Assembly (NCBI GenBank): GCA_002407045.1 | Contig: DHKB01000048.1 | Coordinates: 22,585-86,584, forward strand | Direction: 5' to 3' | Length of the DNA: 64,000 nt | DNA from: Candidatus Bruticola papionis | GTDB taxonomy: Bacteria > Vulcanimicrobiota > Xenobia > Xenobiales > Xenobiaceae | Shown here: positions 1-64,000 of the stretch, in pieces | Position numbering within the stretch: the first letter of the stretch is position 1 | Layout: every line of letters starts with the position of its first letter | Position numbers and translations under genes: made by a program | Notes under the pieces: generated by a model | Told to the model about the DNA's origin: nothing | The model's input: the letters and a program-made list of their open reading frames with translations, nothing else | Databases searched by the model: none

Positions 1-79
1 CAAAAGAGCTAATTTCAACTTCTTAGCATGCTTCCCCCAGCTAAAGCCAGGGGATTCAGAGATATTAAACTAAAGCCAA

Positions 80-655
80 TTATTCGCTTTTCTGACTTTG
101 GGCCAATTCTTCCATAGAAGCTACAATCTCTGCCACCACCTTTAAATCGGCGGACAGCTTCTGTATATCGATGCCTTGTTGAGAAATTCGATCGATTATT
201 TCAGAATTCAATTTCTTGATGACAGGCCTAGCCTCTTGAAGTGCTCGGCGCCCAGATTCGCTTATTTTTAGGAGTTTGCCACGTTCTGATTTGCCGTTTT
301 TCTTTTCTTCGGCCCAGCTGTTTTCCTGAACCAAAACTCTCATATTACGACACATAGTGGCTGTATCAACCCCTAAATGTTTGGCCAGTTCTACTTGAGA
401 GACACCATCTCTAGCCTCTTGATAGTGCTCGGAATCACACCAGCTCAAATCTTCAAGAGCTTCCAAAACAGCTACTTGAGTAACTCTGATAGGTAACTCC
501 ACACGAAAAGCAGTTGCGGTATTATTGCTGCTCCTGCGAGTACGTTCGACAGAAACTTTTGGCATCAGCGTATTGTAAAGACGCGTCATAGCCCTAGACA
601 GAGAACGAAGGTCGGAGCAAAGAGAGCTGTCTACGTCACCAGTTTTTTTCATCAA
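80..655 (-). CDS. MarR-family winged-helix transcriptional regulator
   Basis: The 191-aa ORF has a central wHTH segment (SQVELAKHLGVDTATMCRNMRVLVQE...KLLKISESGRRAL) typical of MarR/SlyA. It is divergent from the add-like gene. Confidence 0.7.
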   Translation of the reverse strand: MMKKTGDVDSSLCSDLRSLSRAMTRLYNTLMPKVSVERTRRSSNNTATAFRVELPIRVTQVAVLEALEDLSWCDSEHYQEARDGVSQVELAKHLGVDTATMCRNMRVLVQENSWAEEKKNGKSERGKLLKISESGRRALQEARPVIKKLNSEIIDRISQQGIDIQKLSADLKVVAEIVASMEELAQSQKSE

Positions 656-1070
656 ATTATTCCCTGCAAGCGTATAGCAGAAACTAAATCTCCTGTCAGG
701 TAAAAAACCTCACTTTCCTCAGCTGAAGCATATGTAAATATATTCAATACAAGCTGCCCATTAGCTACTCACGGCAGCTTTGAAATTGGCGAATTTTACG
801 CATTATCGGCCTTTTTCCCGAATCGAAGAAGCGACGTTAGCCTTCTCACAAAAACGGTAATCCAACCAATACGCTTTAAACTTCTGCCTAAAACAGATTT
901 TCCTTTGTTTAACCTAACTCCACCCAAAGTCTTCCTTAGCAGGTGTAGTTGGAAGCTATAAAATCTAGTTTTTTTGCATAATACCCCACAAAGTAGCAGA
1001 TTGTTTAGGCAGGAAAAACGCGTTTTATAACCGAAGTCGGGGGGTTAAAACGGAGGATAAAGATAGATAT

Positions 1071-2294
1071 ATGATATTACCTCGCGAGATAATCAGCGCT
1101 CTGCCTAAGACCGACTTACACTTACATCTTGATGGTTCATTGCGTTTGAGTTCCCTTATCGAGATGGCCAAAGAGCGTAACGTTAAACTTCCTTCCTATA
1201 CAGAAGAAGGTATGAACGAACTCGTATTTCGCCCTCATTACAACAACTTAGTTGAATACTTAGAAGGCTTCAACTACACTTGTGCGATTCTCGTCGACGA
1301 AGAGGCTTTAGAAAGAACAGCTTATGAATTAGCTTGGGATAATATCAACGAAGGCGTACGTTATATCGAAACACGCTTCGCCCCCCAACTTCATATCAAT
1401 GAAAAACTCTCCTTAGAGCAAATTATTCGTGCCGTCAACAGAGGTTTTGCCAAAGCCGAAGCCGAGTACAACTCTTCTCCGGCCGTAACCGAAAATGGTG
1501 AACCTCCTTTCCACTATGGCTTAATTACTTGCGCTATGCGCTTTTTTGTGGCCGCCAGCTCTCCTTACTATGCCAAATTGATGGAAGTATTCAGAGAGGC
1601 TCCCCTCAAAGAGATTTATTCTATGGCTTCCTTGGAACTGGCTAGAGCCGTAGTGCGTTTACGTGACGAAGAAGGCATCCCGATTGTGGGCTTCGACTTA
1701 GCCGGAGCTGAAGCTGGCCATCCCGCTAGCGATCACGAGGCAGCCTATCACTACGTACATAAAAACTTTATGCACAAAACCGTACATGCAGGCGAAGCCT
1801 ACGGTCCCGAGAGTATTTTCCAGGCTATCACCGACTTGCATGCCGATCGTATCGGTCACGGTTATCACCTCTTCTCTCCTGAGCTCTGCGGCCCCAATGT
1901 CAAAGATCCTCAGCAATACATTGAGCGTTTAATTCGCCATATTGCCGATAGCCGCACTACTATTGAAGTGTGCATCACTAGCAATATGCAAACCAACCCT
2001 GCTATAGGCGACGTTAAGAACCACGCTTTTGGCAAGATGTTAGCTAACAACTTATCGGCCACGCTGTGCACAGACAACCGTTTAGTCAGCCATACCACCG
2101 TGACCAACGAAGTAGAGTTGGCCCTCAAGACTTTCGATCTTACTCCCAGACAGTTGCGTGACACTATCGTCTATGGATTCAAACGCAGCTTCTTCTTCGG
2201 TCCCTACACCGAGAGACGTAAGTACGTTCGTCAAGTACTCAACTACTACGATTCCATTATTGAAAAATACAATAAAGAGCAAGAGAGCAAGTAG
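1071..2294 (+). CDS. add: Adenosine deaminase family metallo-hydrolase
   Basis: N-terminal metal-binding motif DLHLHLDGSLR, catalytic HAGE, HADRIGHGYHL, and C-terminal TDN motifs are present. An SD (GGAGGA) lies 8 nt upstream of the ATG. At 407 aa it is longer than canonical Add. Confidence 0.8.
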   Translation: MILPREIISALPKTDLHLHLDGSLRLSSLIEMAKERNVKLPSYTEEGMNELVFRPHYNNLVEYLEGFNYTCAILVDEEALERTAYELAWDNINEGVRYIETRFAPQLHINEKLSLEQIIRAVNRGFAKAEAEYNSSPAVTENGEPPFHYGLITCAMRFFVAASSPYYAKLMEVFREAPLKEIYSMASLELARAVVRLRDEEGIPIVGFDLAGAEAGHPASDHEAAYHYVHKNFMHKTVHAGEAYGPESIFQAITDLHADRIGHGYHLFSPELCGPNVKDPQQYIERLIRHIADSRTTIEVCITSNMQTNPAIGDVKNHAFGKMLANNLSATLCTDNRLVSHTTVTNEVELALKTFDLTPRQLRDTIVYGFKRSFFFGPYTERRKYVRQVLNYYDSIIEKYNKEQESK

Positions 2295-2345
2295 TTTCTT
2301 TCTCTTTGAGTCTACAATCATAACGCGATTGTAAACATCTTGCTT

Positions 2346-2397
2346 AAAGCTCCACTTTTCTTTCTCGCGAAAGGAAAGTGGAGCTTTTGCTATTTTA
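2346..2397 (+). terminator. Rho-independent terminator after add
   Basis: Perfect 13-bp stem (aaagctccacttt / aaagtggagcttt) followed by a T-rich tract. Confidence 0.6.
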
Positions 2398-2583
2398 TGG
2401 GTATAAACTCTGCTTTTATAAAAAGCCTTTTTACATAAAAGAAGGCGAATCTATGTCGAGACGTTAACTTCCTGCTCACACCAATTAACTTATTTTGTCC
2501 TATATTCGATAATGTAGAATTGTTTGTTGATCATCAAGATGATTAAGAATAAAAATCAGCTTGATGATCTCGACGGAGGTTCC

Positions 2584-4092
2584 ATGATCAATAGTATTGG
2601 CTCTGCTTCCATATCCACTTTGCAACCGGGAAGCTTAGCTGCTTCCAAAAACAAAGTTCAAGCTCCTCAAGAGGAAAAGCTCTACTGTCAGGCAGCTATT
2701 TCTGACCAAGTAGAGATTCGCCCTCAGACCAAGCTTGAAAAAGTTCTGGCCGCCACCAGCGCCAAAGCAGCCCAATTAGAGCAAGATCTCGAGCCACACG
2801 TACCCGGTCAGGTTATTGTAAAAACCAAGGGCTCTCTTATGCAGAGCACCGGCAATATTGCCAAGAAATACGGTGCTACCGTTTTGGAGAAATTCAGCAA
2901 CGGAACCAGCGTTTTCAAGGGTATGCAGGGCGAGATGCTCCATATTCAGCTGCCTGAAGGCATGACCACAGCTCAGGCTATGGCTGCTATGCAGGAAGAT
3001 CCTGAAATAGAATATGCCGTACCCAATTCCATCTATACTTTAGAAGATGACGCACCTGCCCAGGCTCCAGCTGAAAGTGGCAGCACCACAGTAAAAACCG
3101 ATCAAGGCAAAGTTCCCAACGACTTAGACTCTAAGCTCTGGGGCTTAAAAAATGACGGCCAAGATGGCGGCACGCCCGGAGTAGATATCGACGCTTCTTT
3201 GGCTTGGCAAAAAACTACCGGTCTTCCCAACGGTCAAGGCCCCATTATTGCAGTTATCGATACCGGCGTAGACTACAACCATCCCGATTTAGTCAACAAT
3301 ATCTGGACTAATACCGGCGAAATTCCTGGCAATGGCATTGACGACGATGGCAACGGCGTTATTGACGATGTACATGGCTACAACGCTTTCGATGATAACG
3401 GCGATCCCATGGATGTACACTCTCACGGTACCCATTGCGCTGGTACTATTGCCGCCGAAGGCAATAACGGACAAGGCGTAGTTGGTGTCAACTGGCAAGC
3501 CACCATTATGCCGATTAAAATCTTTAATGACAAAGGACGTACTGACGCTGCGGCCATTATTCGCGGTATCAACTACGCTTCCCAAAACGGCGCCCGCATT
3601 ACTTCCAATTCGTGGGGCGGCGGCGAAGCTAATCAAGCCATTAAAGAGGCCTTTGCTCGCTCCAGCGCCTTGCACATTATGGCTGCGGGTAACTCTTCAG
3701 ACAATAATGACCAGACGCCTCACTTCCCCAGCAGTTACGATTTACCCAACTCGATAGCCGTAGCTGCTACCGACCGCAACGATGAGCTGTGCTATTTCTC
3801 TTGCTACGGCGAAAAGTCGGTCGATATTGCTGCTCCTGGCGAAGACATATACTCCACTATTCCTGGCGGAGGCTATGGCAATAAGAGCGGTACTTCTATG
3901 GCAACTCCTCACGTTAGCGGCGCAGCCGGTTTGCTTTTAGCTATGGATCCAACCATGAGCAATGACGAAATCAAAACCCGCCTCTTCGAAGGAGCCGACA
4001 AAGTGGAAGGCTTAAAAGGCGTTGTTTCTACTGGAGCCCGCTTAAACGTCAACGGAGCTATGGAATACAATTACCAAGCTCCCAACGCTTAG
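2584..4092 (+). CDS. Subtilisin-like serine protease (peptidase S8) with I9-like propeptide, paralog A
   Basis: Catalytic triad motifs VIDTGVDYNHPDL (Asp), HGTHCAGTIAA (His) and GTSMATPHVSGAAGLL (Ser). The start is placed at the ATG preceded by GGAGG (MINSIGS...). The longer ORF from 2524 lacks an SD. No Sec signal peptide is present. Confidence 0.85.
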   Translation: MINSIGSASISTLQPGSLAASKNKVQAPQEEKLYCQAAISDQVEIRPQTKLEKVLAATSAKAAQLEQDLEPHVPGQVIVKTKGSLMQSTGNIAKKYGATVLEKFSNGTSVFKGMQGEMLHIQLPEGMTTAQAMAAMQEDPEIEYAVPNSIYTLEDDAPAQAPAESGSTTVKTDQGKVPNDLDSKLWGLKNDGQDGGTPGVDIDASLAWQKTTGLPNGQGPIIAVIDTGVDYNHPDLVNNIWTNTGEIPGNGIDDDGNGVIDDVHGYNAFDDNGDPMDVHSHGTHCAGTIAAEGNNGQGVVGVNWQATIMPIKIFNDKGRTDAAAIIRGINYASQNGARITSNSWGGGEANQAIKEAFARSSALHIMAAGNSSDNNDQTPHFPSSYDLPNSIAVAATDRNDELCYFSCYGEKSVDIAAPGEDIYSTIPGGGYGNKSGTSMATPHVSGAAGLLLAMDPTMSNDEIKTRLFEGADKVEGLKGVVSTGARLNVNGAMEYNYQAPNA

Positions 4093-4268
4093 CTTCTAGT
4101 TTTGTCTGTAAATAGTGCCTTTGTTTAGCTATTAAGTAAAAATAAAGGTAAACAAGGGTCGATCTTTCTTAGCTTCAATTATAAAAAGCCAGGAGGCTCG
4201 GCCCGTCTTCAATAGAATTTGTATATTAATACATTTCCGTTCAAAAAAAAAATGTTCTAGGAGGCAAG

Positions 4269-5720
4269 ATGATTTCCAATATCGGCCCCAACAGTATAAA
4301 TCAATTACAAAGCACTTATACTCCCCAAGCTGCCACAAAATCGGAAGCTAAAGCAGAAAATTCTAATCCTCAAGTTAGTTCCGACTCTGTGAGCTTAGGC
4401 TCAGAAAAAAGCTCTTTAGGTGAATTCGTTCCTGGTCAGGTTATCATTAAAACCCGCGGTTCCATGATGGCCAGCCTCAACAACGAAAGTGTTGTCGAAA
4501 AATACGGCGCCAAAGTGCTGGACAACTTCCAGATTCCCGGTCGCATGAAAGCTGCCGGTGCTGGTCAAATGATGCAACTTCAGCTTCCCGAAGGTATGAC
4601 CACCGAAGAAGCTTTAGCGCAAATGCAACAGGATCCCAGCATTGAATTTGCCGTTCCTAACACCATTTACCACGCTGAAGATGTTGCCAAAGGTCAAGAG
4701 TTTACCCGTGAGCAATTAGCCGAAGGCAAGGTTCCCAACGACGCCAAGTTTAGTCAGCAGTGGGACATGTACAATGACGGCAGCAAAAACGGTACCGCCC
4801 GCGCCGACATTCACGCCCCCGAAGCTTGGCAAATTACTACCGGTTTACCCAACGGACAGGGTCCTCTAATTGCCGTTATCGATACTGGTGTCGATATCAC
4901 TCACCCCGATTTAGCGGCCAATATCTACACCAACACTAAAGAGATCCCCGACAATGGTATTGACGATGACGGTAACGGTTTTGTAGACGACTATCAGGGC
5001 TGGAATGCTTGCTTGCAAAATGGTGACGTTATGGATCGCCAGGGCCATGGAACTCACGTTGCCGGTACGATCGGTGCTGTAGGCAATAATGGCGAAGGTG
5101 TTACCGGTATAAACTGGTCGGCCACTATTTTGCCCGTTAAAATTTTCAGCGATGATGGTGGTGCCGATGCCGCTTCTATTATTCGCGGTATCAATTATGC
5201 CAATTCCGTAGGTGCTCGCTTAACTTCCAACTCTTGGGGCGGTGGCCCGGCGAACCCTGCCATTCAGGAAGCTTTCCGCAATTCGGCTGATGCCTTGCAC
5301 ATGATGTCGGCTGGCAACTCCGGAACCAACAATGACGTTCATCCTCACTATCCTTCCGACTACGGCTTACCTAACAACGTCGCTGTGGCTGCTACCGATC
5401 GCAACGATCAATTAGCAAAATTCTCTTGCTACGGAGAAAACAACGTTGACATCGCCGCTCCTGGCAAAGATATCCTTTCCACCATCCCTGGCGGAGGCTA
5501 CGCTGTCATGAGCGGTACCTCCATGGCTACTCCCCATGTAACCGGCGCTGCCGGCTTGCTCTTAGCCATGGATCCGGAAATGAGCAACGACGAATTGGTA
5601 GCTCGTCTTACCAAAGGCGGCGACCAATTGGAAAGCTTGCAAGGCAAAGTAGGTAGCGGTGCTCGCCTTAATATCGAAGGCGCCATGAAGTACGATTACC
5701 AAGGCCAAAAGGTCAAGTAA
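4269..5720 (+). CDS. Subtilisin-like serine protease (peptidase S8), paralog B
   Basis: Same D/H/S motifs (VIDTGVDITHPDL, HGTHVAGTIGA, GTSMATPHVTGAAGLL). AGGAGG lies 5 nt upstream of the ATG. The N-terminus MISNIGPNSINQLQ parallels paralog A. Confidence 0.85.
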   Translation: MISNIGPNSINQLQSTYTPQAATKSEAKAENSNPQVSSDSVSLGSEKSSLGEFVPGQVIIKTRGSMMASLNNESVVEKYGAKVLDNFQIPGRMKAAGAGQMMQLQLPEGMTTEEALAQMQQDPSIEFAVPNTIYHAEDVAKGQEFTREQLAEGKVPNDAKFSQQWDMYNDGSKNGTARADIHAPEAWQITTGLPNGQGPLIAVIDTGVDITHPDLAANIYTNTKEIPDNGIDDDGNGFVDDYQGWNACLQNGDVMDRQGHGTHVAGTIGAVGNNGEGVTGINWSATILPVKIFSDDGGADAASIIRGINYANSVGARLTSNSWGGGPANPAIQEAFRNSADALHMMSAGNSGTNNDVHPHYPSDYGLPNNVAVAATDRNDQLAKFSCYGENNVDIAAPGKDILSTIPGGGYAVMSGTSMATPHVTGAAGLLLAMDPEMSNDELVARLTKGGDQLESLQGKVGSGARLNIEGAMKYDYQGQKVK

Positions 5721-5777
5721 GCATACTCTTTTTAGGAAGCTGACTTTTTAAAGTTAAGTTTCCGCCAATTTACTAGC

Positions 5778-5826
5778 CACAGAGGGCGTCTCTTCGAAAG
5801 CTCAGCTTAAAGAGACGCCCTCTGTG
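5778..5826 (+). terminator. Stem-loop (perfect 16-bp stem) downstream of the subtilase pair
   Basis: cacagagggcgtctct ... agagacgccctctgtg with a 17-nt loop. There is no clear T-tract, so it may be a terminator or an RNA-stability element. Confidence 0.45.
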
Positions 5827-5858
5827 CGTCCAAAAATCGTTTTTATAGGAAATTATCT

Positions 5859-6719
5859 ATGCCCAGTCAGTACCAGCCCTATCTAGACTTAGCCCTCAAA
5901 GCTGCCCAACGAGCTGGCGAGCTCATTCGCAAAGCCGTCGGCGAGTCTCACCATATCGATAAAAAAGGCCGCATCAATTTAGTAACTGAAGTCGACAAAG
6001 CTAGCGAAGAGCTTATCTTTTCTTTAATAAAGAGTACCTTCCCTGAACATAGCATTTTAGGTGAAGAACAAGGCCAAATTGTAGGCAGTGACAACAATTG
6101 CCGTTGGATCGTCGACCCTCTGGACGGCACTACCAATTTCGCTTCAGGCTATCCTTTTTTTGCCGTATCTATCGCTTTTGAGCTCAACGGACAAGTAGTA
6201 GTCGGCGTAGTCCACGATCCTTGTCACGAAGAGACCTTCTATGCCATTTTAGGCGAAGGCGCCTACTTAAACAGCCAGCCTATACACGTAAGTGACACTT
6301 CCGTTTTGGAAGATGCTCTTTTAGTTACCGGTTTTCCTTACGATGTCAGTAGTTCACCTGATATTCATTTGGGCATGTTCCACGATTTGATTATCAAAGC
6401 CAGAGGTGTACGTCGCGACGGTTCTGCCGCCTTAGACCTTTGCTATATAGCTTGTGGTCGTTTTGACGGCTACTGGGAATTGGGCCTTTCTCCTTGGGAT
6501 ATCGCTGCTGGTTCCTTAATAGTTAAAGAAGCAGGTGGCAAGATGAGTGATTTCTTAGGCGAACCGCACAACATGTTGTATCGCGACCTAATGGCTTCCA
6601 ATGGAAAAATTCATCCAGCCCTCTTGGAAGCTGCTAAAAAGTACACCACAGCTTTACGCCAGTCTCCTTATTGGATCGAAAAGGGCGAGCGTATCGATCA
6701 TTCCACTTACAAACGCTGA
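5859..6719 (+). CDS. suhB: Inositol monophosphatase family protein (SuhB-like)
   Basis: IMPase motif WIVDPLDGTTNF and the ~286-aa length fit the family. An AGGAAA SD is present. Confidence 0.8.
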   Translation: MPSQYQPYLDLALKAAQRAGELIRKAVGESHHIDKKGRINLVTEVDKASEELIFSLIKSTFPEHSILGEEQGQIVGSDNNCRWIVDPLDGTTNFASGYPFFAVSIAFELNGQVVVGVVHDPCHEETFYAILGEGAYLNSQPIHVSDTSVLEDALLVTGFPYDVSSSPDIHLGMFHDLIIKARGVRRDGSAALDLCYIACGRFDGYWELGLSPWDIAAGSLIVKEAGGKMSDFLGEPHNMLYRDLMASNGKIHPALLEAAKKYTTALRQSPYWIEKGERIDHSTYKR

Positions 6720-6890
6720 GGCAGTGCTTGCATTGTTAAATAAGCTTCGTTTTCCGATTTGAAGGCAATTTTATTGCCTAATCGGGCAGGGAAATTCTCT
6801 CAGCCTAAAATTACCGGGCAGGTAGCAGCTCTCTAATGGTTAAGCAAGCTCCTGCCTTTTTAATAAATGCTGCAATAAAGGAAGACTCAT

Positions 6891-8849
6891 ATGGATTCTG
6901 CTAACTGGAATATAGACAAAAGCGACGAACTCTATTCTATCAAGCGTTGGGGAGCTCCATATTTTTCTATCAATTCCAACGGTCATTTAGTGGTATCGCC
7001 CCAAGGTGAGCGCGGCGGTTCTATCGATCTTTACACTTTAATTGAAGCTCTGAAAGGGCGTGGTTTAAGTTTGCCTATTCTGCTTCGTTTTCCAGATATT
7101 CTCCAAGATCGTATCGAGCGTTTAAATTCGGCTTTTGCCAGAGCTATAGCCAAATATAATTATCCGGGCGTCTATCGCGGTGTCTTCCCTGTTAAAGTTA
7201 ATCAACAGCGCCATATTATAGAAGAATTGGTTAAATGCGGTACGCCTCATCACTTTGGTTTAGAAGCAGGTTCTAAGCCAGAATTACTGATTGCTCTCTC
7301 GGCTATACATTCCACTGAGTGTCTTATCACTTGCAACGGTTACAAAGACCGCGAATATTTGGAAACAGCCATTTTAGCTTCCAAACTTGGGAAAAAAGTC
7401 ATCATCATTTTGGAGCAACTAGACGAAGTATGTTTGGCCGTACGTGTAGCTAAAGCTCTAAATTTGCCTGCGTCTTTCGGTTTTAGAGTAAAACTCAATC
7501 GTAAAAGCCAAGGCCATTGGGGCAGCAGCGTAGGCGAAAGAGCCAAATTTGGCATGTCCGCCTATGAGATTTATCAAGCTGTACAAATTCTTATCAACAA
7601 CGATATGTTGGAGAATTTGAAGTTGCTTCACTTCCATATCGGTTCGCAAATTTCGGCAATAAGTGTCATCAAAGGAGCTTTGCGCGAAGCCGGTCGCATC
7701 TACGCCGAATTGGTAAAATTAGGCGCTCCTATGGGCTTTTTAGACGTGGGCGGAGGCCTGGCTGTCGACTACGACGGTTCCAAGAGCGACTTCTACGCCT
7801 CTAAAAATTATAATATGCAAAGCTATGCCAACGACGTAGTAGCTGAAATAAATGATGCTTGCAAACAAGCCAAAATTAAAGCTCCTACCATTATTAGTGA
7901 AAGTGGCCGAGCCTTAGCTTCCCACCAATCGATTTTGGTTTTTGACGTTTTAGGTCAAAATAAAGTTGGCAATTTCAATATTCCTCCGGCTGTCGGCGAT
8001 GAAGACTACATTATAAAAACTCTGCGTGAAATTTATGAAGGCATTACTCCGGAAAATGCGCAAGAGTCTTTCCACGACGCTGTCCAATTTAAAGATGAAG
8101 CTCTGAGCGCTTTTCAGTTGGGCATGCTTTCACTCAAAGATCGAGCTCTGGCAGAAAAGTTATACTGGCAATCATGCCGTAAGATCTACGAGACCTTGCG
8201 CGAAGCCAACGCTACTAGCGACGACTTCTTTACTCTAGAGAAATTGCTCTCTACTACTTATTATGTCAATTTGTCAGTTTTCCAATCAGCTCCCGACTCT
8301 TGGGCTCTCGATCAGTTGTTCCCTATTTTACCTATTCATCGTTTAGATACGGCTCCCGACGAAAAAGTTACTCTGGCCGATCTCACTTGCGACTCCGACG
8401 GTAAGATTGACAAATTTATCGATATAAAAGAAGACGTCAATTCTTTGCTAGACGTTCATTCTTTGCGCTTTAATTCCGAGACTAACTTTTACGGCACTGA
8501 AGAAGAAGGTAAAGTTCCCGAACGCTTAAGCCACGAGCCATACTACTTAGGCATGTTTTTAATTGGAGCTTATCAAGAGACTATGGGCAATTTACATAAC
8601 CTCTTCGGCGATACCCATGCTGTACAAGTAAAGCTAACTCCCTCAGGCTACAGACTCGAACATATTGTACGCGGCGACACCATGAGCAAAGTGCTCTCTT
8701 ACTTCCAGTATAACCCAGAAGATTTGCTCGAACGTATGCGCCAGCAATGTGAAGATGCTTTAAGCGAAAATTCTCTCACCTTAGAAATGTCGCAAAAATT
8801 GCTCAATAACTTCGAGCGCAGCTTAGCCAGTTATACTTACATGTCGTGA
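6891..8849 (+). CDS. speA: Biosynthetic arginine decarboxylase
   Basis: 652 aa. The N-terminus (WGAPYFSINSNGHLVV) and the PLP-dependent fold-III decarboxylase core match SpeA. AAGGAAG SD is present. Confidence 0.85.
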   Translation: MDSANWNIDKSDELYSIKRWGAPYFSINSNGHLVVSPQGERGGSIDLYTLIEALKGRGLSLPILLRFPDILQDRIERLNSAFARAIAKYNYPGVYRGVFPVKVNQQRHIIEELVKCGTPHHFGLEAGSKPELLIALSAIHSTECLITCNGYKDREYLETAILASKLGKKVIIILEQLDEVCLAVRVAKALNLPASFGFRVKLNRKSQGHWGSSVGERAKFGMSAYEIYQAVQILINNDMLENLKLLHFHIGSQISAISVIKGALREAGRIYAELVKLGAPMGFLDVGGGLAVDYDGSKSDFYASKNYNMQSYANDVVAEINDACKQAKIKAPTIISESGRALASHQSILVFDVLGQNKVGNFNIPPAVGDEDYIIKTLREIYEGITPENAQESFHDAVQFKDEALSAFQLGMLSLKDRALAEKLYWQSCRKIYETLREANATSDDFFTLEKLLSTTYYVNLSVFQSAPDSWALDQLFPILPIHRLDTAPDEKVTLADLTCDSDGKIDKFIDIKEDVNSLLDVHSLRFNSETNFYGTEEEGKVPERLSHEPYYLGMFLIGAYQETMGNLHNLFGDTHAVQVKLTPSGYRLEHIVRGDTMSKVLSYFQYNPEDLLERMRQQCEDALSENSLTLEMSQKLLNNFERSLASYTYMS

Positions 8850-8879
8850 AATAATTAAGAAACGGAGCTTACCTTAAAA

Positions 8880-10232
8880 GTGAATCCTCTCCCAACAGAA
8901 TCTGAATCCACCCAAACTACAGCTCCTGTTTCCGCTGTCGATAAAAACCGTGAAGCGGTGCCCTCGGAAGTAATTATTGCTTCCGCCAGTAGAGCTTATG
9001 CGCCAACAGCCTTAAATTTGGCTCCGCTAAGCGAGCAAACCGGACACCGCTTAATAAATAGCATCAAAGGGTTGGGCACCATTTTGCTGGCGCTCAGTCT
9101 CATTATCGCTTGCTTCCATCCTTGGACAAAACAAGCTATCGAAGAGACTTTAAGCATTACCCCCTTGCTTTTGCTGGTACTTATTTTCGTCTATGTGGTC
9201 AATCCCATAGTCGAATTTTTAATGGTGCAAATTAGAAAAATACCGGGCGCCCAATATTTTTCTTATACAAAATCACTAGTTGTCACTTACGTTTTACTCT
9301 TGGTACTAGCTTTAAGTGTACTTGCTTTAGCTGCCCCTCAGCTATTTGGTGAAATCAAAAGTTTGGCAGAGAACTTCCCAACTATTACCCAAAAAGCGAT
9401 CGCTATTTTAGATCATTTTCGCCAAACTCACCTAGCAGTTCTACCTAGCAGTGTACAAAGCAACATCACCGAGCTAGTAAATCAAGCCGGAAGTTTGGCT
9501 GGGCAACTTATTAACAGAGGCTTACAATATGCAAGCGCTTTCTCGTCTGCTATAGTTTGGGTTGCTACAGCCATAGTAATGGTTCCTTTTATCTCTTTTT
9601 ACATGCTCAGCGAAGGCCAAGAACTGGTAGATTTTTGGGTTAATTTATTGCCTATTCGCCGCCGCCAACCGGCTAAGAATATTCTGTTGCAATTACATTA
9701 CTCCATGAAAAGCTTCATAAAAGGCCAAGCCTTACTTTGCTGTGCGGTCGGCGGCTTGACCACATTACTTATGGCCCTAGTAATGCCAAAGTATTGTATA
9801 GCTTTAGGAATTATTGCAGGCATTACAGAAGCTATTCCTATAATCGGCCCTATTTTGGGAGCATTGCCAGCCGTACTGTTGGCTTTGGCTTTACCGGATA
9901 CTGGCGGCATTACCTTAGCCTTAATTGTGGCAGCCGTTTATATTCTCATTCAACAAGCTGAAAACAATTTCTTAGTGCCACAAATCATGGGAGATAGTCT
10001 GGGCCTTCACCCTCTCAGTTTGATGATTGGCATGATGGTGTTTGCCAATGTATTTGGCTTTTGGGGAGTAGTATTGGCTTCCCCCATTGTGGCAGCGGTA
10101 AGGATATTAGTTATTCATTATTGCAACCCCGAACTTGAAGCGAAACTTTTAGAGCAATTAAAGCAACGCGAACAGAAAGCGCTAACTTCTGTAAATTCAG
10201 ACGTTAGTGCCGACAGTCAGCCTAAGAATTAG
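8880..10232 (+). CDS. AI-2E family transporter (PerM/UPF0118)
   Basis: Multi-TM protein with the conserved C-terminal block ...LIQQAENNFLVPQIMGDSLGLHPLSLMIGMMVFANVFGFWGVVLASPIVAAV. The GTG start lies 30 nt after the speA stop. Confidence 0.75.
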   Translation: MNPLPTESESTQTTAPVSAVDKNREAVPSEVIIASASRAYAPTALNLAPLSEQTGHRLINSIKGLGTILLALSLIIACFHPWTKQAIEETLSITPLLLLVLIFVYVVNPIVEFLMVQIRKIPGAQYFSYTKSLVVTYVLLLVLALSVLALAAPQLFGEIKSLAENFPTITQKAIAILDHFRQTHLAVLPSSVQSNITELVNQAGSLAGQLINRGLQYASAFSSAIVWVATAIVMVPFISFYMLSEGQELVDFWVNLLPIRRRQPAKNILLQLHYSMKSFIKGQALLCCAVGGLTTLLMALVMPKYCIALGIIAGITEAIPIIGPILGALPAVLLALALPDTGGITLALIVAAVYILIQQAENNFLVPQIMGDSLGLHPLSLMIGMMVFANVFGFWGVVLASPIVAAVRILVIHYCNPELEAKLLEQLKQREQKALTSVNSDVSADSQPKN

Positions 10233-10307
10233 GCGCAGGTAAACAACTTTACAAGAGCGAAACCGCCGGGGAAGTCGTCTTTTTATCGCTCATTTTTTAA
10301 TTATCAG

Positions 10308-12047
10308 TTGAAAGGTTTTTGGGATATCGTGAATTTTTCTAAGTTTTTACTTGTATGTGCTCTCACTGCTGGCCTGTCTGTTGCCGGGCTTTCCCCTGCT
10401 CAAGCTGATGACAAACTCGTCGGCGAGGCTTTAAAGTATTTCAACGCCAAAAATTACACCAAAGCCAACACCCTGATCGATCAGCACTTGGCTAAAAATC
10501 CCAAAGATGCCAACGCTCAGTACGCTAAGGCCATGATCTTATATCGTATGGGCCATTATATAAAAGCTCTGCAGCGCTTAGAAATAGTACTGAAGCTGTC
10601 TCCAAAGAACCACAATGCAGCTACAGCTTATGCTCGAATCAACCAGCAAGCCGTCTACCACCTCAATCAAGGCAAAAACGAAGATGCTATTGCTTTGGCC
10701 AATCACAGTGTAGACATTATGCCTAAATGGAACTCCATGGAATTTCGCGTTGCTCAAGCTGGTTGTTATTTTGCCAAAGGTACAGCTTACTTTGAGCGTT
10801 GGTGCCTGAGCAATGATCCAGAAGATTCACGTATAGCTATGGAAAGTTGGGAGAAGACTCGCGATCTCGATCCTACTTCAGCTACTCAGCAATTAGTTAA
10901 TGGTATCAATTCCTTTGTCAGTGGCAATTACACTTTAGCCAAGAAATACTTCGACGAAGGCTTAACTGTACGCAAAGAAAACAAATATTTGCAACTTTGG
11001 GACGCTTTTGCCAATGCTTCCGTAGGCGAAACTAACCGTGCGGTAGCTCAGCTTAACGACTTAGCTTCCCTCTTTAGACGCAACCCTGTTTTGCATCTTT
11101 ATAAAGGTGATATTGCCAAACAAACGGGTGACTTTGATACTTCTCGCCAAGAATACACCATTGCTAAAGATTTGCGTCCTACCGACCATCGCATTCCTGT
11201 AGCTTTGCGTACTCTCTATTTATGTGCCAACCAAGTCAACGACGGCTTAACCGCTTACGACGAACAAATAAGCCAAGCTCCCGACAACTTCAATCCTTAT
11301 TATCAGAAGGCTTGCTTGCTCAAAGAGGCTGGCTACTTCGATGAAGCTCTCGGCGCTTACAATACCATAGCCTCTTCGTCTAATTTCACTCCCGTACAAG
11401 TGGCTTCAGCGAAAGTCGGCATGGCTCTAATCCATTTTGAACGCGGTGACAGCAAAAAGGCTATGGCTTGTGTCACTCCAGAAGATTTGCAAACTTTGAG
11501 AAGTTCCAATAGCCCCATGAGTTTGCTTTATGCAGCCTACGCCGAGAGCCAGAGCGCTTTACGCGAAAAAGCTTGCCGTGAAGCTTTGCTTTACTCCGGC
11601 CCGGACGCCATGTTTGTGCAACGCTGTGCCTTCAATTCTTTAGCTGAAATTGAAGCTTCCCGCAAGCAATACGCTAAAGCTATGGAATGTTTATACCAAG
11701 CTTGGAGACGCACAGCTTCTATATCTTCTCAGTGCACCGCTATGCGCGATCAGTTCGAAAGCTATAAAGCTGATACGCGCAAACAACTCCAAGCAGAAAT
11801 GCGCAAATTAGAAAAGGGCAAACGTCCTGACAAAGAAGAAGCTTTGCAAAAAGTGAATGCCAATTTGGAGGCTTTAAACACCTTAGATCTGGGCGAAGCA
11901 GGCACTATGTTCTTCCAAATTCAGGGTTCCTCTGTAGGCACCAATGCTACTTTGGTTCCAAAGTCATTAACTGGCAACATGGGAGCCATCACTTCCGATA
12001 GCTTGAAGTCTTCTTCTTGGGTAAATATCACTCCTGACTGGCAATAA
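10308..12047 (+). CDS. Secreted TPR-repeat protein
   Basis: Signal peptide (FLLVCALTAGLSVAGLSPAQA) followed by multiple TPR-like helical repeats. The start is a TTG at 10308 or a GTG at 10329. Confidence 0.65.
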   Translation: MKGFWDIVNFSKFLLVCALTAGLSVAGLSPAQADDKLVGEALKYFNAKNYTKANTLIDQHLAKNPKDANAQYAKAMILYRMGHYIKALQRLEIVLKLSPKNHNAATAYARINQQAVYHLNQGKNEDAIALANHSVDIMPKWNSMEFRVAQAGCYFAKGTAYFERWCLSNDPEDSRIAMESWEKTRDLDPTSATQQLVNGINSFVSGNYTLAKKYFDEGLTVRKENKYLQLWDAFANASVGETNRAVAQLNDLASLFRRNPVLHLYKGDIAKQTGDFDTSRQEYTIAKDLRPTDHRIPVALRTLYLCANQVNDGLTAYDEQISQAPDNFNPYYQKACLLKEAGYFDEALGAYNTIASSSNFTPVQVASAKVGMALIHFERGDSKKAMACVTPEDLQTLRSSNSPMSLLYAAYAESQSALREKACREALLYSGPDAMFVQRCAFNSLAEIEASRKQYAKAMECLYQAWRRTASISSQCTAMRDQFESYKADTRKQLQAEMRKLEKGKRPDKEEALQKVNANLEALNTLDLGEAGTMFFQIQGSSVGTNATLVPKSLTGNMGAITSDSLKSSSWVNITPDWQ

Positions 12048-12083
12048 TTCTTAGCTCAATGATTTTTTGAAGCTAAAATAAAG

Positions 12084-12122
12084 AAAGGCTGCCCGATACC
12101 ACCGAGCAGCCTTTTTTGTTTA
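12084..12122 (+). terminator. Rho-independent terminator
   Basis: aggctgc ... gcagcct stem followed by ttttttgttt. Confidence 0.65.
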
Positions 12123-12246
12123 GCGAAAATGGCTAATAGTCTTCAAAGGTACAACCTAAGCTATTAACGAAGCTTCCCAAAGTATCGGGATATGTGAAAT
12201 TTGTTCTGATTTTTTGCGCAGCAGACTACAATACGGAGAAAGAAAA

Positions 12247-14154
12247 TTGCCTGAGATTCCTGCTTCCTTACAACAAATAATAAAAATATGTGAAAAAATA
12301 TCCATCGGTGAAGCTGAACCAGGAGCTTTAAATGGATTATTTGTCAAAGCCAGACAGGTAATTGCCTTCGAACGTACAGGTTTGGAACGCTTTACTTGGG
12401 ATGCCATTTGGACTGACAAATTTCAAAGTCTGGTCAATAAACTTCAAGCAGAATTGGAAGCGCACGAAAAGGCTTTACAAGACTTAGAAAATTCCTTAAG
12501 CGATGCAGAACCTTTTGCTATCGAAAAAGCGGGGCGCGACTTAAAATACAGCGCCGAAGCTGTAGCTACTCTGTGGGATGAGCTCAATGCGGAAGTGGGA
12601 GAGCAAATGGTCATGTCTCCCTACCCAGTTTACGACCACTTACTTAAAGTTGGCCAAAATATTTTACAAGGCCACGTTGATCCTTCTGTGCTGACGGCTT
12701 TCTTCACTCCAGCAGCCGATTTTACTATCCGACTTCGCGCAGCAGTCAAGCGTTTTGTCTTATTTTACGGCGAATCTTCCCTTTCAGAATGTGCCCAAAA
12801 AGTTATAACTAACGTCGAAGCTGGTATGGGTGCTTTGGATAAATTTTTACAAAGTGGCCAAACTAAAGCTTTAGATGATGCTTTGCACCTTTTGGTAACT
12901 ACTACGGTCACTATGTATACAGTTATGAGCGACATGGGACAGTGGGCAGCAGCTGAAAAGAAATATGCCCGCCATCCCTTAGTCGAAGAGCTCTATCGTG
13001 CCAGAGAAGCAAAATTGCAAGGAGAAGATCTCTCTTACCTCTGGCAAGCTATTAAACATGCCTTAAAATTAGAGCTTACTCAAGTACAAACTTTGCTCAA
13101 TCATCCCCTGGCTTCTCTTTGTGACGTTCATAGTCAAGCTCTTAAAGCGGGCATGGCCCGCGTTATGTATATAGTTCAAGAGGGCGAAAAAAAGAGCTTG
13201 GACGAATTAAACTTGCCAGAATTTGATATTATGTTGCTTAATTTAGATCGTTTAATTCACAACGATTTAACCCATATAAATATCGAATGTCGCTTAGTGT
13301 CTGGAGCTCCCAATTTTGAAGAATTATTAGTGACAGTCGGTTTGGCTATGGATGGTAAGATCGAGCCTGAAGCCTTCAAAATTATTCTCCAAGACACTTT
13401 AGAAAGAATTGAAGAGACCCAAAATAACCTTGATGGCGCTTTGGAGCAGCTTAGTGCAGAAGATTTAGAGCTTTTGGCTCACTGCTTAGATTGCCAAGCT
13501 CTGGGGTGCCGCGAACTGGCTTCCTGGTGCGAAACTGGTGACAAGCAATTGCTTAAAAACGGTTGGCGGCGTATTAGTGCCAGTTTACCATCTACCAAAC
13601 GCATTTGTGCTCAAATGAAAAAAAGCTTAGGGTTAAACGACAATTCTTCTAAAAAGCTCACTTGCATGCGCTGCGGCCAACAGAATCCCGCTTCAGCTCG
13701 TTACTGTTCCAAATGTTCAGCCGTACTTATGCAATTAGTGCAAGCACCTCCAATGGAATATACCGATTTAGAAACTGGCCTCAGCGATAGCAACTTTGAA
13801 CATCCCTTGCCAGGCAACATCTTGAAGCTGGAACAATTGGTACGCTCAGTAGAAAGCGGTCAAGCTTACACTCAAGAAGCTGCCGAAGTGTTGGACAAGC
13901 TGTTAAGCAGCGCTTATGCCTATCGCAAACTATATATCAACAGAGTACGCCCGGCCTTAGAAAGAGAACAAATTGATCCTTCTATAGCCGAACGTTTCGA
14001 AATAGGTATGAGTTCCTATATTGATGGTTTAGAAATATGCCGCAACTTTGTAGAAGATCCGCAAATTGATTATTTATATAACGGTCTAGATCAAGCTTCG
14101 GCAGCAGCTTTGGAATTGAATGAATTGCAAACAGAATTGGCCGATTACTTCTAA
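12247..14154 (+). CDS. Hypothetical helical protein with zinc-ribbon (CxxC-x10-CxxC)
   Basis: Long ORF with no in-frame ATG near its 5' end. The start is proposed at TTG 12247, which is preceded by GGAGAAAG (TTG 12214 is an alternative). The protein contains CMRCGQQNPASARYCSKCSAV. Confidence 0.5.
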   Translation: MPEIPASLQQIIKICEKISIGEAEPGALNGLFVKARQVIAFERTGLERFTWDAIWTDKFQSLVNKLQAELEAHEKALQDLENSLSDAEPFAIEKAGRDLKYSAEAVATLWDELNAEVGEQMVMSPYPVYDHLLKVGQNILQGHVDPSVLTAFFTPAADFTIRLRAAVKRFVLFYGESSLSECAQKVITNVEAGMGALDKFLQSGQTKALDDALHLLVTTTVTMYTVMSDMGQWAAAEKKYARHPLVEELYRAREAKLQGEDLSYLWQAIKHALKLELTQVQTLLNHPLASLCDVHSQALKAGMARVMYIVQEGEKKSLDELNLPEFDIMLLNLDRLIHNDLTHINIECRLVSGAPNFEELLVTVGLAMDGKIEPEAFKIILQDTLERIEETQNNLDGALEQLSAEDLELLAHCLDCQALGCRELASWCETGDKQLLKNGWRRISASLPSTKRICAQMKKSLGLNDNSSKKLTCMRCGQQNPASARYCSKCSAVLMQLVQAPPMEYTDLETGLSDSNFEHPLPGNILKLEQLVRSVESGQAYTQEAAEVLDKLLSSAYAYRKLYINRVRPALEREQIDPSIAERFEIGMSSYIDGLEICRNFVEDPQIDYLYNGLDQASAAALELNELQTELADYF

Positions 14155-14382
14155 TTGGCTAAGATGAAATTGATAGAGAAAGAACCCTGTCCGAACTCCC
14201 ATAAACAACTGTTTAGCTTGGTAGACATCTTGCTTTATGCTCGCGGCAGGGTTTTTATTTATCTTCAATTCCAACATAATGCAAACTAACCGCTAATACT
14301 TCTATGTTAGAATAATTGTAGAGTCTTATGCCATTTTTCAGACTCAGTTAGCTTCAGCAAAGAGCAGGAAATACTAAAACTT

Positions 14383-15432
14383 ATGCGTTGGTCATTTAAA
14401 TTAGCAAAACTGTGGGGTATTGATATATATGTTCACTACACCTTTATGCTGTTGCTAATCTGGATATTTTTCTCTCGCGGAGCCAAAAACGATTGGACTA
14501 CCAGCTTAATCAGCGTATTTTTCACCCTAATCGTTTTTGGAGTCGTAACTTTGCACGAGTATGGCCATGCTTTGACCGCCAGACATTTCGGAATTGCCAC
14601 CAGAGACATAACTTTATGGCCTTTTGGCGGCGTAGCAACTTTGCAAGGTTTACCTCAGACACCACGCCAGGAAGTTTTAGTGGCTTTAGCTGGCCCAGCC
14701 GTCAATTTTGTCCTGGCTCTGGCAACTTATCTTTTCACAGATTTTATCTTTATCCCTCATTTAGCGGCCAATTTTATTCCCATAGTACAAGTATATGGAG
14801 TAGAAGTTCTCTACTGGTTCATGTGGAGTAATATTGTTTTAATGGCCTTTAATTTAATTCCAGCTTTCCCCATGGACGGCGGTCGTGTATTGCGCGGTTT
14901 CTTGTCCAAAAAGTACGATTTTCTTACGGCCACTGATAAAGCGGTTAGCATTGGTAGAGCTTGTGCCATAATTATGGCTATATACGGTGCCGGTTACAAC
15001 CATATGCTGATTATCATTGCCATTTTTATCTGGTGGAGTGGTACTCAAGAGCTCAATCAAGCGATCATGCTTGAACGTATGCGTCGAGTAAAAGAAGGTA
15101 CAGCCAGCCTCGCCGATCTTTTTGGTTTAGGTTTAGGCACTATGGGAAATGTAATGAGTCATATCCTCGGCATGAGCGGTTTCAATCCCAATAGTCAGAT
15201 AAACTTTGGCGAAGCACAAACTTCTCCCTATAATACAGAGCGCAGAGCAAACGACGCACCTGAATACATTATTTCCGAAGGATCTGTGCGTAATAGTCAG
15301 CGTCCAAATTTCCCTGGCGAAGGTAAAATTATTGACGCCGAGTTTATTTCCGATGGCGATGACGATTCTTCGTCTGAGTCAAAAACATCCTCTACAAATA
15401 ACGATGGCCTCAGAATTGTTGATATAAAGTAG
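14383..15432 (+). CDS. Site-2 protease family (M50) zinc metalloprotease
   Basis: HEYGH zinc motif within a TM helix and the second motif LIPAFPMDGGRVL. Acidic, Ser-rich C-terminal tail. Confidence 0.8.
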   Translation: MRWSFKLAKLWGIDIYVHYTFMLLLIWIFFSRGAKNDWTTSLISVFFTLIVFGVVTLHEYGHALTARHFGIATRDITLWPFGGVATLQGLPQTPRQEVLVALAGPAVNFVLALATYLFTDFIFIPHLAANFIPIVQVYGVEVLYWFMWSNIVLMAFNLIPAFPMDGGRVLRGFLSKKYDFLTATDKAVSIGRACAIIMAIYGAGYNHMLIIIAIFIWWSGTQELNQAIMLERMRRVKEGTASLADLFGLGLGTMGNVMSHILGMSGFNPNSQINFGEAQTSPYNTERRANDAPEYIISEGSVRNSQRPNFPGEGKIIDAEFISDGDDDSSSESKTSSTNNDGLRIVDIK

Positions 15433-15450
15433 GCTTAAAAAAGGAACCAT

Positions 15451-16092
15451 ATGTTGACTATTCCCCAAAGAGCTGCTTTTGTCGGTGCCAAACTCGATGA
15501 GCTTTTTCCCAACCCCAAGCCAAGCCTTATTTTTTACAGCCCCTTTACTTTGTTGGTAGCAGTTATGCTTTCGGCTCAATGTACCGATGAAAGAGTAAAT
15601 AAAGCTACCGCTAGTTTGTTTGCCGTAGCCGATACGCCTGAAAAAATGGACAAACTCAGTCAAGAAGAGATTTACCAGCATATTTACGGCTTAGGCTTGG
15701 CCAAAAACAAAGCCAAATACTTAAAAACTATGTGCCGCCAGCTTTTGGAGAATTTTTCCGGAGAAGTGCCCCAAGATTTTAAAAGTTTGGAAAGTCTCTC
15801 TGGAGTGGGCCATAAGACAGCTTCAGTAGTAAGGTTGCAAGCTTTCAATTTGCCAGCTTTTCCTGTAGATACACATATTTTTCGCTTAGCTAGGCGTTGG
15901 GGACTTTCTCAGGGCCAAACTCCCAAGCAAGTTGAAGCAGATCTTAAAAAACTATTTCCCCCCGAAGAATGGGGAAAACGCCATCTTCAATTTATCGATT
16001 GCGGCCGAACTTATTGCAAAGCCTTAGGTCACAATAGCGCCGAGTGTCCGCTTTGTTCCAAACTTAGCTCAAGTACCACTACTGTTTCCTAA
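15451..16092 (+). CDS. nth: Endonuclease III (HhH-GPD DNA glycosylase with 4Fe-4S cluster)
   Basis: HhH-GPD motif (LSGVGHKTASVV) and the C-terminal Cys cluster CGRTYCKALGHNSAECPLC. AAGGAA SD is present. Confidence 0.85.
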   Translation: MLTIPQRAAFVGAKLDELFPNPKPSLIFYSPFTLLVAVMLSAQCTDERVNKATASLFAVADTPEKMDKLSQEEIYQHIYGLGLAKNKAKYLKTMCRQLLENFSGEVPQDFKSLESLSGVGHKTASVVRLQAFNLPAFPVDTHIFRLARRWGLSQGQTPKQVEADLKKLFPPEEWGKRHLQFIDCGRTYCKALGHNSAECPLCSKLSSSTTTVS

Positions 16093-16140
16093 TTATTTTC
16101 TAGGCAGGAAGAGCAAGCTCAATTTGGCAAATATCCACCT

Positions 16141-17517
16141 ATGAATATTTGCGATCTCCGAGCCACTGAGCTGGCCCAACTTATCAAAGACAAGAAGTTA
16201 TCCCCCGTAGAAGTCACCAAGGCTTACCTTGAGCGCATAGATGAACTCAATTCTAAAGTAAATGCTTTCATCACTTTAGATAGTGAAGGAGCTCTAGAGC
16301 AAGCTCGCCGTGCTGAAAAAGAAGAGGCAGTAGGCCCTTTGCATGGCGTTCCTGTGGCCATAAAAGATCTTTCTTACACAAAAGGAATGCGCACTACTTG
16401 CGGTTCCCTTACTTTGAAAGACAACATACCCGACTTCGACTCCATTTCTGTTACTCGCATTCGCCAAGCCGGAGCTATCATTCTGGGCAAAACTAACACT
16501 CCCGAATTTGGCTACAAAGGAATAACTAACAATAGAGTCTTTGGCCCAACTCTCAATCCTTGGAATTTAGAACGCCATGCTGGCGGGTCTAGCGGCGGTT
16601 CAGCCAGCGCAGTAGCTGCCAATTTAGTGCCCATTGCCGAAGGTACCGATGGAGCCGGCTCCATTCGCATTCCAGCCTCTTTCTGCGGTGTAGTTGGCTT
16701 TAAGCCCAGCTTTGCTATGGTTCCGCGCTACCCTATTCCCGATTTGTATTACACTTTAAGCCATACTGGCCCAATAGCTCGTCATGTCGATGAAGCAGCA
16801 CTTCTCTTTGAAGTGTTGGCTGGAGCTAGCTCTCACGACAACTTGAGTATGAGCCCTTACGATTGGCCTAAGTCAGCTATGGACAAATTAAATATAGCTT
16901 ACAGTCCCAATTTAAACTATGCGCCCGTAGAAGAAGAAGTAGCTAAAATTGTCAGCCAAGCAGCTCAAAAATTTACTGAGCTTGGTTATACAATCAGCGA
17001 AGAAAACCCGCCTATCGAAGAAGATCCAGAGCCTTTGGAACTTAATATTTGGAACACGGTCTACGCTTCCCGCTATGCTCCTTTAAGCGAAGAGACCAAG
17101 GCTTTGCTCACTCCTGAAATGGTCGATATTATCGAAGAAGGCATGAAGTTGCCTGCTTACATGTATAGTAAGGACTCCATTAAGCGAACCAAGCTTTATT
17201 ATACTATGGACAAGTTCTTTGAGCGCTACGACTTAATGATTACACCGACTATGCCGGTAGAAGCGTTTGATAGTAAATTGGAACGCCCCGAAAGCGTCAA
17301 CGGTCGCAAGATCTCCACTTTATTCGGTTGGACTCCTTTTACTTACCCATTTAACTTAACCGGTCAACCTGCTATTACCGTTCCTGCTGGCTTAAGCTCC
17401 GACGGTTTGCCTATTGGCTTACAAATTGTCGGTCCTCGTGGCAGCGATCGTTTCGTCTTGGAAGTTGCCAAACGCTTCGAAGAGCTGGCTCCTTTCCCAG
17501 AATTAAAATTTGCCTAG
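16141..17517 (+). CDS. Amidase signature family enzyme
   Basis: AS signature GGSSGGSASAVAA, the Ser-cisSer-Lys catalytic context, and the ~458-aa length. Confidence 0.8.
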   Translation: MNICDLRATELAQLIKDKKLSPVEVTKAYLERIDELNSKVNAFITLDSEGALEQARRAEKEEAVGPLHGVPVAIKDLSYTKGMRTTCGSLTLKDNIPDFDSISVTRIRQAGAIILGKTNTPEFGYKGITNNRVFGPTLNPWNLERHAGGSSGGSASAVAANLVPIAEGTDGAGSIRIPASFCGVVGFKPSFAMVPRYPIPDLYYTLSHTGPIARHVDEAALLFEVLAGASSHDNLSMSPYDWPKSAMDKLNIAYSPNLNYAPVEEEVAKIVSQAAQKFTELGYTISEENPPIEEDPEPLELNIWNTVYASRYAPLSEETKALLTPEMVDIIEEGMKLPAYMYSKDSIKRTKLYYTMDKFFERYDLMITPTMPVEAFDSKLERPESVNGRKISTLFGWTPFTYPFNLTGQPAITVPAGLSSDGLPIGLQIVGPRGSDRFVLEVAKRFEELAPFPELKFA

Positions 17518-17540
17518 CCAAACTTAAGGAGCTTCACAAT

Positions 17541-18167
17541 ATGTCAGTAAATATTATTACCAAAACAGTAGGGGCTTTTGGCACCAATTGTTATTTGGTG
17601 TATGACGATCATAATGTCGGCGTCATTATCGATCCCGGCGACGACGCTCTTGAGCTAGAGCGCACTATTAAAGCTTATGGGCTAGACATTAAAGCTATTT
17701 TGCTTACTCATGGCCATTGTGACCATCTTATTGGAGCAGCCCAACTGGAAAAAGATTTACATTTGCCTCTTTACGTAAATAGTCAAGACGTAAAAGCGGT
17801 CAACAGATGTAAAAGCGACGCTTTAGAATTGGGCTTAGTTTGTAAGGAGGTTCCTCAAGTTACAGGGACTTTAGAAGATGGCCAAATTTTTAAAGCTGGA
17901 GATCTGGAATTTAAAGTGCTCCATACTCCAGGCCATACTCCAGGTGGTCAAGTCTTAGTTTGCGGCCAGCACGCTTTTTGTGGCGATACCATCTTCCATG
18001 GTTCGATTGGACGTACCGACTTTCACGACGGAGATCACGCGGCCTTAATAAACTCTATTAAAAACAAGGTTTATACTTTGCCAGACGATACAATTCTCTA
18101 TCCTGGTCACGGTTCGCAAAGTAGCGTAGGCTATGAGAAAAGGCATAACCCTTTTGTCAGAGCCTAG
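17541..18167 (+). CDS. MBL-fold metallo-hydrolase (glyoxalase II-like)
   Basis: HxHxDH motif (LLTHGHCDH) plus downstream His/Asp ligands. Confidence 0.75.
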   Translation: MSVNIITKTVGAFGTNCYLVYDDHNVGVIIDPGDDALELERTIKAYGLDIKAILLTHGHCDHLIGAAQLEKDLHLPLYVNSQDVKAVNRCKSDALELGLVCKEVPQVTGTLEDGQIFKAGDLEFKVLHTPGHTPGGQVLVCGQHAFCGDTIFHGSIGRTDFHDGDHAALINSIKNKVYTLPDDTILYPGHGSQSSVGYEKRHNPFVRA

Positions 18168-18185
18168 CCAACTAAATTGAAAGCA

Positions 18186-18230
18186 TAAAAAAAAATAACG
18201 GCCGCCACAAAAGCGACCGTTATTTTTTTA
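18186..18230. terminator. Bidirectional terminator between convergent genes
   Basis: An A-tract, then the stem aacggccgc/gcgaccgtt, then a T-tract. A second small hairpin (gctgaca...tgtcagc) follows. Confidence 0.5.
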
Positions 18231-18294
18231 ATAAACACCGCAAGCTGACAACTCGACGCCTTTGTGTCAGCTCACAGCCAGTTGTTTTTACCCA

Positions 18295-21200
18295 CTACTG
18301 CTTCTTCAGAACAATAGTAGCACCCGCAGGGAGGAAAATTCCATTTCCAGAGCTTACAGTACCGCCACCATTGCCAGTACCGGTGCCACCATAGCAGCGA
18401 GCGTTGGTATTAAACACTTCTTTCCACTGACCAGGAGGCAACTCCATACGATAGCCAGAGCGATCAGTATTGGCGAAGTTGGAAACTACCACAAACTCAT
18501 CAGATCCGCCATTGTCGCGTTTCCAAGCCAGCACTTTGTCGTCGTTGTGAGTATAAACTCGGCTAGTATTACCAGTAGCATTGAAAGCGGAAGAAGTACG
18601 ACGTAAAGCGACCAAATCGCGAGTCAAGGCGAATTGTCCAACCTGATTGGCCAGATCTTCAGCATCTTTCCTCTGCTCAGGATTCATCTCACAATAGCGA
18701 TCGAACAGCTTTTGCTCGTCAGCACTCATACGAGAGCGCTCTACTTCTCGAGAAGAATTGTCCATAGCAGCGCACTTAGCAAAGTGATCCAACTTGTCGG
18801 GAGTGACAGGGAACTTGATCCAGCTCATATCGGCTCCCCAAGTGGAAGTTAAACCGTGCTTAAAGTCGTTATTGGCCAAGAATTCTTCACCTTGGAAGAG
18901 CATAGGCACACCAGGGCCGGTTAAAGTGATAGCCGAAGCGGTACGAGCGATAGCGCGAGGGAAAGGCTGTTTGACAGCTTCGTCATCTTTGGAAGCTGCT
19001 GCACCGCGATGGATCCAGTTACCAGTATTACCTACTTCATCGTGGCTGTGAGAGTAAGTGACAGCACGACTCCAATCAGTTACGCCTACGTGGCAAGTGA
19101 TAGCTTCCATTAAGCGATCGGCGCTACCGACGCCCTGGGCCATTTCCAATAAGTCATCATGGAAGCGATCGTTCCATACACCGCTAAAGCCCATGCCCTT
19201 CTTTTCCCAACTGCCCTGACCGGATCCCTGAGTTTCAGACTTATCCATATCGGCGGCTACTAACCAGCTGCCACTAAAGTCTTCGGCTACTGTGTATACG
19301 TCAGGTTTAATCAAACGCAAAGAGCGGTTAATCTGACGCAAGGTATTCATACCCTCAATTTGCTCAGCGGAATTGCCTGTAGAGTGCAAAACTTGAGTAA
19401 AGTCGAAGCGGATACCATCGAAGCCAAACTCAGCAACTTGCTGTACAGCGTTGTCAGAATAGAAATCTTTGACGCTCTGGTTGGCGAAATTGGGCTTGGC
19501 GCCCCAAGGAGTGCAAGACTCGCCTTGCTGCCACCAATTGAAGAAGGAACGCTTGCCACCGTCGATACGCCCTAAAGGATCGTCGGCATCTGGCTTACCA
19601 GAAGTGTGGTTGTAAACCACGTCGGCCATAACATTGAAACCGCGTTTGTGGCTCTCATCTACAAAGAGCTTCATAGCGTCAGTACCAGAGATCCATACAC
19701 TCTTGGCGCCGGGCTGTTCGTCATCGGTAATGAGCTTGCGATCTAAAGCTTCCTGGCGATCCATTTCAAAACCATAGCTAGCCGCGCCGGCATAGTAATA
19801 GTCGGGAGTGTAGCCCCAGTCACGCTTGGCCCCAAACTCGTTAGTCGGCATAAGCTCGATAGTATCAATGCCTAAAGAAGCAAAGTAATCGAGGTTGTTG
19901 ATCATGTCTTCAAAGGTAGCCGGAACAGCATTATCCTTGGAGCTCATGAATGAACCGACGTGGGCTTCGTAAATTACGAAGTTGTTGTGATTGGTCTGAC
20001 GTCTGGGAACGTTATCGTATTGGAATTCAAAGCTAGACTCACGAATTAAAGATTTGCGAGCAGATCCGGGCTTGGGTTGGATAACGTTTGTGTAAGGATC
20101 ATTGAAAGGAGTAGCTATACGCTCTTGATTGCTGAGTTTGCCATCTCCATTGACATCACCGACCAACTTGCCGTCTTCTACAACTTGGTATTCGTATTGC
20201 ATACCGATCAGTTTGGGGAAATTGTTAACAGCGGTCACCCAAGCTGTGCCGGCGCCAGGGCTATCTACGCGATTCATATCGATAGAGCCGTCTTCGTTAA
20301 CACTATTGATCCAAGAGTATTTGTCGATAGGCTCAGTCTGATCTAATTTCCAATTGCGCAATACGTCTACGTCATGTTTATCGGCAGGTGAAGCTTGATC
20401 GTAGGGAATGCGCTCAGGTTTGCCCAAACGATCTAACAACTCTTGTTTGTTGAGTTGCTTGCCATTTTCATCACGCAAAACTAAACGCACACTGTCGGCA
20501 TTGGGGTGAGAATCGACTGTAAAACGTCCCCATTGAGGATCGTCGGCATAGTTGGGGCCGCCTTTACCGCTATCATCGTACCAACCGACTTCGAAGCCCA
20601 TAACGGGATCGACAAAGATACGCTCTAAGCCGCGCTGCTCACCTTGCAAATAACGAGCGTGGGGATCTGAATAGCGAACTTCTCCGCCCCAGCTGTTTTT
20701 TAAGACTTCGCCCTTTTCATTTAAAGCGGCATACTGGTAAGTTTTACCTTTGAGCTTACTCCAACCGTCGTTTTGAGTGAGCGTCCAAACGCCATTTTGC
20801 TCGTTTTTTTCCATGGGCAAGCGTTCTTCAATTTCGCCGGTCTGGGGGTTGCTTATTTCTACATAAAGCTTGTAATCGGCCAAATCACCTTTGCCCATTT
20901 CCGGAGACCAAGTCTGGAAACGAACGCCGTCTTCACCCTCTTTGTGGACGCCGAAAAGGTGCGTTTGCACTGGAGCGTAAGTCTGGACAGGATAATCTTC
21001 TAAATTGAAGTTGGGGTTGGTTTCGCTCATAACTAACCACTGAGCATTTTGCACTTTACCATCTTTGCCGGTAACATCGCCAACAACGCCCCAACTAAAT
21101 TGCTGATTTTGGCCAGTTTTAAGATCTACGGCCGCAGTAAAAATACCGTCTCCGGCCACGGCATCGCCATTTTTGCCGTCGTCGCGCATAGGAATAATCT

Positions 21201-21609
21201 TGTCGCCATTCCAGTGCTGATCATATAAACCGGTCTGATCGTTGAAAGATCCCTTCAAACCGATATTGCTAAGATCGACTTGCGGACAGCCGCGGCTGTC
21301 AAATTGGAAAAGGACTTGCTTTTTGTCGGTGCCTTCAGGCTGTACGGAAGCGTTTTCGGCCTTTACTTGAGCCGTGGGCATTTTGGGAGCACCGGCAGCA
21401 ACTTCTTTGCTATCGGTACTATTTAACGAAAAACTGTCTACGGGAACAGCCGAAGCGGACGCCTGAGGGGCAGTCTGCTTAGATGCAGCAACGCTATTAT
21501 TTTGTGCCACGGAGCCGGCCCGGAATAAGTCGGAAGAGCGTTCTATATTTATATTCATCAATTCCTTACTCTTTTCTACGTAGGTGACGAAATTTTTTGT
21601 CCTAAACAA
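18295..21609 (-). CDS. Large GH13 alpha-amylase family glycoside hydrolase with N-terminal accessory/CBM-like domains
   Basis: GH13 catalytic regions are present (GFDGIRFDFTQ, the FNVMADVVYNHTS His region, and downstream EVGNTG / YSHSHDE blocks). The maximal ORF starts at TTG 21609. An in-frame ATG at 21558 (MNINIE...) is an alternative. No Sec signal peptide is present. Confidence 0.8.
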   Translation of the reverse strand: MFRTKNFVTYVEKSKELMNINIERSSDLFRAGSVAQNNSVAASKQTAPQASASAVPVDSFSLNSTDSKEVAAGAPKMPTAQVKAENASVQPEGTDKKQVLFQFDSRGCPQVDLSNIGLKGSFNDQTGLYDQHWNGDKIIPMRDDGKNGDAVAGDGIFTAAVDLKTGQNQQFSWGVVGDVTGKDGKVQNAQWLVMSETNPNFNLEDYPVQTYAPVQTHLFGVHKEGEDGVRFQTWSPEMGKGDLADYKLYVEISNPQTGEIEERLPMEKNEQNGVWTLTQNDGWSKLKGKTYQYAALNEKGEVLKNSWGGEVRYSDPHARYLQGEQRGLERIFVDPVMGFEVGWYDDSGKGGPNYADDPQWGRFTVDSHPNADSVRLVLRDENGKQLNKQELLDRLGKPERIPYDQASPADKHDVDVLRNWKLDQTEPIDKYSWINSVNEDGSIDMNRVDSPGAGTAWVTAVNNFPKLIGMQYEYQVVEDGKLVGDVNGDGKLSNQERIATPFNDPYTNVIQPKPGSARKSLIRESSFEFQYDNVPRRQTNHNNFVIYEAHVGSFMSSKDNAVPATFEDMINNLDYFASLGIDTIELMPTNEFGAKRDWGYTPDYYYAGAASYGFEMDRQEALDRKLITDDEQPGAKSVWISGTDAMKLFVDESHKRGFNVMADVVYNHTSGKPDADDPLGRIDGGKRSFFNWWQQGESCTPWGAKPNFANQSVKDFYSDNAVQQVAEFGFDGIRFDFTQVLHSTGNSAEQIEGMNTLRQINRSLRLIKPDVYTVAEDFSGSWLVAADMDKSETQGSGQGSWEKKGMGFSGVWNDRFHDDLLEMAQGVGSADRLMEAITCHVGVTDWSRAVTYSHSHDEVGNTGNWIHRGAAASKDDEAVKQPFPRAIARTASAITLTGPGVPMLFQGEEFLANNDFKHGLTSTWGADMSWIKFPVTPDKLDHFAKCAAMDNSSREVERSRMSADEQKLFDRYCEMNPEQRKDAEDLANQVGQFALTRDLVALRRTSSAFNATGNTSRVYTHNDDKVLAWKRDNGGSDEFVVVSNFANTDRSGYRMELPPGQWKEVFNTNARCYGGTGTGNGGGTVSSGNGIFLPAGATIVLKKQ

Positions 21610-22048
21610 CCTAACCCTAGAACTTTTGACGTTTTAGACTTCACCTTAGCCGAAACGACCGGGTAAACGCCCACTTCGTCGCCGATTGCCGCCGCCTCCG
21701 AACCGCAATTCCAAGACAACGAACAGATCGCCAAACCAACGAAAAAAGTCCTACCATTCATTATCTCAAATGTACAAAGTTTTTTATGTATAAACAAGCA
21801 TATTTTTTATTTATTTTTACATTTTTTCCAAAAGCTCACTCCTTTGTAACAATCTGATTTTTTACTTTGGATGGTAGGTGCCCAGCTTCAAAAATTTCCG
21901 CAAAAAACAGCTAATAAGTATTTTTTTATAAAAAATGACAAAGGACAGGGGCTGACAGTATCAAAAAGGCACGATCGGTTATATAATTTTCTCAGAAACG
22001 GAATCTGGTCAAACAGTGCAAATAAGATCTTATAAAGGAGGGCAGTAT

Positions 22049-24448
22049 ATGTTAAAAAACAAGCGCGGCATAGTTCTGATTACCACGATGCTTACAGTCG
22101 TTTTAGTAATTATGCTGCTCAGCTCCGTAGTATATTCCAACTTAGGCAGCATGCGCCTAGCTTCCAATTTTTACGGCCGTGAAGAAGCTCTCATGGCTGC
22201 CCAATCTGGCGTAGAGTATGCCGTCACTTGTTTGCAAAGCGACATTACCTGGCGCGGCGATAAAACTGACAATGCTTTATCCGACTCAACTAAAGGCGTC
22301 AGTGTTCGCGAGCGTAACGGCAACGTCGTAGGCATGCTTACTACCGCCAACGGCAAAAAATCTTTTTTCCGTATAAAATTTAACTATGAAGATGGAGACA
22401 AAGGCTTTGATGGTATGGGGGATAGCTCCGATTCAGATCGCATACGTTCTCCTTACGTTTCTGTAAACAATCTTTACAACACCACCCCTACCAAAGTGTA
22501 TACCGCCTCACAAGATGGCAAATTAAAGATCAAACACAATCAAGACAAATACGGTAAGGATCGTATTGAAGCCGACGGTGCTAGCAGCTTCGCTTTAGGT
22601 AAGTCTAGTTGCTATCTGGTAGTGGAAGGCTTTGCTGGCAACGGTGTGCGCGATCTTACTTTAGATAAAGCCTTTGCCTTGACACCCGAAGAAGCTGCTG
22701 GTCTTATACCTAGACGCATAGAGACTTATTTAACTTTATCTTCCGACACTCAATTTACCGATTCGGTAGCTTGCGCCGCCGGTGATTTAACTACAGATTC
22801 AGATTTAATACGCATAAGCAACGCTAAAGGTGGTAGCTCTCCTAAGATGCGCAGCTTGCACAACTTGAAAGTTACTAGCGGCACGATCGATTTTGATAAT
22901 GGCCAGTTGTATTACGGAAGTGGCTACACTTATAGCATCAATGGAAAAACTATTGGTGAAGATAGCAAATATACTGCCCAGCAAAGTAGCGACACAAGTA
23001 GTTTTACTCGCCTGGAATGGGATGACATTACTAAAGCCAATTCCGAAGGACAAGAGTGCGTCAAAATAGAGGCGGGTACCTACGTTTGGAGCAAAGACCC
23101 CAAGACTAATAAAAATATTCTCAGACGTTATGTGGGCAACTATCCCCCTGGCACAGAAATTCCCTCTGGAACAAAGTGTTCGGAAGTTTCTAGCTTACCA
23201 GGCATGACTATAGATGCCGACAGTTTGACTATGAAGATCGACTCCAACCTCTTGGTGGCTTCCAACGGTAAAGCCTCATCTTTAATTATACGCTACGACA
23301 AAGAAGGCGAAACGGCCACTTCTAGGCCAGTAGTAGCTTTCTTAAAAAATGAAGCTACCCAAACTTCCCCTATTTTAAGTTCCGACCACGATATCTATAT
23401 TGAAGGTGCCACTTTAGGCGGCGGCTCTATTACTTCCAAAGAAAATATTTCCTTACAAGGTCCCAGCATCTTGGAATCAGATCCTGGCATAGGCGTTTCT
23501 ATTTACGCCCAAGGCGACGTCAACTTATTGCCTATTGAAGGCGTAACTGAGCAAGTTAAACAAGCCGAATCGGAAAAGCTGACTGATACACCTAGTATTG
23601 GTGGAGATGACAACAAAAAGGGTAATTATGTTTTTAAAGACGAGCACCAGCGTTATGACAATTTAACGAATAACTTTTACCATGAAGTAGAGAGCTATGT
23701 CAAAGAGGCGCTAGGTAATATTGTGGATTTGGAAACTAAAAGACGCCCATTTGAAAATGGCTACTCTTCGCTTGAAAAAGTTTGCAAACTATACTGCAGC
23801 TATATGAAAGAAGCCGCCACTGATTTGAAAAACAGCGGAAGCTCCATTGATGGGATGAAGGTATATCCAGCTCAAGACACCATAATGAAGTGGTGTGTAG
23901 AAGAAAAAATGACCAATAATGAAAGAATTATAACCTGTGCCGCAGTGTCGAATGTATACCCAGATTATGATCCATGTCTCGACTATCTTACTAACGACGA
24001 CAACTGGAAACTGACAGGTAACAACAGCAGTGATGACGAGAAAGAGACAGATGTAGATCTGTCTCCCGACAAAGTAAGCGACGTTCAAGACTACGTCGAT
24101 AAAGATCTGGCTAGTGATAATTTCCGCGATAATAAAGAGGCCCAGTTGGCCGATTTAAAAGCGCGTTATGGCAAAATCAAGTATTGTGACCAGGATATTT
24201 CCGGTGTTATTTATGCTTGGGGCAATATCAATGCCGATATAGGTAAAAAAAGTACCCTCAACTTGACCGGCGCCATGGTAGCTTACGGAGGAAATCCTAA
24301 AGATAAGGAACCTGGCAAAAACAAGAAGGGGGTCATCAAGATCAACGCCGGTACTATCGGCATGACCTTAGATCCAGACTACATGAGCATTTTCCTTTCT
24401 GCTAACGCCAAGCGTAAAGTAAAACAAGTAATGTTCTCTAGCTTTTAG
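22049..24448 (+). CDS. Paralog 1 of 4: large pseudopilin-like (GspK-type N-terminus) or signal-anchored surface protein
   Basis: AGGAGG lies 7 nt upstream of the ATG. The N-terminus MLKNKRGIVLITTMLTVVLVIMLLSSVVYSN has positive residues followed by G and ~20 hydrophobic residues, with no Glu at +5, as in GspK. The N-terminal module (~130 aa) and C-terminal module (~110 aa, ...YAWGNIN..LNLTGAMVAYG...) are conserved in all four paralogs. Confidence 0.7.
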   Translation: MLKNKRGIVLITTMLTVVLVIMLLSSVVYSNLGSMRLASNFYGREEALMAAQSGVEYAVTCLQSDITWRGDKTDNALSDSTKGVSVRERNGNVVGMLTTANGKKSFFRIKFNYEDGDKGFDGMGDSSDSDRIRSPYVSVNNLYNTTPTKVYTASQDGKLKIKHNQDKYGKDRIEADGASSFALGKSSCYLVVEGFAGNGVRDLTLDKAFALTPEEAAGLIPRRIETYLTLSSDTQFTDSVACAAGDLTTDSDLIRISNAKGGSSPKMRSLHNLKVTSGTIDFDNGQLYYGSGYTYSINGKTIGEDSKYTAQQSSDTSSFTRLEWDDITKANSEGQECVKIEAGTYVWSKDPKTNKNILRRYVGNYPPGTEIPSGTKCSEVSSLPGMTIDADSLTMKIDSNLLVASNGKASSLIIRYDKEGETATSRPVVAFLKNEATQTSPILSSDHDIYIEGATLGGGSITSKENISLQGPSILESDPGIGVSIYAQGDVNLLPIEGVTEQVKQAESEKLTDTPSIGGDDNKKGNYVFKDEHQRYDNLTNNFYHEVESYVKEALGNIVDLETKRRPFENGYSSLEKVCKLYCSYMKEAATDLKNSGSSIDGMKVYPAQDTIMKWCVEEKMTNNERIITCAAVSNVYPDYDPCLDYLTNDDNWKLTGNNSSDDEKETDVDLSPDKVSDVQDYVDKDLASDNFRDNKEAQLADLKARYGKIKYCDQDISGVIYAWGNINADIGKKSTLNLTGAMVAYGGNPKDKEPGKNKKGVIKINAGTIGMTLDPDYMSIFLSANAKRKVKQVMFSSF

Positions 24449-24456
24449 ATCTAAAT

Positions 24457-24508
24457 GTCTAAGCAATAAGGCCCGGGCGCTTAAGCGCCCGGGCCTTATT
24501 GCTTAGAC
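24457..24508. terminator. Perfect 52-bp palindrome (24-bp stem, 4-nt loop)
   Basis: gtctaagcaataaggcccgggcgc ttaa gcgcccgggccttattgcttagac sits immediately after the paralog-1 stop. It is probably a bidirectional intrinsic terminator, although no T-tract follows. Confidence 0.55.
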
Positions 24509-24608
24509 TAATTTGTACTGTCCCTAAAAAATCTTTATTTTTTTATTTACCCCGCTAAACGGCAAAAAAATGTTACAACCATAGAACGAAATATTAATAT
24601 TTGAGAAC

Positions 24609-24637
24609 TTGAATATTTAACCTATACAAAGTTTAAT
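24609..24637 (+). promoter_or_regulatory. Candidate sigma70-type promoter for paralog 2
   Basis: TTGAAT-17nt-TTTAAT lies in the AT-rich spacer ~115 nt upstream of ATG 24752. It has been read by eye only. Confidence 0.3.
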
Positions 24638-24751
24638 AAAGTGGGTAGGTTTTGCACTTAGTTTGCGGCAACTTTCATTTTTTAGCTCCATTTCGGCTGA
24701 ATTTATTTTGCTTAGGCAAGCATTCCGATCCTCATAGGGAGGTAAAAACTT

Positions 24752-27097
24752 ATGCGCAATAAGTATAAGCAAGGTATCGTCCTCATCACAACCATGCTGA
24801 CGGTCGTTTTGGTTATCATGTTGCTCAGCTCTGTAGTTTACTCCAATTTCGGTAATATGTGCCTTACCTCCAACTTCTACGGACGCGAAGAAGCAATTAT
24901 GGCCGCCCAATCAGGCGTAGAATATGCTTTAACCAAGTTGCAAAACAATATAACTTGGCAAGGTGACGATAAAAATAATCAGTTGGCCTCGACAGCCAAA
25001 GGTGTAAAAATTGTTGAAAACAGCGGTAATGTTTGGGGCATGCTCATTACTCCCAACGGACGTCGCTCTTTCTTTCGTATAAAATTCAACTACGAAGACG
25101 GCCCCAAGGGCTTTGACAATATGGACAATACGTCCGACAAGAACTATATCATTCACTCGCCTTACGTTTCTGTCAATAACTTATACAACCGCGGAATGCG
25201 TACTGTTTATACCGCTCCTCTCAATGGAATTTTACGCACTCAAAAATATACAGACGAATACGGCAAGGAGTGCTTAAAAGCTGCAGGCAACGCTAAAAGT
25301 TACGAATTACCCAAGTCCACTTGTGCACTCATTGTAGAAGGTTTTTCTGGTGTCGGCGTACGAGATCTAGATTTAGCTAAAATGAACGAGTTGCAAAAGC
25401 ATCTCGATTACTCCAAAGGGCTAGGCAGCAATATTATCGACAACGTCGTGGAAGTATATTTAACTTTCGATCCCCAAGCTGCTTGCACAAGTTCCGTACT
25501 GGGAGCGGGAGGCAAAATTTCGGCTAAAGCTTCCAATATCACTATAAAAAATGCTCAAGGGAGTAGCGCTCCCCGGCTGCGTAGTCTGAAAGATTTAAAT
25601 CTCACTTATAAAAATATTACTTTTGACAATGGACAAGCTATAGTCAGCGGTAATTTCTATAAAAACGGTACCGAGACTAAAGCAGGTGCTGTCAGGGGTT
25701 CCAATTACAATGTTATAAAAGCCTCCGACAAAGATACTGGTGATATTGCCCAAATCAAATGGAACGATGTCACTAAAGCCGACTCCGAAGGACAAAAGTA
25801 TACAACCATAAAAGGTGGCGTTTACGTTTGGCGCAAAAACGATCACAATAGCAACTATACTCTAACCCGCTACACTAAAAATCCATTTGACAAAAAGCAC
25901 AGATTCCGTAGCAAAAAGAATAAAAGCGAAGAGGTAAATGGCTACGGTTCAGCTTTTCAAGTAAACAAAGCTAAAGCCACTATAATTATCAGTGAAAACA
26001 TTAAAGTAGAAGATGGCCAATCGTTGACCATCATCTATGATGATAGTTGCAGTCAAGTTACTCGCCCAGTGGTGGCTTTTGTAAAAAATTCCCCTACTGA
26101 CAGCGATCCTATTTTAAGCGCAGACGGCGATATTACTATAAAAGGCGCTACTTTAGGCAGCGGTTCCATTACCTCACAGAAGAGCATCTCTTTACAAGGC
26201 CCCAGTATTTTGGAATCAGATCCTGGAGTAGGAGTTTCTGTTTACGCTGAGCACAACGTCAACTTTCTTCCTATCGAAAGCGCCACTCAGGCCGTGCAAG
26301 AGCAAAATAAAAACGTCGATTTCAACGCCGGACACCAAGCCTATTATGGCTACGATACCGAGAATGAGGCTTTCTCTTCTGGAGTTGCCGAATTACTCAA
26401 ACAAGCTAAAAAGAGTAGCAACGCCTCTTCTCTAACCAGTGAGGACGCGGAAAATTACTTAGAATATTATTTATATACAAATTATAAGCCTACGCCTCCT
26501 AGCTCCGAAAAGGTAGTTGCAATTGCTAAGCCAGATCTGAGCTCTACCCAAAATGCAGCCTTGCAAAAAGCCTTAGATAGCAGCAAAGCTATTTCCGGAA
26601 GTCCTATCGAAAATGCCATAAACCATTACCAAAACACAAGTAACTGGGCAACTTACTATCAAGCTTCTGCTGCCGCTTCTAATCCTACTGATAAAATCGT
26701 TGTCGATAGCAGAGCCGACATAAAAAAAGCTCAAACATTTCTCGATACTGAGGTAGTGAGCAACAACTTCCGCGACTATAAACAGCAGCAATTGAACAAA
26801 TTGCTCACTCGTTACGGTAAGCTTCGCTACTCAGATCAAGATATTTCTGGCATGGTCTACGCTTGGGGTAATATCAACTTGTCTATTGGCCAAAATAGCG
26901 CCTTGAATCTTAGTGGAGCTATGGTCGCTTATGGACAAAATCCCGACAAAGGCGTTCCCAAAGGCGATAAAGATCACGGGAATATCACTATTGAAGCTAA
27001 TACTATAGGCTTAACTTTAGATGCCAACTACCTGGATGCTTTTATAGCTTCCAATGCCCAAAGGAAATTAAAATACGCTATGTATTCTAGTTTTTAA
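24752..27097 (+). CDS. Paralog 2 of 4: pseudopilin-like/signal-anchored large surface protein
   Basis: A GGGAGG SD is present. The N-terminal and C-terminal modules are the same as in paralog 1 (QGIVLITTMLTVVLVIMLLSSVVYSN...; ...YAWGNINLSIGQNSALNLSGAMVAYG...YAMYSSF). The centre is divergent. Confidence 0.7.
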   Translation: MRNKYKQGIVLITTMLTVVLVIMLLSSVVYSNFGNMCLTSNFYGREEAIMAAQSGVEYALTKLQNNITWQGDDKNNQLASTAKGVKIVENSGNVWGMLITPNGRRSFFRIKFNYEDGPKGFDNMDNTSDKNYIIHSPYVSVNNLYNRGMRTVYTAPLNGILRTQKYTDEYGKECLKAAGNAKSYELPKSTCALIVEGFSGVGVRDLDLAKMNELQKHLDYSKGLGSNIIDNVVEVYLTFDPQAACTSSVLGAGGKISAKASNITIKNAQGSSAPRLRSLKDLNLTYKNITFDNGQAIVSGNFYKNGTETKAGAVRGSNYNVIKASDKDTGDIAQIKWNDVTKADSEGQKYTTIKGGVYVWRKNDHNSNYTLTRYTKNPFDKKHRFRSKKNKSEEVNGYGSAFQVNKAKATIIISENIKVEDGQSLTIIYDDSCSQVTRPVVAFVKNSPTDSDPILSADGDITIKGATLGSGSITSQKSISLQGPSILESDPGVGVSVYAEHNVNFLPIESATQAVQEQNKNVDFNAGHQAYYGYDTENEAFSSGVAELLKQAKKSSNASSLTSEDAENYLEYYLYTNYKPTPPSSEKVVAIAKPDLSSTQNAALQKALDSSKAISGSPIENAINHYQNTSNWATYYQASAAASNPTDKIVVDSRADIKKAQTFLDTEVVSNNFRDYKQQQLNKLLTRYGKLRYSDQDISGMVYAWGNINLSIGQNSALNLSGAMVAYGQNPDKGVPKGDKDHGNITIEANTIGLTLDANYLDAFIASNAQRKLKYAMYSSF

Positions 27098-27169
27098 AAC
27101 AATCCTAGTAACAACCTCTATAAGTTGTACCAATTCCTTATAGCTGATAGCAAAATTCGGAGAGAGAAT

Positions 27170-29608
27170 ATGTTAGAAAGAAACAAGAAAGGCATAGTTC
27201 TAGTGACGACCATGCTTACTGTCGTCCTAGTAATGATGCTTTTAAGTTCAGTAGTTTATTCTAACCTAGGCAGCTTTCGCCTAACAACGAATTTTTACGA
27301 TAAAGAAAATGCCCTTATGGCTGCCCAATCTGGCGCCCAATACGCTATAACTCGCCTACAAAGCGATATTCTCTGGAAAGCCAATCCTTCTACTCCATAC
27401 ACTTTTAAGACAAACGACTTCGAAGTCAAAGAAGAAGATGGCAACGTTTGGGGTATTTTATCCAGTGCTAATGGAAAAAAATCGGTCTTTTGCATAAAGT
27501 TTAATTGCGAAGATGGCCCTGGAGGCTTCGATAATATGAACGACAGTTCTAAAAAGATCGAATCTCCTTATATTTCCACTAACAATCTTTTCAGCAGCGT
27601 TCCTTGTATGGCTTATTCAGCCGATAAAAACGGATCTATCCAAGGCAAAACGGTCAACGAAAATGGCAAAGAAGTTTTTAAGCCCAATGCCGACGCCAAG
27701 CAAGTTACTATTCCTAAAGCCACTTGCAATTTAATAGTGGAAGGATTTAGTGGACCAGCTGTGCGTGAGGCCAGCTTATCTGAGCCTATCGACCCGAAAT
27801 CTTCCTGTGCACGACAAATTGTAGAAATTTACGTTTCTATAGATCCCAGTTCCTTAAATGTAGATTCAGCTATTAGCGCTTCAGGAAATATCGACGTTAA
27901 AACCGGCACCTTCAGATTAAGTAGTGGCGAAGGAAGCCAAGCTCCCAACATACGCTCTTTAGGCCATATTGCCTTAACAGGTCAAGTAAGCGCCGGAAAC
28001 GGTACTGTTTACTTTAACGACGGCTTTACAGTAAATGGAGCCACAGAAACAGATATAAAACACGAAAAAAGCACTTCCGGAGAGAATTTCGCTAAAATTA
28101 CTTGGGCTGACGTACCTAAAGCCACTAAAAGTGATACAAATTTACCCTCCGGAACTTACGTATGGGAAAAGAATCCCACAACCCAAGACATTGAGTTGCG
28201 CCATTATCCCACTATCATTTTTTATAATGGCAAACCGCTCCCCGACACCGGTTACCAAACTGTAAGTACAGGCAAATTTAAAGGCATGACCGTAGACAGT
28301 AAAAACTTAACGATCATGTTCGACCAAAATATGTATGTGCCAGGTGATTTGCTCATTCGTTCCAATATAAATGAATATGGCACCAGACCAATAGTTGGTT
28401 TCGTCAATAAAAACAAAGGCGACAACGGCACAACTATTTTAACAAGTAAAGGAAACATCACTATTTCCGGCGCAACTATGGGCAATGGAGCCATTACTTC
28501 CGAAGGCAATATCACCATGCAAGGCCCCAGCCTTTTGGAATCAGATCCTGGTGTAGGTGTTTCTATTTATTCTAAGGGAAACGTTACTATAGAACCAATC
28601 TATAATACTAGTGCCAGTATAGAAAATATAATACCCACTAACCATCCCGAGGGTAGCGGCCCTTACGATAATGTAGAAGTCGATCCCACTACCGGTGCAA
28701 CTAGTGAAAAAACCCCATCTTCTCCTTCTAATTCCGATGATGATGACGACGATGATGATGATGATGAAATTATTATGAACGTTGATCCAGAATATGACAG
28801 AGCTTATTCTATGGGTTATGCAAGTTACGCAGACAATTATAGCAGCCAATATGGCAATTCACAATGTGGAAAATGCCAAGAAAACGGAGGTCGTGCCTAT
28901 TGTAAAACTAAGGGCGTCTTTGACTTAACCAACAACGAAGGTTCTAGGATATTTAATGATTTGTATAAAGCTGGGTTTTACAAGCAAAATTTTAAGCAGT
29001 TTACAAATCTAAAAACTTTCAATCCCGGCTGTGATTGTCTTAATCACCAAAGTGACAGAACTGAGCATTGCTCTGGATGTAAATTCATTGATGCAGCCAA
29101 GCAAATTTATAAGCAAGGTCAGAAGGATGGTAAAAAGCATCGTAAGCATGACGACGACGATGATGACGACAACAATTCTAAGCCCTCTAAATCCGACGAT
29201 AGCAAAGGCATGGCTTCAATTGACGATCCTGGGCTTAGTGATAAACTGATAGATGGCTCAAAACAAACGGACAATTATGAAAACTATAAGCGCGAACAAT
29301 TAGACACTTTAATTGAGCGTTATGGCAATATCAAATACTCCGACCAAGAGATTGCTGGCGTTGTTTATGCTTGGAAGAATATCAATGTCAACATTGGCTC
29401 TGAGAGCCGTTTGAGTTTAACTGGTGCTATGGTAGCTTATGGACGCGAACCCAACAAAGATCAAAATGCTAGCAAAACTACCGATACTGGCAATATCAAT
29501 TACAATGCCAAAAGTGTCGATTTGACTTTTGATCCTAACTATCTAAATAAATTACTCAACGCTTCAGCTCAAAGAAAGTTGCAAATAAAAATGTTTGCCA
29601 ACTATTAA
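27170..29608 (+). CDS. Paralog 3 of 4: pseudopilin-like/signal-anchored large surface protein with poly-Asp tracts and Cys-rich insert
   Basis: ATG 27170 is preceded by GGAGAGAG. The longer ORF from 27125 lacks an SD. The N-terminal module KKGIVLVTTMLTVVLVMMLLSSVVYSN and C-terminal ...YAWKNINVNIGSESRLSLTGAMVAYG...KMFANY are conserved. A D10 tract and a D7 tract are present. Confidence 0.7.
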   Translation: MLERNKKGIVLVTTMLTVVLVMMLLSSVVYSNLGSFRLTTNFYDKENALMAAQSGAQYAITRLQSDILWKANPSTPYTFKTNDFEVKEEDGNVWGILSSANGKKSVFCIKFNCEDGPGGFDNMNDSSKKIESPYISTNNLFSSVPCMAYSADKNGSIQGKTVNENGKEVFKPNADAKQVTIPKATCNLIVEGFSGPAVREASLSEPIDPKSSCARQIVEIYVSIDPSSLNVDSAISASGNIDVKTGTFRLSSGEGSQAPNIRSLGHIALTGQVSAGNGTVYFNDGFTVNGATETDIKHEKSTSGENFAKITWADVPKATKSDTNLPSGTYVWEKNPTTQDIELRHYPTIIFYNGKPLPDTGYQTVSTGKFKGMTVDSKNLTIMFDQNMYVPGDLLIRSNINEYGTRPIVGFVNKNKGDNGTTILTSKGNITISGATMGNGAITSEGNITMQGPSLLESDPGVGVSIYSKGNVTIEPIYNTSASIENIIPTNHPEGSGPYDNVEVDPTTGATSEKTPSSPSNSDDDDDDDDDDEIIMNVDPEYDRAYSMGYASYADNYSSQYGNSQCGKCQENGGRAYCKTKGVFDLTNNEGSRIFNDLYKAGFYKQNFKQFTNLKTFNPGCDCLNHQSDRTEHCSGCKFIDAAKQIYKQGQKDGKKHRKHDDDDDDDNNSKPSKSDDSKGMASIDDPGLSDKLIDGSKQTDNYENYKREQLDTLIERYGNIKYSDQEIAGVVYAWKNINVNIGSESRLSLTGAMVAYGREPNKDQNASKTTDTGNINYNAKSVDLTFDPNYLNKLLNASAQRKLQIKMFANY
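28736..28768 (+). repeat. In-frame GAT/GAC trinucleotide repeat encoding D10-E
   Basis: gat gat gat gac gac gat gat gat gat gat gaa lies within paralog 3. Confidence 0.9.
29150..29170 (+). repeat. Second in-frame GAC/GAT repeat encoding D7
   Basis: gac gac gac gat gat gac gac lies within paralog 3. Confidence 0.85.
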
Positions 29609-29629
29609 AATACAACACAAGCTCGAACG

Positions 29630-29672
29630 AGGCCGCCGTTTTTCGCAAACGGCGGCCTTTTTTATTATTTTT
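29630..29672 (+). terminator. Rho-independent terminator after paralog 3
   Basis: ggccgccgtt tttcgcaa acggcggcc followed by tttttattatttttt. Confidence 0.8.
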
Positions 29673-29794
29673 TAATGATTTTGTGTAGGAACTTTTAGCT
29701 GCAACTAAAAAGGCGCTCTTTAGAATATTTTCTTATTTATTCGGAGTTTTCGCCATTTTATAGTTTTTTTAGTTTCCTCAGGAGAAAGTAGATC

Positions 29795-32167
29795 ATGGTC
29801 AGCAAACAAAGGAAAGGTATAGTGCTGATAACGACTATGCTCACAGTCGTTTTGGTTATTATGCTCTTAAGTTCGGTTGTATATTCCAATCTTGGCAGTT
29901 TAAGGCTTACTACCAATTTCTACGACAAAGAAACTGCCCTCATGGCTGCTCAGTCCGGCGCCCAATATGCTATCACCCGTCTACAAAACAATATTCTTTG
30001 GAAAGCTGATCCTACAACTGCTTACAAGCTGAAGACCAACAATTTTGAAGTAAAAGAAGAAGACGGCAATGTTTGGGGCATCTTAACCAGCACCAATGGC
30101 AAAAAATCTGTTTTCCGCATTAAATTTAATTGCGAAGACGGAGACGGTGGCTTGGACGGCATGAGAAATAGCGACCAAAAGATTGAGTCTCCTTATATTT
30201 CCACCAACAATTTGAGCAATAGTGTTCCTTGTTTAGCTTACCCAGCCGATAAAAATGGTGTAGTTAGGGGTAAAAACGTCAACAACGGGACAAAGACAGT
30301 ATTCAAGCCAGATACGGGTGTAAATGCTATTACAGTGCCCAAGGCTACTTGCAATTTAATAGTAGAAGGTTTCAGCGGCCCAGCTGTGCGCCAAGCCACT
30401 TTAGACAAACCTTTCAACTCAACTTCTGGGTACGCCAGTCAAGTAGTCGAACTTTATATATCTATAGATCCTAACTCTTTAAAATCAGACGCTGTAGTTA
30501 GTGCTGCAGGCAATATTACTGCCGATGTAAATCAATTTGCTTTGCGCACTTCCGAAGGCAGCGGCGCTCCCAATATGCGTTCTTTGGGCAATATCGACTT
30601 AAATATAAGTCAAGGTTTAGGTATAAGCAACGATACTACAGTTTATTATGGCGACTATTTCAATGTAAACGGCAGCCATAACGACCAAATAAAATCCCAG
30701 CAAAGCGATTCTGGTAAAAACTTCACAGCCATCACTTGGAATGACGTCCCCAAAGCTTCTGAAAATGATAATCCCATTACTCCAGGTACTTATGTTTGGG
30801 TTCGCAATGGCAGCCAGAACGAATTGCGCCACTATGCCAACAAAATCTACTACTACGGCACCACACTTCCAGATTCTGGCTATGAAGTCATGAATAAAGG
30901 TAATAACAAGTTTTCTGTTAACAACGAAAACTTGACTATCATGTTTGATAAAAATACTTATGTAGGCGGCGATATACTTATTCGTTCTGACATAAATGAG
31001 TATGGTACGCGCCCTATCGTAGGTTTTGCCAATGAAAAGAAAGGCGACAACAAAACCACCATTTTGACCAGTACTGGCAATGTTATGATCTCCGGCGCTA
31101 CTATTGGCAACGGTGCTATTACAGCTGCTGGCAATATAAATATACAAGGGCCCAGCATTTTGGAATCGGATCCCGGAGTAGGCGTCTCTATCTATGCCAA
31201 AGGCGACGTCAATTTGGAAACAATCTATAATACTACCGCCCATATGGAAGAAGTGCTGCCTACCGAAAATAAGGATACCCAAAAGCCTTACGATAACATA
31301 ACCGTAGATCCCACTACCGGCTTAGTTGAAGAAAAAGAGACTATAACCCAAGTCCCTACCGGAAGCGAACTTGAAGATGCCACTCTCAGTGCCGCCAACG
31401 AAACCAGCGTCAATCTCCGAAATTCTTGTGATTTGTGCCGGAATGCCCATAGGATTTATTGTTGCAGTGGTTCGGATAAAAGCCAATGGGGCTTTGTCAA
31501 TACGCCAGAAGCCATTGAATATTTACGCAATGTTTATGTCAAAGGTTTTAATGATACTGATCATAATAACGACGCCTTAAAGTATTACAAGCAGGTAGAC
31601 ACCAATGTTACTTTGTGCGGTTGTTTGTTCCATGACGGCGAAGAAATTAGGCCTCGTCCCCAAGAGCACAAAGACAGTTGTGAGTATTATAAAGACGTAA
31701 AGAAAATCTATAAACAAGCTCAAAAAGACGCTAAAAACAAGAAGAACTCCACCGATGAAGACAACGATATGACTACTGTTAAAGATCCAGACCTTAGCGA
31801 CAAATTAGTAGCTTCCGACCAACAAACTACCAACTACGAAAACTATAAAAGAGATCAACTTACTGAGCTGATAGGCCGCTATAATGGCATAAATTATTCA
31901 GACCAAGAAATTGCTGGTGTTATTTATGCTTGCGGTAATATCAATGTCAATATTGGCAAAGATAGTCGCTTAAATTTGACCGGTTCTATGGTAGCTTATG
32001 GTAAAGATCCGCAAAAAGATGGTGAAGCTACAAAATCCAATGGCAAAGGCAACATTTACTATAAAGCTAAAAGTGTAGAAATGACCTTCGATCCCAACTA
32101 CATCAATAAACTCTTAGAGGTAGCTGCTCAGCGCAAAGTTAAAATCAAGATGTTTGCCAACTACTAG
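29795..32167 (+). CDS. Paralog 4 of 4: pseudopilin-like/signal-anchored large surface protein with Cys-rich insert
   Basis: AGGAG SD is present. The N-terminal module RKGIVLITTMLTVVLVIMLLSSVVYSN is present. Paralog 4 is closest to paralog 3 (shared TTNFYDKE.ALMAAQSGAQYAITRLQ and the ...KMFANY C-terminus). Confidence 0.7.
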   Translation: MVSKQRKGIVLITTMLTVVLVIMLLSSVVYSNLGSLRLTTNFYDKETALMAAQSGAQYAITRLQNNILWKADPTTAYKLKTNNFEVKEEDGNVWGILTSTNGKKSVFRIKFNCEDGDGGLDGMRNSDQKIESPYISTNNLSNSVPCLAYPADKNGVVRGKNVNNGTKTVFKPDTGVNAITVPKATCNLIVEGFSGPAVRQATLDKPFNSTSGYASQVVELYISIDPNSLKSDAVVSAAGNITADVNQFALRTSEGSGAPNMRSLGNIDLNISQGLGISNDTTVYYGDYFNVNGSHNDQIKSQQSDSGKNFTAITWNDVPKASENDNPITPGTYVWVRNGSQNELRHYANKIYYYGTTLPDSGYEVMNKGNNKFSVNNENLTIMFDKNTYVGGDILIRSDINEYGTRPIVGFANEKKGDNKTTILTSTGNVMISGATIGNGAITAAGNINIQGPSILESDPGVGVSIYAKGDVNLETIYNTTAHMEEVLPTENKDTQKPYDNITVDPTTGLVEEKETITQVPTGSELEDATLSAANETSVNLRNSCDLCRNAHRIYCCSGSDKSQWGFVNTPEAIEYLRNVYVKGFNDTDHNNDALKYYKQVDTNVTLCGCLFHDGEEIRPRPQEHKDSCEYYKDVKKIYKQAQKDAKNKKNSTDEDNDMTTVKDPDLSDKLVASDQQTTNYENYKRDQLTELIGRYNGINYSDQEIAGVIYACGNINVNIGKDSRLNLTGSMVAYGKDPQKDGEATKSNGKGNIYYKAKSVEMTFDPNYINKLLEVAAQRKVKIKMFANY

Positions 32168-32193
32168 TTGCTTTGCTCACGGTATTGAAGTAA

Positions 32194-32238
32194 AAGGCCG
32201 TCACTTCCTAAAAAGGAATGGCGGCCTTTACTTTTTAG
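32194..32238 (+). terminator. Terminator after paralog 4
   Basis: Imperfect hairpin ggccgtcacttcc/ggaatggcggcc followed by tttactttttag. Confidence 0.5.
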
Positions 32239-32262
32239 CCATAAATTTGCTTCAATATCGAT

Positions 32263-33102
32263 ATGTGCAATAGAATCCGCATTTTACAAGCTCAAATGAA
32301 AACAACTCCCCTACCCGACGAAGCTATTGCCGAAGTGCAAGAAATTTGTCACCAAGCTCAAAGCCAAAGAGTCAATCTTGTATCTTTACCAGAGATGTTT
32401 TGCTGTCCTTATAAAACCGAAAGCTTCCCTCTTTATGCTGAACCGGAAGGAGGACAAATTTTTTCGGCTTGCGCTACCATAGCTAAAAAATACAAGTTAT
32501 ATTTGGCTGCCGGTTCTATGGCAGAACGAGACGGGCAAGGCCATATTTACAACACAGCTTATGTTTTTAATCCCCAAGGCGAGCTGGTTGCCAAACATAG
32601 AAAAATTCATCTTTTCGACATAGATATAAAAAATGGACAAACTTTCAAAGAATCTAATACTTTAAGTCCTGGACAAAATATAACCGTATTTCCAACTGAA
32701 TTTGGCCCCATTGGCCTATGCATTTGTTACGATTTTCGTTTTCCTGAATTGGGTCGCTTGATGGCTTTGCAAGGAGCACAAATTGTATTAGTGCCAGCCG
32801 CTTTCAATTTAACTACAGGCCCTTTACATTGGGAGCTCACCTTTAGAAGTCAAGCTGTCTTTAACCAATTTTTTGCTTTAGGTACAGCTCCAGCTCGAGA
32901 CCTTTCAGCTTCATACCACTCCTGGGGACACACTATTGCCGTAGACCCTTGGGGACAAATTTTAGCAGAATTAAATGAAAAAGAAGGTCAACAGATAGTC
33001 GACTTAGACTTAAATCGAGTAAAAGAAGTACGCCAGCAACTTCCCTTATTACAGCATAGGCGCACCGATCTCTACTCCCTGACGCTCAATAAGCTAAATT
33101 AA
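32263..33102 (+). CDS. Carbon-nitrogen hydrolase family (nitrilase superfamily) amidohydrolase
   Basis: Catalytic Glu region (VSLPEMF), Lys (KHRKIHLFD) and Cys (GLCICYDFRFPEL) in the canonical order. The 279-aa length fits the family. Confidence 0.75.
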   Translation: MCNRIRILQAQMKTTPLPDEAIAEVQEICHQAQSQRVNLVSLPEMFCCPYKTESFPLYAEPEGGQIFSACATIAKKYKLYLAAGSMAERDGQGHIYNTAYVFNPQGELVAKHRKIHLFDIDIKNGQTFKESNTLSPGQNITVFPTEFGPIGLCICYDFRFPELGRLMALQGAQIVLVPAAFNLTTGPLHWELTFRSQAVFNQFFALGTAPARDLSASYHSWGHTIAVDPWGQILAELNEKEGQQIVDLDLNRVKEVRQQLPLLQHRRTDLYSLTLNKLN

Positions 33103-33311
33103 ATGCCTGCACTGATTGCTAAATTATGGCGTATCCCTTATTTTGCATAGCTTACTAAGCCTCAGGCCTCTTTAAGACAGACTTGTGGGGCAGGTTTGCA
33201 GCTTGAGAAGTGCGAATTTTTTTCACTTTCACGCGGAGTGTTGCAAAATAGGTTAAGCTAGCAAAAGAAACTATTAGATAGGACTCTGCAAAAGATCATA
33301 TACGCAGAGAG

Positions 33312-34922
33312 GTGGCTCTATTGTCCGAAGAAAAATCAACAAATGCGGCAACTTCCTCCGCCGACTTGGCTAAGCCGTCAGCGGAAACGGAAAGCGCAAC
33401 AGCAAAAACCGAAGTAAAAAATTCTCAACAGCCCAAAGGTTTATATTGGCTCTTCGGTGCCGAAGCTTGGGAGCGTTTCAGCTATTATGGCATGCGCGCC
33501 ATTTTGGTATTGTACTTGGTTAGTCAGTTGCAATATGACCGCAAAGACGCCTTAGCTCTCTATGGCATCTATACAGGTTTGGTTTACCTAACTCCCCTTA
33601 TCGGAGGCTATCTTTCCGACCGCTTCTTGGGAGCTCGCAAAGCCGTAATTATCGGCGGTTGCACTATGGCCATAGGTGAGTTATTGCTCTCTCACCCTAC
33701 ATTTCTTTATCCTGCTCTCACCCTTTTAATTTTAGGTAACGGCTTCTTTAAACCGAATATTTCTAATATTGTTGGCGGTCTCTACGAAGAAAACGATCCT
33801 CGTCGAGACGGTGGTTTCACCATATTTTATATGGGCATCAATTTGGGTGCCTTCTTCTCACCACTCATTTGCGGAAGTTTAGGCCAAACGTTCGGCTGGT
33901 CTTGGGGCTTTATAGCCGCTGGTATCGGTATGATCATTGGCCAGATTATTTTCAACTTAGGCCAAAGCCGCTTTAACGGCGCTGGCATGCCTCCTGAATT
34001 CAAAGGTCCCATCGAAGACGCTCACCTTCACACCAAAGACTACTTTGAAGTGGTTTACTGGATTCTCGGCATTGTCGGCATTACGGCTGCTGCTTGCGCT
34101 CTCTGGTCTTTCACCAAAACAGAATCTTTCAGCCTCACCTCTTCTCCCTTGCCCGTAGCTGTTGGTATTGGCATTTTAGTGACTGTAGGAATTAGCTACC
34201 TCTTCACCCATAAGCATGCTGACGACTCTAAAGAGCAAAAAGAAGACGAAAAAGATTCCAAGCTTACCATAGAAGAGATACACAGATTGTGCGTAATCGT
34301 CATTATCACCATGTTTGTGGCCTTCTTCTGGTTAGGATTCGAGCAAGCTGGCGGTACGCTTACTTTATTCGCTGAAGAACAAACTCAACGAGTAGTCAAT
34401 TGCTTAGGCAAAGTCTTCACCATCCCCGCTTCTTGGTTCCAATCTATCAACCCCTTCATTATTTGCACCTTCGCCCCGCTCTTCTCTATGATGTGGTACA
34501 AGTGGGACAACTCTAAATATGCAATTTCCATACCGGCCAAGATCGGTTTGGGTATGATCATTTTGGGTTTGGGCTTTATCGTAATGTTTATGGGCAGCAG
34601 CTTGGCTGCAGACGGCACAAAAGTAAGCCCCATGTGGCTGGTCAGTGTTTACTTCTTGCACACCATGGGTGAACTTTGCCTCTCTCCAGTGGGCTTATCT
34701 ATGGTTTCTAAGCTGTCTCCTCATCGTTTAATGTCCATTATGATGGGCTTCTGGTTCCTCTCTTCAGCTGCCGCCAACTACTTCGCCGGCATTTTAGAAG
34801 CAACCTTACATGCCTATCAAATTAACATGTGGTTCTTCCTGATTTGCTCTTCTATCGGCTCCGGTATTTTGGTGCTGATGTTGACTCCTCTGTTGAAGAA
34901 ATGGATGCATGGTAAAGTTTAG
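33312..34922 (+). CDS. POT/PTR2 family proton-dependent oligopeptide transporter
   Basis: PTR2 signature WLFGAEAWERFSYYGMRAILVLYLV and 12+ TM segments. GTG start; the position of the start is uncertain. Confidence 0.8.
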   Translation: MALLSEEKSTNAATSSADLAKPSAETESATAKTEVKNSQQPKGLYWLFGAEAWERFSYYGMRAILVLYLVSQLQYDRKDALALYGIYTGLVYLTPLIGGYLSDRFLGARKAVIIGGCTMAIGELLLSHPTFLYPALTLLILGNGFFKPNISNIVGGLYEENDPRRDGGFTIFYMGINLGAFFSPLICGSLGQTFGWSWGFIAAGIGMIIGQIIFNLGQSRFNGAGMPPEFKGPIEDAHLHTKDYFEVVYWILGIVGITAAACALWSFTKTESFSLTSSPLPVAVGIGILVTVGISYLFTHKHADDSKEQKEDEKDSKLTIEEIHRLCVIVIITMFVAFFWLGFEQAGGTLTLFAEEQTQRVVNCLGKVFTIPASWFQSINPFIICTFAPLFSMMWYKWDNSKYAISIPAKIGLGMIILGLGFIVMFMGSSLAADGTKVSPMWLVSVYFLHTMGELCLSPVGLSMVSKLSPHRLMSIMMGFWFLSSAAANYFAGILEATLHAYQINMWFFLICSSIGSGILVLMLTPLLKKWMHGKV

Positions 34923-34939
34923 TCAAACTATAAGCTACT

Positions 34940-34978
34940 AAAAAAATGGACTTTCAATTGTGAAAGTCCATTTTTTTA
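34940..34978. terminator. Bidirectional terminator between convergent POT and MFS genes
   Basis: An A-tract, then an 11-bp perfect stem atggactttca/tgaaagtccat with a 4-nt loop, then a T-tract. Confidence 0.75.
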
Positions 34979-34982
34979 TCTA

Positions 34983-36176
34983 TTAAGCGGCCACATTTAC
35001 TTTAGCTAAATCGCTATTCTCAATGCGTCCAGCCAACCAAGCAAAAAAGGTAGAAATCACCGCAGCCATTATAAAAACTGCTGAAACAGAATGAGCAATA
35101 TTACCTAAGCCAACCAAAGGCGAAACTAAACCTCCAACAATAAAACCTAAAGCTCCAAAGACTGCCGAACCAGCACCAGCTTGGTCACGAACCTCATTCA
35201 TAGCTAAAGCGGTAGCAGCCGTAAAGGTCATGCCCATAGCAAAACAGAGAGCTGTTACAATTATTTCATATACAATTAAAGAAGAGCCCCAATTTAAAGC
35301 TAAAGCAGCAGCTACAGCACCAAGCAGCATGCCAACGCAACTATAAGAGATACATTTTTCCTGTTTTTCAAATTTGGCCGATACAGCGGCTCCCACAGCA
35401 ATAGCAATAGAGTTAATAGCAAAATATAAGCTAAAAACAAAAGCGCTTTTGTGGTGCAAATTTTGAATTAAAAATGGTGAGGAAGCAATATTACCAAAAA
35501 GTATGCCTTGGGCAGCGGCCATTTGCAAAACATAACTTATAAAACGTTTTTTTCTGATAACTGCCCCAAACATCTTCAAAATAGACGCCCATTCTTCCTG
35601 AGAGCGCCTACTTTCTTCGAGAGTTTCTTTATAGCATAAGCACATAAAACCTATAATTAAACCAAGTGCTAATAAAATAGTAAAAATACCACGCCAACCG
35701 ATATAGTCACAAAAAACTCCACCTATAATAGGAGCAGCAACAGGAGCTATACCATTGATAGCTCCCACAATAGCCAAAGCCTTGGCCAACTCACAACCGG
35801 AGAATTTATCAGCAGCAATAGAGCGAGCAATAACAATGCCACCAGCACCAGCAACACCTTGTAAAAAGCGCATTCCCAAAAAGAATTCAATATTGGGGGA
35901 AAAGATACAAGCCAACGTTGAAGCAACAAATATGGCCATGGAAATAAGTAAAGGGTGACGGCGGCCAATTTTATCGCTTAAAGGGCCAAAGCCAAGTTGC
36001 CCAAGAGCTAGACCCAACATAGAGAAAGTCAATCCCAGCTGAACTTGGGACATGCTAGTGGAAAAATATTCAGTCATAGAGGGCAAAGTGGGCAAGTACA
36101 TATCGGTAACAAAAGGCCCAAAGGCAGTCAAGACGCCCATAAATAAAAGCAAAAAGGCTCTGGAATTATCTTTCAT
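34983..36176 (-). CDS. MFS transporter, Bcr/CflA drug-resistance subfamily
   Basis: 12-TM MFS with the N-terminus ...LLLFMGVLTAFGPFVTDMYLPTLP typical of Bcr/CflA. The start is chosen at the ATG preceded by GAGG (MKDNSRAF...). Confidence 0.75.
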   Translation of the reverse strand: MKDNSRAFLLLFMGVLTAFGPFVTDMYLPTLPSMTEYFSTSMSQVQLGLTFSMLGLALGQLGFGPLSDKIGRRHPLLISMAIFVASTLACIFSPNIEFFLGMRFLQGVAGAGGIVIARSIAADKFSGCELAKALAIVGAINGIAPVAAPIIGGVFCDYIGWRGIFTILLALGLIIGFMCLCYKETLEESRRSQEEWASILKMFGAVIRKKRFISYVLQMAAAQGILFGNIASSPFLIQNLHHKSAFVFSLYFAINSIAIAVGAAVSAKFEKQEKCISYSCVGMLLGAVAAALALNWGSSLIVYEIIVTALCFAMGMTFTAATALAMNEVRDQAGAGSAVFGALGFIVGGLVSPLVGLGNIAHSVSAVFIMAAVISTFFAWLAGRIENSDLAKVNVAA

Positions 36177-36335
36177 GAAAAACCTCAAATACACAAAAAA
36201 AGCAAAACCACAAGGCAAAAACCAGCTTGATCTTACGCCTAATAATTTTGCTACACATCTGAAAAAAATTGTATAAAAAACTAAACGAACCCCATATTAC
36301 CCTAATTTAAGTTTAATTCCTCCTCTACTCAAGTT

Positions 36336-36389
36336 AAAAAAAACTTCTAAAAAAAACAAGTAGCGGACAGCTACTAAAGAGCTGCCCGC
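36336..36389 (-). terminator. Rho-independent terminator of htpG
   Basis: On the minus strand the hairpin gcgggcagct...agctgtccgc is followed by two T8 tracts. Confidence 0.6.
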
Positions 36390-36434
36390 CACTCATATAT
36401 TAGATTAAATTAAGCAAAACAAAATCTTTTAACT

Positions 36435-38366
36435 CTAGTGTAAAGCTTTGCTAATCACCTTGCTTAAAGAAGCAGAGAAACTAGCCGGATCGGTAAGCTC
36501 GCCACCTTCAGCCAAAATAGCCTGATCATAAATCAAATTCACGACAGATTTAAGATCTTCGCTATCGCCATCCTTACTATAAAGCTCATGCAAACGTTTA
36601 ATAATAGGATGTTCGGGGTTAATTTCCAAGACGCGTTTTACAGCAGGGAAATTCTGTCCCATAGCCTTCATAATCTTTTCCATTGAAGGTGTAGGATCAT
36701 TTTCATCAGAGACAAGGCAAGCAGGCGAATCGGTGAGTCGGTTAGATACACGTACTTCTTTGACTTTGTTCTCTAAATCGCTGCCCATCCAAGCAGTCAT
36801 AGTAGCCAAGTCTTTGCGCTGCGTTTCTAATTTTTCTTCAGCAGCTTTCTTCTCAGCTTCATCGCCTAATTCGAGAGCCCCACGCAGCACAGACTTAAAC
36901 TTCTTGCCTTGGTATTCACTGACCATTTCCACCCAAACAGAGTCGATAGGATCACTTAAAATTAAGACCTCAATGCCCTTGGCCTTAAAAACTTCCATTT
37001 GCGGAGCTTTGGCTAAACGTTCGCGATTTTCGCCAGTAATATAATAAATATTCTCCTGGCCCTCTTTCATGCGAGAGATATAATCTTTAAGAGTGGTCAA
37101 TTCAGCAGAATTGGTAGAATCGGCCAACATAACATCTAAAATTCTCTCGCGGTTGGAAGCATCGTTATACAGCCCCTCTTTGAGCACTTTACCAAACTCT
37201 TTCCAGAATTTGCGATACTCTTCGGGTTTTTCTTCTAACATGTTCTTGAGTACGCTCAAGACCTTGCGAACAATGCTCTTGTTAATGGCCTTAATCTGAC
37301 GATCTTTTTGCAAAATTTCTCGCGAGACATTAAGGGAAAGATCGCTAGAATCAACCACACCACGCAAGAAGCGCAGATAAGGAGGCAAAAGCTCTTCGCA
37401 ATCGTCCATAATAAAGACGCGCTTTACGTAAAGCTGGACGCCTCTCTTGCTCTCTGGCATGTACAAGTCGAAAGGAGCTTTGGCCGGAATGAAAAGCAAA
37501 GCCTGGAATTCAAATGTACCCTCACCCTTCATGGTGATGACTTTTAAAGGATCTTGCCAATCGTGAGCTATACGACGATAAAAGTCGTTATATTCCTTAG
37601 GTTCGACTTCGCTTTCAGGACGAGCCCAAAGAGCCTTCATAGAATTGAGAGTTTCTAACTCCTGCTTTTCAATGGTCTTAGGCTCTTCGCCCTCTTTCTC
37701 GGCAGGAACGGTTTCCCGTTTGGTAACCATCATCTCAATGGGATACGAAATAAAATCGGAATAGCGCTTTACCAAATCGCGGATAACCCACTCTTGAGTA
37801 TAGTCAGCTAATTCATTTTCTTCGTCGGCATCTTTCAAGTACAAAGTAATGGAAGTACCCTGGGGAAGTGGACCAGCCTCTTCAATGGTATAAGATCCAT
37901 CTCCAGCAGATTCCCAGCGATAACCTTCTTTATCTCCAAGCTTGCGAGTTTCGATAACAGCCTTCTTGGCGACCATAAATACAGAGTAAAAACCTACACC
38001 AAATTGTCCAATCAGTTCGGCAGCTTCCGATTTATTCTCGGTAGCTTTTTGCAAGAACTCGGCAGTTCCAGAACGAGCGATAGTGCCGATTAAGCCCTTA
38101 AGATCTTCGGCATTCATACCGATACCGTTATCAATAACTTTCAAAGTGCGCTTTTCGGTATCACGCTCAATAGTAATGTGCAAATTGGAAAGATCTGCTT
38201 CCAACTCTGAATTTTTCAACGCTTCCAAGCGCAATTTATCTAAAGCGTCAGAAGCATTGGAGAGCAATTCACGTAAAAAGATTTCTTTATTGGAATAAAT
38301 TGAATTGATAACTAAGTTTAAAAGTTGACGAGCCTGAGCTTGAAATTCGTATGTTTGCGCGGCCAT
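36435..38366 (-). CDS. htpG: Molecular chaperone HtpG (Hsp90)
   Basis: N-terminal GHKL ATPase motif NKEIFLRELLSNASDALDK, the GQFGVGFYS motif, and the middle and C-terminal domains are present. The start is at the Met of MAAQTYEF. Confidence 0.9.
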   Translation of the reverse strand: MAAQTYEFQAQARQLLNLVINSIYSNKEIFLRELLSNASDALDKLRLEALKNSELEADLSNLHITIERDTEKRTLKVIDNGIGMNAEDLKGLIGTIARSGTAEFLQKATENKSEAAELIGQFGVGFYSVFMVAKKAVIETRKLGDKEGYRWESAGDGSYTIEEAGPLPQGTSITLYLKDADEENELADYTQEWVIRDLVKRYSDFISYPIEMMVTKRETVPAEKEGEEPKTIEKQELETLNSMKALWARPESEVEPKEYNDFYRRIAHDWQDPLKVITMKGEGTFEFQALLFIPAKAPFDLYMPESKRGVQLYVKRVFIMDDCEELLPPYLRFLRGVVDSSDLSLNVSREILQKDRQIKAINKSIVRKVLSVLKNMLEEKPEEYRKFWKEFGKVLKEGLYNDASNRERILDVMLADSTNSAELTTLKDYISRMKEGQENIYYITGENRERLAKAPQMEVFKAKGIEVLILSDPIDSVWVEMVSEYQGKKFKSVLRGALELGDEAEKKAAEEKLETQRKDLATMTAWMGSDLENKVKEVRVSNRLTDSPACLVSDENDPTPSMEKIMKAMGQNFPAVKRVLEINPEHPIIKRLHELYSKDGDSEDLKSVVNLIYDQAILAEGGELTDPASFSASLSKVISKALH

Positions 38367-38616
38367 AACTAGAACCCCACTAAATAAAATTCTCAACAAA
38401 TGGCACTTCAGGTAACAAATCCTTGTCGTACAACCTTAAGTACCTCTCCCCCCACAACGGAGATGAAATCCACCGCCTCTTATTATAGCTGCTCTTTATT
38501 TTATTAACGTTAGAATTTATACCATTGGTTTATATTTTTTTGTTTCTCCCCCCAAAAAGAGAAAAAAAATAGACGTTTCCGACTATATAGCCGAAAATGT
38601 CTACTCATAATAACAT

Positions 38617-38670
38617 GTGCGCTCAAAATACCTTTCTCGCTCTAAGCAAGAAAGAAATACGAGAGCGCAC
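38617..38670 (-). terminator. Inverted repeat 15 nt downstream of the 38685 gene (putative terminator)
   Basis: gtgcgctc ... gagcgcac with inner complementary segments. It was checked against the CIRCE consensus and does not match. Confidence 0.35.
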
Positions 38671-38684
38671 TGCTCAGCTGAGAA

Positions 38685-39218
38685 TTACTTCTCTACGATA
38701 GGCTTGGCAACCACGGGGTTGACCGGATCCCAAACGATGAACTTAACATCTAAGTTCTGTACGCCCTTAGACTCAATGCGGACGCGCACTTTGTCATATT
38801 TACGCTCGCAGGGGAAGCTGTAATTGTCACTCAATCTGGCATTCTTGCGAGTAGCCAAAAGAGTACCATCGGGAGCATAGAAATATACATCTAAATTCTC
38901 GATGGAATTGTAGGTGCGGCCAGTGCCCAGCAAAGTTTCACCAGGAGCAGCGGGTTCCTTATGAACCAAAGCTTTAGGAGCTTCGATTCTCCAAGAAGTA
39001 CCGTTTACTACATCAAATTCGACGTAGCTGTTTTCATAGAAGAAGAAACTGGTATTGTAAGAGGGATACTCATAAATACTATAAGTGTAAGGACCGAACT
39101 CAGTTACTAAGTTCACGGTCTTCATGCTCTCATCCGCCATAGCCGGCGCAGCACCTACCGCTAGGCAGCCCAGCGACAAAGTGGCCAGCAGGAAGAGTGT
39201 GGCTGTGAATTTACGCAT
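38685..39218 (-). CDS. Small secreted hypothetical protein
   Basis: Signal peptide MRKFTATLFLLATLSLGCLAVGAAPAMA. The mature part is Tyr/Asn-rich and looks beta-rich. GGAG lies upstream of the ATG. Confidence 0.6.
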   Translation of the reverse strand: MRKFTATLFLLATLSLGCLAVGAAPAMADESMKTVNLVTEFGPYTYSIYEYPSYNTSFFFYENSYVEFDVVNGTSWRIEAPKALVHKEPAAPGETLLGTGRTYNSIENLDVYFYAPDGTLLATRKNARLSDNYSFPCERKYDKVRVRIESKGVQNLDVKFIVWDPVNPVVAKPIVEK

Positions 39219-39423
39219 TTAGCCTACTCCACTCGCTTTCTCGGCCCTCAAGGGCCATCTCAATGTTGACGGGACCATTTTTGACAGCCCCAAAAACGAA
39301 ACTGCCGAACACAATTCCTTACGTTTCGTGAAGGACAGCCCGCCCTAAGCAGTTCAGTTTTGTAACGAACTTTCGTGATCGGTTCTACAGTTCCAATTGT
39401 TCTCCTTCCGCTCAAAAAGCCTT

Positions 39424-40338
39424 TCAGCGTCCAAAAAAGTTATCCACAGCCAGACAAGAGACAATAGGTATATTTTTAGCTTTCAAAGCAGAAACTAAAT
39501 TTTGCAACTTTCCGCTATCACCTTTAAAAAAGAAACGCAATACTCCAGGATCGTCCTCTTTTTGCAATACATCAAATACATCTGAAGCTCCGCTTAAGCA
39601 TATAATAGCTTCGTCTATTCCTGTATCCCAAACTTGCAATTGCACTAAATTGTACTGGCCTATTTCTTGCACTACTTGAGGGTAGAGACCATGCACAAGA
39701 ACTTCATTTTCAGCAACAACAAATAATTGGCTATATAGCGTATCTAAATTAAGCAAACTTTCTGAGGATAAGAGAATAGCTTTACCGGTGTTGCGAATTT
39801 GGTTAAGTATATCGACAATTTTTTGCCAATTGCGGAAGTCGCTGCCTCTGAAGAGATCCTCTATTACAAGCAAGCGTGGACTATGTACCAAAGCTCCGGC
39901 TATGCTTACACGTTTACGCAAACTCAAATCACTAATTTTAGCGATTTGCATGTCTCTATATTGCGCTATTTGAGTAATTTCTAAAGCCTCATAAATAGCG
40001 TAAGGCCGGTAATGCTTATCTACATTGTACAATTCAGCATTGATAGCTAATTGTTCCCAAACAGTCAGTTCTTCATAAAATTCTGGTTCATTAGGGACAG
40101 CCCCTAACAAGTATTTAGCGGCAGGAGAAGTGTTTATATGGGCCCCAATACTTATACTATTGCGGCGTGAATTTTGTATGCCAACTACAGTACGCAATAA
40201 ATTGGCCGAGCTACTCAAATTTTGGCTAATTACTACTCCAATATCGCCAGCTTCCAAAACAAATGAGAGAGGACTTTTTAAAGCGATATTTTTTCCCCAG
40301 CATACTAAATTGCTGACTTCCAGAATAGGAATGGCCAT
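39424..40338 (-). CDS. Degenerate ABC-type ATPase-like protein (pseudo-ATPase)
   Basis: The ABC NBD architecture is present: N-terminal beta-strand ILEVSNL, signature-like LSLRKRVSIAGAL, Walker B-like LLVIEDL, D-loop. Walker A is replaced by ISQNLSSSAN (no GxxGxGKS/T) and the H-loop His is replaced (LLSSESL). The ATG lies 3 nt after the anti-sigma stop. Confidence 0.55.
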   Translation of the reverse strand: MAIPILEVSNLVCWGKNIALKSPLSFVLEAGDIGVVISQNLSSSANLLRTVVGIQNSRRNSISIGAHINTSPAAKYLLGAVPNEPEFYEELTVWEQLAINAELYNVDKHYRPYAIYEALEITQIAQYRDMQIAKISDLSLRKRVSIAGALVHSPRLLVIEDLFRGSDFRNWQKIVDILNQIRNTGKAILLSSESLLNLDTLYSQLFVVAENEVLVHGLYPQVVQEIGQYNLVQLQVWDTGIDEAIICLSGASDVFDVLQKEDDPGVLRFFFKGDSGKLQNLVSALKAKNIPIVSCLAVDNFFGR

Positions 40339-40341
40339 ACG

Positions 40342-41904
40342 CTATTCAATAGTATCGCGATTTGTAACGCTATCAGCATCATCATAAGTATTGCCTCCCA
40401 CTACATTTTCATTTCTGGGAGCAATTTCTTCTGCAGCGACAGCATTGTCGGTAGCATATTCAGTTTTGGAAGCATGGCGGCGCATTGAAGAAACAGTAAC
40501 ATCCGAACCGGGACGAATAATAGCCGGTGAGGGGGCGACAGCTGAACGAGGCGAAGATTCTGGGTGATTGCTGCCTGCAACATAAGAAGCGGAAATAGGC
40601 GTCGGCCCAGCCCCAGGAGCGACTTTATTAGAGGCCTTGGAGACAGGAGAAGGTGCAGGTTGATAAGCAGCCGTGTCATAGGCACGCGTAGGTCGAGAGG
40701 CGACTTTGGCTTTTACTTTAGGCTGGGCGCTGTAAACGGGACGGACGCCAGCACGATGCGCAGGTACAGCAACACGCGGCTGAGAAAAAATTTTGGCACT
40801 ATGATGAGTAGGAGCTGCTGCAGATTGAGGAGCGATAGCTACAGGGGCAGCAGAAGTAGATTCAGTCGAGCTATTGTCTGCCACTGCAGTATAGCGTTCA
40901 GCATTAGGTTCATCTTCGGTAGCATTTGAGCTATAGTCGGAATTGGCACTCGTCTCTTCAGAGGTAGAGTCGTAGTTATCCTCTGAAGCAGAAGGCTCTT
41001 CCTCAACATAATTATCTTGAGCGGAGCCGTCTTCCATAGCTAAAGTACTTTCGGGTAAGTTGTACCCTTCACGATATTTATTTACCGCAGCTTGGGCTTT
41101 TTCCAAATCGATATTTTTTACTTCCAGCCGCCCTCTAGCACTACGATAAGCGATATTTTGAGAACTTAATACAGTACAAGCCTCTACAGGGCTAAAATCG
41201 CCCAAAGGCAGAACGACCCACTCCTCTTTCACTTTTGCTTCAGAAGCCGCGACCGAATTTGAAGGCGAAGGGCTAACTTTAGCTTGCTGCTCATCATCTC
41301 CACTCCCACAAGTAATAAAAGATAGGCAAATGAACATCAGCAAAATAATGGCCGCCACCACACCGACCAAATGCAAATTTACTTTTTGCATTATAGCTCG
41401 CAGCCGTTCGATATTGGGGATACGCTCTTCCAAAGCATTTTCTACAATAACAGAAGTGCGACTGGGAGAAGCAAACAAGTTGCGCAACACCGGAGGCATG
41501 GTCCAACGACTGCTATCTGCGGCAGAGAGCCCCTCAAAGTCGTGTTCTACTTGCTTAATAAGCTGAATTTCTTTGCTACAATCGCTGCACATAAATATAT
41601 GCAAACGGATATTGCGTTGTTCCTCTTTGCTCTGCCGCTTGTCATTGAATGAGTAACGGAACAATTGCTCGTGAGTAGGATGAGCATCGTAAACAGGCTT
41701 AAATCCACTCTTGGCCAATTCGCTCAGAGGACGCATCAAATCGTGCAAGCGCCGAACTTCTTCACGACAGAATTGGCATTCGGTCAAATGGGCCTCTACT
41801 TCGGCGCGATTCGCCTTAGCCAAGGAGCGCTCCGCGTAGGGTACCAACATAGCCTTTATATATTCATTTTGGCAAACTTCTGCGCTATTTTTCTTAGGTC
41901 TCAC
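40342..41904 (-). CDS. Zinc-finger (zf-HC2-type) anti-sigma factor with TM helix and long Ser/Ala/Pro-rich periplasmic tail
   Basis: The N-terminus contains two HxxxCxxC motifs (HLTECQFCREEV and HIFMCSDCSKEI). A single TM segment (VVAAIILLMFICLSFITC) and a ~300-aa low-complexity C-terminus follow. GTG start. Confidence 0.6.
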   Translation of the reverse strand: MRPKKNSAEVCQNEYIKAMLVPYAERSLAKANRAEVEAHLTECQFCREEVRRLHDLMRPLSELAKSGFKPVYDAHPTHEQLFRYSFNDKRQSKEEQRNIRLHIFMCSDCSKEIQLIKQVEHDFEGLSAADSSRWTMPPVLRNLFASPSRTSVIVENALEERIPNIERLRAIMQKVNLHLVGVVAAIILLMFICLSFITCGSGDDEQQAKVSPSPSNSVAASEAKVKEEWVVLPLGDFSPVEACTVLSSQNIAYRSARGRLEVKNIDLEKAQAAVNKYREGYNLPESTLAMEDGSAQDNYVEEEPSASEDNYDSTSEETSANSDYSSNATEDEPNAERYTAVADNSSTESTSAAPVAIAPQSAAAPTHHSAKIFSQPRVAVPAHRAGVRPVYSAQPKVKAKVASRPTRAYDTAAYQPAPSPVSKASNKVAPGAGPTPISASYVAGSNHPESSPRSAVAPSPAIIRPGSDVTVSSMRRHASKTEYATDNAVAAEEIAPRNENVVGGNTYDDADSVTNRDTIE

Positions 41905-41984
41905 AATATTTTTACCATCCAGCTATTGTCGAATCTGTCAAAAAAGTACGTTCTTTTTACAGCAAATAAAGAAACAAAGAGCCT

Positions 41985-43181
41985 CTAATTTGAGCGTTGC
42001 TCGCCACCTAAGCTCAACAAACCGCGCAGAAGGCGCAAACCGATCTCTCCAGCGGAAGTAACTTCCAACTTTTGGCACAGCTCTGCAAATGAGCAATTGG
42101 CGAAGTAGCGCATCACTACAGTCCTATATGCCTCTAAATCGGTAGCGGCCAATCTTTTTAAGCCGCTAGCTAAAGCCTGAGCTTTTCGCGACAACTGAGC
42201 AGGAGCAGCCGGAGCAGCAGCGACAGGTTCTTTTTCTGGAGTATCCTCAGAAGGGCTTAGAGCCGGAGCTAAATGCACATTGTTTCTGGGGACTCGCGAA
42301 ACGGCAGCTTTGACACCAGAATCAGTTCGTAAAAGTTGGGCTTGATTGGAAGCACTCCCCAAAGAGCCAACGCGTCGAGTTTCGGAGCTTCCAACACCAG
42401 CAAGTCCGGACGAGCTCTCACTTTGGCGCACATACACAGGCCCTCTAACCCCTCCAGTTTTAGAGGTGGAAAGGCGCTCACGATTGGCGACTTCTTCTTT
42501 GCCACTGAGACTTCTAGTAGCCGGGATGCCAGATATTCTCATTTTGGGTTTGGGAACATCTTCAAAAAAGAGGCTGTCCTTATTAGTCCCACCATAATCC
42601 TGGCTTTTATAATTGGCTGGCGCAGAGATTTTATGTCCAGGCTCATCATCTAAGAAGAGACTGTGTCCTTGACTGTTATCCTTAGTATTATCGTCATTAG
42701 CTTTTGGCGTTTCCAAAGAATTTTGGATACGTTTAACAAAAGGCCCTGCGCAATGGCTATAAAGATAAAGACGAATACCCTTGCTTAAATCTATATCAGC
42801 AGCCTTATTGACAAAGTCTGTAAAAAAGCTATTAAGAAATTCCTTACGACGGCCACCACTACTAATTAAAGCTGGTGCAATTCCCCCCCGCTCACTGGCT
42901 CTTTCTTGCAAGTCGCGTTTTTCTAAGGCCACCAAGAGACTTTCAACATAGGGATAAAAAGTGCGTACTAAAATCTCGGCTGCTTCTTTGTCTCCGTTCT
43001 GAAAGCGGCTGACTATTTCCGAAGTAGTCGCACTATCCTCACGCTTCAGCAACTCGATCAATTTAGTTTTAGATTCTTCGTCGAGCGTTCGGTGCTCATC
43101 GTCTGATAAGGCAAAGTTATTTTCTGCCGAAGCGGTGCCGTTTATTTTAGGCAACCGTTCCAAATAATCGATATCGCTCAT
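41985..43181 (-). CDS. Divergent sigma-70/ECF-like sigma factor with ~200-aa disordered linker
   Basis: The C-terminal region-4-like HTH (LEAYRTVVMRYFANCSFAELCQKLEVTSAGEIGLRLLRGL) is present. The N-terminal region-2-like segment is GDKEAAEILVRTFYPYVESLL. The start is placed at ATG 43181, preceded by AGGAA. An upstream in-frame GTG at 43223 is an alternative. Confidence 0.5.
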   Translation of the reverse strand: MSDIDYLERLPKINGTASAENNFALSDDEHRTLDEESKTKLIELLKREDSATTSEIVSRFQNGDKEAAEILVRTFYPYVESLLVALEKRDLQERASERGGIAPALISSGGRRKEFLNSFFTDFVNKAADIDLSKGIRLYLYSHCAGPFVKRIQNSLETPKANDDNTKDNSQGHSLFLDDEPGHKISAPANYKSQDYGGTNKDSLFFEDVPKPKMRISGIPATRSLSGKEEVANRERLSTSKTGGVRGPVYVRQSESSSGLAGVGSSETRRVGSLGSASNQAQLLRTDSGVKAAVSRVPRNNVHLAPALSPSEDTPEKEPVAAAPAAPAQLSRKAQALASGLKRLAATDLEAYRTVVMRYFANCSFAELCQKLEVTSAGEIGLRLLRGLLSLGGEQRSN

Positions 43182-43398
43182 AGTATCATTCCTGAAGAAA
43201 ACGTTCCTGTTTAACTTCGACACTCACAAGCTGTGTTCCTTATTTTTGCTTTAACCGCTTTAGATAAAAAATTTGAAACGGCACAATAAATATTGTACAA
43301 TTCTGCCCGGTACTTGTCGTTTTTTAGCGATAAGAAAGCATGGCCTTTTTATCCACTTCCAACGGCTAGTGCGTCTTTGCAAAGGAACCGAATAAGCT

Positions 43399-45210
43399 TT
43401 GAACCACAATTCCAAGTTGTTAGGCGGCCTTTTAGGCCTTGTTGTCTGCTTTAATGTCTGTTCAGCATCTTCAGCCAAGTCTCCCGATACCACTCGCGAT
43501 CATTTAAAGGCTTGGTTAGCCCAAAATTTTGAACTACCGGGCGATCTTGATATAAGTGAAGACGAGCCTTCTTCAGCCGACGAGTCTCCAATTTCGCGTC
43601 CTCAATCAGCTCCAAGCGAGACCACATCAACTAGTTCCTTACCTACTGTTTCTCCCCAAAATTCAACTCCAGAAGCTTCTTCCCCCAATCAAGCGGTGAC
43701 ACTTCCAGCCCCTGAGGGTGGTCGTCCAGTAGTAACTGAAGCTCCTTCGGCCACTTGGCAATCTATTCCAGCTGCCAAAATTGACTCTCCAGAACCCCCA
43801 AAAGAAGTTTCTCCAGATCCCAAAATATTTTCCGAAGACGAAGACTTAGAAATAGTACGCCCAGAGTTGGCTCTAGTTTCTTTTGATAGGCGCGGTTTAT
43901 TGAAGCCAACAAATCCTCCACTTCCTTTAGAGCAAGACCAACAGATAGTTTTTAATCCAGAAGTACTTTTTAATGCCGAAGCTACAGAAAATTTAAGTGA
44001 TAGCGAAAAAGCTGCTTTTATAAAAAATTTAGCTCTCTTTATGCAATCAGATTACGCCTCCAAAGTAATCCTACCGCGTAAAGTCCTCGTCGTCCGCCAG
44101 GAAGGCAAAAACTTGTTAGGCCACTTGTATGACTTGGAGCTTTTGGATGATCGTGAAGTGCGAGCGCCATTAGATAAAGGCAAAGGATGGCAAAATTTGT
44201 GCGATCAGGCTCTCCAAGAGCGAGGCGGACTCCATGGAGTCGTGGTCAATATGGAAAGCAAGCAATATCACCAGCCGGGAGCTAAACATCTTTCTTTAAA
44301 CAGCCGTCTCTATGCTTTTAAAGATGAAAAATTAGCTAAGCGAAAAGGCTATGAGCCCTGTGCAGTTTGTTTTCCTAAAAATGATCCTTACTTAAGCATG
44401 AGTAGACAAGATAGAGAGCTTTCTAAAGAAGGCGCTTCCCAAGTCCAAAGTCGTTATAGTTTAAGTCAAGATTCAGAAGCCATAAGTAGAGTGCAAAAGG
44501 TTGGTCGACAGCTCTTAGAAGGAAATGGTTTTTCTCCAGACTTATGCGAATTTGTCGTACTAAACTCTCCGGAGGCCCAAGCTCTTTCTGTGCCTGGAGG
44601 GCCAGTTTTTGTTACCTCCGGCCTTTTGAAAATATTGGAAAGTGATGATGAGCTGGCTGCCGTTTTAGCTCACGAATTTGCTCACATATTGCATAAACAC
44701 GGCAGTGCCAGCAGAATGCGCAATAATATATCTAACATTTTAGATACAGTTATGCGCTATACAACCCGCAGCTATTGGGGATATTTTGGCTCCCAAAAAG
44801 CCTCCGACTTAATTAATAAAGGTTTTTCACGCGAACAAGAATATGAAGCCGATCGCAGCGCAGTACAACTTTCTTTTGCCGCAGGCTACAATCCGCAAGA
44901 ATTTTGCGCAACTTTAGAAAAGTTGGAATTATACCAACAAGAATCAGGTCAAGCCAAACTTCATATTCCCTGGTTTAGCACCCACCCCACTTCCGGCCAA
45001 AGGATCCAGGAAATAAAAAAAGTTTGTCAAGCTATAGAGCCCTTGCAAAAAGAAGCTGAATTCGCTCAAGAGCAAGGCGATAAAGATTACGCTTTAGCTT
45101 TACGCCATAGTTCTCTTCAGTATCTTAAAGACAAGCAAGCTATCGACGAACTTTGCCGCAGTTACAACAAACTAAACTGGGATATTTTACATGCCGACAA
45201 AGGATTTTAA
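43399..45210 (+). CDS. Exported M48-family zinc metallopeptidase with Pro/Ser-rich N-terminal linker
   Basis: Signal peptide (LLGGLLGLVVCFNVCSASSA), HExxH (LAHEFAHILHKH) and the downstream EYEADR glutamate motif typical of M48. TTG start. Confidence 0.7.
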   Translation: MNHNSKLLGGLLGLVVCFNVCSASSAKSPDTTRDHLKAWLAQNFELPGDLDISEDEPSSADESPISRPQSAPSETTSTSSLPTVSPQNSTPEASSPNQAVTLPAPEGGRPVVTEAPSATWQSIPAAKIDSPEPPKEVSPDPKIFSEDEDLEIVRPELALVSFDRRGLLKPTNPPLPLEQDQQIVFNPEVLFNAEATENLSDSEKAAFIKNLALFMQSDYASKVILPRKVLVVRQEGKNLLGHLYDLELLDDREVRAPLDKGKGWQNLCDQALQERGGLHGVVVNMESKQYHQPGAKHLSLNSRLYAFKDEKLAKRKGYEPCAVCFPKNDPYLSMSRQDRELSKEGASQVQSRYSLSQDSEAISRVQKVGRQLLEGNGFSPDLCEFVVLNSPEAQALSVPGGPVFVTSGLLKILESDDELAAVLAHEFAHILHKHGSASRMRNNISNILDTVMRYTTRSYWGYFGSQKASDLINKGFSREQEYEADRSAVQLSFAAGYNPQEFCATLEKLELYQQESGQAKLHIPWFSTHPTSGQRIQEIKKVCQAIEPLQKEAEFAQEQGDKDYALALRHSSLQYLKDKQAIDELCRSYNKLNWDILHADKGF

Positions 45211-45265
45211 AGCCCTGTGCCTAAAAAATGGCGGCGTGAGCTTTTACTGCTAGGCGAGAGGAAAT

Positions 45266-46018
45266 TTGCAAATGCTCAATACTGAAGGCGTATTTTTAGA
45301 ATATAAAGCCGCCACTGGAGAAGTGCTTTCTTATCAAACGATAATGCACTCCAAGCAAAAGACAGAAGAAAACAACGAAGAGATCAGTAATACCGACGTT
45401 GTTATGGAAATGGCCACCAATCAGACGGTGACTAAGGTTTCTGGAAGCACCTTTGATGTAGACGTCAACGTTACCGACGGTTTCATTGAGCGCAACAACC
45501 AGAGGTTTCCCTTACCTGCTATCGGCCAGACTATAGGCATGACTGTGGAGAAAACTGGACGTATAACTCGCTCAACAGTCAACGCCAACATAAATCAGCC
45601 TGTCTTCCCCAGCGGTTTGCAACAAGTGGGCTCTTCCTGGACAGAAATCAAGCCTTTAGAAATTCCTCTGGGAGATAAGGGCCAATCGATTACCATCGAC
45701 TTAAAATTCGAGCATAAGCTTGTCGCTTTAGACACAGAGCAAAATTACGACGTAGCTATTATCGAAACGTCTGCTGGCCCCATGAGCGCCGACATAAAAG
45801 ATGGCATTAGCCAATCAGTTCAAGTAAAAGCCAGGACGGCTTTCGCTTATCGAGCTGGACAAATGGTCAGTTCTCATCTTGAATCAAAAACTATAGTTAA
45901 GGCTCCAGATTTGGTACTTACCAGCGTTCATACTATTGACACAATATTAAAATCTTCCAGTTCGCCGGTGATCGATACTCCCAGCATTGCTGACAGTGCT
46001 TTCATTATTGGCGCCTAA
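45266..46018 (+). CDS. Hypothetical protein
   Basis: 250-aa ORF 55 nt downstream of the M48 gene. No recognisable motifs. Confidence 0.45.
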   Translation: MQMLNTEGVFLEYKAATGEVLSYQTIMHSKQKTEENNEEISNTDVVMEMATNQTVTKVSGSTFDVDVNVTDGFIERNNQRFPLPAIGQTIGMTVEKTGRITRSTVNANINQPVFPSGLQQVGSSWTEIKPLEIPLGDKGQSITIDLKFEHKLVALDTEQNYDVAIIETSAGPMSADIKDGISQSVQVKARTAFAYRAGQMVSSHLESKTIVKAPDLVLTSVHTIDTILKSSSSPVIDTPSIADSAFIIGA

Positions 46019-46092
46019 CTGCTTGTTTGACGCTAATAGAGCGCGACAACTGGATTTTATTTTCTCTACCAAGTCCTAAATGGATCAGACTA

Positions 46093-46136
46093 AAAAAAAG
46101 CTGCTGCCGTCATACTAGACGGCGGCAGCTTTTTTA
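46093..46136. terminator. Bidirectional terminator
   Basis: A8, then stem agctgctgccgtc/gacggcggcagct, then T6. It lies between convergent genes. Confidence 0.7.
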
Positions 46137-46151
46137 TTATGGCTTTGTAAC

Positions 46152-46664
46152 TTAGCGCAAGCAATGCTCTACAATAGGCCGAATATAATCAGCACGCTTT
46201 TCCTTGGGGAGCTGTTCTAAAGTTTCGAACATTTGATCTACTAAAAGCATTTGCTGTTTGCGACGCAATTCTATGAGTTGGTTAACGTAATTCTTAACTA
46301 CAGCTCTATTTGGATTTTCAGAAGTAAGTTCTTTAGCCATTCGTCCTCGAAGTTCTTTTATAGAAGCTCTGATTTGCAACATTTGAGGACGATACTTTTC
46401 TCTCACTTGCTTGGCTTCGGGAAATTTTTGATACTCTTTGTCCCTGTCTTTGCGACTTATAAACTTACCCTTGGGCAAATTGTCTACAATATTGGTATGA
46501 TTGTTTGACTGGTGCTTAATTAAGTCGCCTTCGTTGATATTAACAACAGTCTTTTGCACACTACCATTTTCTACACAATTATCCCCTTCTTCGGCTAAAG
46601 CCCCACCACATGTAAAAGACAAAACACCAATAACAGCAACAAACAGCACAACCTTTTTAAACAC
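46152..46664 (-). CDS. Periplasmic Spy/CpxP-like (LTxxQ-motif family) stress protein
   Basis: Signal peptide, then a helical protein with repeated LxxxQ/ELR motifs (QMLQIRASIKELRGRMAKELT...LIELRRKQQMLLVDQ). It is the last gene of the ECF sigma operon. Confidence 0.5.
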   Translation of the reverse strand: MFKKVVLFVAVIGVLSFTCGGALAEEGDNCVENGSVQKTVVNINEGDLIKHQSNNHTNIVDNLPKGKFISRKDRDKEYQKFPEAKQVREKYRPQMLQIRASIKELRGRMAKELTSENPNRAVVKNYVNQLIELRRKQQMLLVDQMFETLEQLPKEKRADYIRPIVEHCLR

Positions 46665-46691
46665 GAAAATTATCCAACCTCTCTATCTTTG

Positions 46692-47384
46692 TTAGCGCCC
46701 ACTATCGGCAGCTTCATCGAAAGCTATATCCAAAAGTTCTTGAGACATCACATAGTCGGGTTTGTAATCAGCATAAATGACACTATTACTTAAATCTTCG
46801 TTGGCATTGCTGTTAAATTCGTCAGCCATAATATAATCGGTATAATAAGGCTCATCGCCACTGAGCTCGGTTCCGGAATCTTTAGATTGGGCAAAGTGTT
46901 TGTGTACTACAGATTCGCGCCCTACGGAAGCACTGGTATTGGCAACAACATTTGCAGCAGTTTGCCCAGGAGCCCCATTAGAAGCAAAGGCACTCCAAAG
47001 TACCGCACCACCAACTACAGCTAAAGATGCAGCAGCTGTAAAAGTCTTCCAATAGTGCAAATACTTACTTTTAGCTTTCAGCTCAGTTTCTAAACTGATA
47101 ATCTTACCTTTATTAGCCTCTTGGCCCACCTTTTTCCAAAAGCGCACTTTAAAATCAGAAGAGGGCTCTAATTCTTGCGGAAAGGCCTTATCTAAATTAT
47201 TCCATACCTCACTTAAAGAATGCTGATATTGACTACATCTGGAGCACTCTTCTAAATGTCTTTTCAACTTTGAAGCATCTGTTTCACTAAGAAGCCCGTC
47301 TTCATATTCTAATAATTTATCTACACACTCTTGACATTCTGCACTGTCCGGAAAAGCAGCTTCTGAGCCTTGGTTACCTTTCAT
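46692..47384 (-). CDS. zf-HC2 anti-sigma factor (single TM)
   Basis: N-terminal HLEECSRCSQYQ motif and TM helix (FTAAASLAVVGGAVLWSAFA). The start is 16 nt downstream of the sigma gene, with a GGAG SD. Confidence 0.7.
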   Translation of the reverse strand: MKGNQGSEAAFPDSAECQECVDKLLEYEDGLLSETDASKLKRHLEECSRCSQYQHSLSEVWNNLDKAFPQELEPSSDFKVRFWKKVGQEANKGKIISLETELKAKSKYLHYWKTFTAAASLAVVGGAVLWSAFASNGAPGQTAANVVANTSASVGRESVVHKHFAQSKDSGTELSGDEPYYTDYIMADEFNSNANEDLSNSVIYADYKPDYVMSQELLDIAFDEAADSGR

Positions 47385-47400
47385 AAAAGAGCACTCCTTT

Positions 47401-48018
47401 CTAACTGAATATCTTGCCTAAATACTTTTGCAAAGTTTGACGCGCCCGGTGAATTCTCGATCTAACAGCAGCTACTGTAATGCCTAAAGTTTCGGCGATC
47501 TCTTCATAGGTGAGATCATAAAAGCGGTTCATTATCAACGGAGCTCTCATTTCTTCGTCAATTTTCAAAAGCGCTCGTCGTAATTCGCGGCTAACTTCAC
47601 CGTACTCTACAGACTCCAAGGGAGAGTCTCCAGGATCGGCAAAGTCGCGTTGTATAGGACGATCCCCGCCCTTGTCCATAGGTTCATCTAAGCTTATCTG
47701 GAGAGGAACATCTTTGGCTCGCTTCTTTCTCTCTTTAAAGCACTGATTCATGGTCACTTTATATATATAGGTAAAGAGACGAGCTCTGAGTTCAAACCGT
47801 GGCAAAGCCTTATATAATTGAAGGAAAACCTCCTGAGCAGTGTCTTCAGCTTCCCTAGCTGAACCACCCTTGAATTTGTAAATTAAATTCAACACAGGAC
47901 GGTAGTAAATAGTCATCAATTCATCAAACGCAGAGTCGTCGCCAGCCTGAAAACGAGCTAATAAAGCAGCGTCGACAGCTTCTTCCCCGAGTTTGTCTGG
48001 TGGGTTAAATCCAGTCAC
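47401..48018 (-). CDS. ECF (sigma-24 type) RNA polymerase sigma factor
   Basis: Region 2 (AQEVFLQLYKALPRFELRARLFTYIYKVTMNQ) and region 4 HTH (LTYEEIAETLGITVAAVRSRIHRARQTL). GTG start. Confidence 0.8.
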   Translation of the reverse strand: MTGFNPPDKLGEEAVDAALLARFQAGDDSAFDELMTIYYRPVLNLIYKFKGGSAREAEDTAQEVFLQLYKALPRFELRARLFTYIYKVTMNQCFKERKKRAKDVPLQISLDEPMDKGGDRPIQRDFADPGDSPLESVEYGEVSRELRRALLKIDEEMRAPLIMNRFYDLTYEEIAETLGITVAAVRSRIHRARQTLQKYLGKIFS

Positions 48019-48220
48019 GTCCAGTTTGTTTCACTCAAATTCTAAAGATTTAGCTTTTATCTAAAAAGAAACGGCGCACGCCGAAGTTATAAAAAAAAGA
48101 GGCGCTTTGCTTAGAGCAATACCCACAACAAAGCGCCTCTCTTGTAAAGAACTGGCCAAGAAGCGGCCTTCAAGTCACTTTATTAAAAGCGAGCAAGAAA
48201 GCCACCAATGTCACAGTTAC

Positions 48221-51200
48221 TTACTGCTTGTCTTCAGGAGCGGCAGCCAAGTACAAGTAGCGCTCATAGCGCTCCTTAGCGATGGCTTCGGACTCTTCAG
48301 CGAACTTGGCAGCAGCCTCAGGGTTAATCTTCTGAAGCTGACGGAAGCGGTTCTCGCTGGCCAAGTAGTCGGCAACGGGAGTCTTCGGGCCCTTGTAGTC
48401 GACTTGTAAGCAAGGCTTACCTTGAGCTTTTAAGCGAGGATCGAAGCGATAGAGAGGCCACTGGCCGCACTCTACGGCGTTCTTCTGGTGCTTCAAACCG
48501 TCAGCCATGTTGATACCGTGGTTGATGCAATGAGAGTAAGCAATGATCAAGGAAGGGCCGTCATAAGATTCGGCTTCTTCGATAGCTTTCAAAGCTTGAG
48601 CGTCATTGGCGCCAACAGAGATCTGAGCTACATAGATGTTGCCATAAGACATAGCAATCATACCCAGATCCTTCTTGGGCAAGCTCTTACCAGCAGCAGC
48701 GAAGCGAGCTACAGCGCCAAGAGGAGTGGCCTTGGAAGCCTGACCACCGGTGTTGGAGTAAACTTCGGTGTCGAGTACGAGTACGTTGACGTTCTTGCCC
48801 TGAGCTAAGACGTGATCTAACCCGCCGTAACCAATGTCATAAGCCCAACCGTCACCACCAATGATCCATACTGAACGAGGAATCAAGGCGTCCATAACGG
48901 ACTCGAGCTCTCTGGCGCAAGTGCAATCACAGCCCTTAACTTTTTCAGCCAGCTTGTCGAGTAAAGCGCGTTTCTTAGCGATATTCTCGGGGGTAGCGGG
49001 CTCAACAGCCATCAAGCCTTCATAGACTTCGGGATCGATCTTGTCCTTAGCTTCAGTAAGAAGCTGACGGGCATATTCGGCCTTCTGGTCTACGGCAATG
49101 CGCATACCTAAACCGAATTCGGCGTTATCTTCAAAGAGGGAGTTAGACCAAGCGGGGCCGCGTCCGTCTTTGTTGGTGCACCAAGGAGTGGTGGGCAAGT
49201 TGCCACCATAGATGGAAGAGCAACCAGTAGCGTTGGCGATCATGGCTCTGTCGCCGAAGAGCTGGCTGACCATCTTCACGTAAGGAGTCTCGCCGCAGCC
49301 TGCGCAAGCGCCGGAGAACTCAAACATAGGAGGAAGCAACTGTACGTTCTTAACCATGGTGCGCTTCAAGTCGCCGCCCAAGTCAGGCAAATCGAGGAAG
49401 AACTTCCAGTTTTTGCGACCTTCTTCGCGGAGAGGACGCTGAGGAACCATGGTAAGAGCTTTTTCTTTGGCAGGGCATACGCCTACGCACAAAGTACAGC
49501 CGGTGCAGTCCTCGACGGAAATCTGCATGCTGAACTTGTAATCTTTGTAACCGACAAAGCCTTTAGCTTCGGCGAGCTTGAAGCTCTCGGGAGCCTTAGC
49601 AGCGTCTTCGTTGGTGATGAGGCGGGAGCGAATTACGCCGTGAGGGCAAACCATGACGCACTTACCGCACTGAATGCACTTGGCGGGATCCCAGCTGGGA
49701 ACTTCAGAAGCGATATTGCGTTTTTCCCAACGAGTGGTGCCGCTGGGCCAGGTGCCGTCATCAGGAATAGCGCTGACGGGAAGCTCGTCGCCACGCTGAG
49801 CCATCATTACAGCAGTGACCTTCTTGACAAATTCAGGAGCTTCATCGGAAACCAAGGGTTTGCGGTGGTGACCAGTAACTTTGCGTCCTTCGGTCTCTAC
49901 CTGATGCAAAGCGGCTAAGCTGTTGTCCACGGCGGCCCAGTTCTTAGCTACAACTTCTTGGCCCTTCTTGCTGTAGGCCTTCTTAATACTGGCTTTAATA
50001 TGCTCGATAGCTTCTTCGCGAGGCAACACACCACTAATGGCAAAGAAGGCGGTTTGCATAACAGTGTTGATGCGGTTGCCCATACCAGCGTTGTGAGCGA
50101 CAGTCAAAGCGTCGATTACATAGAACTTAAGGTGTTTGGCCAAAATAGTTTCCTGAACTTCGGCAGGAAGCTGATCCCAAACTTCGTCCTTAGAGAAAGG
50201 ACTGTTGAGGAGGAATACGCCACCTTCTTCAGCTTGCTTCAAAACATCGTAGCTCTCCAAGAACTCGAAGAGGTGTACGCCAATGAAGCTGGCGCGCTGA
50301 ATAAGGAAGGGAGCATCAATGGGCTTAGGACCGAAGCGCAAGTGGGATACAGTCAAACCGCCAGACTTCTTGGAGTCGTAGACGAAGTAGCCCTGAGCGT
50401 AGTTGTCAGTGTCGTGACCGATAATCTTAATGGAGTTCTTGTTGGCGCCTACGGTACCATCGGAGCCTAAACCATAGAACATAGCTCTTACGGTGCCTTC
50501 GGGCTCGCTGATCCAGTTGGCATCATAATCGATGCTCAAGTTGGTAACATCGTCGTGAATACCGACGGTGAAGCTGCGCTTAGGCTCAGCTTTAGCCAAT
50601 TCTTCATAGACACCACAAACCATAGCAGGGGTGAAGTCTTTGGAAGAGAGACCGTAACGACCGCCAACGATGCGAGGCAATACAGCGAACTTGCCCTTAC
50701 CGCCTTCCATATTTTCCATAACGGCAGTAACGACATCTTGATAAAGAGGCTCGCCAGCGCTACCGGGCTCTTTAGTGCGATCCAAAACGCCGATAGTTTT
50801 AACGGTAGCAGGCAAAGCGTCAATAAAGGACTTGCTATCAAAGGGACGATATAAACGAGCGGCTATAACGCCAGCTTTCTTGCCCTCGGCAGCGAGTCTG
50901 TCTAACGTGCCACGAATTACAGAAACGCCAGATCCCATGATGACAACAACTTCTTCAGCATTGGGATCGCCATAGTACTCGAAGAGATTGTAATGACGAC
51001 CAGTAAGTTCGCCAAAGCGTTTCATGATTTTGGCGACGATGCCGGGGGTCTTCAAATAGTAGGGATTGGCAGCTTCGCGGCCCTGGAAGTAGATGTCTGC
51101 ATTCTGAGCAGTACCACGAATGAAAGGCTTATTGGGGTTGAGAGCGCGAGCACGATGAGCGTGAACTAAAGAATCGGGGATAAGTTCACGGAGCACGTCG

Positions 51201-51772
51201 TCAGAAATGCGCTCGATAGTGTTTACTTCGTGGGAAGTACGGAAACCGTCAAAAGCGTGAATGAAAGGCACGCGGCTTTCCAAAGTAGCAGCGTGAGCGA
51301 TAGCGGCCATGTCAGTAGCCTCTTGCACCGAGTTGGAGAAGAGCATAGCAAAGCCGGTAGCGCGGCAAGCCATTACGTCAGCGTGATCGCCGAAGATGGA
51401 CAAGCCCTGAGCAGCCAGAGAACGAGCAGCGATATGGAAAACAGCGCTGGTGAGCTCACCGGCAATTTTGTACATGTTGGGGATCATGAGCAGCAAGCCT
51501 TGGCTAGCTGTGAAGGTGGTGGTCAAAGCACCGCTTTGCAAAGCGCCGTGTACGGCACCAGCAGCGCCGCCCTCAGATTCCATTTCCTGGATGTGAGGAA
51601 CAGCTCCCCACAAGTTCTTACGACCCTCGGCGCTCCACTGATCGGCAAATTCGCCCATAGGAGAAGAGGGAGTAATAGGATAGATTGCGCAAACTTCACT
51701 AAGTCTAAAAGCTACATCGGCGGTAGCTTCATTGGCGTCCATAATCGCCTTAGCGACATTCACATTACCCAT
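48221..51772 (-). CDS. nifJ: Pyruvate:ferredoxin (flavodoxin) oxidoreductase, single-polypeptide type
   Basis: 1183 aa. The conserved N-terminus MGNVNVAKAIMDANEATADVAF..YPITPSS, two 4Fe-4S ferredoxin CxxCxxCxxxCP motifs, and the TPP-binding GDG domain are present. Confidence 0.9.
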   Translation of the reverse strand: MGNVNVAKAIMDANEATADVAFRLSEVCAIYPITPSSPMGEFADQWSAEGRKNLWGAVPHIQEMESEGGAAGAVHGALQSGALTTTFTASQGLLLMIPNMYKIAGELTSAVFHIAARSLAAQGLSIFGDHADVMACRATGFAMLFSNSVQEATDMAAIAHAATLESRVPFIHAFDGFRTSHEVNTIERISDDVLRELIPDSLVHAHRARALNPNKPFIRGTAQNADIYFQGREAANPYYLKTPGIVAKIMKRFGELTGRHYNLFEYYGDPNAEEVVVIMGSGVSVIRGTLDRLAAEGKKAGVIAARLYRPFDSKSFIDALPATVKTIGVLDRTKEPGSAGEPLYQDVVTAVMENMEGGKGKFAVLPRIVGGRYGLSSKDFTPAMVCGVYEELAKAEPKRSFTVGIHDDVTNLSIDYDANWISEPEGTVRAMFYGLGSDGTVGANKNSIKIIGHDTDNYAQGYFVYDSKKSGGLTVSHLRFGPKPIDAPFLIQRASFIGVHLFEFLESYDVLKQAEEGGVFLLNSPFSKDEVWDQLPAEVQETILAKHLKFYVIDALTVAHNAGMGNRINTVMQTAFFAISGVLPREEAIEHIKASIKKAYSKKGQEVVAKNWAAVDNSLAALHQVETEGRKVTGHHRKPLVSDEAPEFVKKVTAVMMAQRGDELPVSAIPDDGTWPSGTTRWEKRNIASEVPSWDPAKCIQCGKCVMVCPHGVIRSRLITNEDAAKAPESFKLAEAKGFVGYKDYKFSMQISVEDCTGCTLCVGVCPAKEKALTMVPQRPLREEGRKNWKFFLDLPDLGGDLKRTMVKNVQLLPPMFEFSGACAGCGETPYVKMVSQLFGDRAMIANATGCSSIYGGNLPTTPWCTNKDGRGPAWSNSLFEDNAEFGLGMRIAVDQKAEYARQLLTEAKDKIDPEVYEGLMAVEPATPENIAKKRALLDKLAEKVKGCDCTCARELESVMDALIPRSVWIIGGDGWAYDIGYGGLDHVLAQGKNVNVLVLDTEVYSNTGGQASKATPLGAVARFAAAGKSLPKKDLGMIAMSYGNIYVAQISVGANDAQALKAIEEAESYDGPSLIIAYSHCINHGINMADGLKHQKNAVECGQWPLYRFDPRLKAQGKPCLQVDYKGPKTPVADYLASENRFRQLQKINPEAAAKFAEESEAIAKERYERYLYLAAAPEDKQ

Positions 51773-52100
51773 TGCGTAATGAGGCTCCTTTCGAGAACGG
51801 AAAACATTGAGAACCGCTGTTAATTAACTGGCTGACAACCCCCCACAAGTCAGGCAACAAAGACTTGGCAGAGTAAAACAAGCCAGCCGCAGTCCCAAAC
51901 CGTGTGGTGCGTTCACGTTTTCTTGGTTAGTTTCCTTTAGGAGTGAAAAATTAACTTAGAAACCGTTGCTAGCTAATTACCACGAAAAAGGGCAAATAAA
52001 AAAGATTTTTGGCTCAATTTGTGCAATTTTACGAGAGCTTAAAGAATTTAACGAAAAATACCACATGCCAACTGTAGGCGAAGAAAGAGAAACAAAAATT

Positions 52101-53567
52101 ATGTACAAAAAATACTTTGCAACAAATAACATATTTTTGGCAACAGTTGCCATAGGAGCTTCAGTCTGTTTACTATGGCCACTTGCAACTCCGACCTGGG
52201 CAGTTTCTGGTCCTAGCGCTTCCCTCTCCAAGGTGCAAGCAGCCGCCGCCGACGCAGTTCCTAAAACGGAAAGTTTTCGTAAATATCCATCTTCTACAGA
52301 AGCCGACCATGCCGTGCAGGAGCAATCAGACTCTCCAGCCTCTGTATGTGATAGCGCCGCCTATATGGAAGGAAATAACATTGTCGGCAAAACTTTTCTT
52401 TTCCCAGGACAGAGCACATACAACAGTAAAAACCCACAAGATAGCATATTAGCTTTCCGACGCTATATTTTCAGTAATCGCTTAGATCAAGATAAACAAG
52501 ACGTACGCTGTTATCGTCACTACGAATTTTTCCGTCATACAAAAAACGACTCTGTATCATATCCTTACGAAGTCCCAGTAATTAGTGGAGAAGGTTTTAC
52601 CCGCTTCGAAAAAGAGACCGGCTGTGTCTTTACAGACGATCATTTCGTTGACGGCGACAACATTGTCTGTTGCGAAGTACCACCCAGCGCTCAAGCAGGA
52701 AAAATCTTTGAGTTCAAAGGGGTCTTTTATAGAACAGCCCACAACCTCTACACGATAACTACTCCAGCGGGCGTTTTCAAAAATTGCCAAATGGTTTGCG
52801 TATACGGAAAGACCAAAGAATTGGCTCAGGGCTCAAGTGTCAGTTTCTACGCTCCCAAACTTGGAGAAGTTTTGGCCTTTAGTTACAATCCTGAAACCAA
52901 AGATTTCTATCCACGCAATATTTTGGCCTCTTATGAAGTTATCAACCGCCCGTCTTTAGACGCAACTCCTCTCGAGCCTCAAATAGGAGCTTATTTGCCC
53001 GCTCCTAACTTAACTTTCAAATCACTTTCTGTCCCTGTACCTGCAGAGTTGAAAAAAGCTGATATTACCAATTGCTTCAGGTTCTATGATTATAAACATC
53101 AGCCCCCCTTTGATTACATAAAAGTCAATTGGTTACGTCGCGACGCTGCTTCCGATCCCAAAAACCCTGAGGAGTTAATTTCTCCCGACAAAAATGGGCT
53201 CCAAGGCGTCGATTTTATTGATGCCGAAAGTCAGGCTTATATGCGCCTTTATAAAACGGCTCAAGGCAACAGTTTAGTCTTACTTATTCCTCCTCTGGCC
53301 TATCCTGATGAACCTTATTTGTTCGACAATAGATGGTACAAAGTTGAGTCGGATCTTTATAACGTTAATACTGCAGTGGGCGACTATGCCAATTGTTTGC
53401 GAGTAACTTACTACGGTACAGAGAAAGACAAACTCAAAGAAGGATCTTTCCGTACCTATTATGCTCCCAATTTTGGAGAAATAGGTCGTGAGATATATGT
53501 TCCACAAAAAGGTAGCTTTGAGCTTGATTCTCAATTATATCAATATAAAGTAGGCGCAGCTAAATAA
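52101..53567 (+). CDS. Secreted hypothetical protein with internal domain duplication
   Basis: Signal peptide (FLATVAIGASVCLLWPLATPTWA). Two homologous segments (NCQMVCVYGKTKELAQGSSVSFYAPKLGEV / NCLRVTYYGTEKDKLKEGSFRTYYAPNFGEI). The longer TTG-started ORF from 51966 was rejected. Confidence 0.55.
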   Translation: MYKKYFATNNIFLATVAIGASVCLLWPLATPTWAVSGPSASLSKVQAAAADAVPKTESFRKYPSSTEADHAVQEQSDSPASVCDSAAYMEGNNIVGKTFLFPGQSTYNSKNPQDSILAFRRYIFSNRLDQDKQDVRCYRHYEFFRHTKNDSVSYPYEVPVISGEGFTRFEKETGCVFTDDHFVDGDNIVCCEVPPSAQAGKIFEFKGVFYRTAHNLYTITTPAGVFKNCQMVCVYGKTKELAQGSSVSFYAPKLGEVLAFSYNPETKDFYPRNILASYEVINRPSLDATPLEPQIGAYLPAPNLTFKSLSVPVPAELKKADITNCFRFYDYKHQPPFDYIKVNWLRRDAASDPKNPEELISPDKNGLQGVDFIDAESQAYMRLYKTAQGNSLVLLIPPLAYPDEPYLFDNRWYKVESDLYNVNTAVGDYANCLRVTYYGTEKDKLKEGSFRTYYAPNFGEIGREIYVPQKGSFELDSQLYQYKVGAAK

Positions 53568-53595
53568 AAGTAGCTTCTACTTCAGCCAAGAAATA

Positions 53596-53637
53596 GATAA
53601 GGCAGACCTTGCTTTTAATTGCAGGTCTGCCTTATTG
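53596..53637. terminator. Bidirectional terminator between convergent genes
   Basis: aaggcagacct(t)gc ttttaatt gcaggtctgcctt stem-loop. Confidence 0.65.
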
Positions 53638-53675
53638 TCTTACACAGTCATATTATTGCTCTAAGCAAACGAAGA

Positions 53676-55650
53676 CTACTTTTTCAACTTGTTTTGTTTT
53701 ACTAAAATAGCTTCCATTTCGTCTAAAAGCTGATCCATAAGATCGGTAGCAGCTTTAATGGCGTCGGGCTTAGTTAAATCTACACCGGCGATTTTTAAAA
53801 TATCGACTGGAGGAGTCGAAACGCTGCTGGAAAGCATCTTCAAATAAGCGTCACGAGCCGGAGCGCCTTCGTTATGCACTTTTTCAGCAATAGCTATACC
53901 GCTGGACATACCGGCAGCATAGGAGAAGACATAGAACTTATAATATAAGTGAGGTATGTAGGCCCATTCAATGCCGTCATTGGCATCGATAGTAAACTCG
54001 GGGCCATAATAATCACGTACTAAATCAGCGTAAGTTTTATTAAGGAAATCAGCCGTGAGCGTCTGTCCCTTTTCACTGGCTTCATGGATACGCAACTCAA
54101 AATCGGCAAACAAAGCCTGACGATAAATGGTAGAACGAATGCCATCAAGCATTTCATTTATAAGATAGAGCTTTTCGGCATCGTCTTTGGCGTTGGCGAT
54201 TAAATAATCGGACAAGAACTTTTCGTTGCAAGTAGAGGCTACTTCAGCCACAAAAGGTACGTATCCAGAAGTGCTGTAAGTTTGGTTAGCATAGTTTAAG
54301 TTGCTATGCATGGCATGGCCGAATTCATGAGCTACGGTCGACATGTCGTCGAAAGAATTCATGTAATTTAATTTAACAAAAGGATGGCAGCCATAAATGC
54401 TAGCGCAACTGGCCCCACTATCTTTGTCAGCGTGAGGATAGACATCGACCCAACCATTTTTCAAATCTAAGCCGTAAGTTAAAGATTTTACGTACTTGTC
54501 ACCCAAAGGAGCCAGAGCTTTGGGCACAATTTTGCAAGCTTCTTCGTAGGATATATCACGGCTGACAGTCGGAACTAATGGAGTATAAAGGTCATAAAGA
54601 TGGATATCATTAAGCCCCATCAGTTTCTTGCGCAAGCTGATGTAGCGATGCAAAGGAGCAGTATTCGCTTTTACGGTATTTACCACATTGCGATAAACTT
54701 GCTCAGGAATATTATCTTTATCTAAATAAGCTTGCAAAGCAGAATCATAGCCGCGAGACTGAGCCAAGAATGAAGAGAAATGGACCTGGCCAGCCATAAT
54801 GGAAGCGAAAGTGTTGCGATAATCGTTAAGAGCACCAAAGAATTTTTCTACAGTATCTTTACGTACCCGACGATCTTTACTAGCTCTGTATTTAGCATAG
54901 TTGGAAAAAGTCAGTTGCACATCTTTGCCATTTTCATCTTTAATGACAGGCAACTTAATATCCGAATAAAGAGACTGGAAGGTCTTTTCAAAGTCGGAAG
55001 GCAACTCGTTTAAGTCTATTTCGGCTAATTGGTTATCACCAGCTAAAGAAAGGATGCGCTCTTCTTCAGGAGACAAAATATGAGCTTTACGGCGGCGGGC
55101 TCCCTCAATCCAAGGCAAATATTCTTTCATTACTGGGTGATCAGCCACAGCTTTTTCGATAACGGAAGCATCTATTTTTAGTAATTCGTCACGAATAAAA
55201 GCAGTGTTGGCCATAAAGCTGCGCATGGCGGCTTGGGCTCTAGCATCCATGTCTTGAAGTTTGGCATTACGTAAATCAGTAGTGAGACGCAAGTTACTGT
55301 ACAAAGTTACGCTGTTGGCCAGACGGCGTGTGTTGAAGTAAGCTTGCATACAGTTGAACAGAGCTTCACTATCACTGAGTTTGCCTTTATAAGCTACTAT
55401 AGAATCGATACCGGTTTTAGTTTTAACCAAAGCATCTTCAAAATCAGCTTCATTTTTGAAAAGAGCTGATAAATTCCATTTATAACGATCGGGAATATTA
55501 CTCCTGGACATATTGGAATCAGGAACAAAATTATTCACACTTGCCACCCCAGCTTTGGGAGATTCTTTAGGAGAGTTGGGAGCGGCGAATGAGGGAGCGC
55601 CTAAAGCCAAAACAAGGGCTATAGCGGCATAAGCTGCATATTTATTCACA
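53676..55650 (-). CDS. pepF: M3B oligoendopeptidase F-like metallopeptidase with signal peptide
   Basis: HExxH (VAHEFGHAMHS) in an M3 context, ~650 aa. The start is placed at the GTG preceded by AAGGAGG. The N-terminus MNKYAAYAAIALVLALGAPSFAAP is a signal peptide. Confidence 0.75.
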
Positions 55651-55855
55651 GGACAAGCCTCCTTCAATATTATAAGCGCCAAGATCTTACCACATTTTAG
55701 TGCAAAGCCCCTTTGCAAAGACGTCCGGAATGTAGAATGACCGCTCCCCGCAGAATGCGGGGAGTTTAATAAGTAAACGGCGAAGGCTAGCCCCCTCAAA
55801 GAAACCAGCAATATGACAAGGCGAGCATTTTTTAACTTGTCAGCCCCAAAAACAC

Positions 55856-56539
55856 ATGAAAAAATATTACGAAGTCAGCATATTAGCCACTAAGGCACCA
55901 CTTTTTTTTGAAGCGTCCAATGGGACTGAATACAATCCAGGACAAAAAGTAATAGTCGAAGGAGCGCGGGGCAGGGAGCTTGCTACAATCACCGATTCTC
56001 CAGCGCTTTTAAGCGACGCTTCCCCTAATTGTACAGCCGCTTTGGTCTCAGCAACCAATCCTGGAGTGCCCAATATAATAGTTGGCCCCGCTTCTAAAGA
56101 AGATATTGTTTTAGCTAAAGAGCGGGAGTTGCAAGCCAACCAAGCTCTGAAATTGGTTAAAGATCGTGTAGAATTTCATAAACTGGCCATGAGGATACTT
56201 TCAGCCTACATCACTCTGGACGGAAGCAGAATCGTCATAGAATTCTATGCTGAACAAAGAGTCGATTTCAGAGCTTTAGTTCACGACTTGGCTTCTAAAT
56301 TAAAAATGCGCATAGAGCTGCGCCAGATAGGGCCACGCGACAGAGCCATTTTGGTGGGCGGACGAGGCGTATGTGGGCGGAACCTGTGCTGTTCCACCTG
56401 GCTACGCGATTTTTCTTCAGTATCGATAAGAATGGCTAAAAACCAAAAGATGCCTCTCAACCCAGGCAAAGTGTCCGGAGCTTGCGGACGTCTGATGTGC
56501 TGCTTAAAATTTGAGCCCAATCAGGCCACTAACAATTGA
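55856..56539 (+). CDS. PSP1 C-terminal domain protein (RicT/YaaT-like)
   Basis: Conserved Cys pairs (GVCGRNLCCSTWL and GACGRLMCCLKFE) flank ...VSIRMAKNQKMPLNP..., typical of RicT. Confidence 0.7.
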   Translation: MKKYYEVSILATKAPLFFEASNGTEYNPGQKVIVEGARGRELATITDSPALLSDASPNCTAALVSATNPGVPNIIVGPASKEDIVLAKERELQANQALKLVKDRVEFHKLAMRILSAYITLDGSRIVIEFYAEQRVDFRALVHDLASKLKMRIELRQIGPRDRAILVGGRGVCGRNLCCSTWLRDFSSVSIRMAKNQKMPLNPGKVSGACGRLMCCLKFEPNQATNN

Positions 56540-56628
56540 GAGCAAAACAAATAGGGCCTCACTCTTTCAAAACAAAAGTAGAAGAGCGAGGCCCAACTTC
56601 GCGAAGGGCTATTCATTTAAGCTTTGCA

Positions 56629-57933
56629 CTAAGCTAAAAAAGCACCCTTGGCAGAGAAAGCTTTCTCATACATAGCTTTCAACTCGGAGAGAGAAAGAAT
56701 GCCATCAGTCATTTCGGAATTGTATTTGACTGTCAATTCGTTGGTAGACATAGCAGTAGATTGCAAGTTTTGCACGGCCACTATGTCAGGGCTGATACTA
56801 GGAGCATCGTTCAAACCGCAAGCTGACACATAATCAGAGATCATGGAATCATATCCTTGACCGTACATATCTTGAACTTGTTGCATATATTCGGAATAGT
56901 CAAACTCGGGAACAAGAGCAGAATTGTCACTAAGCTTGGTTCCTTCAGCAATGGTGCCGTTTTGATAGAGAGAAGTCAAACCTTCATAGGCGATCGAATT
57001 GTCGTTAAAGACGTAGAGAGTATCCTTAAAGCCGAGCGAAGACAGCGTAGAAGAATGGCTATCATCTAAGGCATTCTTCTTATCGCTCACAGAAGGAGTT
57101 GTGTTCTGGAAGTAAGAGGTGAGACCACTTGTAGAGCTCTTGCTGCCTGTCAAGCTAGAAGGCAAAGTATTTTTGGAAGCTAAGTTGTTGCGAACTTGAG
57201 CATTCCACTTATCCATACTAGCCAAAAGAGAACCATCTTGTAAGCAACTGGGAGCACAGCTTTGCACATTCTGGCTAGGCATAGATCCATAAGTTTTGAT
57301 ACCAATAACATCTCTATAGTATTGGGTAGCAGCTTCAGGGGTCATAACACAATCGGCCAGACTACGCACAGCGGTAGGATCCTGACCATTAGCGGTAGCG
57401 GAAGTGCCAGCTAAAGCGGCATTGGCAGCCTTCTTGGTCCAAGCGGAAGCATAGTCGCTAATAGAATCATAATTGTCGCCCTTAAGTTCTATGGGATAAT
57501 TGGCAGCTCCCTGCGGATCTTTAAGATTAAAGGCAGCGTCACTGCGCTCTTGAAGCTGCTGCTGCATCTGAGCGGTAGTGAAAAAAGCAGACTCACTTTG
57601 AGAAGTGGAAGAAGAGCCCAACAAGTTGGAAACACTGCCGGTAGCCTCTACACCGGCGCTAGAGCCAGAACTGGAAGTAGCGGATACCGAGCCGACAAGA
57701 CCGTTGGTAACACCGGACAAAGCTTTGGTAGCGCTAACACTTGCCCCTCCGGAGACTTGCGCACTTCGCACAGACTGAACATTGACACTGTTGTTAACTT
57801 GCTGTGAAATCATCTGACCCTCAACAATCTGAAGTTTTAAGCGAGCCCCGCCCCTATTAAATCGCTCATCGGGACGACGCCAAGCACCTCTGAGTCGGTT
57901 CAAAATATCGCACCGCGAAATTCGTCGACTCAT
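56629..57933 (-). CDS. Ser/Thr-rich hypothetical protein
   Basis: 434-aa ORF with ~25 percent Ser+Thr, no signal peptide and no TM. The start is ambiguous (ATG 57933 or ATG 57813, each with a weak or good SD). Confidence 0.45.
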   Translation of the reverse strand: MSRRISRCDILNRLRGAWRRPDERFNRGGARLKLQIVEGQMISQQVNNSVNVQSVRSAQVSGGASVSATKALSGVTNGLVGSVSATSSSGSSAGVEATGSVSNLLGSSSTSQSESAFFTTAQMQQQLQERSDAAFNLKDPQGAANYPIELKGDNYDSISDYASAWTKKAANAALAGTSATANGQDPTAVRSLADCVMTPEAATQYYRDVIGIKTYGSMPSQNVQSCAPSCLQDGSLLASMDKWNAQVRNNLASKNTLPSSLTGSKSSTSGLTSYFQNTTPSVSDKKNALDDSHSSTLSSLGFKDTLYVFNDNSIAYEGLTSLYQNGTIAEGTKLSDNSALVPEFDYSEYMQQVQDMYGQGYDSMISDYVSACGLNDAPSISPDIVAVQNLQSTAMSTNELTVKYNSEMTDGILSLSELKAMYEKAFSAKGAFLA

Positions 57934-58036
57934 CTAATTCCTTGGCTCAATTATCACCACAAAGGAATAAGAAGTCAACAGAAAGCAGGAAAAACTTTAA
58001 TAAAAAAAGGGTTTTTAGTCCTTCCCTCTTTTGCAT

Positions 58037-58750
58037 TTAATTAAATAATTTAGTGATAAAATCGAATAAGGGACATAAAATGAAGGGAAAAAACATAGCG
58101 GGAATATAATTGGCCAATTTCAATTTAGTGACGTCCAACATATTTAGGCCTATGCCCATAACAATAACTGAACCGACACAATTAAGTTCTCCAATAGAGG
58201 CCTCCGTCAAAAACGGGGCTACAAAACCAGCACTGGCGGCGATACCGCCCTCAACCAAAAAGATAGGCACAGCCGATAAAGCTACGCCAGGGCCCATTGT
58301 GGAAGCAAAAAATATAGAGGAAGTTACGTCAATAGCAGACTTGGCAAAAAGGATAGTATGATCGCCACGCAAACCGTCTTGTAAAGCTCCCATTACAGCC
58401 ATTGAGCCTATGCAATAAAAAATTGAAGCATAAGCAAATCCCTGAGCGAAAGAATGACCTTCTCCAGAGCTGCCTACAGAAAATTTTCGTCCAACTATAG
58501 TACCAAAACGCTCCAAACGTGTACTTAAGTGAAGCCATTCACCGACAAAAGCTCCAAATACCATAGACATAATAACGACTAAGGGCTGCTTACTGGTATT
58601 TAAACCGCTAACTCCTATAAATAGAAGACACAGAGCTAAGCCCCCCATAACCGTTTTATTAAAGTGACGAGGGATGCCCTTTTTAAACAAGAGTCCTAAA
58701 GCAGATCCTACAATTACAGAAGCAGCATTGGTAATGGAGCCTATTAACAT
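58037..58750 (-). CDS. DUF554-like polytopic membrane protein
   Basis: ~237-aa protein with 6-7 hydrophobic segments. The N-terminus MLIGSITNAASVIVGSALGLLFKKGIP resembles the DUF554 family. Confidence 0.45.
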   Translation of the reverse strand: MLIGSITNAASVIVGSALGLLFKKGIPRHFNKTVMGGLALCLLFIGVSGLNTSKQPLVVIMSMVFGAFVGEWLHLSTRLERFGTIVGRKFSVGSSGEGHSFAQGFAYASIFYCIGSMAVMGALQDGLRGDHTILFAKSAIDVTSSIFFASTMGPGVALSAVPIFLVEGGIAASAGFVAPFLTEASIGELNCVGSVIVMGIGLNMLDVTKLKLANYIPAMFFPFILCPLFDFITKLFN

Positions 58751-58844
58751 TTATATCTATACTTTCTATTTAAACAAAATTAAGCCGCAGCCTAAAACTG
58801 CGGCTCGCCTATGATTGTTGTTTTTTTTCCCCGCCGTCAACCTT

Positions 58845-59423
58845 TCAAGGCAAAGTTTTTATCACTCGACAAGGGTTACCATAGGCCAGAACATGAGCGG
58901 GAATGTCTTTGGTAACAACGCTTCCAGCTCCTATTACCGTTTTTTCTCCTATAGTAACTCCAGGAAGAACAACAACATTGCCTCCCAGCCACACTCCATC
59001 TTTAATAGTGATTGGCTGGGCGGTTTCTAAACCTTGAAGCCGCTTTTCGCTATCCAAAGGGTGAATAGCGGTATATATTCCGCAATTAGGGCCAATTAAA
59101 ACATTATTACCTATAGTCACAGGGGCGCAATCAAGCACAACACAATTGTAATTTATATAACAATTGCTACCTATGCTGATATTTTCTCCATAATCACAGG
59201 CAAAATGCGCCATTATAGCGTTGTTATCTCCGAAAAACCCGAACAACTTTCGAGCGATTTCAGCAGCTTTTTCACTGTCATTTGGTATATAAGCATTAAA
59301 TTCTTCCACCAAAGACAAAGCTTTACGGCGCCTTCGCAGCAAATCTTCATCAGCTGGGCTATATACCAAACCTGAAACCATTTTTTCAAATTCGGTTAGA
59401 CCGTTTTCTAAGCTATTAGCCAT
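58845..59423 (-). CDS. maa: Maltose/galactoside O-acetyltransferase-like (hexapeptide-repeat, left-handed beta-helix)
   Basis: Mac N-terminal region and hexapeptide repeats (IGSNCYINYNCVVLD.., IGNNVLIGPNCGIYT.., VWLGGNVVVLPGVTIGEKTVIGAGSVV). Confidence 0.8.
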   Translation of the reverse strand: MANSLENGLTEFEKMVSGLVYSPADEDLLRRRRKALSLVEEFNAYIPNDSEKAAEIARKLFGFFGDNNAIMAHFACDYGENISIGSNCYINYNCVVLDCAPVTIGNNVLIGPNCGIYTAIHPLDSEKRLQGLETAQPITIKDGVWLGGNVVVLPGVTIGEKTVIGAGSVVTKDIPAHVLAYGNPCRVIKTLP

Positions 59424-59426
59424 AAT

Positions 59427-61478
59427 TTATTCAGCCTCATCAGTAACAGCTTCGCTCTTTTCCTGAGTTTCATAAACTTTAATAAACTCTTCAAGTTCTT
59501 GGGTAGATAAATAGTTGAAGCCAAAAGCCAAACGCTCAGCCAAAGCGGGCAATTGCTTAGATTCAACTCCTTCAAGCAAGGCGACGTTGTCTTTGCCCTC
59601 TGCATCTCCGTGCTCGGCGGCTTTCTTAAACCACTCTCCAGCGACTTCATAATTTTTATTGACAACTAAACCAGTAAAATAGGCTACACCCAAAGCATTT
59701 TCAGCATTGCTATAACCTTGACCAGCAGCACGACGCCACCATTTCAAAGCCTTTTGATTATTTTGTTCATTGGCCCGGCCATAATAGTAGCAATAACCTA
59801 AGTTGTTTTGGGCAATAGCGTAGCCACTGCGAGCTACATTGTTCCAATGAGTAATGCACTTGCTGAAATTTTTCTGCGTGCCCACGCCTTCGTAGAACAT
59901 GCACCCTAAGGCGTAGTCAGCTAAAATACTTCCTTTGTCAGCAGCTTTATTGAAAAGCTTAAAAGCCGCTTTAGGATTAGCCTTGACACCTTCTCCCAAA
60001 AGATAAGCCGCGCCCAGATAGGCTTGAGCCTCAGTTATATCTTGGTCAGCCGCGCTGCGCAAAAGTTGGGCCGATTTAGCATAATCTTGGGAGACAATCA
60101 CACCACTTCTATAGCACATGGCCAGCTCGTACTGAGCTTCTCCATCTCCTTGATCGGCTGCTTCTGTATAAAGCTCAACGGCGCGGCCCATGTCCTGCTC
60201 TACTCCTTGTCCCAACGCATAGCAACGTCCTAAGCAATATTTAGCCGACGGGATACCGTGCTCGGCAGCTACGCCGTACCAGCGGGCCGCCTCATTGTAA
60301 TTTTGCTCTGTACCTTTACCTTGCTCATAAAGCGAAGCTAGTTGCAACTGCGCTTTAGGGTAATTCTGGGCAGCAGCTTTGGAAAAATATTCGAAGGCTT
60401 TGCGGTAGTCACGCCCCACACCGAAAGCATTTAAATAAGCCCAACCAGCATTGTACTGAGCTCCAGCCAGCCCCTGATCTGCGGCTTCCACAAATAAACG
60501 CGCAGCTTCGCGCGGATTGCGTTGCACGCCCTCGCCATTTTTGTAGCAAACACCCAAGTTATTTTGAGCTTTAGCATTACCACCGGAAGCAGCCCGCTGG
60601 TACCAAGAGAAGGCTTTATTTACATCCTTTTCTACTCCGGAACCAGCGCTATAACACATACCCAAATTACATTGGGCGCTGGCCTCTCCAGCATTGGCGG
60701 CTCTGAAATAAAGTTCGATAGCTTTTTGTTGGTCTTTTTCTACACCCTGGCCCAAATCGTAGCAAACGCCTAAATTGTACATAGCGTTGGGTAACTTCTG
60801 ATTGGCTGCTCGCAAAAACCAAGCAGCAGCCTGTTGATAGTCACGCTCTACACCACGGCCAAAATAGTAGTAACGACCTAAGTTGTTTTGGGCTTCGGGA
60901 ATTCCACCAAAAGCTGCACTTTCGTAATAGCTGGCAGCAGTAGCAAAATTTTGTTCTACGCCGCGGCCATTTTCATAGCAAAGGCCAAGATAATACTGGG
61001 CCAAGTGGTCATCTTGTTCACTGGCTTTGGCTAACCACTCAGCAGCTTTGGCATAGTCAAGTTCTACACCGTCGCCTTTATAGTAGCAACGTCCCAAAAA
61101 GCTCTGTGCCCCCACATGTCCACTTTCAGCTGCTTCAGTAAAAAATTTAATGGCTTTAGGAAAGACCTTCTCGCTGTAATACTGTTGTGCCAACTGGTAG
61201 TTATATTCTGGAGTTCCAGCCGCTGGAGCTGGTTTTTTTTTGCTCGTACTAAGCTGAATTTCTGGTTCATCTTTAGCTGAAAGCAAATTTGGCAAGCAGC
61301 TTTCAGACAGGCAATAGGAAGCTGCCGGTTCAAATGTTTCCACAGCAGGCAATTCTTTGACAGGCTGAGCTTGCGCAGTCCCCACTAAAGCAAGAACCAA
61401 ACAAAAGGTAAACATTCCCCCACTAAATTTATATCTAAAGGGAGATTTGCATATTGTATTTTCCTGTTCTAAATGCAC
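59427..61478 (-). CDS. Secreted Sel1-like repeat (SLR) protein
   Basis: There are more than 12 tandem ~36-aa repeats of the form G.GV..D..KA..W..KAA.QG. A signal peptide (FTFCLVLALVGTAQA) follows a 21-aa N-terminal region. The GTG start is preceded by AGAGG. Confidence 0.8.
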   Translation of the reverse strand: MHLEQENTICKSPFRYKFSGGMFTFCLVLALVGTAQAQPVKELPAVETFEPAASYCLSESCLPNLLSAKDEPEIQLSTSKKKPAPAAGTPEYNYQLAQQYYSEKVFPKAIKFFTEAAESGHVGAQSFLGRCYYKGDGVELDYAKAAEWLAKASEQDDHLAQYYLGLCYENGRGVEQNFATAASYYESAAFGGIPEAQNNLGRYYYFGRGVERDYQQAAAWFLRAANQKLPNAMYNLGVCYDLGQGVEKDQQKAIELYFRAANAGEASAQCNLGMCYSAGSGVEKDVNKAFSWYQRAASGGNAKAQNNLGVCYKNGEGVQRNPREAARLFVEAADQGLAGAQYNAGWAYLNAFGVGRDYRKAFEYFSKAAAQNYPKAQLQLASLYEQGKGTEQNYNEAARWYGVAAEHGIPSAKYCLGRCYALGQGVEQDMGRAVELYTEAADQGDGEAQYELAMCYRSGVIVSQDYAKSAQLLRSAADQDITEAQAYLGAAYLLGEGVKANPKAAFKLFNKAADKGSILADYALGCMFYEGVGTQKNFSKCITHWNNVARSGYAIAQNNLGYCYYYGRANEQNNQKALKWWRRAAGQGYSNAENALGVAYFTGLVVNKNYEVAGEWFKKAAEHGDAEGKDNVALLEGVESKQLPALAERLAFGFNYLSTQELEEFIKVYETQEKSEAVTDEAE

Positions 61479-61542
61479 CTTGCACCTCTATAGCTTCAAA
61501 TAGCTTCGCCCGCAAGCGAGCGTACATTCGGCTTTTTTCGTA

Positions 61543-61941
61543 TCAGCTAATATGGGAAGCGATAAAATCTTCTGCTAAAACAACAGCTGCGTAATCATCA
61601 TAAAGTTCGGGTGGAAAAAGCAAGCTTAAAGGCAAAAAACGTCTCAATCCAGTGGGAGGATGGTCCTGAAAATAACGGAGCCTAGCTCTTTCGGTAGAAT
61701 GGGTTTCGTCAACTACGATAACTTCACACGCCAAGGCTTCTTGTACAATCCGTACAACTTGTGCAGAACCAGTACTTCCACCTACAATGACATGGCTAAA
61801 ATTATACAAGCTGCTTAGTTCAGAGCACAGCCCACCCAACGAAGTAACTGCTAAAACTCTGTGTTCCAGCACCCCTTTATCTGAAGAAACTACAGCAGCC
61901 CCACACTTTTTGCTACCAGGATCTATCGACAAAACTATCAA
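61543..61941 (-). CDS. YqgF/RuvC-like Holliday-junction resolvase family nuclease (putative pre-16S rRNA nuclease)
   Basis: The pattern LSIDPGSKKCGAAV ... VIVGGSTGS ... VIVVDETHSTERARL parallels YqgF (LDxGxKxiGvAv / iVvGlP / DERlST). Confidence 0.55.
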   Translation of the reverse strand: MIVLSIDPGSKKCGAAVVSSDKGVLEHRVLAVTSLGGLCSELSSLYNFSHVIVGGSTGSAQVVRIVQEALACEVIVVDETHSTERARLRYFQDHPPTGLRRFLPLSLLFPPELYDDYAAVVLAEDFIASHIS

Positions 61942-62936
61942 TAGTATGTCCCCTCCCCGTAATTGTGATATTCGGTTTCGGAATTTGCCGAAGATTCTAA
62001 GCTGTGTACTTCAACTCTGATGTCAAGACTGCTGGTCTCGTAAAGATCGCGATTAGCTACCGCCACGACCTCAAATTTGCCATTTTCTTTGTCCATTTCC
62101 TCTTGTAGACGCTCTATATCGGCACTGTTCAGCTCTCCTCCCAGCTCGCCGTCTATAGGACGCATACCTTTAGCAATAGCCTTTCTGCGCGTATCTTCAA
62201 TGAACTTCAAAAATTCTAAAGCAGAACGTTGCTTGTCCATTTCCCGCTTGGAGACAACTTCACCCTCAGAAAAAACTTTACGAACTTTCCAAGATTCTAA
62301 ACGCAGCGGAGCCCTATGCGAATAAAGACAATTCTGAGCAGCCAGTACCCTTAGCCCTATAAATCCTTGCTCTCCAGAAATAGAATTGATTAATTCTTCT
62401 ACCTGTTCGGGATCATAGTCTATAAGAACATCGCTTACGGAAGTAGGCTTATATCCTTTTTCAGCAGCAATCGAGTTGCTGCGCATTATAGTGCGGACAT
62501 TGGCTTCAGCCAGCAAACTAGTTACAGCCGCACGAGTTCGCTCGTAAGATAAACCACCAGGGATAGTCATATGGACTATTGGCTCATCTATACGCCAAAT
62601 AAAAGTACCTTCGGCCAGAGCTTGCTGTAGGGTATCTATATTCTGACGCAATTGTGTCTCCTCGGCACGCAGCTTTTCTAAGCCCACTAGCAAACTGCGC
62701 ACAGGCTCGGAAAGACAAGCAAAAACCGTAAGAGTAATAATCGCAATAGCAACTCCTGTTATGGTAGTTATAAGTATAGAAGTGTGACGCGGGCGCAAGT
62801 GAAGAACACTCATCTTGCGCTTGCCTATTTGGCGCCCTAATTGGTTGGCCAAATAAGCTATACCAGCAGCCACAGCAGCTACCAAAGCATAGACACCAGC
62901 CACCCTAATTATGGTATGCCAAGATAAAAAGTCCAC
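61938..62936 (-). CDS. DUF3084 domain membrane/coiled-coil protein
   Basis: N-terminal TM plus LHLRPRHTSILITTITG, like the DUF3084 motif LRPRNTA, and a coiled-coil. It overlaps the YqgF-like gene by 4 nt. Confidence 0.5.
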   Translation of the reverse strand: MDFLSWHTIIRVAGVYALVAAVAAGIAYLANQLGRQIGKRKMSVLHLRPRHTSILITTITGVAIAIITLTVFACLSEPVRSLLVGLEKLRAEETQLRQNIDTLQQALAEGTFIWRIDEPIVHMTIPGGLSYERTRAAVTSLLAEANVRTIMRSNSIAAEKGYKPTSVSDVLIDYDPEQVEELINSISGEQGFIGLRVLAAQNCLYSHRAPLRLESWKVRKVFSEGEVVSKREMDKQRSALEFLKFIEDTRRKAIAKGMRPIDGELGGELNSADIERLQEEMDKENGKFEVVAVANRDLYETSSLDIRVEVHSLESSANSETEYHNYGEGTYY

Positions 62937-63010
62937 CTTCTATGTTGCTCCACTTTCTAAAGTTCGCTCGACAGTTTCTACCGATTTTTCAAGCGAACAC
63001 AATGTTCGTA

Positions 63011-63997
63011 CTATTTCCTGGAAGCATCAGCCACAAAGCATACTCCAACTATAGCAAATACTATGTTTGGCAACCAAGCAGCTAGCCAAGGAGCGGCCGC
63101 TCCATTTTCTCCCAACATCATACCAATAGTCATGAATACGTAATATAGCAGAATAAAAAACAGCGAAAGTCCAAAACCTATGGAAGTGCTAGTTCTCTGC
63201 GGCCTTAATCCCAAAGGAATAGCAAAAGCTCCAAATACCAGGCAACTCATCGGCAACGAGATCTTCTGATGATACATAACCTTGTATTTATTGCGCTTGC
63301 GATATTCTTCCGGGTTGGTTTTTTCTATCGGAGGTAAAGAATTTAGATAAGATGACAGTTCCTGAGCAGTCATCTCTTCAGGACGCAACTTGCGTTGAGC
63401 CAATTGTTCAGGACTAGCTGGAGATTCACCCTTGCTCATAGCTGTCCAACCTTTACGCCCTTTGGCGCTGTAGCGCTCGTCACCAGTAGCAGGATCGAAA
63501 TCCCTAGCTTCAATATCCAAAACTTCCCAAACTTTCAATTTATCATTCCAGCGAGCCTCTTTAGCATATAATTCGCGTAAACGATTATTATTGCGGAAGA
63601 AATGCACATACACGCCTTTCATCGTTTGTTCATTTACATTGAGCACATGAGCATAAATCATTTGCTCGTCGCCATTAGAAAGTAAACGTGGAGAAGTAAT
63701 TAAAGCTCTCTCGATTTGATCTGGAGCTTGCAACTTTAAAACCATGTTATAAGCTTGTTTAGTAGCCGGAGGAACCCAGTATTGATTTACAGCCAAAGAG
63801 ATCAGAGAAATGAAAAAACAGAAGAAAAAGCCTGGCAGAAAGATACGGAAGAATCCAACCCCGCCAGCTTTCAAAGCGATAATCTCGCTATCCCCAGATA
63901 ATCGACCGTAAGCCATCAACGCGGCCAACAAAGTTGACATGGGGAAGGTCATAATCAGCACGTAAGGAAGGCGATTGAAAAGATACTTGATCACCAT
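63011..63997 (-). CDS. LptF/LptG family LPS export permease (5' end probably beyond window)
   Basis: The YjgP/YjgQ architecture is present: N-terminal TM helices, a periplasmic beta-jellyroll-like middle, and C-terminal TM helices. Confidence 0.65.
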   Translation of the reverse strand: MVIKYLFNRLPYVLIMTFPMSTLLAALMAYGRLSGDSEIIALKAGGVGFFRIFLPGFFFCFFISLISLAVNQYWVPPATKQAYNMVLKLQAPDQIERALITSPRLLSNGDEQMIYAHVLNVNEQTMKGVYVHFFRNNNRLRELYAKEARWNDKLKVWEVLDIEARDFDPATGDERYSAKGRKGWTAMSKGESPASPEQLAQRKLRPEEMTAQELSSYLNSLPPIEKTNPEEYRKRNKYKVMYHQKISLPMSCLVFGAFAIPLGLRPQRTSTSIGFGLSLFFILLYYVFMTIGMMLGENGAAAPWLAAWLPNIVFAIVGVCFVADASRK

Positions 63998-64000
63998 GCC

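Follow-up and report, generated by a model that had tools for sequence, protein, structure and literature searches.

Tandem S8 subtilases with securely placed starts

The window, by which we mean the whole stretch of 64,000 nucleotides that was analysed, carries a tandem pair of S8 subtilase genes on its forward strand (2584-4092 and 4269-5720), the products of which are 57% identical. The two genes and the elements upstream of them are as follows:

2346..2387, + strand: intrinsic-terminator-like hairpin with a 19-bp stem, which ends the upstream adenosine deaminase gene
2485..2513, + strand: promoter-like site TTAACT-17-GATAAT, 5' of subtilase 1 (consensus match only)
2575..2579, + strand: GGAGG ribosome-binding site of paralog 1, 4 nt before the ATG at 2584
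2584..4092, + strand: subtilase paralog 1, 502 aa; leader, amphipathic helix (aa 50-68), N-prodomain (aa 62-148), S8 catalytic domain (aa 217-474)
4260..4264, + strand: GGAGG ribosome-binding site of paralog 2, 4 nt before the ATG at 4269
4269..5720, + strand: subtilase paralog 2, 483 aa; leader, N-prodomain (aa 47-131), S8 catalytic domain (aa 196-447)

Both products have the features that define the S8 family, namely an Asp/His/Ser triad, an oxyanion Asn and a prodomain of the I9/fervidolysin type. The catalytic domains matched PF00082 (E 2.7e-60 for paralog 1 and 1.8e-54 for paralog 2), the DTGVD, HGTH, NSWGG and GTSMA motifs were intact in both, and the fervidolysin-type N-prodomain PF22148 lay ahead of the catalytic domain (E 2.1e-9 and 3.6e-7, respectively); a preliminary description of this DNA had already recognized the pair as tandem S8 proteases with an I9-like propeptide, and these matches confirm it. 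In AF2 models the beta-alpha-beta arrangement of the prodomain was predicted at high pLDDT for both paralogs. The solved structure closest to the catalytic domain by Foldseek was that of deseasin MCP-01 (3vv3; 49% identity, TM 0.92), a secreted enzyme, and an InhA-like MAM domain is present on larger relatives. The region of 70-90 residues that was initially ascribed to both proteins did not hold for the two together; approximately 71 residues precede the first prodomain strand in paralog 1 and approximately 52 in paralog 2, which is without the extra amphipathic helix of paralog 1, and Pfam places the start of the prodomain at residues 62 and 47, respectively.

A missed upstream start supplying a signal peptide, the eventuality against which the preliminary description had cautioned, was excluded by the ribosome-binding sites, by in-frame stops only 13-23 codons upstream of the starts (in the window genes and their orthologues) and, for paralog 1, by the upstream terminator and promoter-like site. 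No hydrophobic segment was found in these 13-23-codon stretches, either in the window or in the orthologues. The position of the terminator-like hairpin (2346..2387) indicates, in addition, that subtilase 1 forms a separate transcription unit.

Replacement of the Sec signal peptide

The presence of a signal-peptide core was judged by the highest 11-residue Kyte-Doolittle mean, KD(11), within the first 60 residues. This maximum reached 0.9 in paralog 1 and 1.3 in paralog 2, compared with 2.2-3.4 for those window proteins whose signal peptides are clear (start positions 10308, 38685, 43399, 46152 and 59427). Both the missing hydrophobic core and the ordinary signal peptides of other exported proteins in the window had been proposed from inspection of the sequence, and both stand; because those proteins use normal signal peptides, the N-termini of the two subtilases mark a distinct class. 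By the same Kyte-Doolittle measure, neither paralog has the basic n-region and h-region of about 7-15 residues that constitute a Sec (type I) signal within the first 30-40 residues, and no RR, h-region or lipobox of a Tat or lipoprotein signal was found in the leader sequences.

Relatives from other phyla begin differently. In eight outgroup S8 genome loci that were read directly (L009-L011, L013, L016, L019, L021 and L022), a classical signal peptide stands before the same prodomain, and a hydrophobic core was present in at least 51 of 75 outgroup metagenome loci, these being other-phylum subtilases found via generic S8 motifs of the full alignment, which served as controls. The leader described below was absent from all of these outgroup proteins, in the eight genome loci and the 75 metagenome loci alike. 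The window's pair thus shares its catalytic domain, triad and PF22148 prodomain with the deseasin-type S8A (3vv3) and fervidolysin-type pro-subtilases; known members of those groups, however, start with a Sec signal, whereas the Eremiobacterota branch starts with a disordered leader of two parts. In this branch the leader took the place of the Sec signal peptide.

A two-part leader conserved across the Eremiobacterota branch

The leader begins with M-[I/L/M]-x-x-Φ and, beyond a variable polar linker, continues with [P/S]-x-D-[S/Q/A]-[V/A]-x-[I/L/F]-[G/S]. Its parts in the two subtilases are located as follows:

2584..2625, + strand: leader module 1 of paralog 1, MINSIGSASISTLQ (aa 1-14), hydrophobic at positions 2, 5, 10 and 13
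2626..2700, + strand: polar linker of paralog 1 (aa 15-39), variable, with pLDDT below 50
2701..2721, + strand: leader module 2 of paralog 1, SDQVEIR (aa 40-46)
4269..4310, + strand: leader module 1 of paralog 2, MISNIGPNSINQLQ (aa 1-14)
4380..4400, + strand: leader module 2 of paralog 2, SDSVSLG (aa 38-44), predicted to be disordered (AF2); matched by the GH13-leader profile (see below) at E 0.015

Homologues were represented by the best 120, all of them from Eremiobacterota-type sources (Ca. Bruticola, Ca. Xenobium and Vulcanimicrobiota MAGs). An I, L, V, M or F occupied position 2 or 3 in 115 of these 120, and a D-x-Φ-x-Φ motif was found in 100, with its median position at 38 (IQR 37-40); 120 internal control windows contained no instance of it. 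Module 1 of paralog 1 was 86% identical to that of the Bruticola orthologue and 43% identical to that of the Xenobium orthologue, and the module 2 motif 70% and 60%, respectively; for the linker between them the corresponding identities were 58% and 8%. Two islands are therefore under constraint within a disordered stretch. The conserved N-terminal motif that had been noticed in the two paralogs proved real and reaches well beyond them, through the whole Eremiobacterota branch of the S8 family, although the starts of the paralogs themselves are not near-identical, as had been stated; only 8 of their first 14 residues agree.

In the AF2 models, pLDDT stayed under 50 from residue 1 to residue 36 in paralog 1 and to residue 46 in paralog 2, and the leader was not docked onto the enzyme in either. 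Across the leader family, residues 2-25 were composed of A (14%), S (14%), P (10%), I (7%), N (7%) and Q (7%), and acidic residues were scarce at positions 2-15, at 0.31 per sequence.

Nothing relevant was returned by Pfam (E up to 10), which was compared with the leaders by themselves and with 22 N-terminal regions, by NCBIfam or by a profile search of PDB, and a literature search found no description of the leader or of Xenobia secretion systems. A search of 1.84 billion representative proteins with a 46-position leader profile yielded six matches at E<1e-3, consisting of five subtilase fragments and one repetitive adhesin; this search is silent on other carrier families, because the profile is too short for a database of that size.

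The same leader type on a GH13 enzyme

A further carrier was found on the reverse strand of the window:

18295..21558, - strand: GH13 alpha-amylase-family enzyme, 1087 aa; CBM48, choice-of-anchor-X stretch, catalytic domain and Alpha-amylase_C; N-terminus MNINIERSS...AVPVDSFSLNS
21421..21441, - strand: leader module 2 of the GH13 enzyme, VDSFSLN (aa 40-46)

No Sec signal was found on this enzyme. Its best NCBIfam matches were TreZ, GlgB and GlgX, and its choice-of-anchor-X stretch scored above the NCBIfam cut-off. Eremiobacterota homologues of the enzyme carry the same type of leader.

Profiles built from the two families recognized each other's N-termini. With the S8-leader profile, matches in register were obtained to 15 N-termini of the GH13 family (best E 2e-4) and to no reversed sequence, and the GH13-leader profile matched 30 of 120 subtilases, in every case at the N-terminus (best E 7.7e-4), against a best E of only 0.21 among 4118 other-phylum ORFs. 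The cross-family scores were modest, at 12-18 bits, resting largely on the short motif and the composition of the linker, and the GH13 enzyme of the window itself was not picked up by the subtilase-leader profile. The leader is common to two unrelated families, S8 and GH13.

With either profile, the only carriers detected in approximately 330 kb of Eremiobacterota DNA were S8 and GH13 proteins, and the leader is thus not a general signal; the possibility that it sits on many proteins was ruled out on the same grounds. Other candidates picked by eye, among them a Ser-rich protein at 56629-57813, were not supported as carriers.

A candidate Sec-independent export leader

We propose that the leader is a lineage-specific, Sec-independent export or targeting leader borne by a few hydrolases, a reading that we judge to be about evenly poised between right and wrong. 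The first 45-50 residues of both subtilases, and likewise the N-terminus of the GH13 enzyme, would constitute a leader that replaces the Sec signal peptide. With a bulky residue at position 2 or 3, this leader should keep its initiator Met, and its second island would be a short strand-like motif held approximately 38 residues from the start. The two islands would be recognized in trans by an export or targeting machine that is independent of Sec; one might dock while the other engages the channel, with the linker as the spacer between them. The subtilase would accordingly pass through the envelope in an unfolded state, be folded outside by its prodomain and lose the leader along with the prodomain on autoprocessing. 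More tentatively, as a version that we hold to be possible but short of probable, a previously undescribed Eremiobacterota pathway would read M-Φ-x-x-Φ, a spacer of about 30 residues and P-S-D-S-V-x-I-G-S, and would secrete a small set of proteins independently of Sec, including at least the S8 proteases and the GH13 glycosidase; this could occur in one step across both membranes.

We infer that the leader mediates export in part because the enzymes look extracellular, given the closest structure (3vv3), the intact prodomain, the MAM domain on larger relatives and the choice-of-anchor-X stretch; a folding prodomain, a DDDGNG-type loop, MAM-like C-terminal domains and choice-of-anchor-X are typical of extracellular proteins. 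These same features, together with the signal peptides of the nearest relatives, which are exoproteases, argue against the reading in which the enzymes are retained intracellularly, either in the cytoplasm or bound to an internal structure, with the leader as a regulatory, tethering or degron segment and the prodomain keeping the protease latent; a broad-specificity subtilase that became active in the cytoplasm would moreover be hazardous to the cell. An intracellular location, which the preliminary description had offered as an alternative in the form of a tethering domain, is in our view unlikely but a serious rival, and several observations are in its favor. Export signals of every known type are absent, TreZ, GlgB and GlgX are normally cytoplasmic, and a few outgroup S8s with the prodomain (L031, L097, L103 and L107) likewise have no signal peptide.

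The gene neighborhoods bear on the same question, in that no secretion genes were linked to the leader genes in the loci examined. Specifically, no conserved transporter or chaperone gene and no ABC/C39 transporter was found in approximately 12 loci. Genes for PilZ, a c-di-GMP receptor, recur beside leader genes (L026, L027, L116 and L112) and could point to intracellular regulation; PilZ was rejected as a conserved neighbor, since the copies in different lineages are not orthologs. A weak stand-alone C39_2-like gene adjoins the S8 gene in L028-L030. Pseudopilin genes were also found close by in 4 of 9 loci, a frequency that, roughly estimated, does not clearly exceed chance.

Two further known systems were also compared. 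Bacillus intracellular subtilisins (ISPs) have no classical prodomain and carry instead a short inhibitory extension. The leader subtilases are like them in being S8 enzymes with an N-terminal extension and no signal peptide, and unlike them in that both paralogs keep the full PF22148 prodomain and the leader is not docked on the enzyme (AF2), so that neither belongs with the ISPs. Double-glycine leaders, which serve peptidase-containing ABC transporters, are similarly conserved, non-hydrophobic and N-terminal with a motif near the end, and some members of the present family do read ...IGG or ...LGS there. Most, however, have no Gly-Gly (EIRPQ, SISFN, EINFN), their hydrophobic residues are spaced differently and their cargo would be enzymes of 50-120 kDa; the combination of a GG/GA/GS site, hydrophobics at -4, -7 and -12 and a linked C39-ABC gene was not found.

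Comparison with type III export signals

By analogy, the two-part layout of the leader resembles type III and flagellar export signals. If the leader were itself such a signal, flagellar or injectisome-like, module 1 would open the export gate and D-x-V-x-I would dock the substrate, in the manner of the gate-recognition motif of early flagellar subunits or of the chaperone-binding beta-motif of effectors; we regard this as decidedly improbable. The second element of early flagellar export signals is a motif of the F-x-x-x-Φ type, unlike the D-x-V-x-I-G/S of the leader. Early flagellar signals otherwise offer a parallel, with two short disordered elements, a hydrophobic one at the extreme N-terminus and a second some 30-40 residues in, at apparently constrained spacing; in FlgD and FlgE, the distance that separates the hydrophobic signal at the N-terminus from the gate-recognition motif is important (PMC8983047). 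The carriers, in contrast, are hydrolases rather than axial flagellar proteins.

The preliminary description had likened these N-termini to T3SS or other non-classical secretion signals, and the resemblance holds as far as it goes; the leader combines disorder and a two-part build with an abundance of Ser, Ala, Pro, Asn, Gln and Ile and a scarcity of acidic residues, and it fits the description of type III substrate signals as disordered N-terminal stretches of about 20 residues, rich in Ser/Thr/Ile/Pro and acid-poor, which is a permissive and poorly discriminating feature. Type III and flagellar genes were absent from all the loci, including approximately 64 kb plus flanks of this organism, and Vulcanimicrobium alpinus, the sole isolate of the phylum, is without flagella (PMC9758169). 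Marine Eudoremicrobiaceae, on the other side, have flagellar genes, including flgG and fliI (PMC9259500 supplement), and carry a leader S8 (TARA scaffold).

Genuine FlgM sequences from Bacillus and E. coli were used to test for similarity to this anti-sigma-28 factor, itself an export substrate of the flagellar type III system. The Bacillus protein starts with MKINQ... and carries DK[IV]EISS at residues 32-38; both leader profiles matched it in register at E 0.0065-0.05 (Z=1000), with best controls at 0.21-0.23, and one alignment spanned FlgM residues 1 to 38, ending at DKIEISS. The Bacillus sequences are close relatives, however, and count as one independent observation; hhalign gave 43% probability across just 13 columns, E. 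coli FlgM scored at noise level (E 3.5), the Pfam FlgM model did not match the leaders, and the leader is without the sigma-28-binding C-terminal half. The comparison thus yielded a short-motif similarity only, by which the leader weakly resembles the N-terminal half of Bacillus FlgM.

Propeptide extension and compartment targeting

That the leader is a mere family-specific extension of the subtilase propeptide, acting in folding or inhibition, with the GH13 likeness arising from composition and chance, is highly improbable. The low cross-family scores and the missed GH13 enzyme of the window speak for this reading, as does the AF2 model of paralog 1, in which module 2 borders on a confidently predicted helix packed against the prodomain and pLDDT is about 80 for residues 41-50. 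In paralog 2, however, the motif is fully disordered; the reciprocal matches are all N-terminal and in register, with none at comparable E in reversed or foreign controls; and the GH13 family, which has no prodomain, yet keeps M-x-I... and DSVxIGG at the same distance.

A cargo-loading peptide for an encapsulin-type protein compartment, suggested by the small number of carriers and the partial resemblance of D-S-V-x-I-G-S to the encapsulin targeting motif S-L-x-I-G-S-L-K (peptides of the L-x-[IV]-G-S-L-[KR] type), is barely credible, as no encapsulin-type shell gene lay near the leader genes in approximately 12 loci, the leader had no PDB or Pfam match, and to our knowledge encapsulin targeting peptides are usually C-terminal and proteases or amylases with extracellular-type domains are not known cargo.

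Implications

Eremiobacterota (WPS-2) are widespread and almost uncultured, with members in human and animal guts, the organism of the window among them. Should the leader prove to be an export signal, as we propose, it defines a secretion class that is recognizable from sequence but would be missed by current predictors, which were designed for Sec, Tat, lipoprotein, type III and type IX signals, and exoproteases and glycosidases throughout the phylum would be mis-scored as cytoplasmic in metagenome annotation. Being short, portable and conserved, with a ruler-like spacer, the leader is directly testable and would be useful in protein secretion engineering. If the enzymes instead remain intracellular, a secreted protease family has been re-purposed inside the cell, which would be unusual for a subtilase that keeps its prodomain. 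On the export reading, the phylum may send a few enzymes out of the cell by a route not yet described.

Two tandem genes encode S8 subtilases without a Sec signal

The tandem subtilase genes and the sites preceding them lie as follows.

2346-2387: very strong terminator-like hairpin (19-bp stem, then a T-run), 3' of the adenosine deaminase gene and 5' of paralog 1
2485-2513: promoter-like site upstream of paralog 1
2584-4092, + strand: subtilase paralog 1, 502 aa
4269-5720, + strand: subtilase paralog 2, 483 aa

Both proteins matched Peptidase_S8 (E 2.7e-60 for paralog 1 and 1.8e-54 for paralog 2) and the fervidolysin-type N-prodomain PF22148; they are 57% identical to one another, and the catalytic motifs are kept in both. 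The preliminary description had allowed that a missed upstream start might supply a signal peptide. Each ATG is preceded by GGAGG at a distance of 4 nt, and in-frame stops lie 13-23 codons upstream with no hydrophobic segment in between; together with the terminator and the promoter-like site before paralog 1, these features rule out such a start, and that explanation is therefore closed. The adenosine deaminase-subtilase gene order is also kept in Xenobium (locus L023).

The maximum 11-residue hydropathy within the first 60 residues was 0.9 and 1.3 for the two paralogs, against 2.2-3.4 for window proteins with clear signal peptides, and the Sec h-region, twin arginine and lipobox were all absent from the N-terminal leader. 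With the starts secure, the reported lack of a Sec signal was confirmed, as was the presence of ordinary signal peptides on many other exported proteins of the window. In the AF2 models (mean pLDDT 88.6 for paralog 1 and 86.4 for paralog 2), pLDDT fell below 50 over residues 1-36 and 1-46, respectively. The region before the prodomain, previously put at 70-90 aa, is of that length in paralog 1 (~71 aa) but not in paralog 2 (~52 aa).

The best subtilase homologues came from the phylum Eremiobacterota, alias Vulcanimicrobiota or WPS-2 (Ca. Bruticola, 82% identical; Ca. Xenobium, 65%), and near-identical loci (93-96%) were found in human-gut MAGs, Hadza samples among them; the tandem pair is kept in the human-gut MAG loci and in Bruticola. 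Leader subtilases were also found in MAGs named 'Candidatus Riflebacteria bacterium HGM23016' (L003, CAAGRW010000140.1; 95% identity) and 'Selenomonadaceae bacterium' (L007, JBBCJA010000015.1; 57%), both of which are probably mis-binned or mis-classified. LptF/G-like permeases are encoded in the window, and the phylum's sole isolate possesses an LPS-containing outer membrane (PMC9758169). G+C content exceeds 0.50 in a single stretch of the window (0.50-0.52, versus ~0.44 elsewhere); within it lies a 1183-aa ORF at 48221-51772 (- strand), which by eye looks like a pyruvate:ferredoxin oxidoreductase.

The leader contains two conserved islands

Leader statistics were taken from the 120 best subtilase homologues. 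I/L/V/M/F occupied position 2 or 3 in 115 of them. Ala, Ser, Pro, Ile, Asn and Gln were abundant in residues 2-25, and acidic residues were almost lacking close to the start. The motif [D/E]-x-Φ-x-Φ was present in 100/120 (median position 38, IQR 37-40) and in 0/120 internal control windows. Paralog 1 was 86% identical to Bruticola and 43% to Xenobium in the N-module (aa 1-14), 58% and 8% in the polar linker, and 70% and 60% in the motif; at the level of sequence, the leader shows two constrained islands inside a disordered stretch. The starts of the paralogs, described as near-identical, agree at only 8/14 of the first residues; the shared N-terminal motif itself was borne out, and reaches across the whole phylum and into a second, unrelated enzyme family. 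Some family members carry a short 'MI...' start alone, abutting the prodomain. Cys clusters in the linker (KSDCGCSH, GCPGCGATPCGCGS), seen in homologues P0048, P0057, P0065, P0071, P0083, P0103 and P0105, may be metal- or disulfide-related. The leader matched nothing in Pfam, NCBIfam or PDB families and is undescribed in the family libraries and literature searched.

S8 proteins of other phyla with the same prodomain entry, FVPGE[IL][IL]VKFK, start with classical signal peptides (8 genome loci, read directly); a hydrophobic core was present in at least 51/75 metagenome loci, and among the rest several ORFs are simply over-extended. The leader profile matched none of these outgroup proteins. 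Judged from this comparison, the leader stands in place of the Sec signal in the Eremiobacterota S8 branch. The closest solved structure to the catalytic domain is deseasin MCP-01 (3vv3; 49% identity, TM 0.92), which we take to be a secreted collagenolytic subtilase.

A GH13 enzyme carries the same type of leader

18295-21558, - strand: GH13/CBM48 enzyme, 1087 aa (CBM48, choice-of-anchor-X stretch, catalytic domain, Alpha-amylase_C)

The ATG of this gene is preceded by an AAGGA site, and the protein starts MNINIERSS...AVPVDSFSLNS, without a signal peptide. Its homologues (n=92, Eremiobacterota) start M-[K/N/Q]-[I/V/L]..., and many contain P-x-D-S-V-x-[IV]-G-G ~35 residues in (for example, MKIDSTKSQQIANNQIKRQAPEENKGPSDSVSIGG). 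A subtilase-leader profile (84 leaders) matched the N-termini of 15 GH13 proteins, every match being in register (best E 2e-4, Z=1000), and no reversed sequences. Reciprocally, a GH13-leader profile (25 leaders) matched 30/120 subtilases, all N-terminally (best E 7.7e-4, 13 below 0.05; paralog 2, E 0.015), and the best score among 4118 other-phylum control ORFs was E 0.21; these cross-family scores are modest and driven by motif and linker composition. Chance is an unlikely source of the likeness, because the matches are position-specific and the controls clean. In ~330 kb of Eremiobacterota DNA, leader-profile matches fell in the S8 and GH13 families only; the leader therefore marks a small set of proteins and is no general signal. 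An exhaustive search of 1.84 billion proteins had too little power to show more carriers.

56629-57813, - strand: Ser-rich protein, 394 aa, with a GAGGG site upstream

This protein starts MISQQVNNSVNVQSV and resembles some subtilase leaders at its N-terminus; it had no Pfam or NCBIfam match and was detected by neither leader profile.

Neighbourhoods and the site of action

In ~12 loci, none of the genes adjoining the leader genes encodes an encapsulin shell, a type III component or any other transporter. A Gly-Gly leader/C39-ABC route was rejected, since Gly-Gly is missing from most members and these loci contain no linked C39-ABC transporter.

The main alternative is that the leader enzymes act inside the cell. 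TreZ/GlgB/GlgX-type GH13 relatives are cytoplasmic, a few prodomain-bearing S8s of other phyla also have no signal peptide, and PilZ genes adjoin several leader genes, though those of L023, L026 and L027 show no mutual similarity and are not orthologous across lineages. Several points argue against an intracellular role: the subtilases have a secreted ancestry and have kept their prodomain, MAM-like and choice-of-anchor domains are present, and a subtilase that became active in the cytoplasm would be hazardous.

PilZ-domain genes directly adjoin leader S8/GH13 genes in several Eremiobacterota lineages, at L026 (8942-9934), L027 (9164-9925), L116 (5120-5875) and L112 (1-759), the order ThrC-PilZ-GH13 being common to L027 and L116; the window holds no PilZ gene of this kind. 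Divergent from the GH13 gene is a further cluster.

22016-32167, + strand: four tandem ~800-aa paralogues, 35-55% identical

Each has a hydrophobic N-terminus of the PilX_N pseudopilin type (PF14341; the first paralogue matches at E 8e-8), beyond which no family was matched. In Eudoremicrobiaceae loci L028-L030 (TARA and other marine contigs; 470-9895, 12341-13093), a giant ORF of 2777-3141 aa beginning AIKKTGSS (compare subtilase MLKPTGSS) lies just upstream of the subtilase, which is followed by a weakly C39_2-like 250-aa gene and, ~2 kb further on, a pseudopilin cluster.

A candidate Sec-independent signal

A possible likeness to the N-terminal half of FlgM was examined on real sequences. 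Both leader profiles gave in-register alignments to Bacillus FlgM, reaching as far as residues 1-38 with DKIEISS at the end (E 0.0065-0.05, ahead of all >4000 control ORFs, the Bacillus sequences counting as about one observation); hhalign gave only 43% probability over 13 columns, and E. coli FlgM scored at noise level. Mechanistically, the nearest parallel is the bipartite signal on early substrates of flagellar type III export, in which a hydrophobic element at the extreme N-terminus and a gate-recognition motif need correct spacing (PMC8983047). Eudoremicrobiaceae, whose 'MLKPTGSS' leader subtilase lies on a TARA scaffold, have flagellar genes (PMC9259500); V. alpinus has none (PMC9758169).

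Our inference is that the leader directs export or targeting independently of Sec, and the earlier reading of a non-classical signal is plausible. The two islands would be recognised in trans, and the variable linker would serve as a spacer between them. Once translocated, the protease would be folded by its prodomain, and leader and prodomain would be lost together through autoprocessing.

Follow-up and report, generated by a model that had tools for sequence, protein, structure and literature searches.

What are the four large proteins encoded side by side in this genome of Candidatus Bruticola papionis, an uncultured gut member of the Xenobia (Vulcanimicrobiota/UBP9), and how does their most variable part change between strains? 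The window, i.e. the whole 64-kb stretch of DNA that was analysed, contains four tandem paralogs on the plus strand (P1–P4, 781–812 aa). They span exactly positions 22049–32167, as an initial annotation had stated, and each is preceded by a Shine-Dalgarno-like sequence ahead of the ATG. The annotation described conserved ends around a hypervariable centre, and read this as an assembly or anchoring module combined with a diversifying receptor-binding or antigenic module. The coordinates of the array and its features are listed in Table 1.

Table 1 Features of the P1–P4 array in coordinates of the window. The slash follows the Gly at the end of the leader.
Feature	Position	Strand	Description
P1	22049..24448	+	799 aa; PilX_N/GspK-like N-terminus, predicted β-solenoid, helical hypervariable insert
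P1 leader-end Gly7 and long α1 helix (aa 7–64)	22067..22240	+	KRG/IVLITTMLTVVLVIMLL...
P1 β-rich solenoid scaffold, predicted (aa ~139–494, including conserved block aa 436–500)	22463..23530	+
P1 hypervariable insert (aa 495–681)	23531..24091	+	predicted helical module, low-confidence linkers on either side
Terminator-like hairpin	24457..24508	+	perfect 26+26-nt palindrome directly 3' of the P1 stop
P2	24752..27097	+	781 aa
P2 leader-end Gly/α1 equivalent	24773-24946
P2 hypervariable insert (aa 507–662)	26270..26737	+
P3	27170..29608	+	812 aa; Cys-rich insert with poly-Asp runs on its flanks
P3 leader-end Gly/α1 equivalent	27191-27364
P3 hypervariable insert (aa 476–692)	28595..29245	+
Terminator-like hairpin	29629..29659	+	GC-rich, followed by a T run, 3' of the P3 stop codon
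P4	29795..32167	+	790 aa; Cys-containing insert
P4 leader-end Gly/α1 equivalent	29816-29989
P4 hypervariable insert (aa 476–670)	31220..31804	+

The paralogs form the two subgroups proposed by the annotation. P3 and P4 share 59% identity and P1 and P2 share 45–47%, with 35–38% for the cross pairs. The codons it quoted for the GIVLITT segment of P1 and P2 are exact, and its estimate that roughly half of the codons differ synonymously agrees with the 36–73% of identical aligned residues that are encoded by different codons. Pairwise pS over the full length is saturated (0.36–1.15) and the longest exact DNA word common to any two paralogs is at most 19 nt. These sequences therefore bear out the original proposal of old duplications without recent gene conversion. 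Each paralog has positional orthologs in other strains, and a backbone dN/dS of 0.03–0.09 between orthologs indicates purifying selection.

The boundaries of the modules had to be redrawn. The ends, first described as near-identical, are 56–80% identical pairwise in the N-terminal 130 aa (49% of columns invariant in all four proteins) and 44–70% identical in the C-terminal 110 aa (35% of columns invariant); only the stretch of aa ~7–33 is nearly invariant among the paralogs. Similarly, the hypervariable centre does not extend over ~450 aa. Residues 131–435 show moderate conservation (29–57% identity), and residues 436–500, which contain the motif GATxGxGxITS...QGPSxLESDPGxGVSxY, are conserved like the ends (51–75%). 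The truly variable module comprises ~190 aa (aa ~495–690), with 9–32% identity, a single invariant column and differing lengths (156–217 aa). The insert of P4 is distantly homologous to that of P3.

All four proteins match PilX_N (PF14341) at aa 6–56. The P1 match (32.5 bits, E 8e-8) lies above the gathering score of 25.5 bits, those of P2–P4 (20.3–24.9 bits, residues 7–57) fall just under this cutoff, and PF14341 is precomputed on many of the database homologs. The N-terminus consists of a short basic leader with Gly as its last residue and, after it, a hydrophobic α1N of ~20 residues (MLKNKRG/IVLITTMLTVVLVIMLLSSVVY). The leader-end Gly (position -1) hardly varies among 68 homologs. At +5 all four proteins have Thr instead of Glu, and the Pfam matches at E up to 1 do not include the N_methyl motif (PF07963). 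GspK/PilX-class subunits are typically without Glu5. The Thr at +5 does not exclude this subclass, because the missing Glu5 is characteristic of it. The missing Glu5 and N_methyl motif are also compatible with a plain signal-anchor.

The N-terminal 60 aa weakly resemble GspK (E 8e-5; NCBIfam NF037980, 22 bits against a cutoff of 130). We found no full-length GspK match (NF037980/T2SSK), and the GspK α-domain is absent. P1–P4 thus share the Gly-ended leader and the hydrophobic α1 without Glu5 with the PilX/GspK class; in contrast to it, the match is limited to the first ~60 residues and the proteins are 2.5–4 times larger. A search with the family profile yielded 364 clusters at E<=1e-30; where members have a name at all, it is just 'hypothetical' or 'PilX N-terminal domain-containing'. 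Literature searches on Xenobia, UBP9 and Bruticola turned up no account of the family.

As modelled by AF2, P1 and P4 (P1 pLDDT 85, P4 pLDDT 83.6; pTM 0.71) consist of a helix (aa 6–64), a four-strand sheet, a β-rich body, an insert made of helices and a sheet at the C-terminus. A top structural match, over 265 residues, is ComZ of Thermus thermophilus (PDB 6QVI; PMC6561018). At the level of the predicted fold, the models agree with the ComZ type, in which an ice-binding-protein-like β-solenoid is inserted into a pilin module. A Foldseek search of the PDB with the P4 model gave nothing significant. A PDB sequence search with the family profile and the N-terminal 135 aa matched no chain even at E 10, and no sequence homology to ComZ was found, so that the similarity to ComZ, as seen in the models, is structural only. 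Likewise, the ice-binding family (DUF3494) has no model among the Pfam/NCBIfam matches at E up to 1, and the likeness to ice-binding proteins is in fold only.

The models bear on the possibility that P1–P4 are envelope-anchored β-helix surface proteins, such as adhesins or a coat, held by an uncleaved signal-anchor and similar to pilins only in the helix. We consider this unlikely. The predicted 59-residue helix packs on the four-strand sheet like a pilin α1, the Gly ahead of the hydrophobic stretch is nearly invariant, and ComZ ranks among the top structural matches, over 265 residues. Four independent distant homologs are, moreover, encoded in operons with PilV/PilW-like prepilins, as described below.

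Transformation requires ComZ, which is a DNA-binding protein (PMC6561018). With the same predicted architecture, P1–P4 could be competence-pilus DNA receptors that function as ComZ does, but this is very improbable. They have no sequence similarity to ComZ, no competence genes lie nearby, and the acidic inserts, with their poly-Asp runs in P3, are unfavourable for DNA binding. Nor would such a function explain why four divergent copies exist and why their heads differ from strain to strain. P1–P4 differ from ComZ in further respects: DNA binding is not expected here, they exceed ComZ in length by ~250 aa, they have an additional hypervariable insert that is predicted to be folded, and they occur in tandem arrays of 3–6 away from pilin genes, whereas comZ is a single gene beside pilA1-3. 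A PilA2-like partner gene is not adjacent within the window.

The genomic context of distant homologs, which match the family profile with E values from 1e-53 to 1e-128, also favours a link to pilins. At four loci (L032, L033, L038 and L039) they form tight operons with canonical prepilins that have Gly-1 and Glu+5, such as QQG/ASVLELVV at L032 and RIG/FTLAEVLL and AG/YTVLEVMV at L033. The homologs stand where PilX would be expected, behind genes for PilV- and PilW-like proteins; at L039 the order is PilV-like, PilW-like, family member. Relatives of the partner genes are named prepilin-type or PulG pseudopilin by JGI. Unlike these and the PilX/GspK class, the gut copies are unlinked from PilV/W-like partners. 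The large ORFs of the window include no canonical prepilin, prepilin peptidase (A24), PilB/C/M-Q or GspD-F gene, and none was found within 10 kb of any gut array (scanned flanks of L021, L026, L029 and L030). The canonical pilin of L031 gave 5 homologous matches, none from gut genomes, and the PilW-like partner (profile A4) gave 21, none named as Bruticola. Pili and a diderm envelope are described for the only representative of the phylum in culture (PMC9758169).

The PulG annotations raise the possibility that P1–P4 are not surface-exposed pilus tips but pseudopilus-tip proteins, equivalent to GspK, of a type II secretion system (T2SS) whose substrate is possibly the neighbouring GH13 α-glucan enzyme. 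A large GH13 gene is divergently adjacent at every syntenic locus, including the single-copy relative L031, and a further array, at L021, has a GlgB-like GH13 gene close by. The substrate of the classic Pul secreton, a pullulanase, also belongs to GH13. The GspK-like N-terminus is consistent with such a role, and the pilin domain of ComZ is itself closest to GspK (PMC6561018). The assignment is nevertheless quite unlikely. By eye, the N-termini of the GH13 proteins are without the hydrophobic stretch of a signal peptide, and the lack of a GspK α-domain, the GspK score far below cutoff and the lack of T2SS genes in the regions scanned above all speak against it. A periplasmic tip, furthermore, gives no obvious reason for 3–6 copies or for the exchange of a 190-aa cassette.

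This exchange is seen when strains are compared. dN/dS among the four paralogs is uninformative, with pS in the above range everywhere, and orthologs from syntenic loci were used because of this saturation. A uniform dN/dS along the genes or an identical array in related genomes, either of which the initial annotation would have taken as an argument against diversifying selection, was not observed. Relatives carry the array at the same locus, with a copy number that ranges from 1 (L031) to at least 6 and a composition that varies. The N:S ratio of the insert is 1.7–4.9 times that of the backbone in nine of ten ortholog pairs, eight of them significant (Fisher p down to 1e-11), and non-synonymous evolution of the insert is 2–6 times faster than that of the body. 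Averaged over the insert, dN/dS is 0.1–0.46 and in no case above 1, which does not demonstrate the positive (diversifying) selection originally proposed. The main mode of change is the replacement of whole inserts.

P1 is the most polymorphic slot among strains. In 25 P1 ortholog clusters the identity is 90–100% outside aa ~510–670 and on average 40–49% inside. Pairs with 93–99% identical backbones have inserts that are 17–35% identical. Among pairs with backbones at least 97% identical, 41% carry inserts that are less than 40% identical or unrelated, which argues that very old insert alleles are kept side by side. Strains L001 and L004 are 80–99% identical per 200-bp window across 22 kb; the sole island of divergence is ~500 bp in the P1 insert (47–54% identity). 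Between L007 and L009, backbone dS is 0.02–0.13, but dS reaches 1.6 in the P1 insert (34% identity) and 0.23 in the P3 insert. The reverse case occurs in P2 of L016 and L018, with a backbone dS of 1.59 and an insert dS of 0.23. Across strains, P2 keeps the same length, its insert and backbone diverge in parallel, and no swaps were seen. Copy 4 of L007 and L009 was rejected as the P4 ortholog, as a fifth copy is closer (79–88% against 74%). The swap statistics for P4 are weak and not relied on, because that fifth copy is the true ortholog.

Because insert dS is saturated even between near-identical strains, the sequences indicate that diversification proceeds mainly by recombination that exchanges cassettes of old alleles. 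The insert could, however, be a tolerant loop under relaxed constraint, and the cassette pattern a by-product of ordinary recombination among diverged strains. We regard this as a substantial possibility, though on balance unlikely. The dN/dS of the insert, below 1 everywhere, and the P2 insert, which tracks its backbone, would fit a tolerant loop. In the distant homologs at L031 and L032 the insert site is a short, disordered, low-complexity Gly/Asp/Glu loop, and in an exhaustive profile search most relatives match in two stretches, skipping the insert region. On the other hand, the inserts are predicted to be folded (AF2 helices with pLDDT 80–92 in P1 and 70–89 in P4) and are under purifying selection within one allele type (w 0.1–0.3). 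Relaxed constraint also fits poorly with a P1 insert that is the only divergence island in a 22-kb locus and with the frequency of unlike inserts on near-identical P1 backbones.

The donors of new P1 inserts do not appear to be the neighbouring genes. We found no silent cassettes or inter-paralog donors, and insert types stay within paralog classes, with the exception of the distant P3/P4 homology. The 64-kb window contains no family fragments outside the four genes, the array no long near-identical direct or inverted repeats, and Pfam scans of the window's large ORFs no RT or recombinase domain. Signs of programmed variation, i.e. silent cassettes, invertible segments or shufflons, or a template repeat with an RT, were thus not found. 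As in Neisseria pilE/pilS and diversity-generating retroelements, variation is concentrated in a defined segment of a putative pilus or ligand-binding protein. In contrast to both systems, the window has no silent partial copies or near-identical template repeat. The variation distinguishes strains from one another, its dS is saturated, and it is not programmed inside a single genome.

Taken together, we favour the interpretation that P1–P4 are probably modular minor pilins of ~800 aa, of the PilX/GspK class and with ComZ architecture, whose insert cassettes are exchanged between strains. Following prepilin processing, the hydrophobic-then-amphipathic α1 behind the Gly-ended leader would insert, together with the small pilin-type sheet, into a filament tip complex. 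The triangular β-solenoid would act as a scaffold. The insert, predicted to be folded, would lie where the solenoid ends and the C-terminal strands begin and may be exposed; each protein also has a conserved C-terminal β segment. A type IV filament machine encoded elsewhere could start filaments on a minor-pilin complex that includes one P protein, which would place the solenoid and the insert at the tip of the filament. A cell would then own several alternative tips, four here and three to six or more in relatives. The insert would be the specificity or antigenic determinant. In P1 and P3 it is swapped among strains as a cassette, probably by homologous recombination in the conserved sequence on either side, and the alleles would come from old classes that the population keeps. 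Candidate selective agents are host ligands, immunity or phages. Of the two-module concept of the initial annotation, the combination of an assembly and a variable module fits the pilin-like α1, solenoid and insert; receptor binding or antigenicity of the latter can only be inferred.

A division into an assembly scaffold and an exposed variable part has precedents. Flagellin has conserved N- and C-termini and a hypervariable centre, and type IV major pilins have hypervariable regions. In both, an assembly scaffold under strong purifying selection carries an exposed, strain-variable region, whose variation often arises by recombination of old alleles. P1–P4 differ in that the insert lies near the C-terminal third of a putative tip subunit, not in the centre of a major subunit, and in that several alternative genes stand in tandem. 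A pilin carrier with a bulky effector is likewise found in the modular pilins S. sanguinis PilB/PilC, ETEC CofB and V. cholerae TcpB, which are described as displaying their effector modules at the pilus tip, where these serve in adhesion or in binding a ligand (PMC8179133). According to the parts of that source consulted, these carry recognisable domains (vWA, lectin, β-repeat), and strain-level cassette exchange or tandem arrays are not mentioned for them (PMC8179133); the effector here is without a known fold.

More tentatively, and with less than even confidence, we propose that an uncultured gut lineage of Vulcanimicrobiota possesses a 'multi-tip' type IV pilus, in which 3–6 interchangeable ComZ-like tips with ancient, traded head alleles form a serotype or specificity system. 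If so, its logic would be comparable to that of flagellin or O-antigen types, but on a tip pilin, and host ligands, IgA or phages that bind the tip could drive it; the lineage is known from human and animal gut. Modular tip pilins are thought to set T4P binding; few are characterised and we found none from this phylum. The array gives a likely function to a large uncharacterised family and represents a natural example of cassette exchange at a putative pilus tip. The ~190-aa module also offers a defined target for allele typing in gut metagenomes and for binding assays with ligands, antibodies or phages. Should the heads act as adhesins, they would be a candidate means of attachment to the host or to food particles in a lineage seen in Hadza and rumen metagenomes.

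The intergenic regions give some indication of how the array is expressed. A 26-nt motif common to the upstream regions of P1 and P2 is probably due to chance, because it is not kept in related loci. The gap between P2 and P3 is 72 nt long and without a hairpin, and P3 is probably co-transcribed with P2. With the terminator-like hairpins behind P1 and P3, the array would comprise at least three transcription units: P1, P2–P3 and P4.

The sole Pfam match in P1-P4 is PilX_N at residues ~6-57, a stretch that the NCBIfam model GspK also matches weakly. A nearly invariant Gly closes the leader; IVLITTMLTVVLVIMLL comes next, and Thr occupies position +5. In the AF2 models (P1 pLDDT 85, P4 pLDDT 84, pTM 0.71), a 59-residue α1 helix is followed by a four-strand sheet, a long β-rich body, the hypervariable insert and, at the C-terminus, a further sheet. 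The models make the P1 insert helical, with low-confidence linkers on both sides, and give that of P4 both helices and short strands. The same domain combination is found in ComZ, the Thermus thermophilus tip pilin, where an ice-binding-protein-like solenoid is inserted before the last strand of a GspK-like pilin domain; ComZ was argued to be unable to fit the filament body and therefore to cap the tip (PMC6561018). At the sequence level, the P1-P4 family matches no solved structure. We consider it probable that P1-P4 are alternative ComZ-like tip pilins whose insert is an exposed module that sets specificity or acts as an antigen. Assembly would then be the role of the conserved α1 helix, solenoid and C-terminus. 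From the pilin-like character we infer a surface-filament tip that would bind a ligand; P1-P4 might instead be DNA receptors of the ComZ kind. Modular tip pilins (PMC8179133) and the ComZ-type architecture (PMC6561018) are already known. Our literature searches found no description of tandem tip-subunit arrays with a population-exchanged head cassette, or of the P1-P4 family in Xenobia.

An exhaustive profile search returned 1305 clusters at E<=1e-3, of which 364 reach E<=1e-30; the majority are 600-770 aa long and matched in two stretches that omit the insert, and the few that are named are called 'hypothetical'. Four independent distant members lie in tight operons with canonical prepilins (Gly-1, Glu+5). 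A PilW-like gene is located upstream in L032 (260 aa) and L038 (245 aa), two prepilins of 157 and 262 aa follow in L033, and L039 has the order 143-aa PilV-like, 281-aa PilW-like, family member. JGI annotates relatives of the PilW-like partner as prepilin-type or PulG. These operons and names assign to the family the position that PilX/GspK occupies among the core minor pilins. At the insert site, L031 and L032 have only a Gly/Asp/Glu-rich loop; in the examples examined, a predicted folded head of ~190 aa is present in gut-associated members, whose genes are multiplied and separated from the prepilin partners. Near the gut arrays, neither pilus machinery nor partner genes turned up, and a Pfam scan of the window's large ORFs matched no pilus or secretion domains. 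P1-P4 could also be anchored adhesins that act outside any filament. The phylum's only cultured member, a diderm, bears type IV pili (PMC9758169). About 4 kb 3' of the family member, single-copy relatives carry a gene for a canonical type IV pilin ('RGFTIVEVL'), which has only 5 database homologs. On two unrelated contigs, distant members are followed directly by an HTTM (vitamin-K-dependent carboxylase-like) gene.

Alignment confirms that the four tandem ORFs P1-P4 are paralogs, and recovers the two subgroups of the initial annotation (P3-P4 59% identical and P1-P2 45-47%, against 35-38% for cross pairs). Its heavy synonymous divergence is equally evident: the quoted GIVLITT codons are exact, a codon-aware comparison finds different codons at 36-73% of identical residues, and every 30-codon window is saturated, with a pS of 0.36-1.15. 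Any two paralogs have at most 19 nt of DNA in common as an exact word, so that, as first claimed, there has been no recent conversion between them. The ends are conserved, but not near-identical as described, with pairwise identities of 56-80% over the N-terminal 130 aa and 44-70% over the C-terminal 110 aa. A uniformly hypervariable centre of ~450 aa is not found: identity is 29-57% over residues 131-435, the segment 436-500 is conserved to the same degree as the ends, and the hypervariable part of each paralog is a single insert of 156-217 aa. A CxxC...YC...CxC...H...C pattern is conserved between the P3 and P4 inserts and could reflect disulfides or metal binding. Poly-Asp runs bracket the Cys-rich core in P3.

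Nei-Gojobori estimates for ortholog pairs give whole-gene dN/dS values of 0.04-0.30 for the paralogs and 0.01-0.10 for neighbouring housekeeping genes. The backbone lies at 0.03-0.09 in most pairs and the insert at 0.08-0.48 (mostly 0.1-0.46). In nine of ten pairs, differences in the insert have an N:S ratio 1.7-4.9 times as high as in the backbone, with eight significant (Fisher p down to 1e-11). Thus, dN/dS is clearly uneven along the genes, with the insert above the backbone as the initial annotation would predict. The insert value never exceeds 1, and the diversifying selection proposed there is not borne out, positive selection not being demonstrated. The variation may alternatively be neutral, in a tolerant loop.

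Between the related contigs L001 and L004, dS is ~0.2-0.4 over 22 kb and identity is 80-99% per 200-bp window, the sole exception being a ~500-bp island of 47-54% identity that coincides exactly with the P1 insert. In the nearly identical pair L007 and L009 (backbone dS 0.02-0.13), the P1 inserts show 34% identity and a dS of 1.6, and the P3 inserts a dS of 0.23 against 0.02 in the backbone. P2 of L016 and L018 shows the converse (backbone dS 1.59 but insert dS 0.23). These comparisons indicate that inserts are replaced wholesale, through import of old alleles by recombination in the conserved flanks rather than bursts of point mutation, because synonymous sites diverge along with non-synonymous ones. 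Among P1 clusters, 41% of pairs with backbones >=97% identical have inserts that are <40% identical or unrelated, and 25 close orthologs carry at least 6-9 insert types. In the database clusters, P2 insert divergence follows the backbone, P3 shows swaps among distantly related Cys-rich types, and the P4 swap data are too thin and confounded by P4', an extra P4-like copy. No insert types crossing paralog classes were seen, and the window contains no silent copies.

Database searches recovered homologs solely from metagenomes and MAGs labelled Candidatus Bruticola (class Xenobia, phylum Vulcanimicrobiota), UBP9 or 'Eremiobacteraeota', including Hadza human-gut and goat-rumen assemblies. The arrays differ between strains in copy number and composition, in line with the turnover first suggested. 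There is one copy in L025, L026, L029 and L031, two in L017, three in L012, at least three in L016 and L018 (contigs that break off inside the array or at its edge), four in the window, L001, L004 and L022, five in L007 and L009 (order P1-P2-P3-P4'-P4) and at least six in L021 and L006. L006 has four P1-like copies, one P4-like copy and a P2-like copy split into two overlapping ORFs; the split reflects either pseudogene formation by frameshift or a fault in the assembly, and would fit birth-and-death turnover. The window, L001 and L004 show clear positional orthology for all of P1-P4, and L007 shows it for P1-P3; in L007 the true P4 ortholog is the fifth copy. Orthologs are 75-97% identical, as opposed to 34-60% between paralog classes.

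Coordinates of the array, its neighbours and features of related loci
Feature	Locus	Position	Strand	Description
P1	window	22049-24448	+	799 aa ORF
P2	window	24752-27097	+	781 aa ORF
P3	window	27170-29608	+	812 aa ORF
P4	window	29795-32167	+	790 aa ORF
P1 insert	window	23531-24091	+	hypervariable segment
P2 insert	window	26270-26737	+	hypervariable segment
P3 insert	window	28595-29245	+	hypervariable segment
P4 insert	window	31220-31804	+	hypervariable segment
Palindrome	window	24457-24508		3' of P1
Poly-Asp runs	window	28731-28764; 29148-29169		10 Asp; 7 Asp
ORF in P3	window	28541-28849	-	102 aa
ORF in P4	window	30617-31282	-	221 aa
GH13	window	18295-21609	-	
GH13	L001/L004/L007	~6245-9860		
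GH13	L031	4264-7422		
GlgB-like GH13	L021	3007-5067		
Split P2-like copy	L006	18111-20590		two ORFs
Canonical pilin	L031	15953-16393	-	
Canonical pilin	L025	~14884	-	
HTTM gene	L032	3133-4674		
HTTM gene	L036	2251-3627		
Tandem subtilases	window	2524-4092; 4269-5720		Peptidase_S8, each with fervidolysin-like N-terminal prodomain
Sigma factor cluster	window	46152-48018		ECF sigma factor, zf-HC2 anti-sigma protein, Metal_resist protein
Second zf-HC2 protein	window	40342-41904		long protein, Ser/Ala/Pro-rich tail
Sel1 protein	window	59427-61478	-	683 aa, 13 Sel1 repeats

All four paralogs have a Shine-Dalgarno-like sequence 6-9 nt 5' of the ATG. Beginning 9 nt past the P1 stop codon is a perfect 52-nt palindrome (26+26-nt arms, no loop), which appears terminator-like, yet is unusual in length and perfection. 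A GC hairpin with a T run lies 3' of P3, and P2 and P3 are 72 nt apart. The hairpins after P1 and P3, together with this gap, suggest that the array is split into at least three transcription units. The antisense ORFs within P3 and P4, the latter overlapping the conserved solenoid-coding part, are probably spurious. No tRNA or Rfam families were found in the window.

Housekeeping genes flank the array: on the 5' side one for a GH13 enzyme (1104 aa, divergently oriented), on the 3' side one for a CN-hydrolase. In close relatives the array is always located between these two. A less likely reading, which takes the conserved GH13 neighbour into account, is that P1-P4 form the tip of a T2SS pseudopilus; the proximity could reflect no more than conserved synteny, or a functional link. 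The large GH13 α-glucan enzyme (1052-1167 aa) divergently adjoins the array in every syntenic locus, even in L031, a high-GC relative with a single copy. On visual inspection, the N-terminus of the enzyme is without the hydrophobic stretch that a signal peptide would have. A GlgB-like GH13 gene is located 2 kb from a second array, on L021.

Follow-up and report, generated by a model that had tools for sequence, protein, structure and literature searches.

Can the nucleotide-binding domain (NBD) of an ABC transporter, once its ATP site is lost, serve as a partner in anti-sigma signalling? The question is raised by three consecutive minus-strand genes at positions 39424-43181 of a 64-kb window, the whole stretch of DNA that was analysed, from Candidatus Bruticola papionis (GCA_002407045.1 DHKB01000048.1:22585-86584). 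A first-pass annotation had described them as tightly coupled, with gaps of 80 and 3 nt, and both the open reading frames and the junction sequences bear this out: the sigma-like and anti-sigma genes lie 80 nt apart (11-39 nt between called genes in relatives), while the anti-sigma and pseudo-ABC genes are joined as TAG-cgt-ATG, a 3-nt gap that stays at 3-9 nt in every locus, the most divergent lineages included. The three genes are presumably co-transcribed. Their products are:

41985..43181, minus strand: sigma-like protein, 398 aa, with an N-domain at ~31-157 (42711-43091), a disordered linker at 158-330 (42192-42710) and a C-domain at 331-392 (42006-42191)
40342..41904, minus strand: single-pass anti-sigma factor, 520 aa, with zinc motif 1 at C11 and H39xxxC43xxC46 (41767-41874) and zinc motif 2 at H75/H78 and H102xxxC106xxC109 (41578-41682)
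41305-41373, minus strand: transmembrane segment of the anti-sigma factor, residues ~178-200, its sole hydrophobic segment by hydropathy
40345-40398, minus strand: conserved C-terminal tail of the anti-sigma factor, GGNTYDDADSVTNRDTIE, at the end of an ectodomain with an Ala/Ser/Pro-rich low-complexity region
39424..40338, minus strand: pseudo-ABC nucleotide-binding domain, 304 aa, with its Walker A equivalent at 38-46 (40201-40227), its H-loop equivalent at Glu193 (39760-39762) and a regulatory domain at 229-300 (39439-39654)

The assignment of the second gene to the zf-HC2 anti-sigma factors is solid. The Pfam zf-HC2 model matches at 30.9 bits, above its cut-off of 22.2 (E 2.8e-7), the gene lies directly downstream of the sigma-like gene and its product carries a membrane anchor, all as in zinc-binding (ZAS) anti-sigma factors; NCBIfam anti-sigma models match below their own cut-offs, and a weak profile match links it to chain 3hug_B, RslA of M. 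tuberculosis. As first described, the protein has two HxxxCxxC motifs, in which every motif residue is invariant in 11 family members, one transmembrane helix and an Ala/Ser/Pro-rich tail; the tail, initially put at ~300 aa, is an ectodomain of ~320 aa (A 16, S 14, V 9 and P 8%), in which ~55 conserved juxtamembrane residues follow the transmembrane segment.

The first gene is best read as encoding a putative, extremely divergent ECF-type sigma factor. Its reading frame (41985..43223/43181, minus strand) has two candidate starts, of which the ATG at 43181 is likelier than the upstream GTG; homologues are 398-399 aa long with the N-terminus MSDIDYL, an AGGAA ribosome-binding site lies just 5' of this ATG, and the GTG falls within a conserved promoter-like motif. 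The C-domain of the window protein, where a sigma-4 region 4.2 helix-turn-helix would lie, scores 20.4 bits with Sigma70_ECF (PF07638), against a cut-off of 21.1, and the same model matches 8 of 11 family members (best E 3.7e-6). The N-domain has no match among the Pfam and NCBIfam sigma-2 models, Sigma70_r2 included, no sequence match in the PDB and, in an HMMER search of 1.84 billion representatives, no relative beyond its family; Foldseek E-values for its sigma-2-like fold are not significant. By hhalign, the N-domain reaches probabilities of just 6-20%, and comparison with the neighbouring ECF sigma places both domains in register (sigma-4-like part P 0.003). No folded domain lies between the sigma-2-like and sigma-4-like parts, which are joined not by the short linker of ECF (group 4) factors but by a predicted disordered one (S 13, A 10, G 9 and P 8%), ~170 aa long in the window protein and ~55 to ~330 aa across the family. 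The sigma-type identity proposed at first, with its region-4-like and region-2-like parts, stands, the region-2 likeness weakly so, from fold searches and weak profile matches, while the linker shrinks from a claimed ~200 aa to ~170 aa. Such a protein would be expected to bind both RNA polymerase and the anti-sigma factor.

The trio sits within a conserved nine-gene block. Upstream of the trio, the window contains:

43216..43240, minus strand: candidate promoter of ECF type, AGGAAC-N13-GTCGAA, preceding the sigma-like gene, with conserved half-sites and a 13-nt spacer of variable sequence
43287..43303, no strand assigned: conserved AATTGTACAATATTT element (TTGTACAA palindrome, sigma-70-like -10 TACAAT) between the divergent genes, with promoter-like matches on both strands
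43399..45210, plus strand: secreted M48 metalloprotease (BepA/LoiP-like), divergently transcribed (PF01435 at 1.1e-27)
45266..46018, plus strand: conserved 250-aa protein behind the M48 gene, its position kept in all long loci
46152..48018, minus strand: operon of a canonical ECF sigma, a zf-HC2 anti-sigma and a Spy/CpxP-like (Metal_resist) protein, assigned by Pfam and part of the nine-gene block

In all loci of sufficient length, the M48 gene points away from the sigma-like gene, and the 250-aa protein has no family match in Pfam, NCBIfam or PADLOC. In the canonical operon, Sigma70_r2 and r4_2 are recorded on orthologues of the sigma, and the second anti-sigma is encoded at 46692-47384. The AGGAAC-N13-GTCGAA element may well act as an ECF-type promoter. 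It is found in the window and in 11 of the 14 upstream regions examined, two of these 11 carrying the degenerate form GGGAAG-N13-GGCGAA (L003, L018), and the GTCGAC-like GTCGAA half is retained in L007 and L016; the exact motif occurs once in the 64-kb window. The spacing from GGAAC, 13 nt to GTCGAA and ~15 nt to CGAA, is unusual in being shorter than in typical ECF promoters, which weighs against this reading. The AATTGTACAATATTT element is kept in close relatives and displaced in L014 and L015.

In a different reading of gene 1, the 398-aa protein is a sigma mimic or decoy, with PhyR-like logic, or an unrelated helical regulator, and would bind the zf-HC2 protein so as to modulate a different sigma, such as the canonical ECF one 4 kb away; that sigma's operon with its anti-sigma, adjacent in all loci, speaks for this. 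We regard this as unlikely. The absence of sequence-level sigma-2 homology fits it, as do the alignment of the region 2.2 position to KEFLNSFF, in place of the canonical acidic/Gln motif, and a conserved insertion of ~20 aa within the sigma-2-like domain; yet both sigma domains occur in the right order, with a gene for a cognate-type anti-sigma immediately downstream, and the C-domain keeps an apparent ECF region-4 signature. The protein also has no receiver or other PhyR-type switch domain, and an ECF-like bipartite motif lies at the right distance upstream of its gene, while the region upstream of the canonical sigma is different.

The third gene encodes a pseudo-ATPase, an identification that the alignment of its family makes solid. 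In each of the 13 family members, all five motifs of the ATP site have degenerated: Walker A, GPNGAGKST in active domains, reads SQNLSSSAN, with Ser44 in place of the lysine, the H-loop histidine is replaced by Glu193, and, in three losses beyond those noted at first, the Q-loop Gln and LSGGQ are gone and Walker B reads IED as against hhhhDE. The loss of the Walker A lysine and H-loop histidine, initially called from this one sequence, thus holds family-wide, and changes common to all 13 members are not sequencing errors. The degenerate motifs are themselves conserved, SQNL being invariant or nearly so. PF00005 gives 19.3 bits, short of its cut-off of 25, and the NCBIfam DrrA model reaches 7.9e-19, every NCBIfam model staying far under its cut-off. 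An AF2 model (pLDDT 88) comprises an NBD, with the RecA-like and helical subdomains of the predicted fold, and a regulatory domain, and Foldseek matches it to many NBDs (E 1e-18 to 1e-14, TM 0.6-0.8), among them TM_1403, NosF, MetN and ABCA7/4/3 (E ~1e-18 to 1e-15). YRPYAIYEAL, of all family-specific motifs the most strongly conserved, falls within the helical subdomain, the part of an ABC NBD that contacts the permease. In the model, residues 229-300 follow a beta-alpha-beta-beta-alpha-beta order, the regulatory topology of ABCA-type proteins; the regulatory domain of type V exporters combines two helices with a four-stranded sheet (PMC11466899). An adjacent ABC-2 permease, the other mark of these exporters, is absent in every locus. 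The best reading is that the product is a former type-V-exporter NBD, predicted to be no longer able to bind or hydrolyse ATP.

Alternatively, it could still serve transport, as the degenerate member of an ABC-2 heterodimer with its active ATPase and permease encoded elsewhere; either it would merely be made together with the sigma pair, or the anti-sigma factor would read the transporter's state. The conservation of YRPYAIYEAL in the permease-contacting subdomain would suit such a subunit, but the Walker A and signature faces are both lost, so that neither composite ATP site would be intact in a heterodimer. Known transporters with one degenerate site differ from this. The complete NBD fold and the regulatory domain of type-V-exporter kind (PMC11466899) would also be expected of a transporter subunit, and degenerate sites are common among ABC exporters, according to a statement in PMC11466899 that cites Stockner 2020. 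In no locus, though, does the conserved nine-gene block contain a permease or a second NBD, and the ORFs of the 64-kb window that were scanned with Pfam include no ABC-2 permease. We therefore consider this alternative improbable, and the suggestion of the first-pass annotation that the protein is a sensor of a transporter state is disfavoured for the same reasons, both faces of the ATP sandwich being degenerate and the conserved block lacking a permease.

The trio is present in every lineage found, 10 species representatives that are all gut/rumen Xenobia (Eremiobacterota/Vulcanimicrobiota) genomes, from human, primate and ruminant guts. Against four relatives, dN/dS is 0.05-0.13 across the trio genes, denoting purifying selection. 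Because the whole neighbourhood is collinear in a narrow lineage, conserved adjacency is a weak independent sign of functional coupling. It is nonetheless very improbable that the adjacency is without signalling meaning and the pseudo-ATPase a decaying or neofunctionalised remnant hitch-hiking in a collinear region: although the carriers form one gut/rumen lineage, most loci are collinear over >15 kb and the trio's rate of evolution is several-fold that of HtpG or the canonical ECF sigma, the pseudo-ABC gene has a dN/dS of 0.05-0.11, retains its full length down to 34% identity, conserves its degenerate motifs and stays coupled to the anti-sigma stop codon in every lineage, and the nine-gene block is intact in L007 and L008 despite changed outer flanks.

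As a whole, the locus is best explained as a lineage-specific envelope-signalling operon of gut Xenobia, an envelope-stress sigma/anti-sigma pair with the pseudo-ATPase as a cytoplasmic accessory, a reading that we hold at slightly less than even confidence; its third gene suggests that a dead ATPase has been reused for signalling. In such an operon, the sigma-2-like and sigma-4-like domains of gene 1 would be linked by a disordered tether, and the anti-sigma factor's cytoplasmic zinc-binding domain, followed by the second HxxxCxxC module and by a juxtamembrane helix that is conserved, would hold the sigma at the inner membrane, while the long disordered ectodomain with its conserved C-terminal tail would receive the signal outside it. 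Translational coupling would keep synthesis of the pseudo-ATPase in step with that of the anti-sigma factor, on whose extra cytoplasmic parts we infer it to sit, most likely as an accessory or scaffold (co-anti-sigma), through the surfaces that an active domain would use for its permease and for dimerisation. Upon an extracytoplasmic signal, the anti-sigma factor may be removed through regulated intramembrane proteolysis (the 64-kb window encodes an M50 site-2 protease homologue, and the M48 protease is encoded divergently), and the freed sigma would transcribe its own operon from AGGAAC-N13-GTCGAA. A more specific proposal, which we offer tentatively and consider rather less likely, is that the nucleotide-dead domain is a dedicated anti-sigma partner that docks on the juxtamembrane helix or second zinc module as an active domain does on its permease, sets the dimeric state of the anti-sigma factor or its accessibility to proteases, and so controls the long-tethered sigma.

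Several known systems share parts of this architecture. SigW-RsiW (PDB 5wuq) and SigL-RslA (3hug) are ECF sigma/ZAS pairs, from which the trio differs in its unrecognised sigma-2 domain, its ~170-aa disordered linker, the second invariant HxxxCxxC module of the anti-sigma factor and the coupled pseudo-ATPase gene. With the SigI-RsgI pair (PMC9732909, PMC7478892), known from Bacillus and Clostridium, the trio anti-sigma has solely a disordered ectodomain in common, which, like EcsAB-RasP, offers a precedent for the proposed signalling: a Pfam scan detects no RsgI_N domain in it, its ~55 conserved juxtamembrane ectodomain residues compare with ~140 in RsgI, its host is a diderm, as judged from LptF/G in the 64-kb window, and its ABC component is dead, permease-less and operon-encoded. 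In sigY-yxlCDEFG (ECF31), ECF258 and ECF234, an ABC-2/type-V ATPase gene lies in the operon or conserved context of an ECF sigma and its anti-sigma (PMC7826278, PMC4105308, PMC11466899); those systems, however, include a permease partner (YxlF2G2) and ATPase motifs that are intact as far as described, whereas the trio has no permease and has lost every ATP-site motif. RasP cleavage of anti-sigma factors requires EcsAB, likewise an involvement of an ABC-2-type ATPase in anti-sigma signalling without a known transported substrate (PMC9732909, PMC7478892). EcsA differs in having the permease EcsB as its partner and in being encoded apart from any anti-sigma factor; no EcsB-like gene lies near the trio in the loci examined, and the RasP-EcsA model chain (PDB 9a6w) ranks 16th among the Foldseek matches of the pseudo-ABC protein at 21% identity, which does not exceed that of the LptB or ABCA matches, so that the relation is one of general ABC-2 class only and not of orthology. 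The novelty claimed at first holds in part: literature searches returned no stand-alone, permease-less, nucleotide-dead ABC domain in anti-sigma signalling, but links of ABC proteins to such signalling had already been described (sigY-yxlCDEFG, ECF258, EcsAB-RasP). Outside sigma regulation, MalK is an ABC nucleotide-binding subunit whose C-terminal regulatory domain sequesters the transcription factor MalT; it is a working importer ATPase whose regulatory domain belongs to another fold class, and its target MalT is no sigma factor.

If the pseudo-ATPase works with the anti-sigma factor, it would bring a new class of accessory into the transmembrane signalling scheme that is best studied in bacteria, and a new fate to ABC nucleotide-binding domains, which would be preserved over millions of years for binding alone. 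The sigma-like protein, whose N-domain has no outside relative in sequence searches of 1.8 billion proteins, gives a measure of how far ECF-type factors may drift, and profile-based ECF censuses may miss regulators in poorly sampled phyla. Gene regulation in the uncultured Xenobia is almost uncharted, and practical impact is limited pending a physical interaction or a regulon.

The transcription unit is probably bigger than the trio, with the gene of a secreted 177-aa protein as its fourth member:

39219..39405, minus strand: highly conserved non-coding stretch between the pseudo-ABC and 177-aa genes, from the alignment of loci
38685..39218, minus strand: secreted 177-aa protein, probable fourth gene, with an N-terminal hydrophobic signal-like segment
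38631..38655, minus strand: terminator-like hairpin and T-run after the 177-aa gene, with an 11-pair stem, a pattern match from a consensus scan

The same scan places no terminator-like site between the pseudo-ABC and 177-aa genes. The latter lies downstream of the trio in every locus, at 60-96% identity, and its product has no match in Pfam, NCBIfam or PADLOC. The non-coding stretch has no Rfam match and shows little covariation, and its fold z-score is -0.5; its 3' ~60 nt are near-invariant in 10 loci, even with the ABC protein just 34-55% identical, and the position of this conserved element upstream of the fourth gene suggests that part of the unit may be regulated separately.

Three consecutive genes on the minus strand encode a sigma-like protein, an anti-sigma factor and an ABC-type pseudo-ATPase, and the best-supported reading of this trio, which we infer throughout, is that of a sigma/anti-sigma envelope-signalling module. 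The open reading frames and junction sequences bear out the gaps of 80 nt (sigma-like to anti-sigma gene) and 3 nt (anti-sigma to pseudo-ATPase gene) described in the first-pass annotation. The second junction reads GAA TAG cgt ATG and leaves the pseudo-ATPase gene without a ribosome-binding site of its own, an arrangement that fits translational coupling of the two genes. The sigma-like frame also offers an upstream GTG, but the ATG at 43181 assumed in the annotation is the likelier start, because most homologues are 398-399 aa long with the N-terminus MSDIDYL, AGGAA lies just 5' of this ATG, and the GTG falls within a conserved promoter-like motif.

Features of the trio and its surroundings (coordinates, strand, description)
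14383-15432, plus: M50 (site-2 protease family) homologue, 349 aa, found with Pfam
38685-39218, minus: secreted 177-aa protein without family match
39219-39405, minus: non-coding stretch between the pseudo-ATPase and 177-aa genes, more conserved than its flanking genes
39424-40338, minus: pseudo-ATPase, 304 aa
40342-41904, minus: anti-sigma factor, 520 aa
41985-43223, minus: sigma-like protein, 398 aa from ATG 43181
43399-46018, plus: M48 protease (BepA/LoiP-like) and 250-aa protein, always divergent from the sigma-like gene
46152-48018, minus: canonical ECF sigma, zf-HC2 anti-sigma and Spy/CpxP-like (Metal_resist) operon, always accompanying the trio

The anti-sigma factor matches Pfam zf-HC2 above threshold (30.9 bits), and in the family alignment C11, H39, C43 and C46 are conserved while a second set (H75, H78, H102, C106 and C109) is invariant, so that the protein has two zinc-finger-like modules in tandem. 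The single hydrophobic segment (residues ~178-200) follows a conserved stretch on the cytoplasmic side in which W134, P137, L140, R167, L168, Q173, K174, N176 and L177 are invariant. Compared with a lone anti-sigma domain, the protein carries ~90 additional conserved residues in the cytoplasm, made up of the second zinc module and a juxtamembrane helix. Its ectodomain consists of a short conserved part followed by ~250 aa of variable, Ala/Ser/Pro-rich low complexity, and ends in a conserved tail, GGNTYDDADSVTNRDTIE (residues 503-520; 40345-40398, minus strand), which a periplasmic partner or protease might recognise as a tag. The domain match, alignment and hydropathy thus agree with the two zinc motifs, one transmembrane helix and long Ala/Ser/Pro-rich tail noted at first pass.

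The sigma-like protein is sigma-like in architecture and fold, and its activity is predicted. Two conserved blocks (residues ~35-157 and 330-392) are parted by a variable Ser/Ala/Gly/Pro-rich stretch; AlphaFold models both as helical domains (pLDDT 82-90 for the N-domain, ~70 for the C-domain) joined by a disordered linker. This tether measures ~55 aa in the 269-aa family protein P0045 and ~330 aa in the 550-aa P0029 (L007 7903-9555), so its length appears free to vary. Residues 334-376 fall just under the Pfam Sigma70_ECF cut-off (20.4 against 21.1 bits), 8 of the 11 family members match this model (best 3.7e-6), and NCBIfam gives E ~1e-3 to a planctomycete ECF subfamily and to SigI. Seven sigma region-2 structures rank top in Foldseek (target TM 0.5-0.7), at E-values of 0.5-1.9 that are not significant. 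Profile-profile alignment to the canonical ECF sigma 4 kb away places both domains in register, albeit with P of only 0.001-0.006, pairing RFQNGDKEAAEILVRTFYPY with RFQAGDDSAFDELMTIYYRP of the canonical protein and aligning the region-4 helix-turn-helix as well. The full-length family profile matched no PDB sequence, and the N-domain profile, searched against 1.84 billion representative proteins, returned nothing but six members of the family and two artefacts from repeat proteins; a sequence bridge from the N-domain to ECF sigma-2 was rejected accordingly. The structure models support the sigma fold behind the region-4 helix-turn-helix and region-2-like segment of the first-pass annotation; the sequence evidence is thin. 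Descent from an ECF sigma is very probable, but the protein is too divergent for sequence criteria to file it as an ECF member, and in the literature we found no ECF-like factor with such an N-domain or so long a tether. That it is a decoy and not a working sigma remains an alternative.

Upstream of the sigma-like gene lies the bipartite motif TAAGGAAC-N13-GTCGAA, whose half-sites are conserved while the spacer sequence varies freely. It is seen in the window and in 11 of the 14 upstream regions examined, two of these in the degenerate form GGGAAG-N13-GGCGAA (loci L003 and L018); GTCGAA alone is kept in two further upstream regions. Typical ECF promoters have GGAAC at -35 and a CG-containing -10 element, and the candidate promoter resembles them, at a spacing somewhat shorter than is typical. 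AGGAAC-N13-GTCGAA occurs as a single copy in the window, with no further copies beyond chance as regulon candidates. A promoter shared with the adjacent canonical ECF sigma was rejected, as a different sequence, GAGTGAAACAAA, is conserved just upstream of the annotated start of that operon. Farther out in the region upstream of the sigma-like gene is a sigma-70-like palindrome, TACAAT.

The window derives from a member of Candidatus Xenobia (Eremiobacterota/Vulcanimicrobiota), named homologues are labelled 'Candidatus Bruticola sp.', and the trio is restricted to a small lineage of uncultured bacteria. When one genome per GTDB species was scanned, ten species representatives (L010-L019) proved to carry the pseudo-ATPase family; where a source is stated, it is human (Hadza) gut or goat rumen. 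LptF/G in the window indicate a diderm envelope. In every locus recovered (from contigs with exact homologues, GTDB genomes and one metagenome scan) the order sigma-like, anti-sigma, pseudo-ATPase is kept, with the last two genes 3-9 nt apart; in a divergent lineage represented by a 4.7-kb contig, the third gene begins 6 nt past the anti-sigma stop and already carries SQRLNFSS. The surrounding nine-gene block runs from the canonical ECF sigma, zf-HC2 anti-sigma and Spy/CpxP-like protein, through the 250-aa protein and M48 protease on the opposite strand, to the trio and the secreted 177-aa protein. These nine genes stay together in L007 and L008 although the outer flanks differ, and no ABC permease was found in the block across loci. 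The M48 protease is secreted and has an N-terminal low-complexity region of ~130 aa; the 250-aa protein encoded behind it is very conserved, and searches assigned it to no family. That the adjacency of the trio has no functional meaning remains an alternative: all carriers belong to one, largely collinear lineage, so synteny alone is weak evidence of functional coupling, to which two further features add: the genes of the trio evolve at similar, fast rates, and their near-overlap is conserved. An anti-phage defence role was rejected, as PADLOC found no match for any of five proteins.

The AlphaFold model of the pseudo-ATPase is confident (pLDDT 88) and comprises a nucleotide-binding domain and a C-terminal beta-alpha-beta-beta-alpha-beta domain, the topology of the regulatory domain of type V exporters (PMC11466899). 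PF00005 is sub-threshold and NCBIfam ABC-2-type ATPase models (DrrA, 7.9e-19; NodI, GldA, LptB, CcmA) match far below their cut-offs; the top Foldseek matches are TM_1403, NosF, MetN and ABCA7/4/3. On the question raised at first pass of the closest ABC subfamily, profile and structure searches thus point to ABC-2/ABCA-type proteins. A specific EcsA relationship, prompted by a Foldseek match to RasP-EcsA, was rejected, the protein being no closer to EcsA than to LptB or ABCA proteins. Walker A reads SQNLSSSAN, against GPNGAGKST in active relatives; across the family, the Q-loop Gln is replaced by Asn, Ala, Asp, Gly, Thr or Val, LSGGQ can no longer be recognised, Walker B (hhhhDE) reads IED or VEN, and the H-loop His is replaced by Glu, Asp or Ala. 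The most conserved family-specific motif is YRPYAIYEAL, in the helical subdomain. Judged by these motifs, the protein is predicted to be unable to form either composite ATP site. Each of the 13 family members, even at 34% identity, shares this degeneration, including the loss of the Walker A lysine and H-loop histidine reported at first pass, and a dN/dS of 0.05-0.11 speaks for a maintained protein; a sequencing error or pseudogene as the source of the lost motifs (13/13 alike, dN/dS ~0.1) was rejected. That the pseudo-ATPase is the degenerate half of a transporter encoded elsewhere is disfavoured, since neither face of the ATP sandwich is preserved.

Under the envelope-signalling reading, the most economical explanation is that the pseudo-ATPase would serve the anti-sigma factor as an accessory in the cytoplasm. 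In type V exporters (ABCG and Wzm structures), the first transmembrane helix is directly preceded by an amphipathic helix that touches the nucleotide-binding domain. Regulated intramembrane proteolysis would be a likely route freeing the sigma-like protein, because the window encodes an M50 homologue and the M48 protease is encoded divergently; the former may be the enzyme that cuts both anti-sigma factors within the membrane. The anti-sigma architecture recalls RsgI in its disordered ectodomain, which in RsgI is required for sigma-I activation (PMC9732909), but a Pfam scan found no RsgI_N domain. Links between ABC systems and ECF/anti-sigma signalling are already known: sigY-yxlCDEFG encodes the type V exporter YxlF2G2 beside the anti-sigma proteins YxlC and YxlD (PMC4105308, PMC7826278, PMC11466899), an ABC association is noted for ECF258 and ECF234 (PMC7826278), and RasP cleavage of RsiW and RsgI requires EcsAB (PMC9732909, PMC7478892). 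The proposed novelty of a dead ABC subunit paired with an anti-sigma factor hence holds in a narrower form: our literature search found nothing relevant on dead ABC domains in anti-sigma signalling, and no conserved, nucleotide-dead ABC domain that stands alone without a permease and whose translation is coupled to that of an anti-sigma gene.

The 177-aa protein encoded downstream has changed far less than the other proteins of the operon (95% identity against 80% for the ABC protein, and 60% where the latter shows 34%), and its gene has an unusually low dS (0.25 against ~0.65). PDB matches are weak and lectin-like (E ~0.1). A pattern scan places a terminator-like hairpin after this gene and none between it and the ABC gene. 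The final ~60 nt of the intervening non-coding stretch are nearly invariant in 10 loci; it has no Rfam match, weak covariation and no thermodynamic signal, and a 19-codon leader ORF was rejected as its ATG is not conserved. The stretch may be an undescribed leader RNA or protein-binding site.

Elsewhere in the window, 22016-32167 (plus strand) holds four consecutive ORFs of ~800 aa, the first with a PilX_N (pseudopilin-like) N-terminus and the other three without Pfam match, and 2524-5720 (plus strand) encodes two tandem S8 subtilases with fervidolysin-like N-terminal prodomains.
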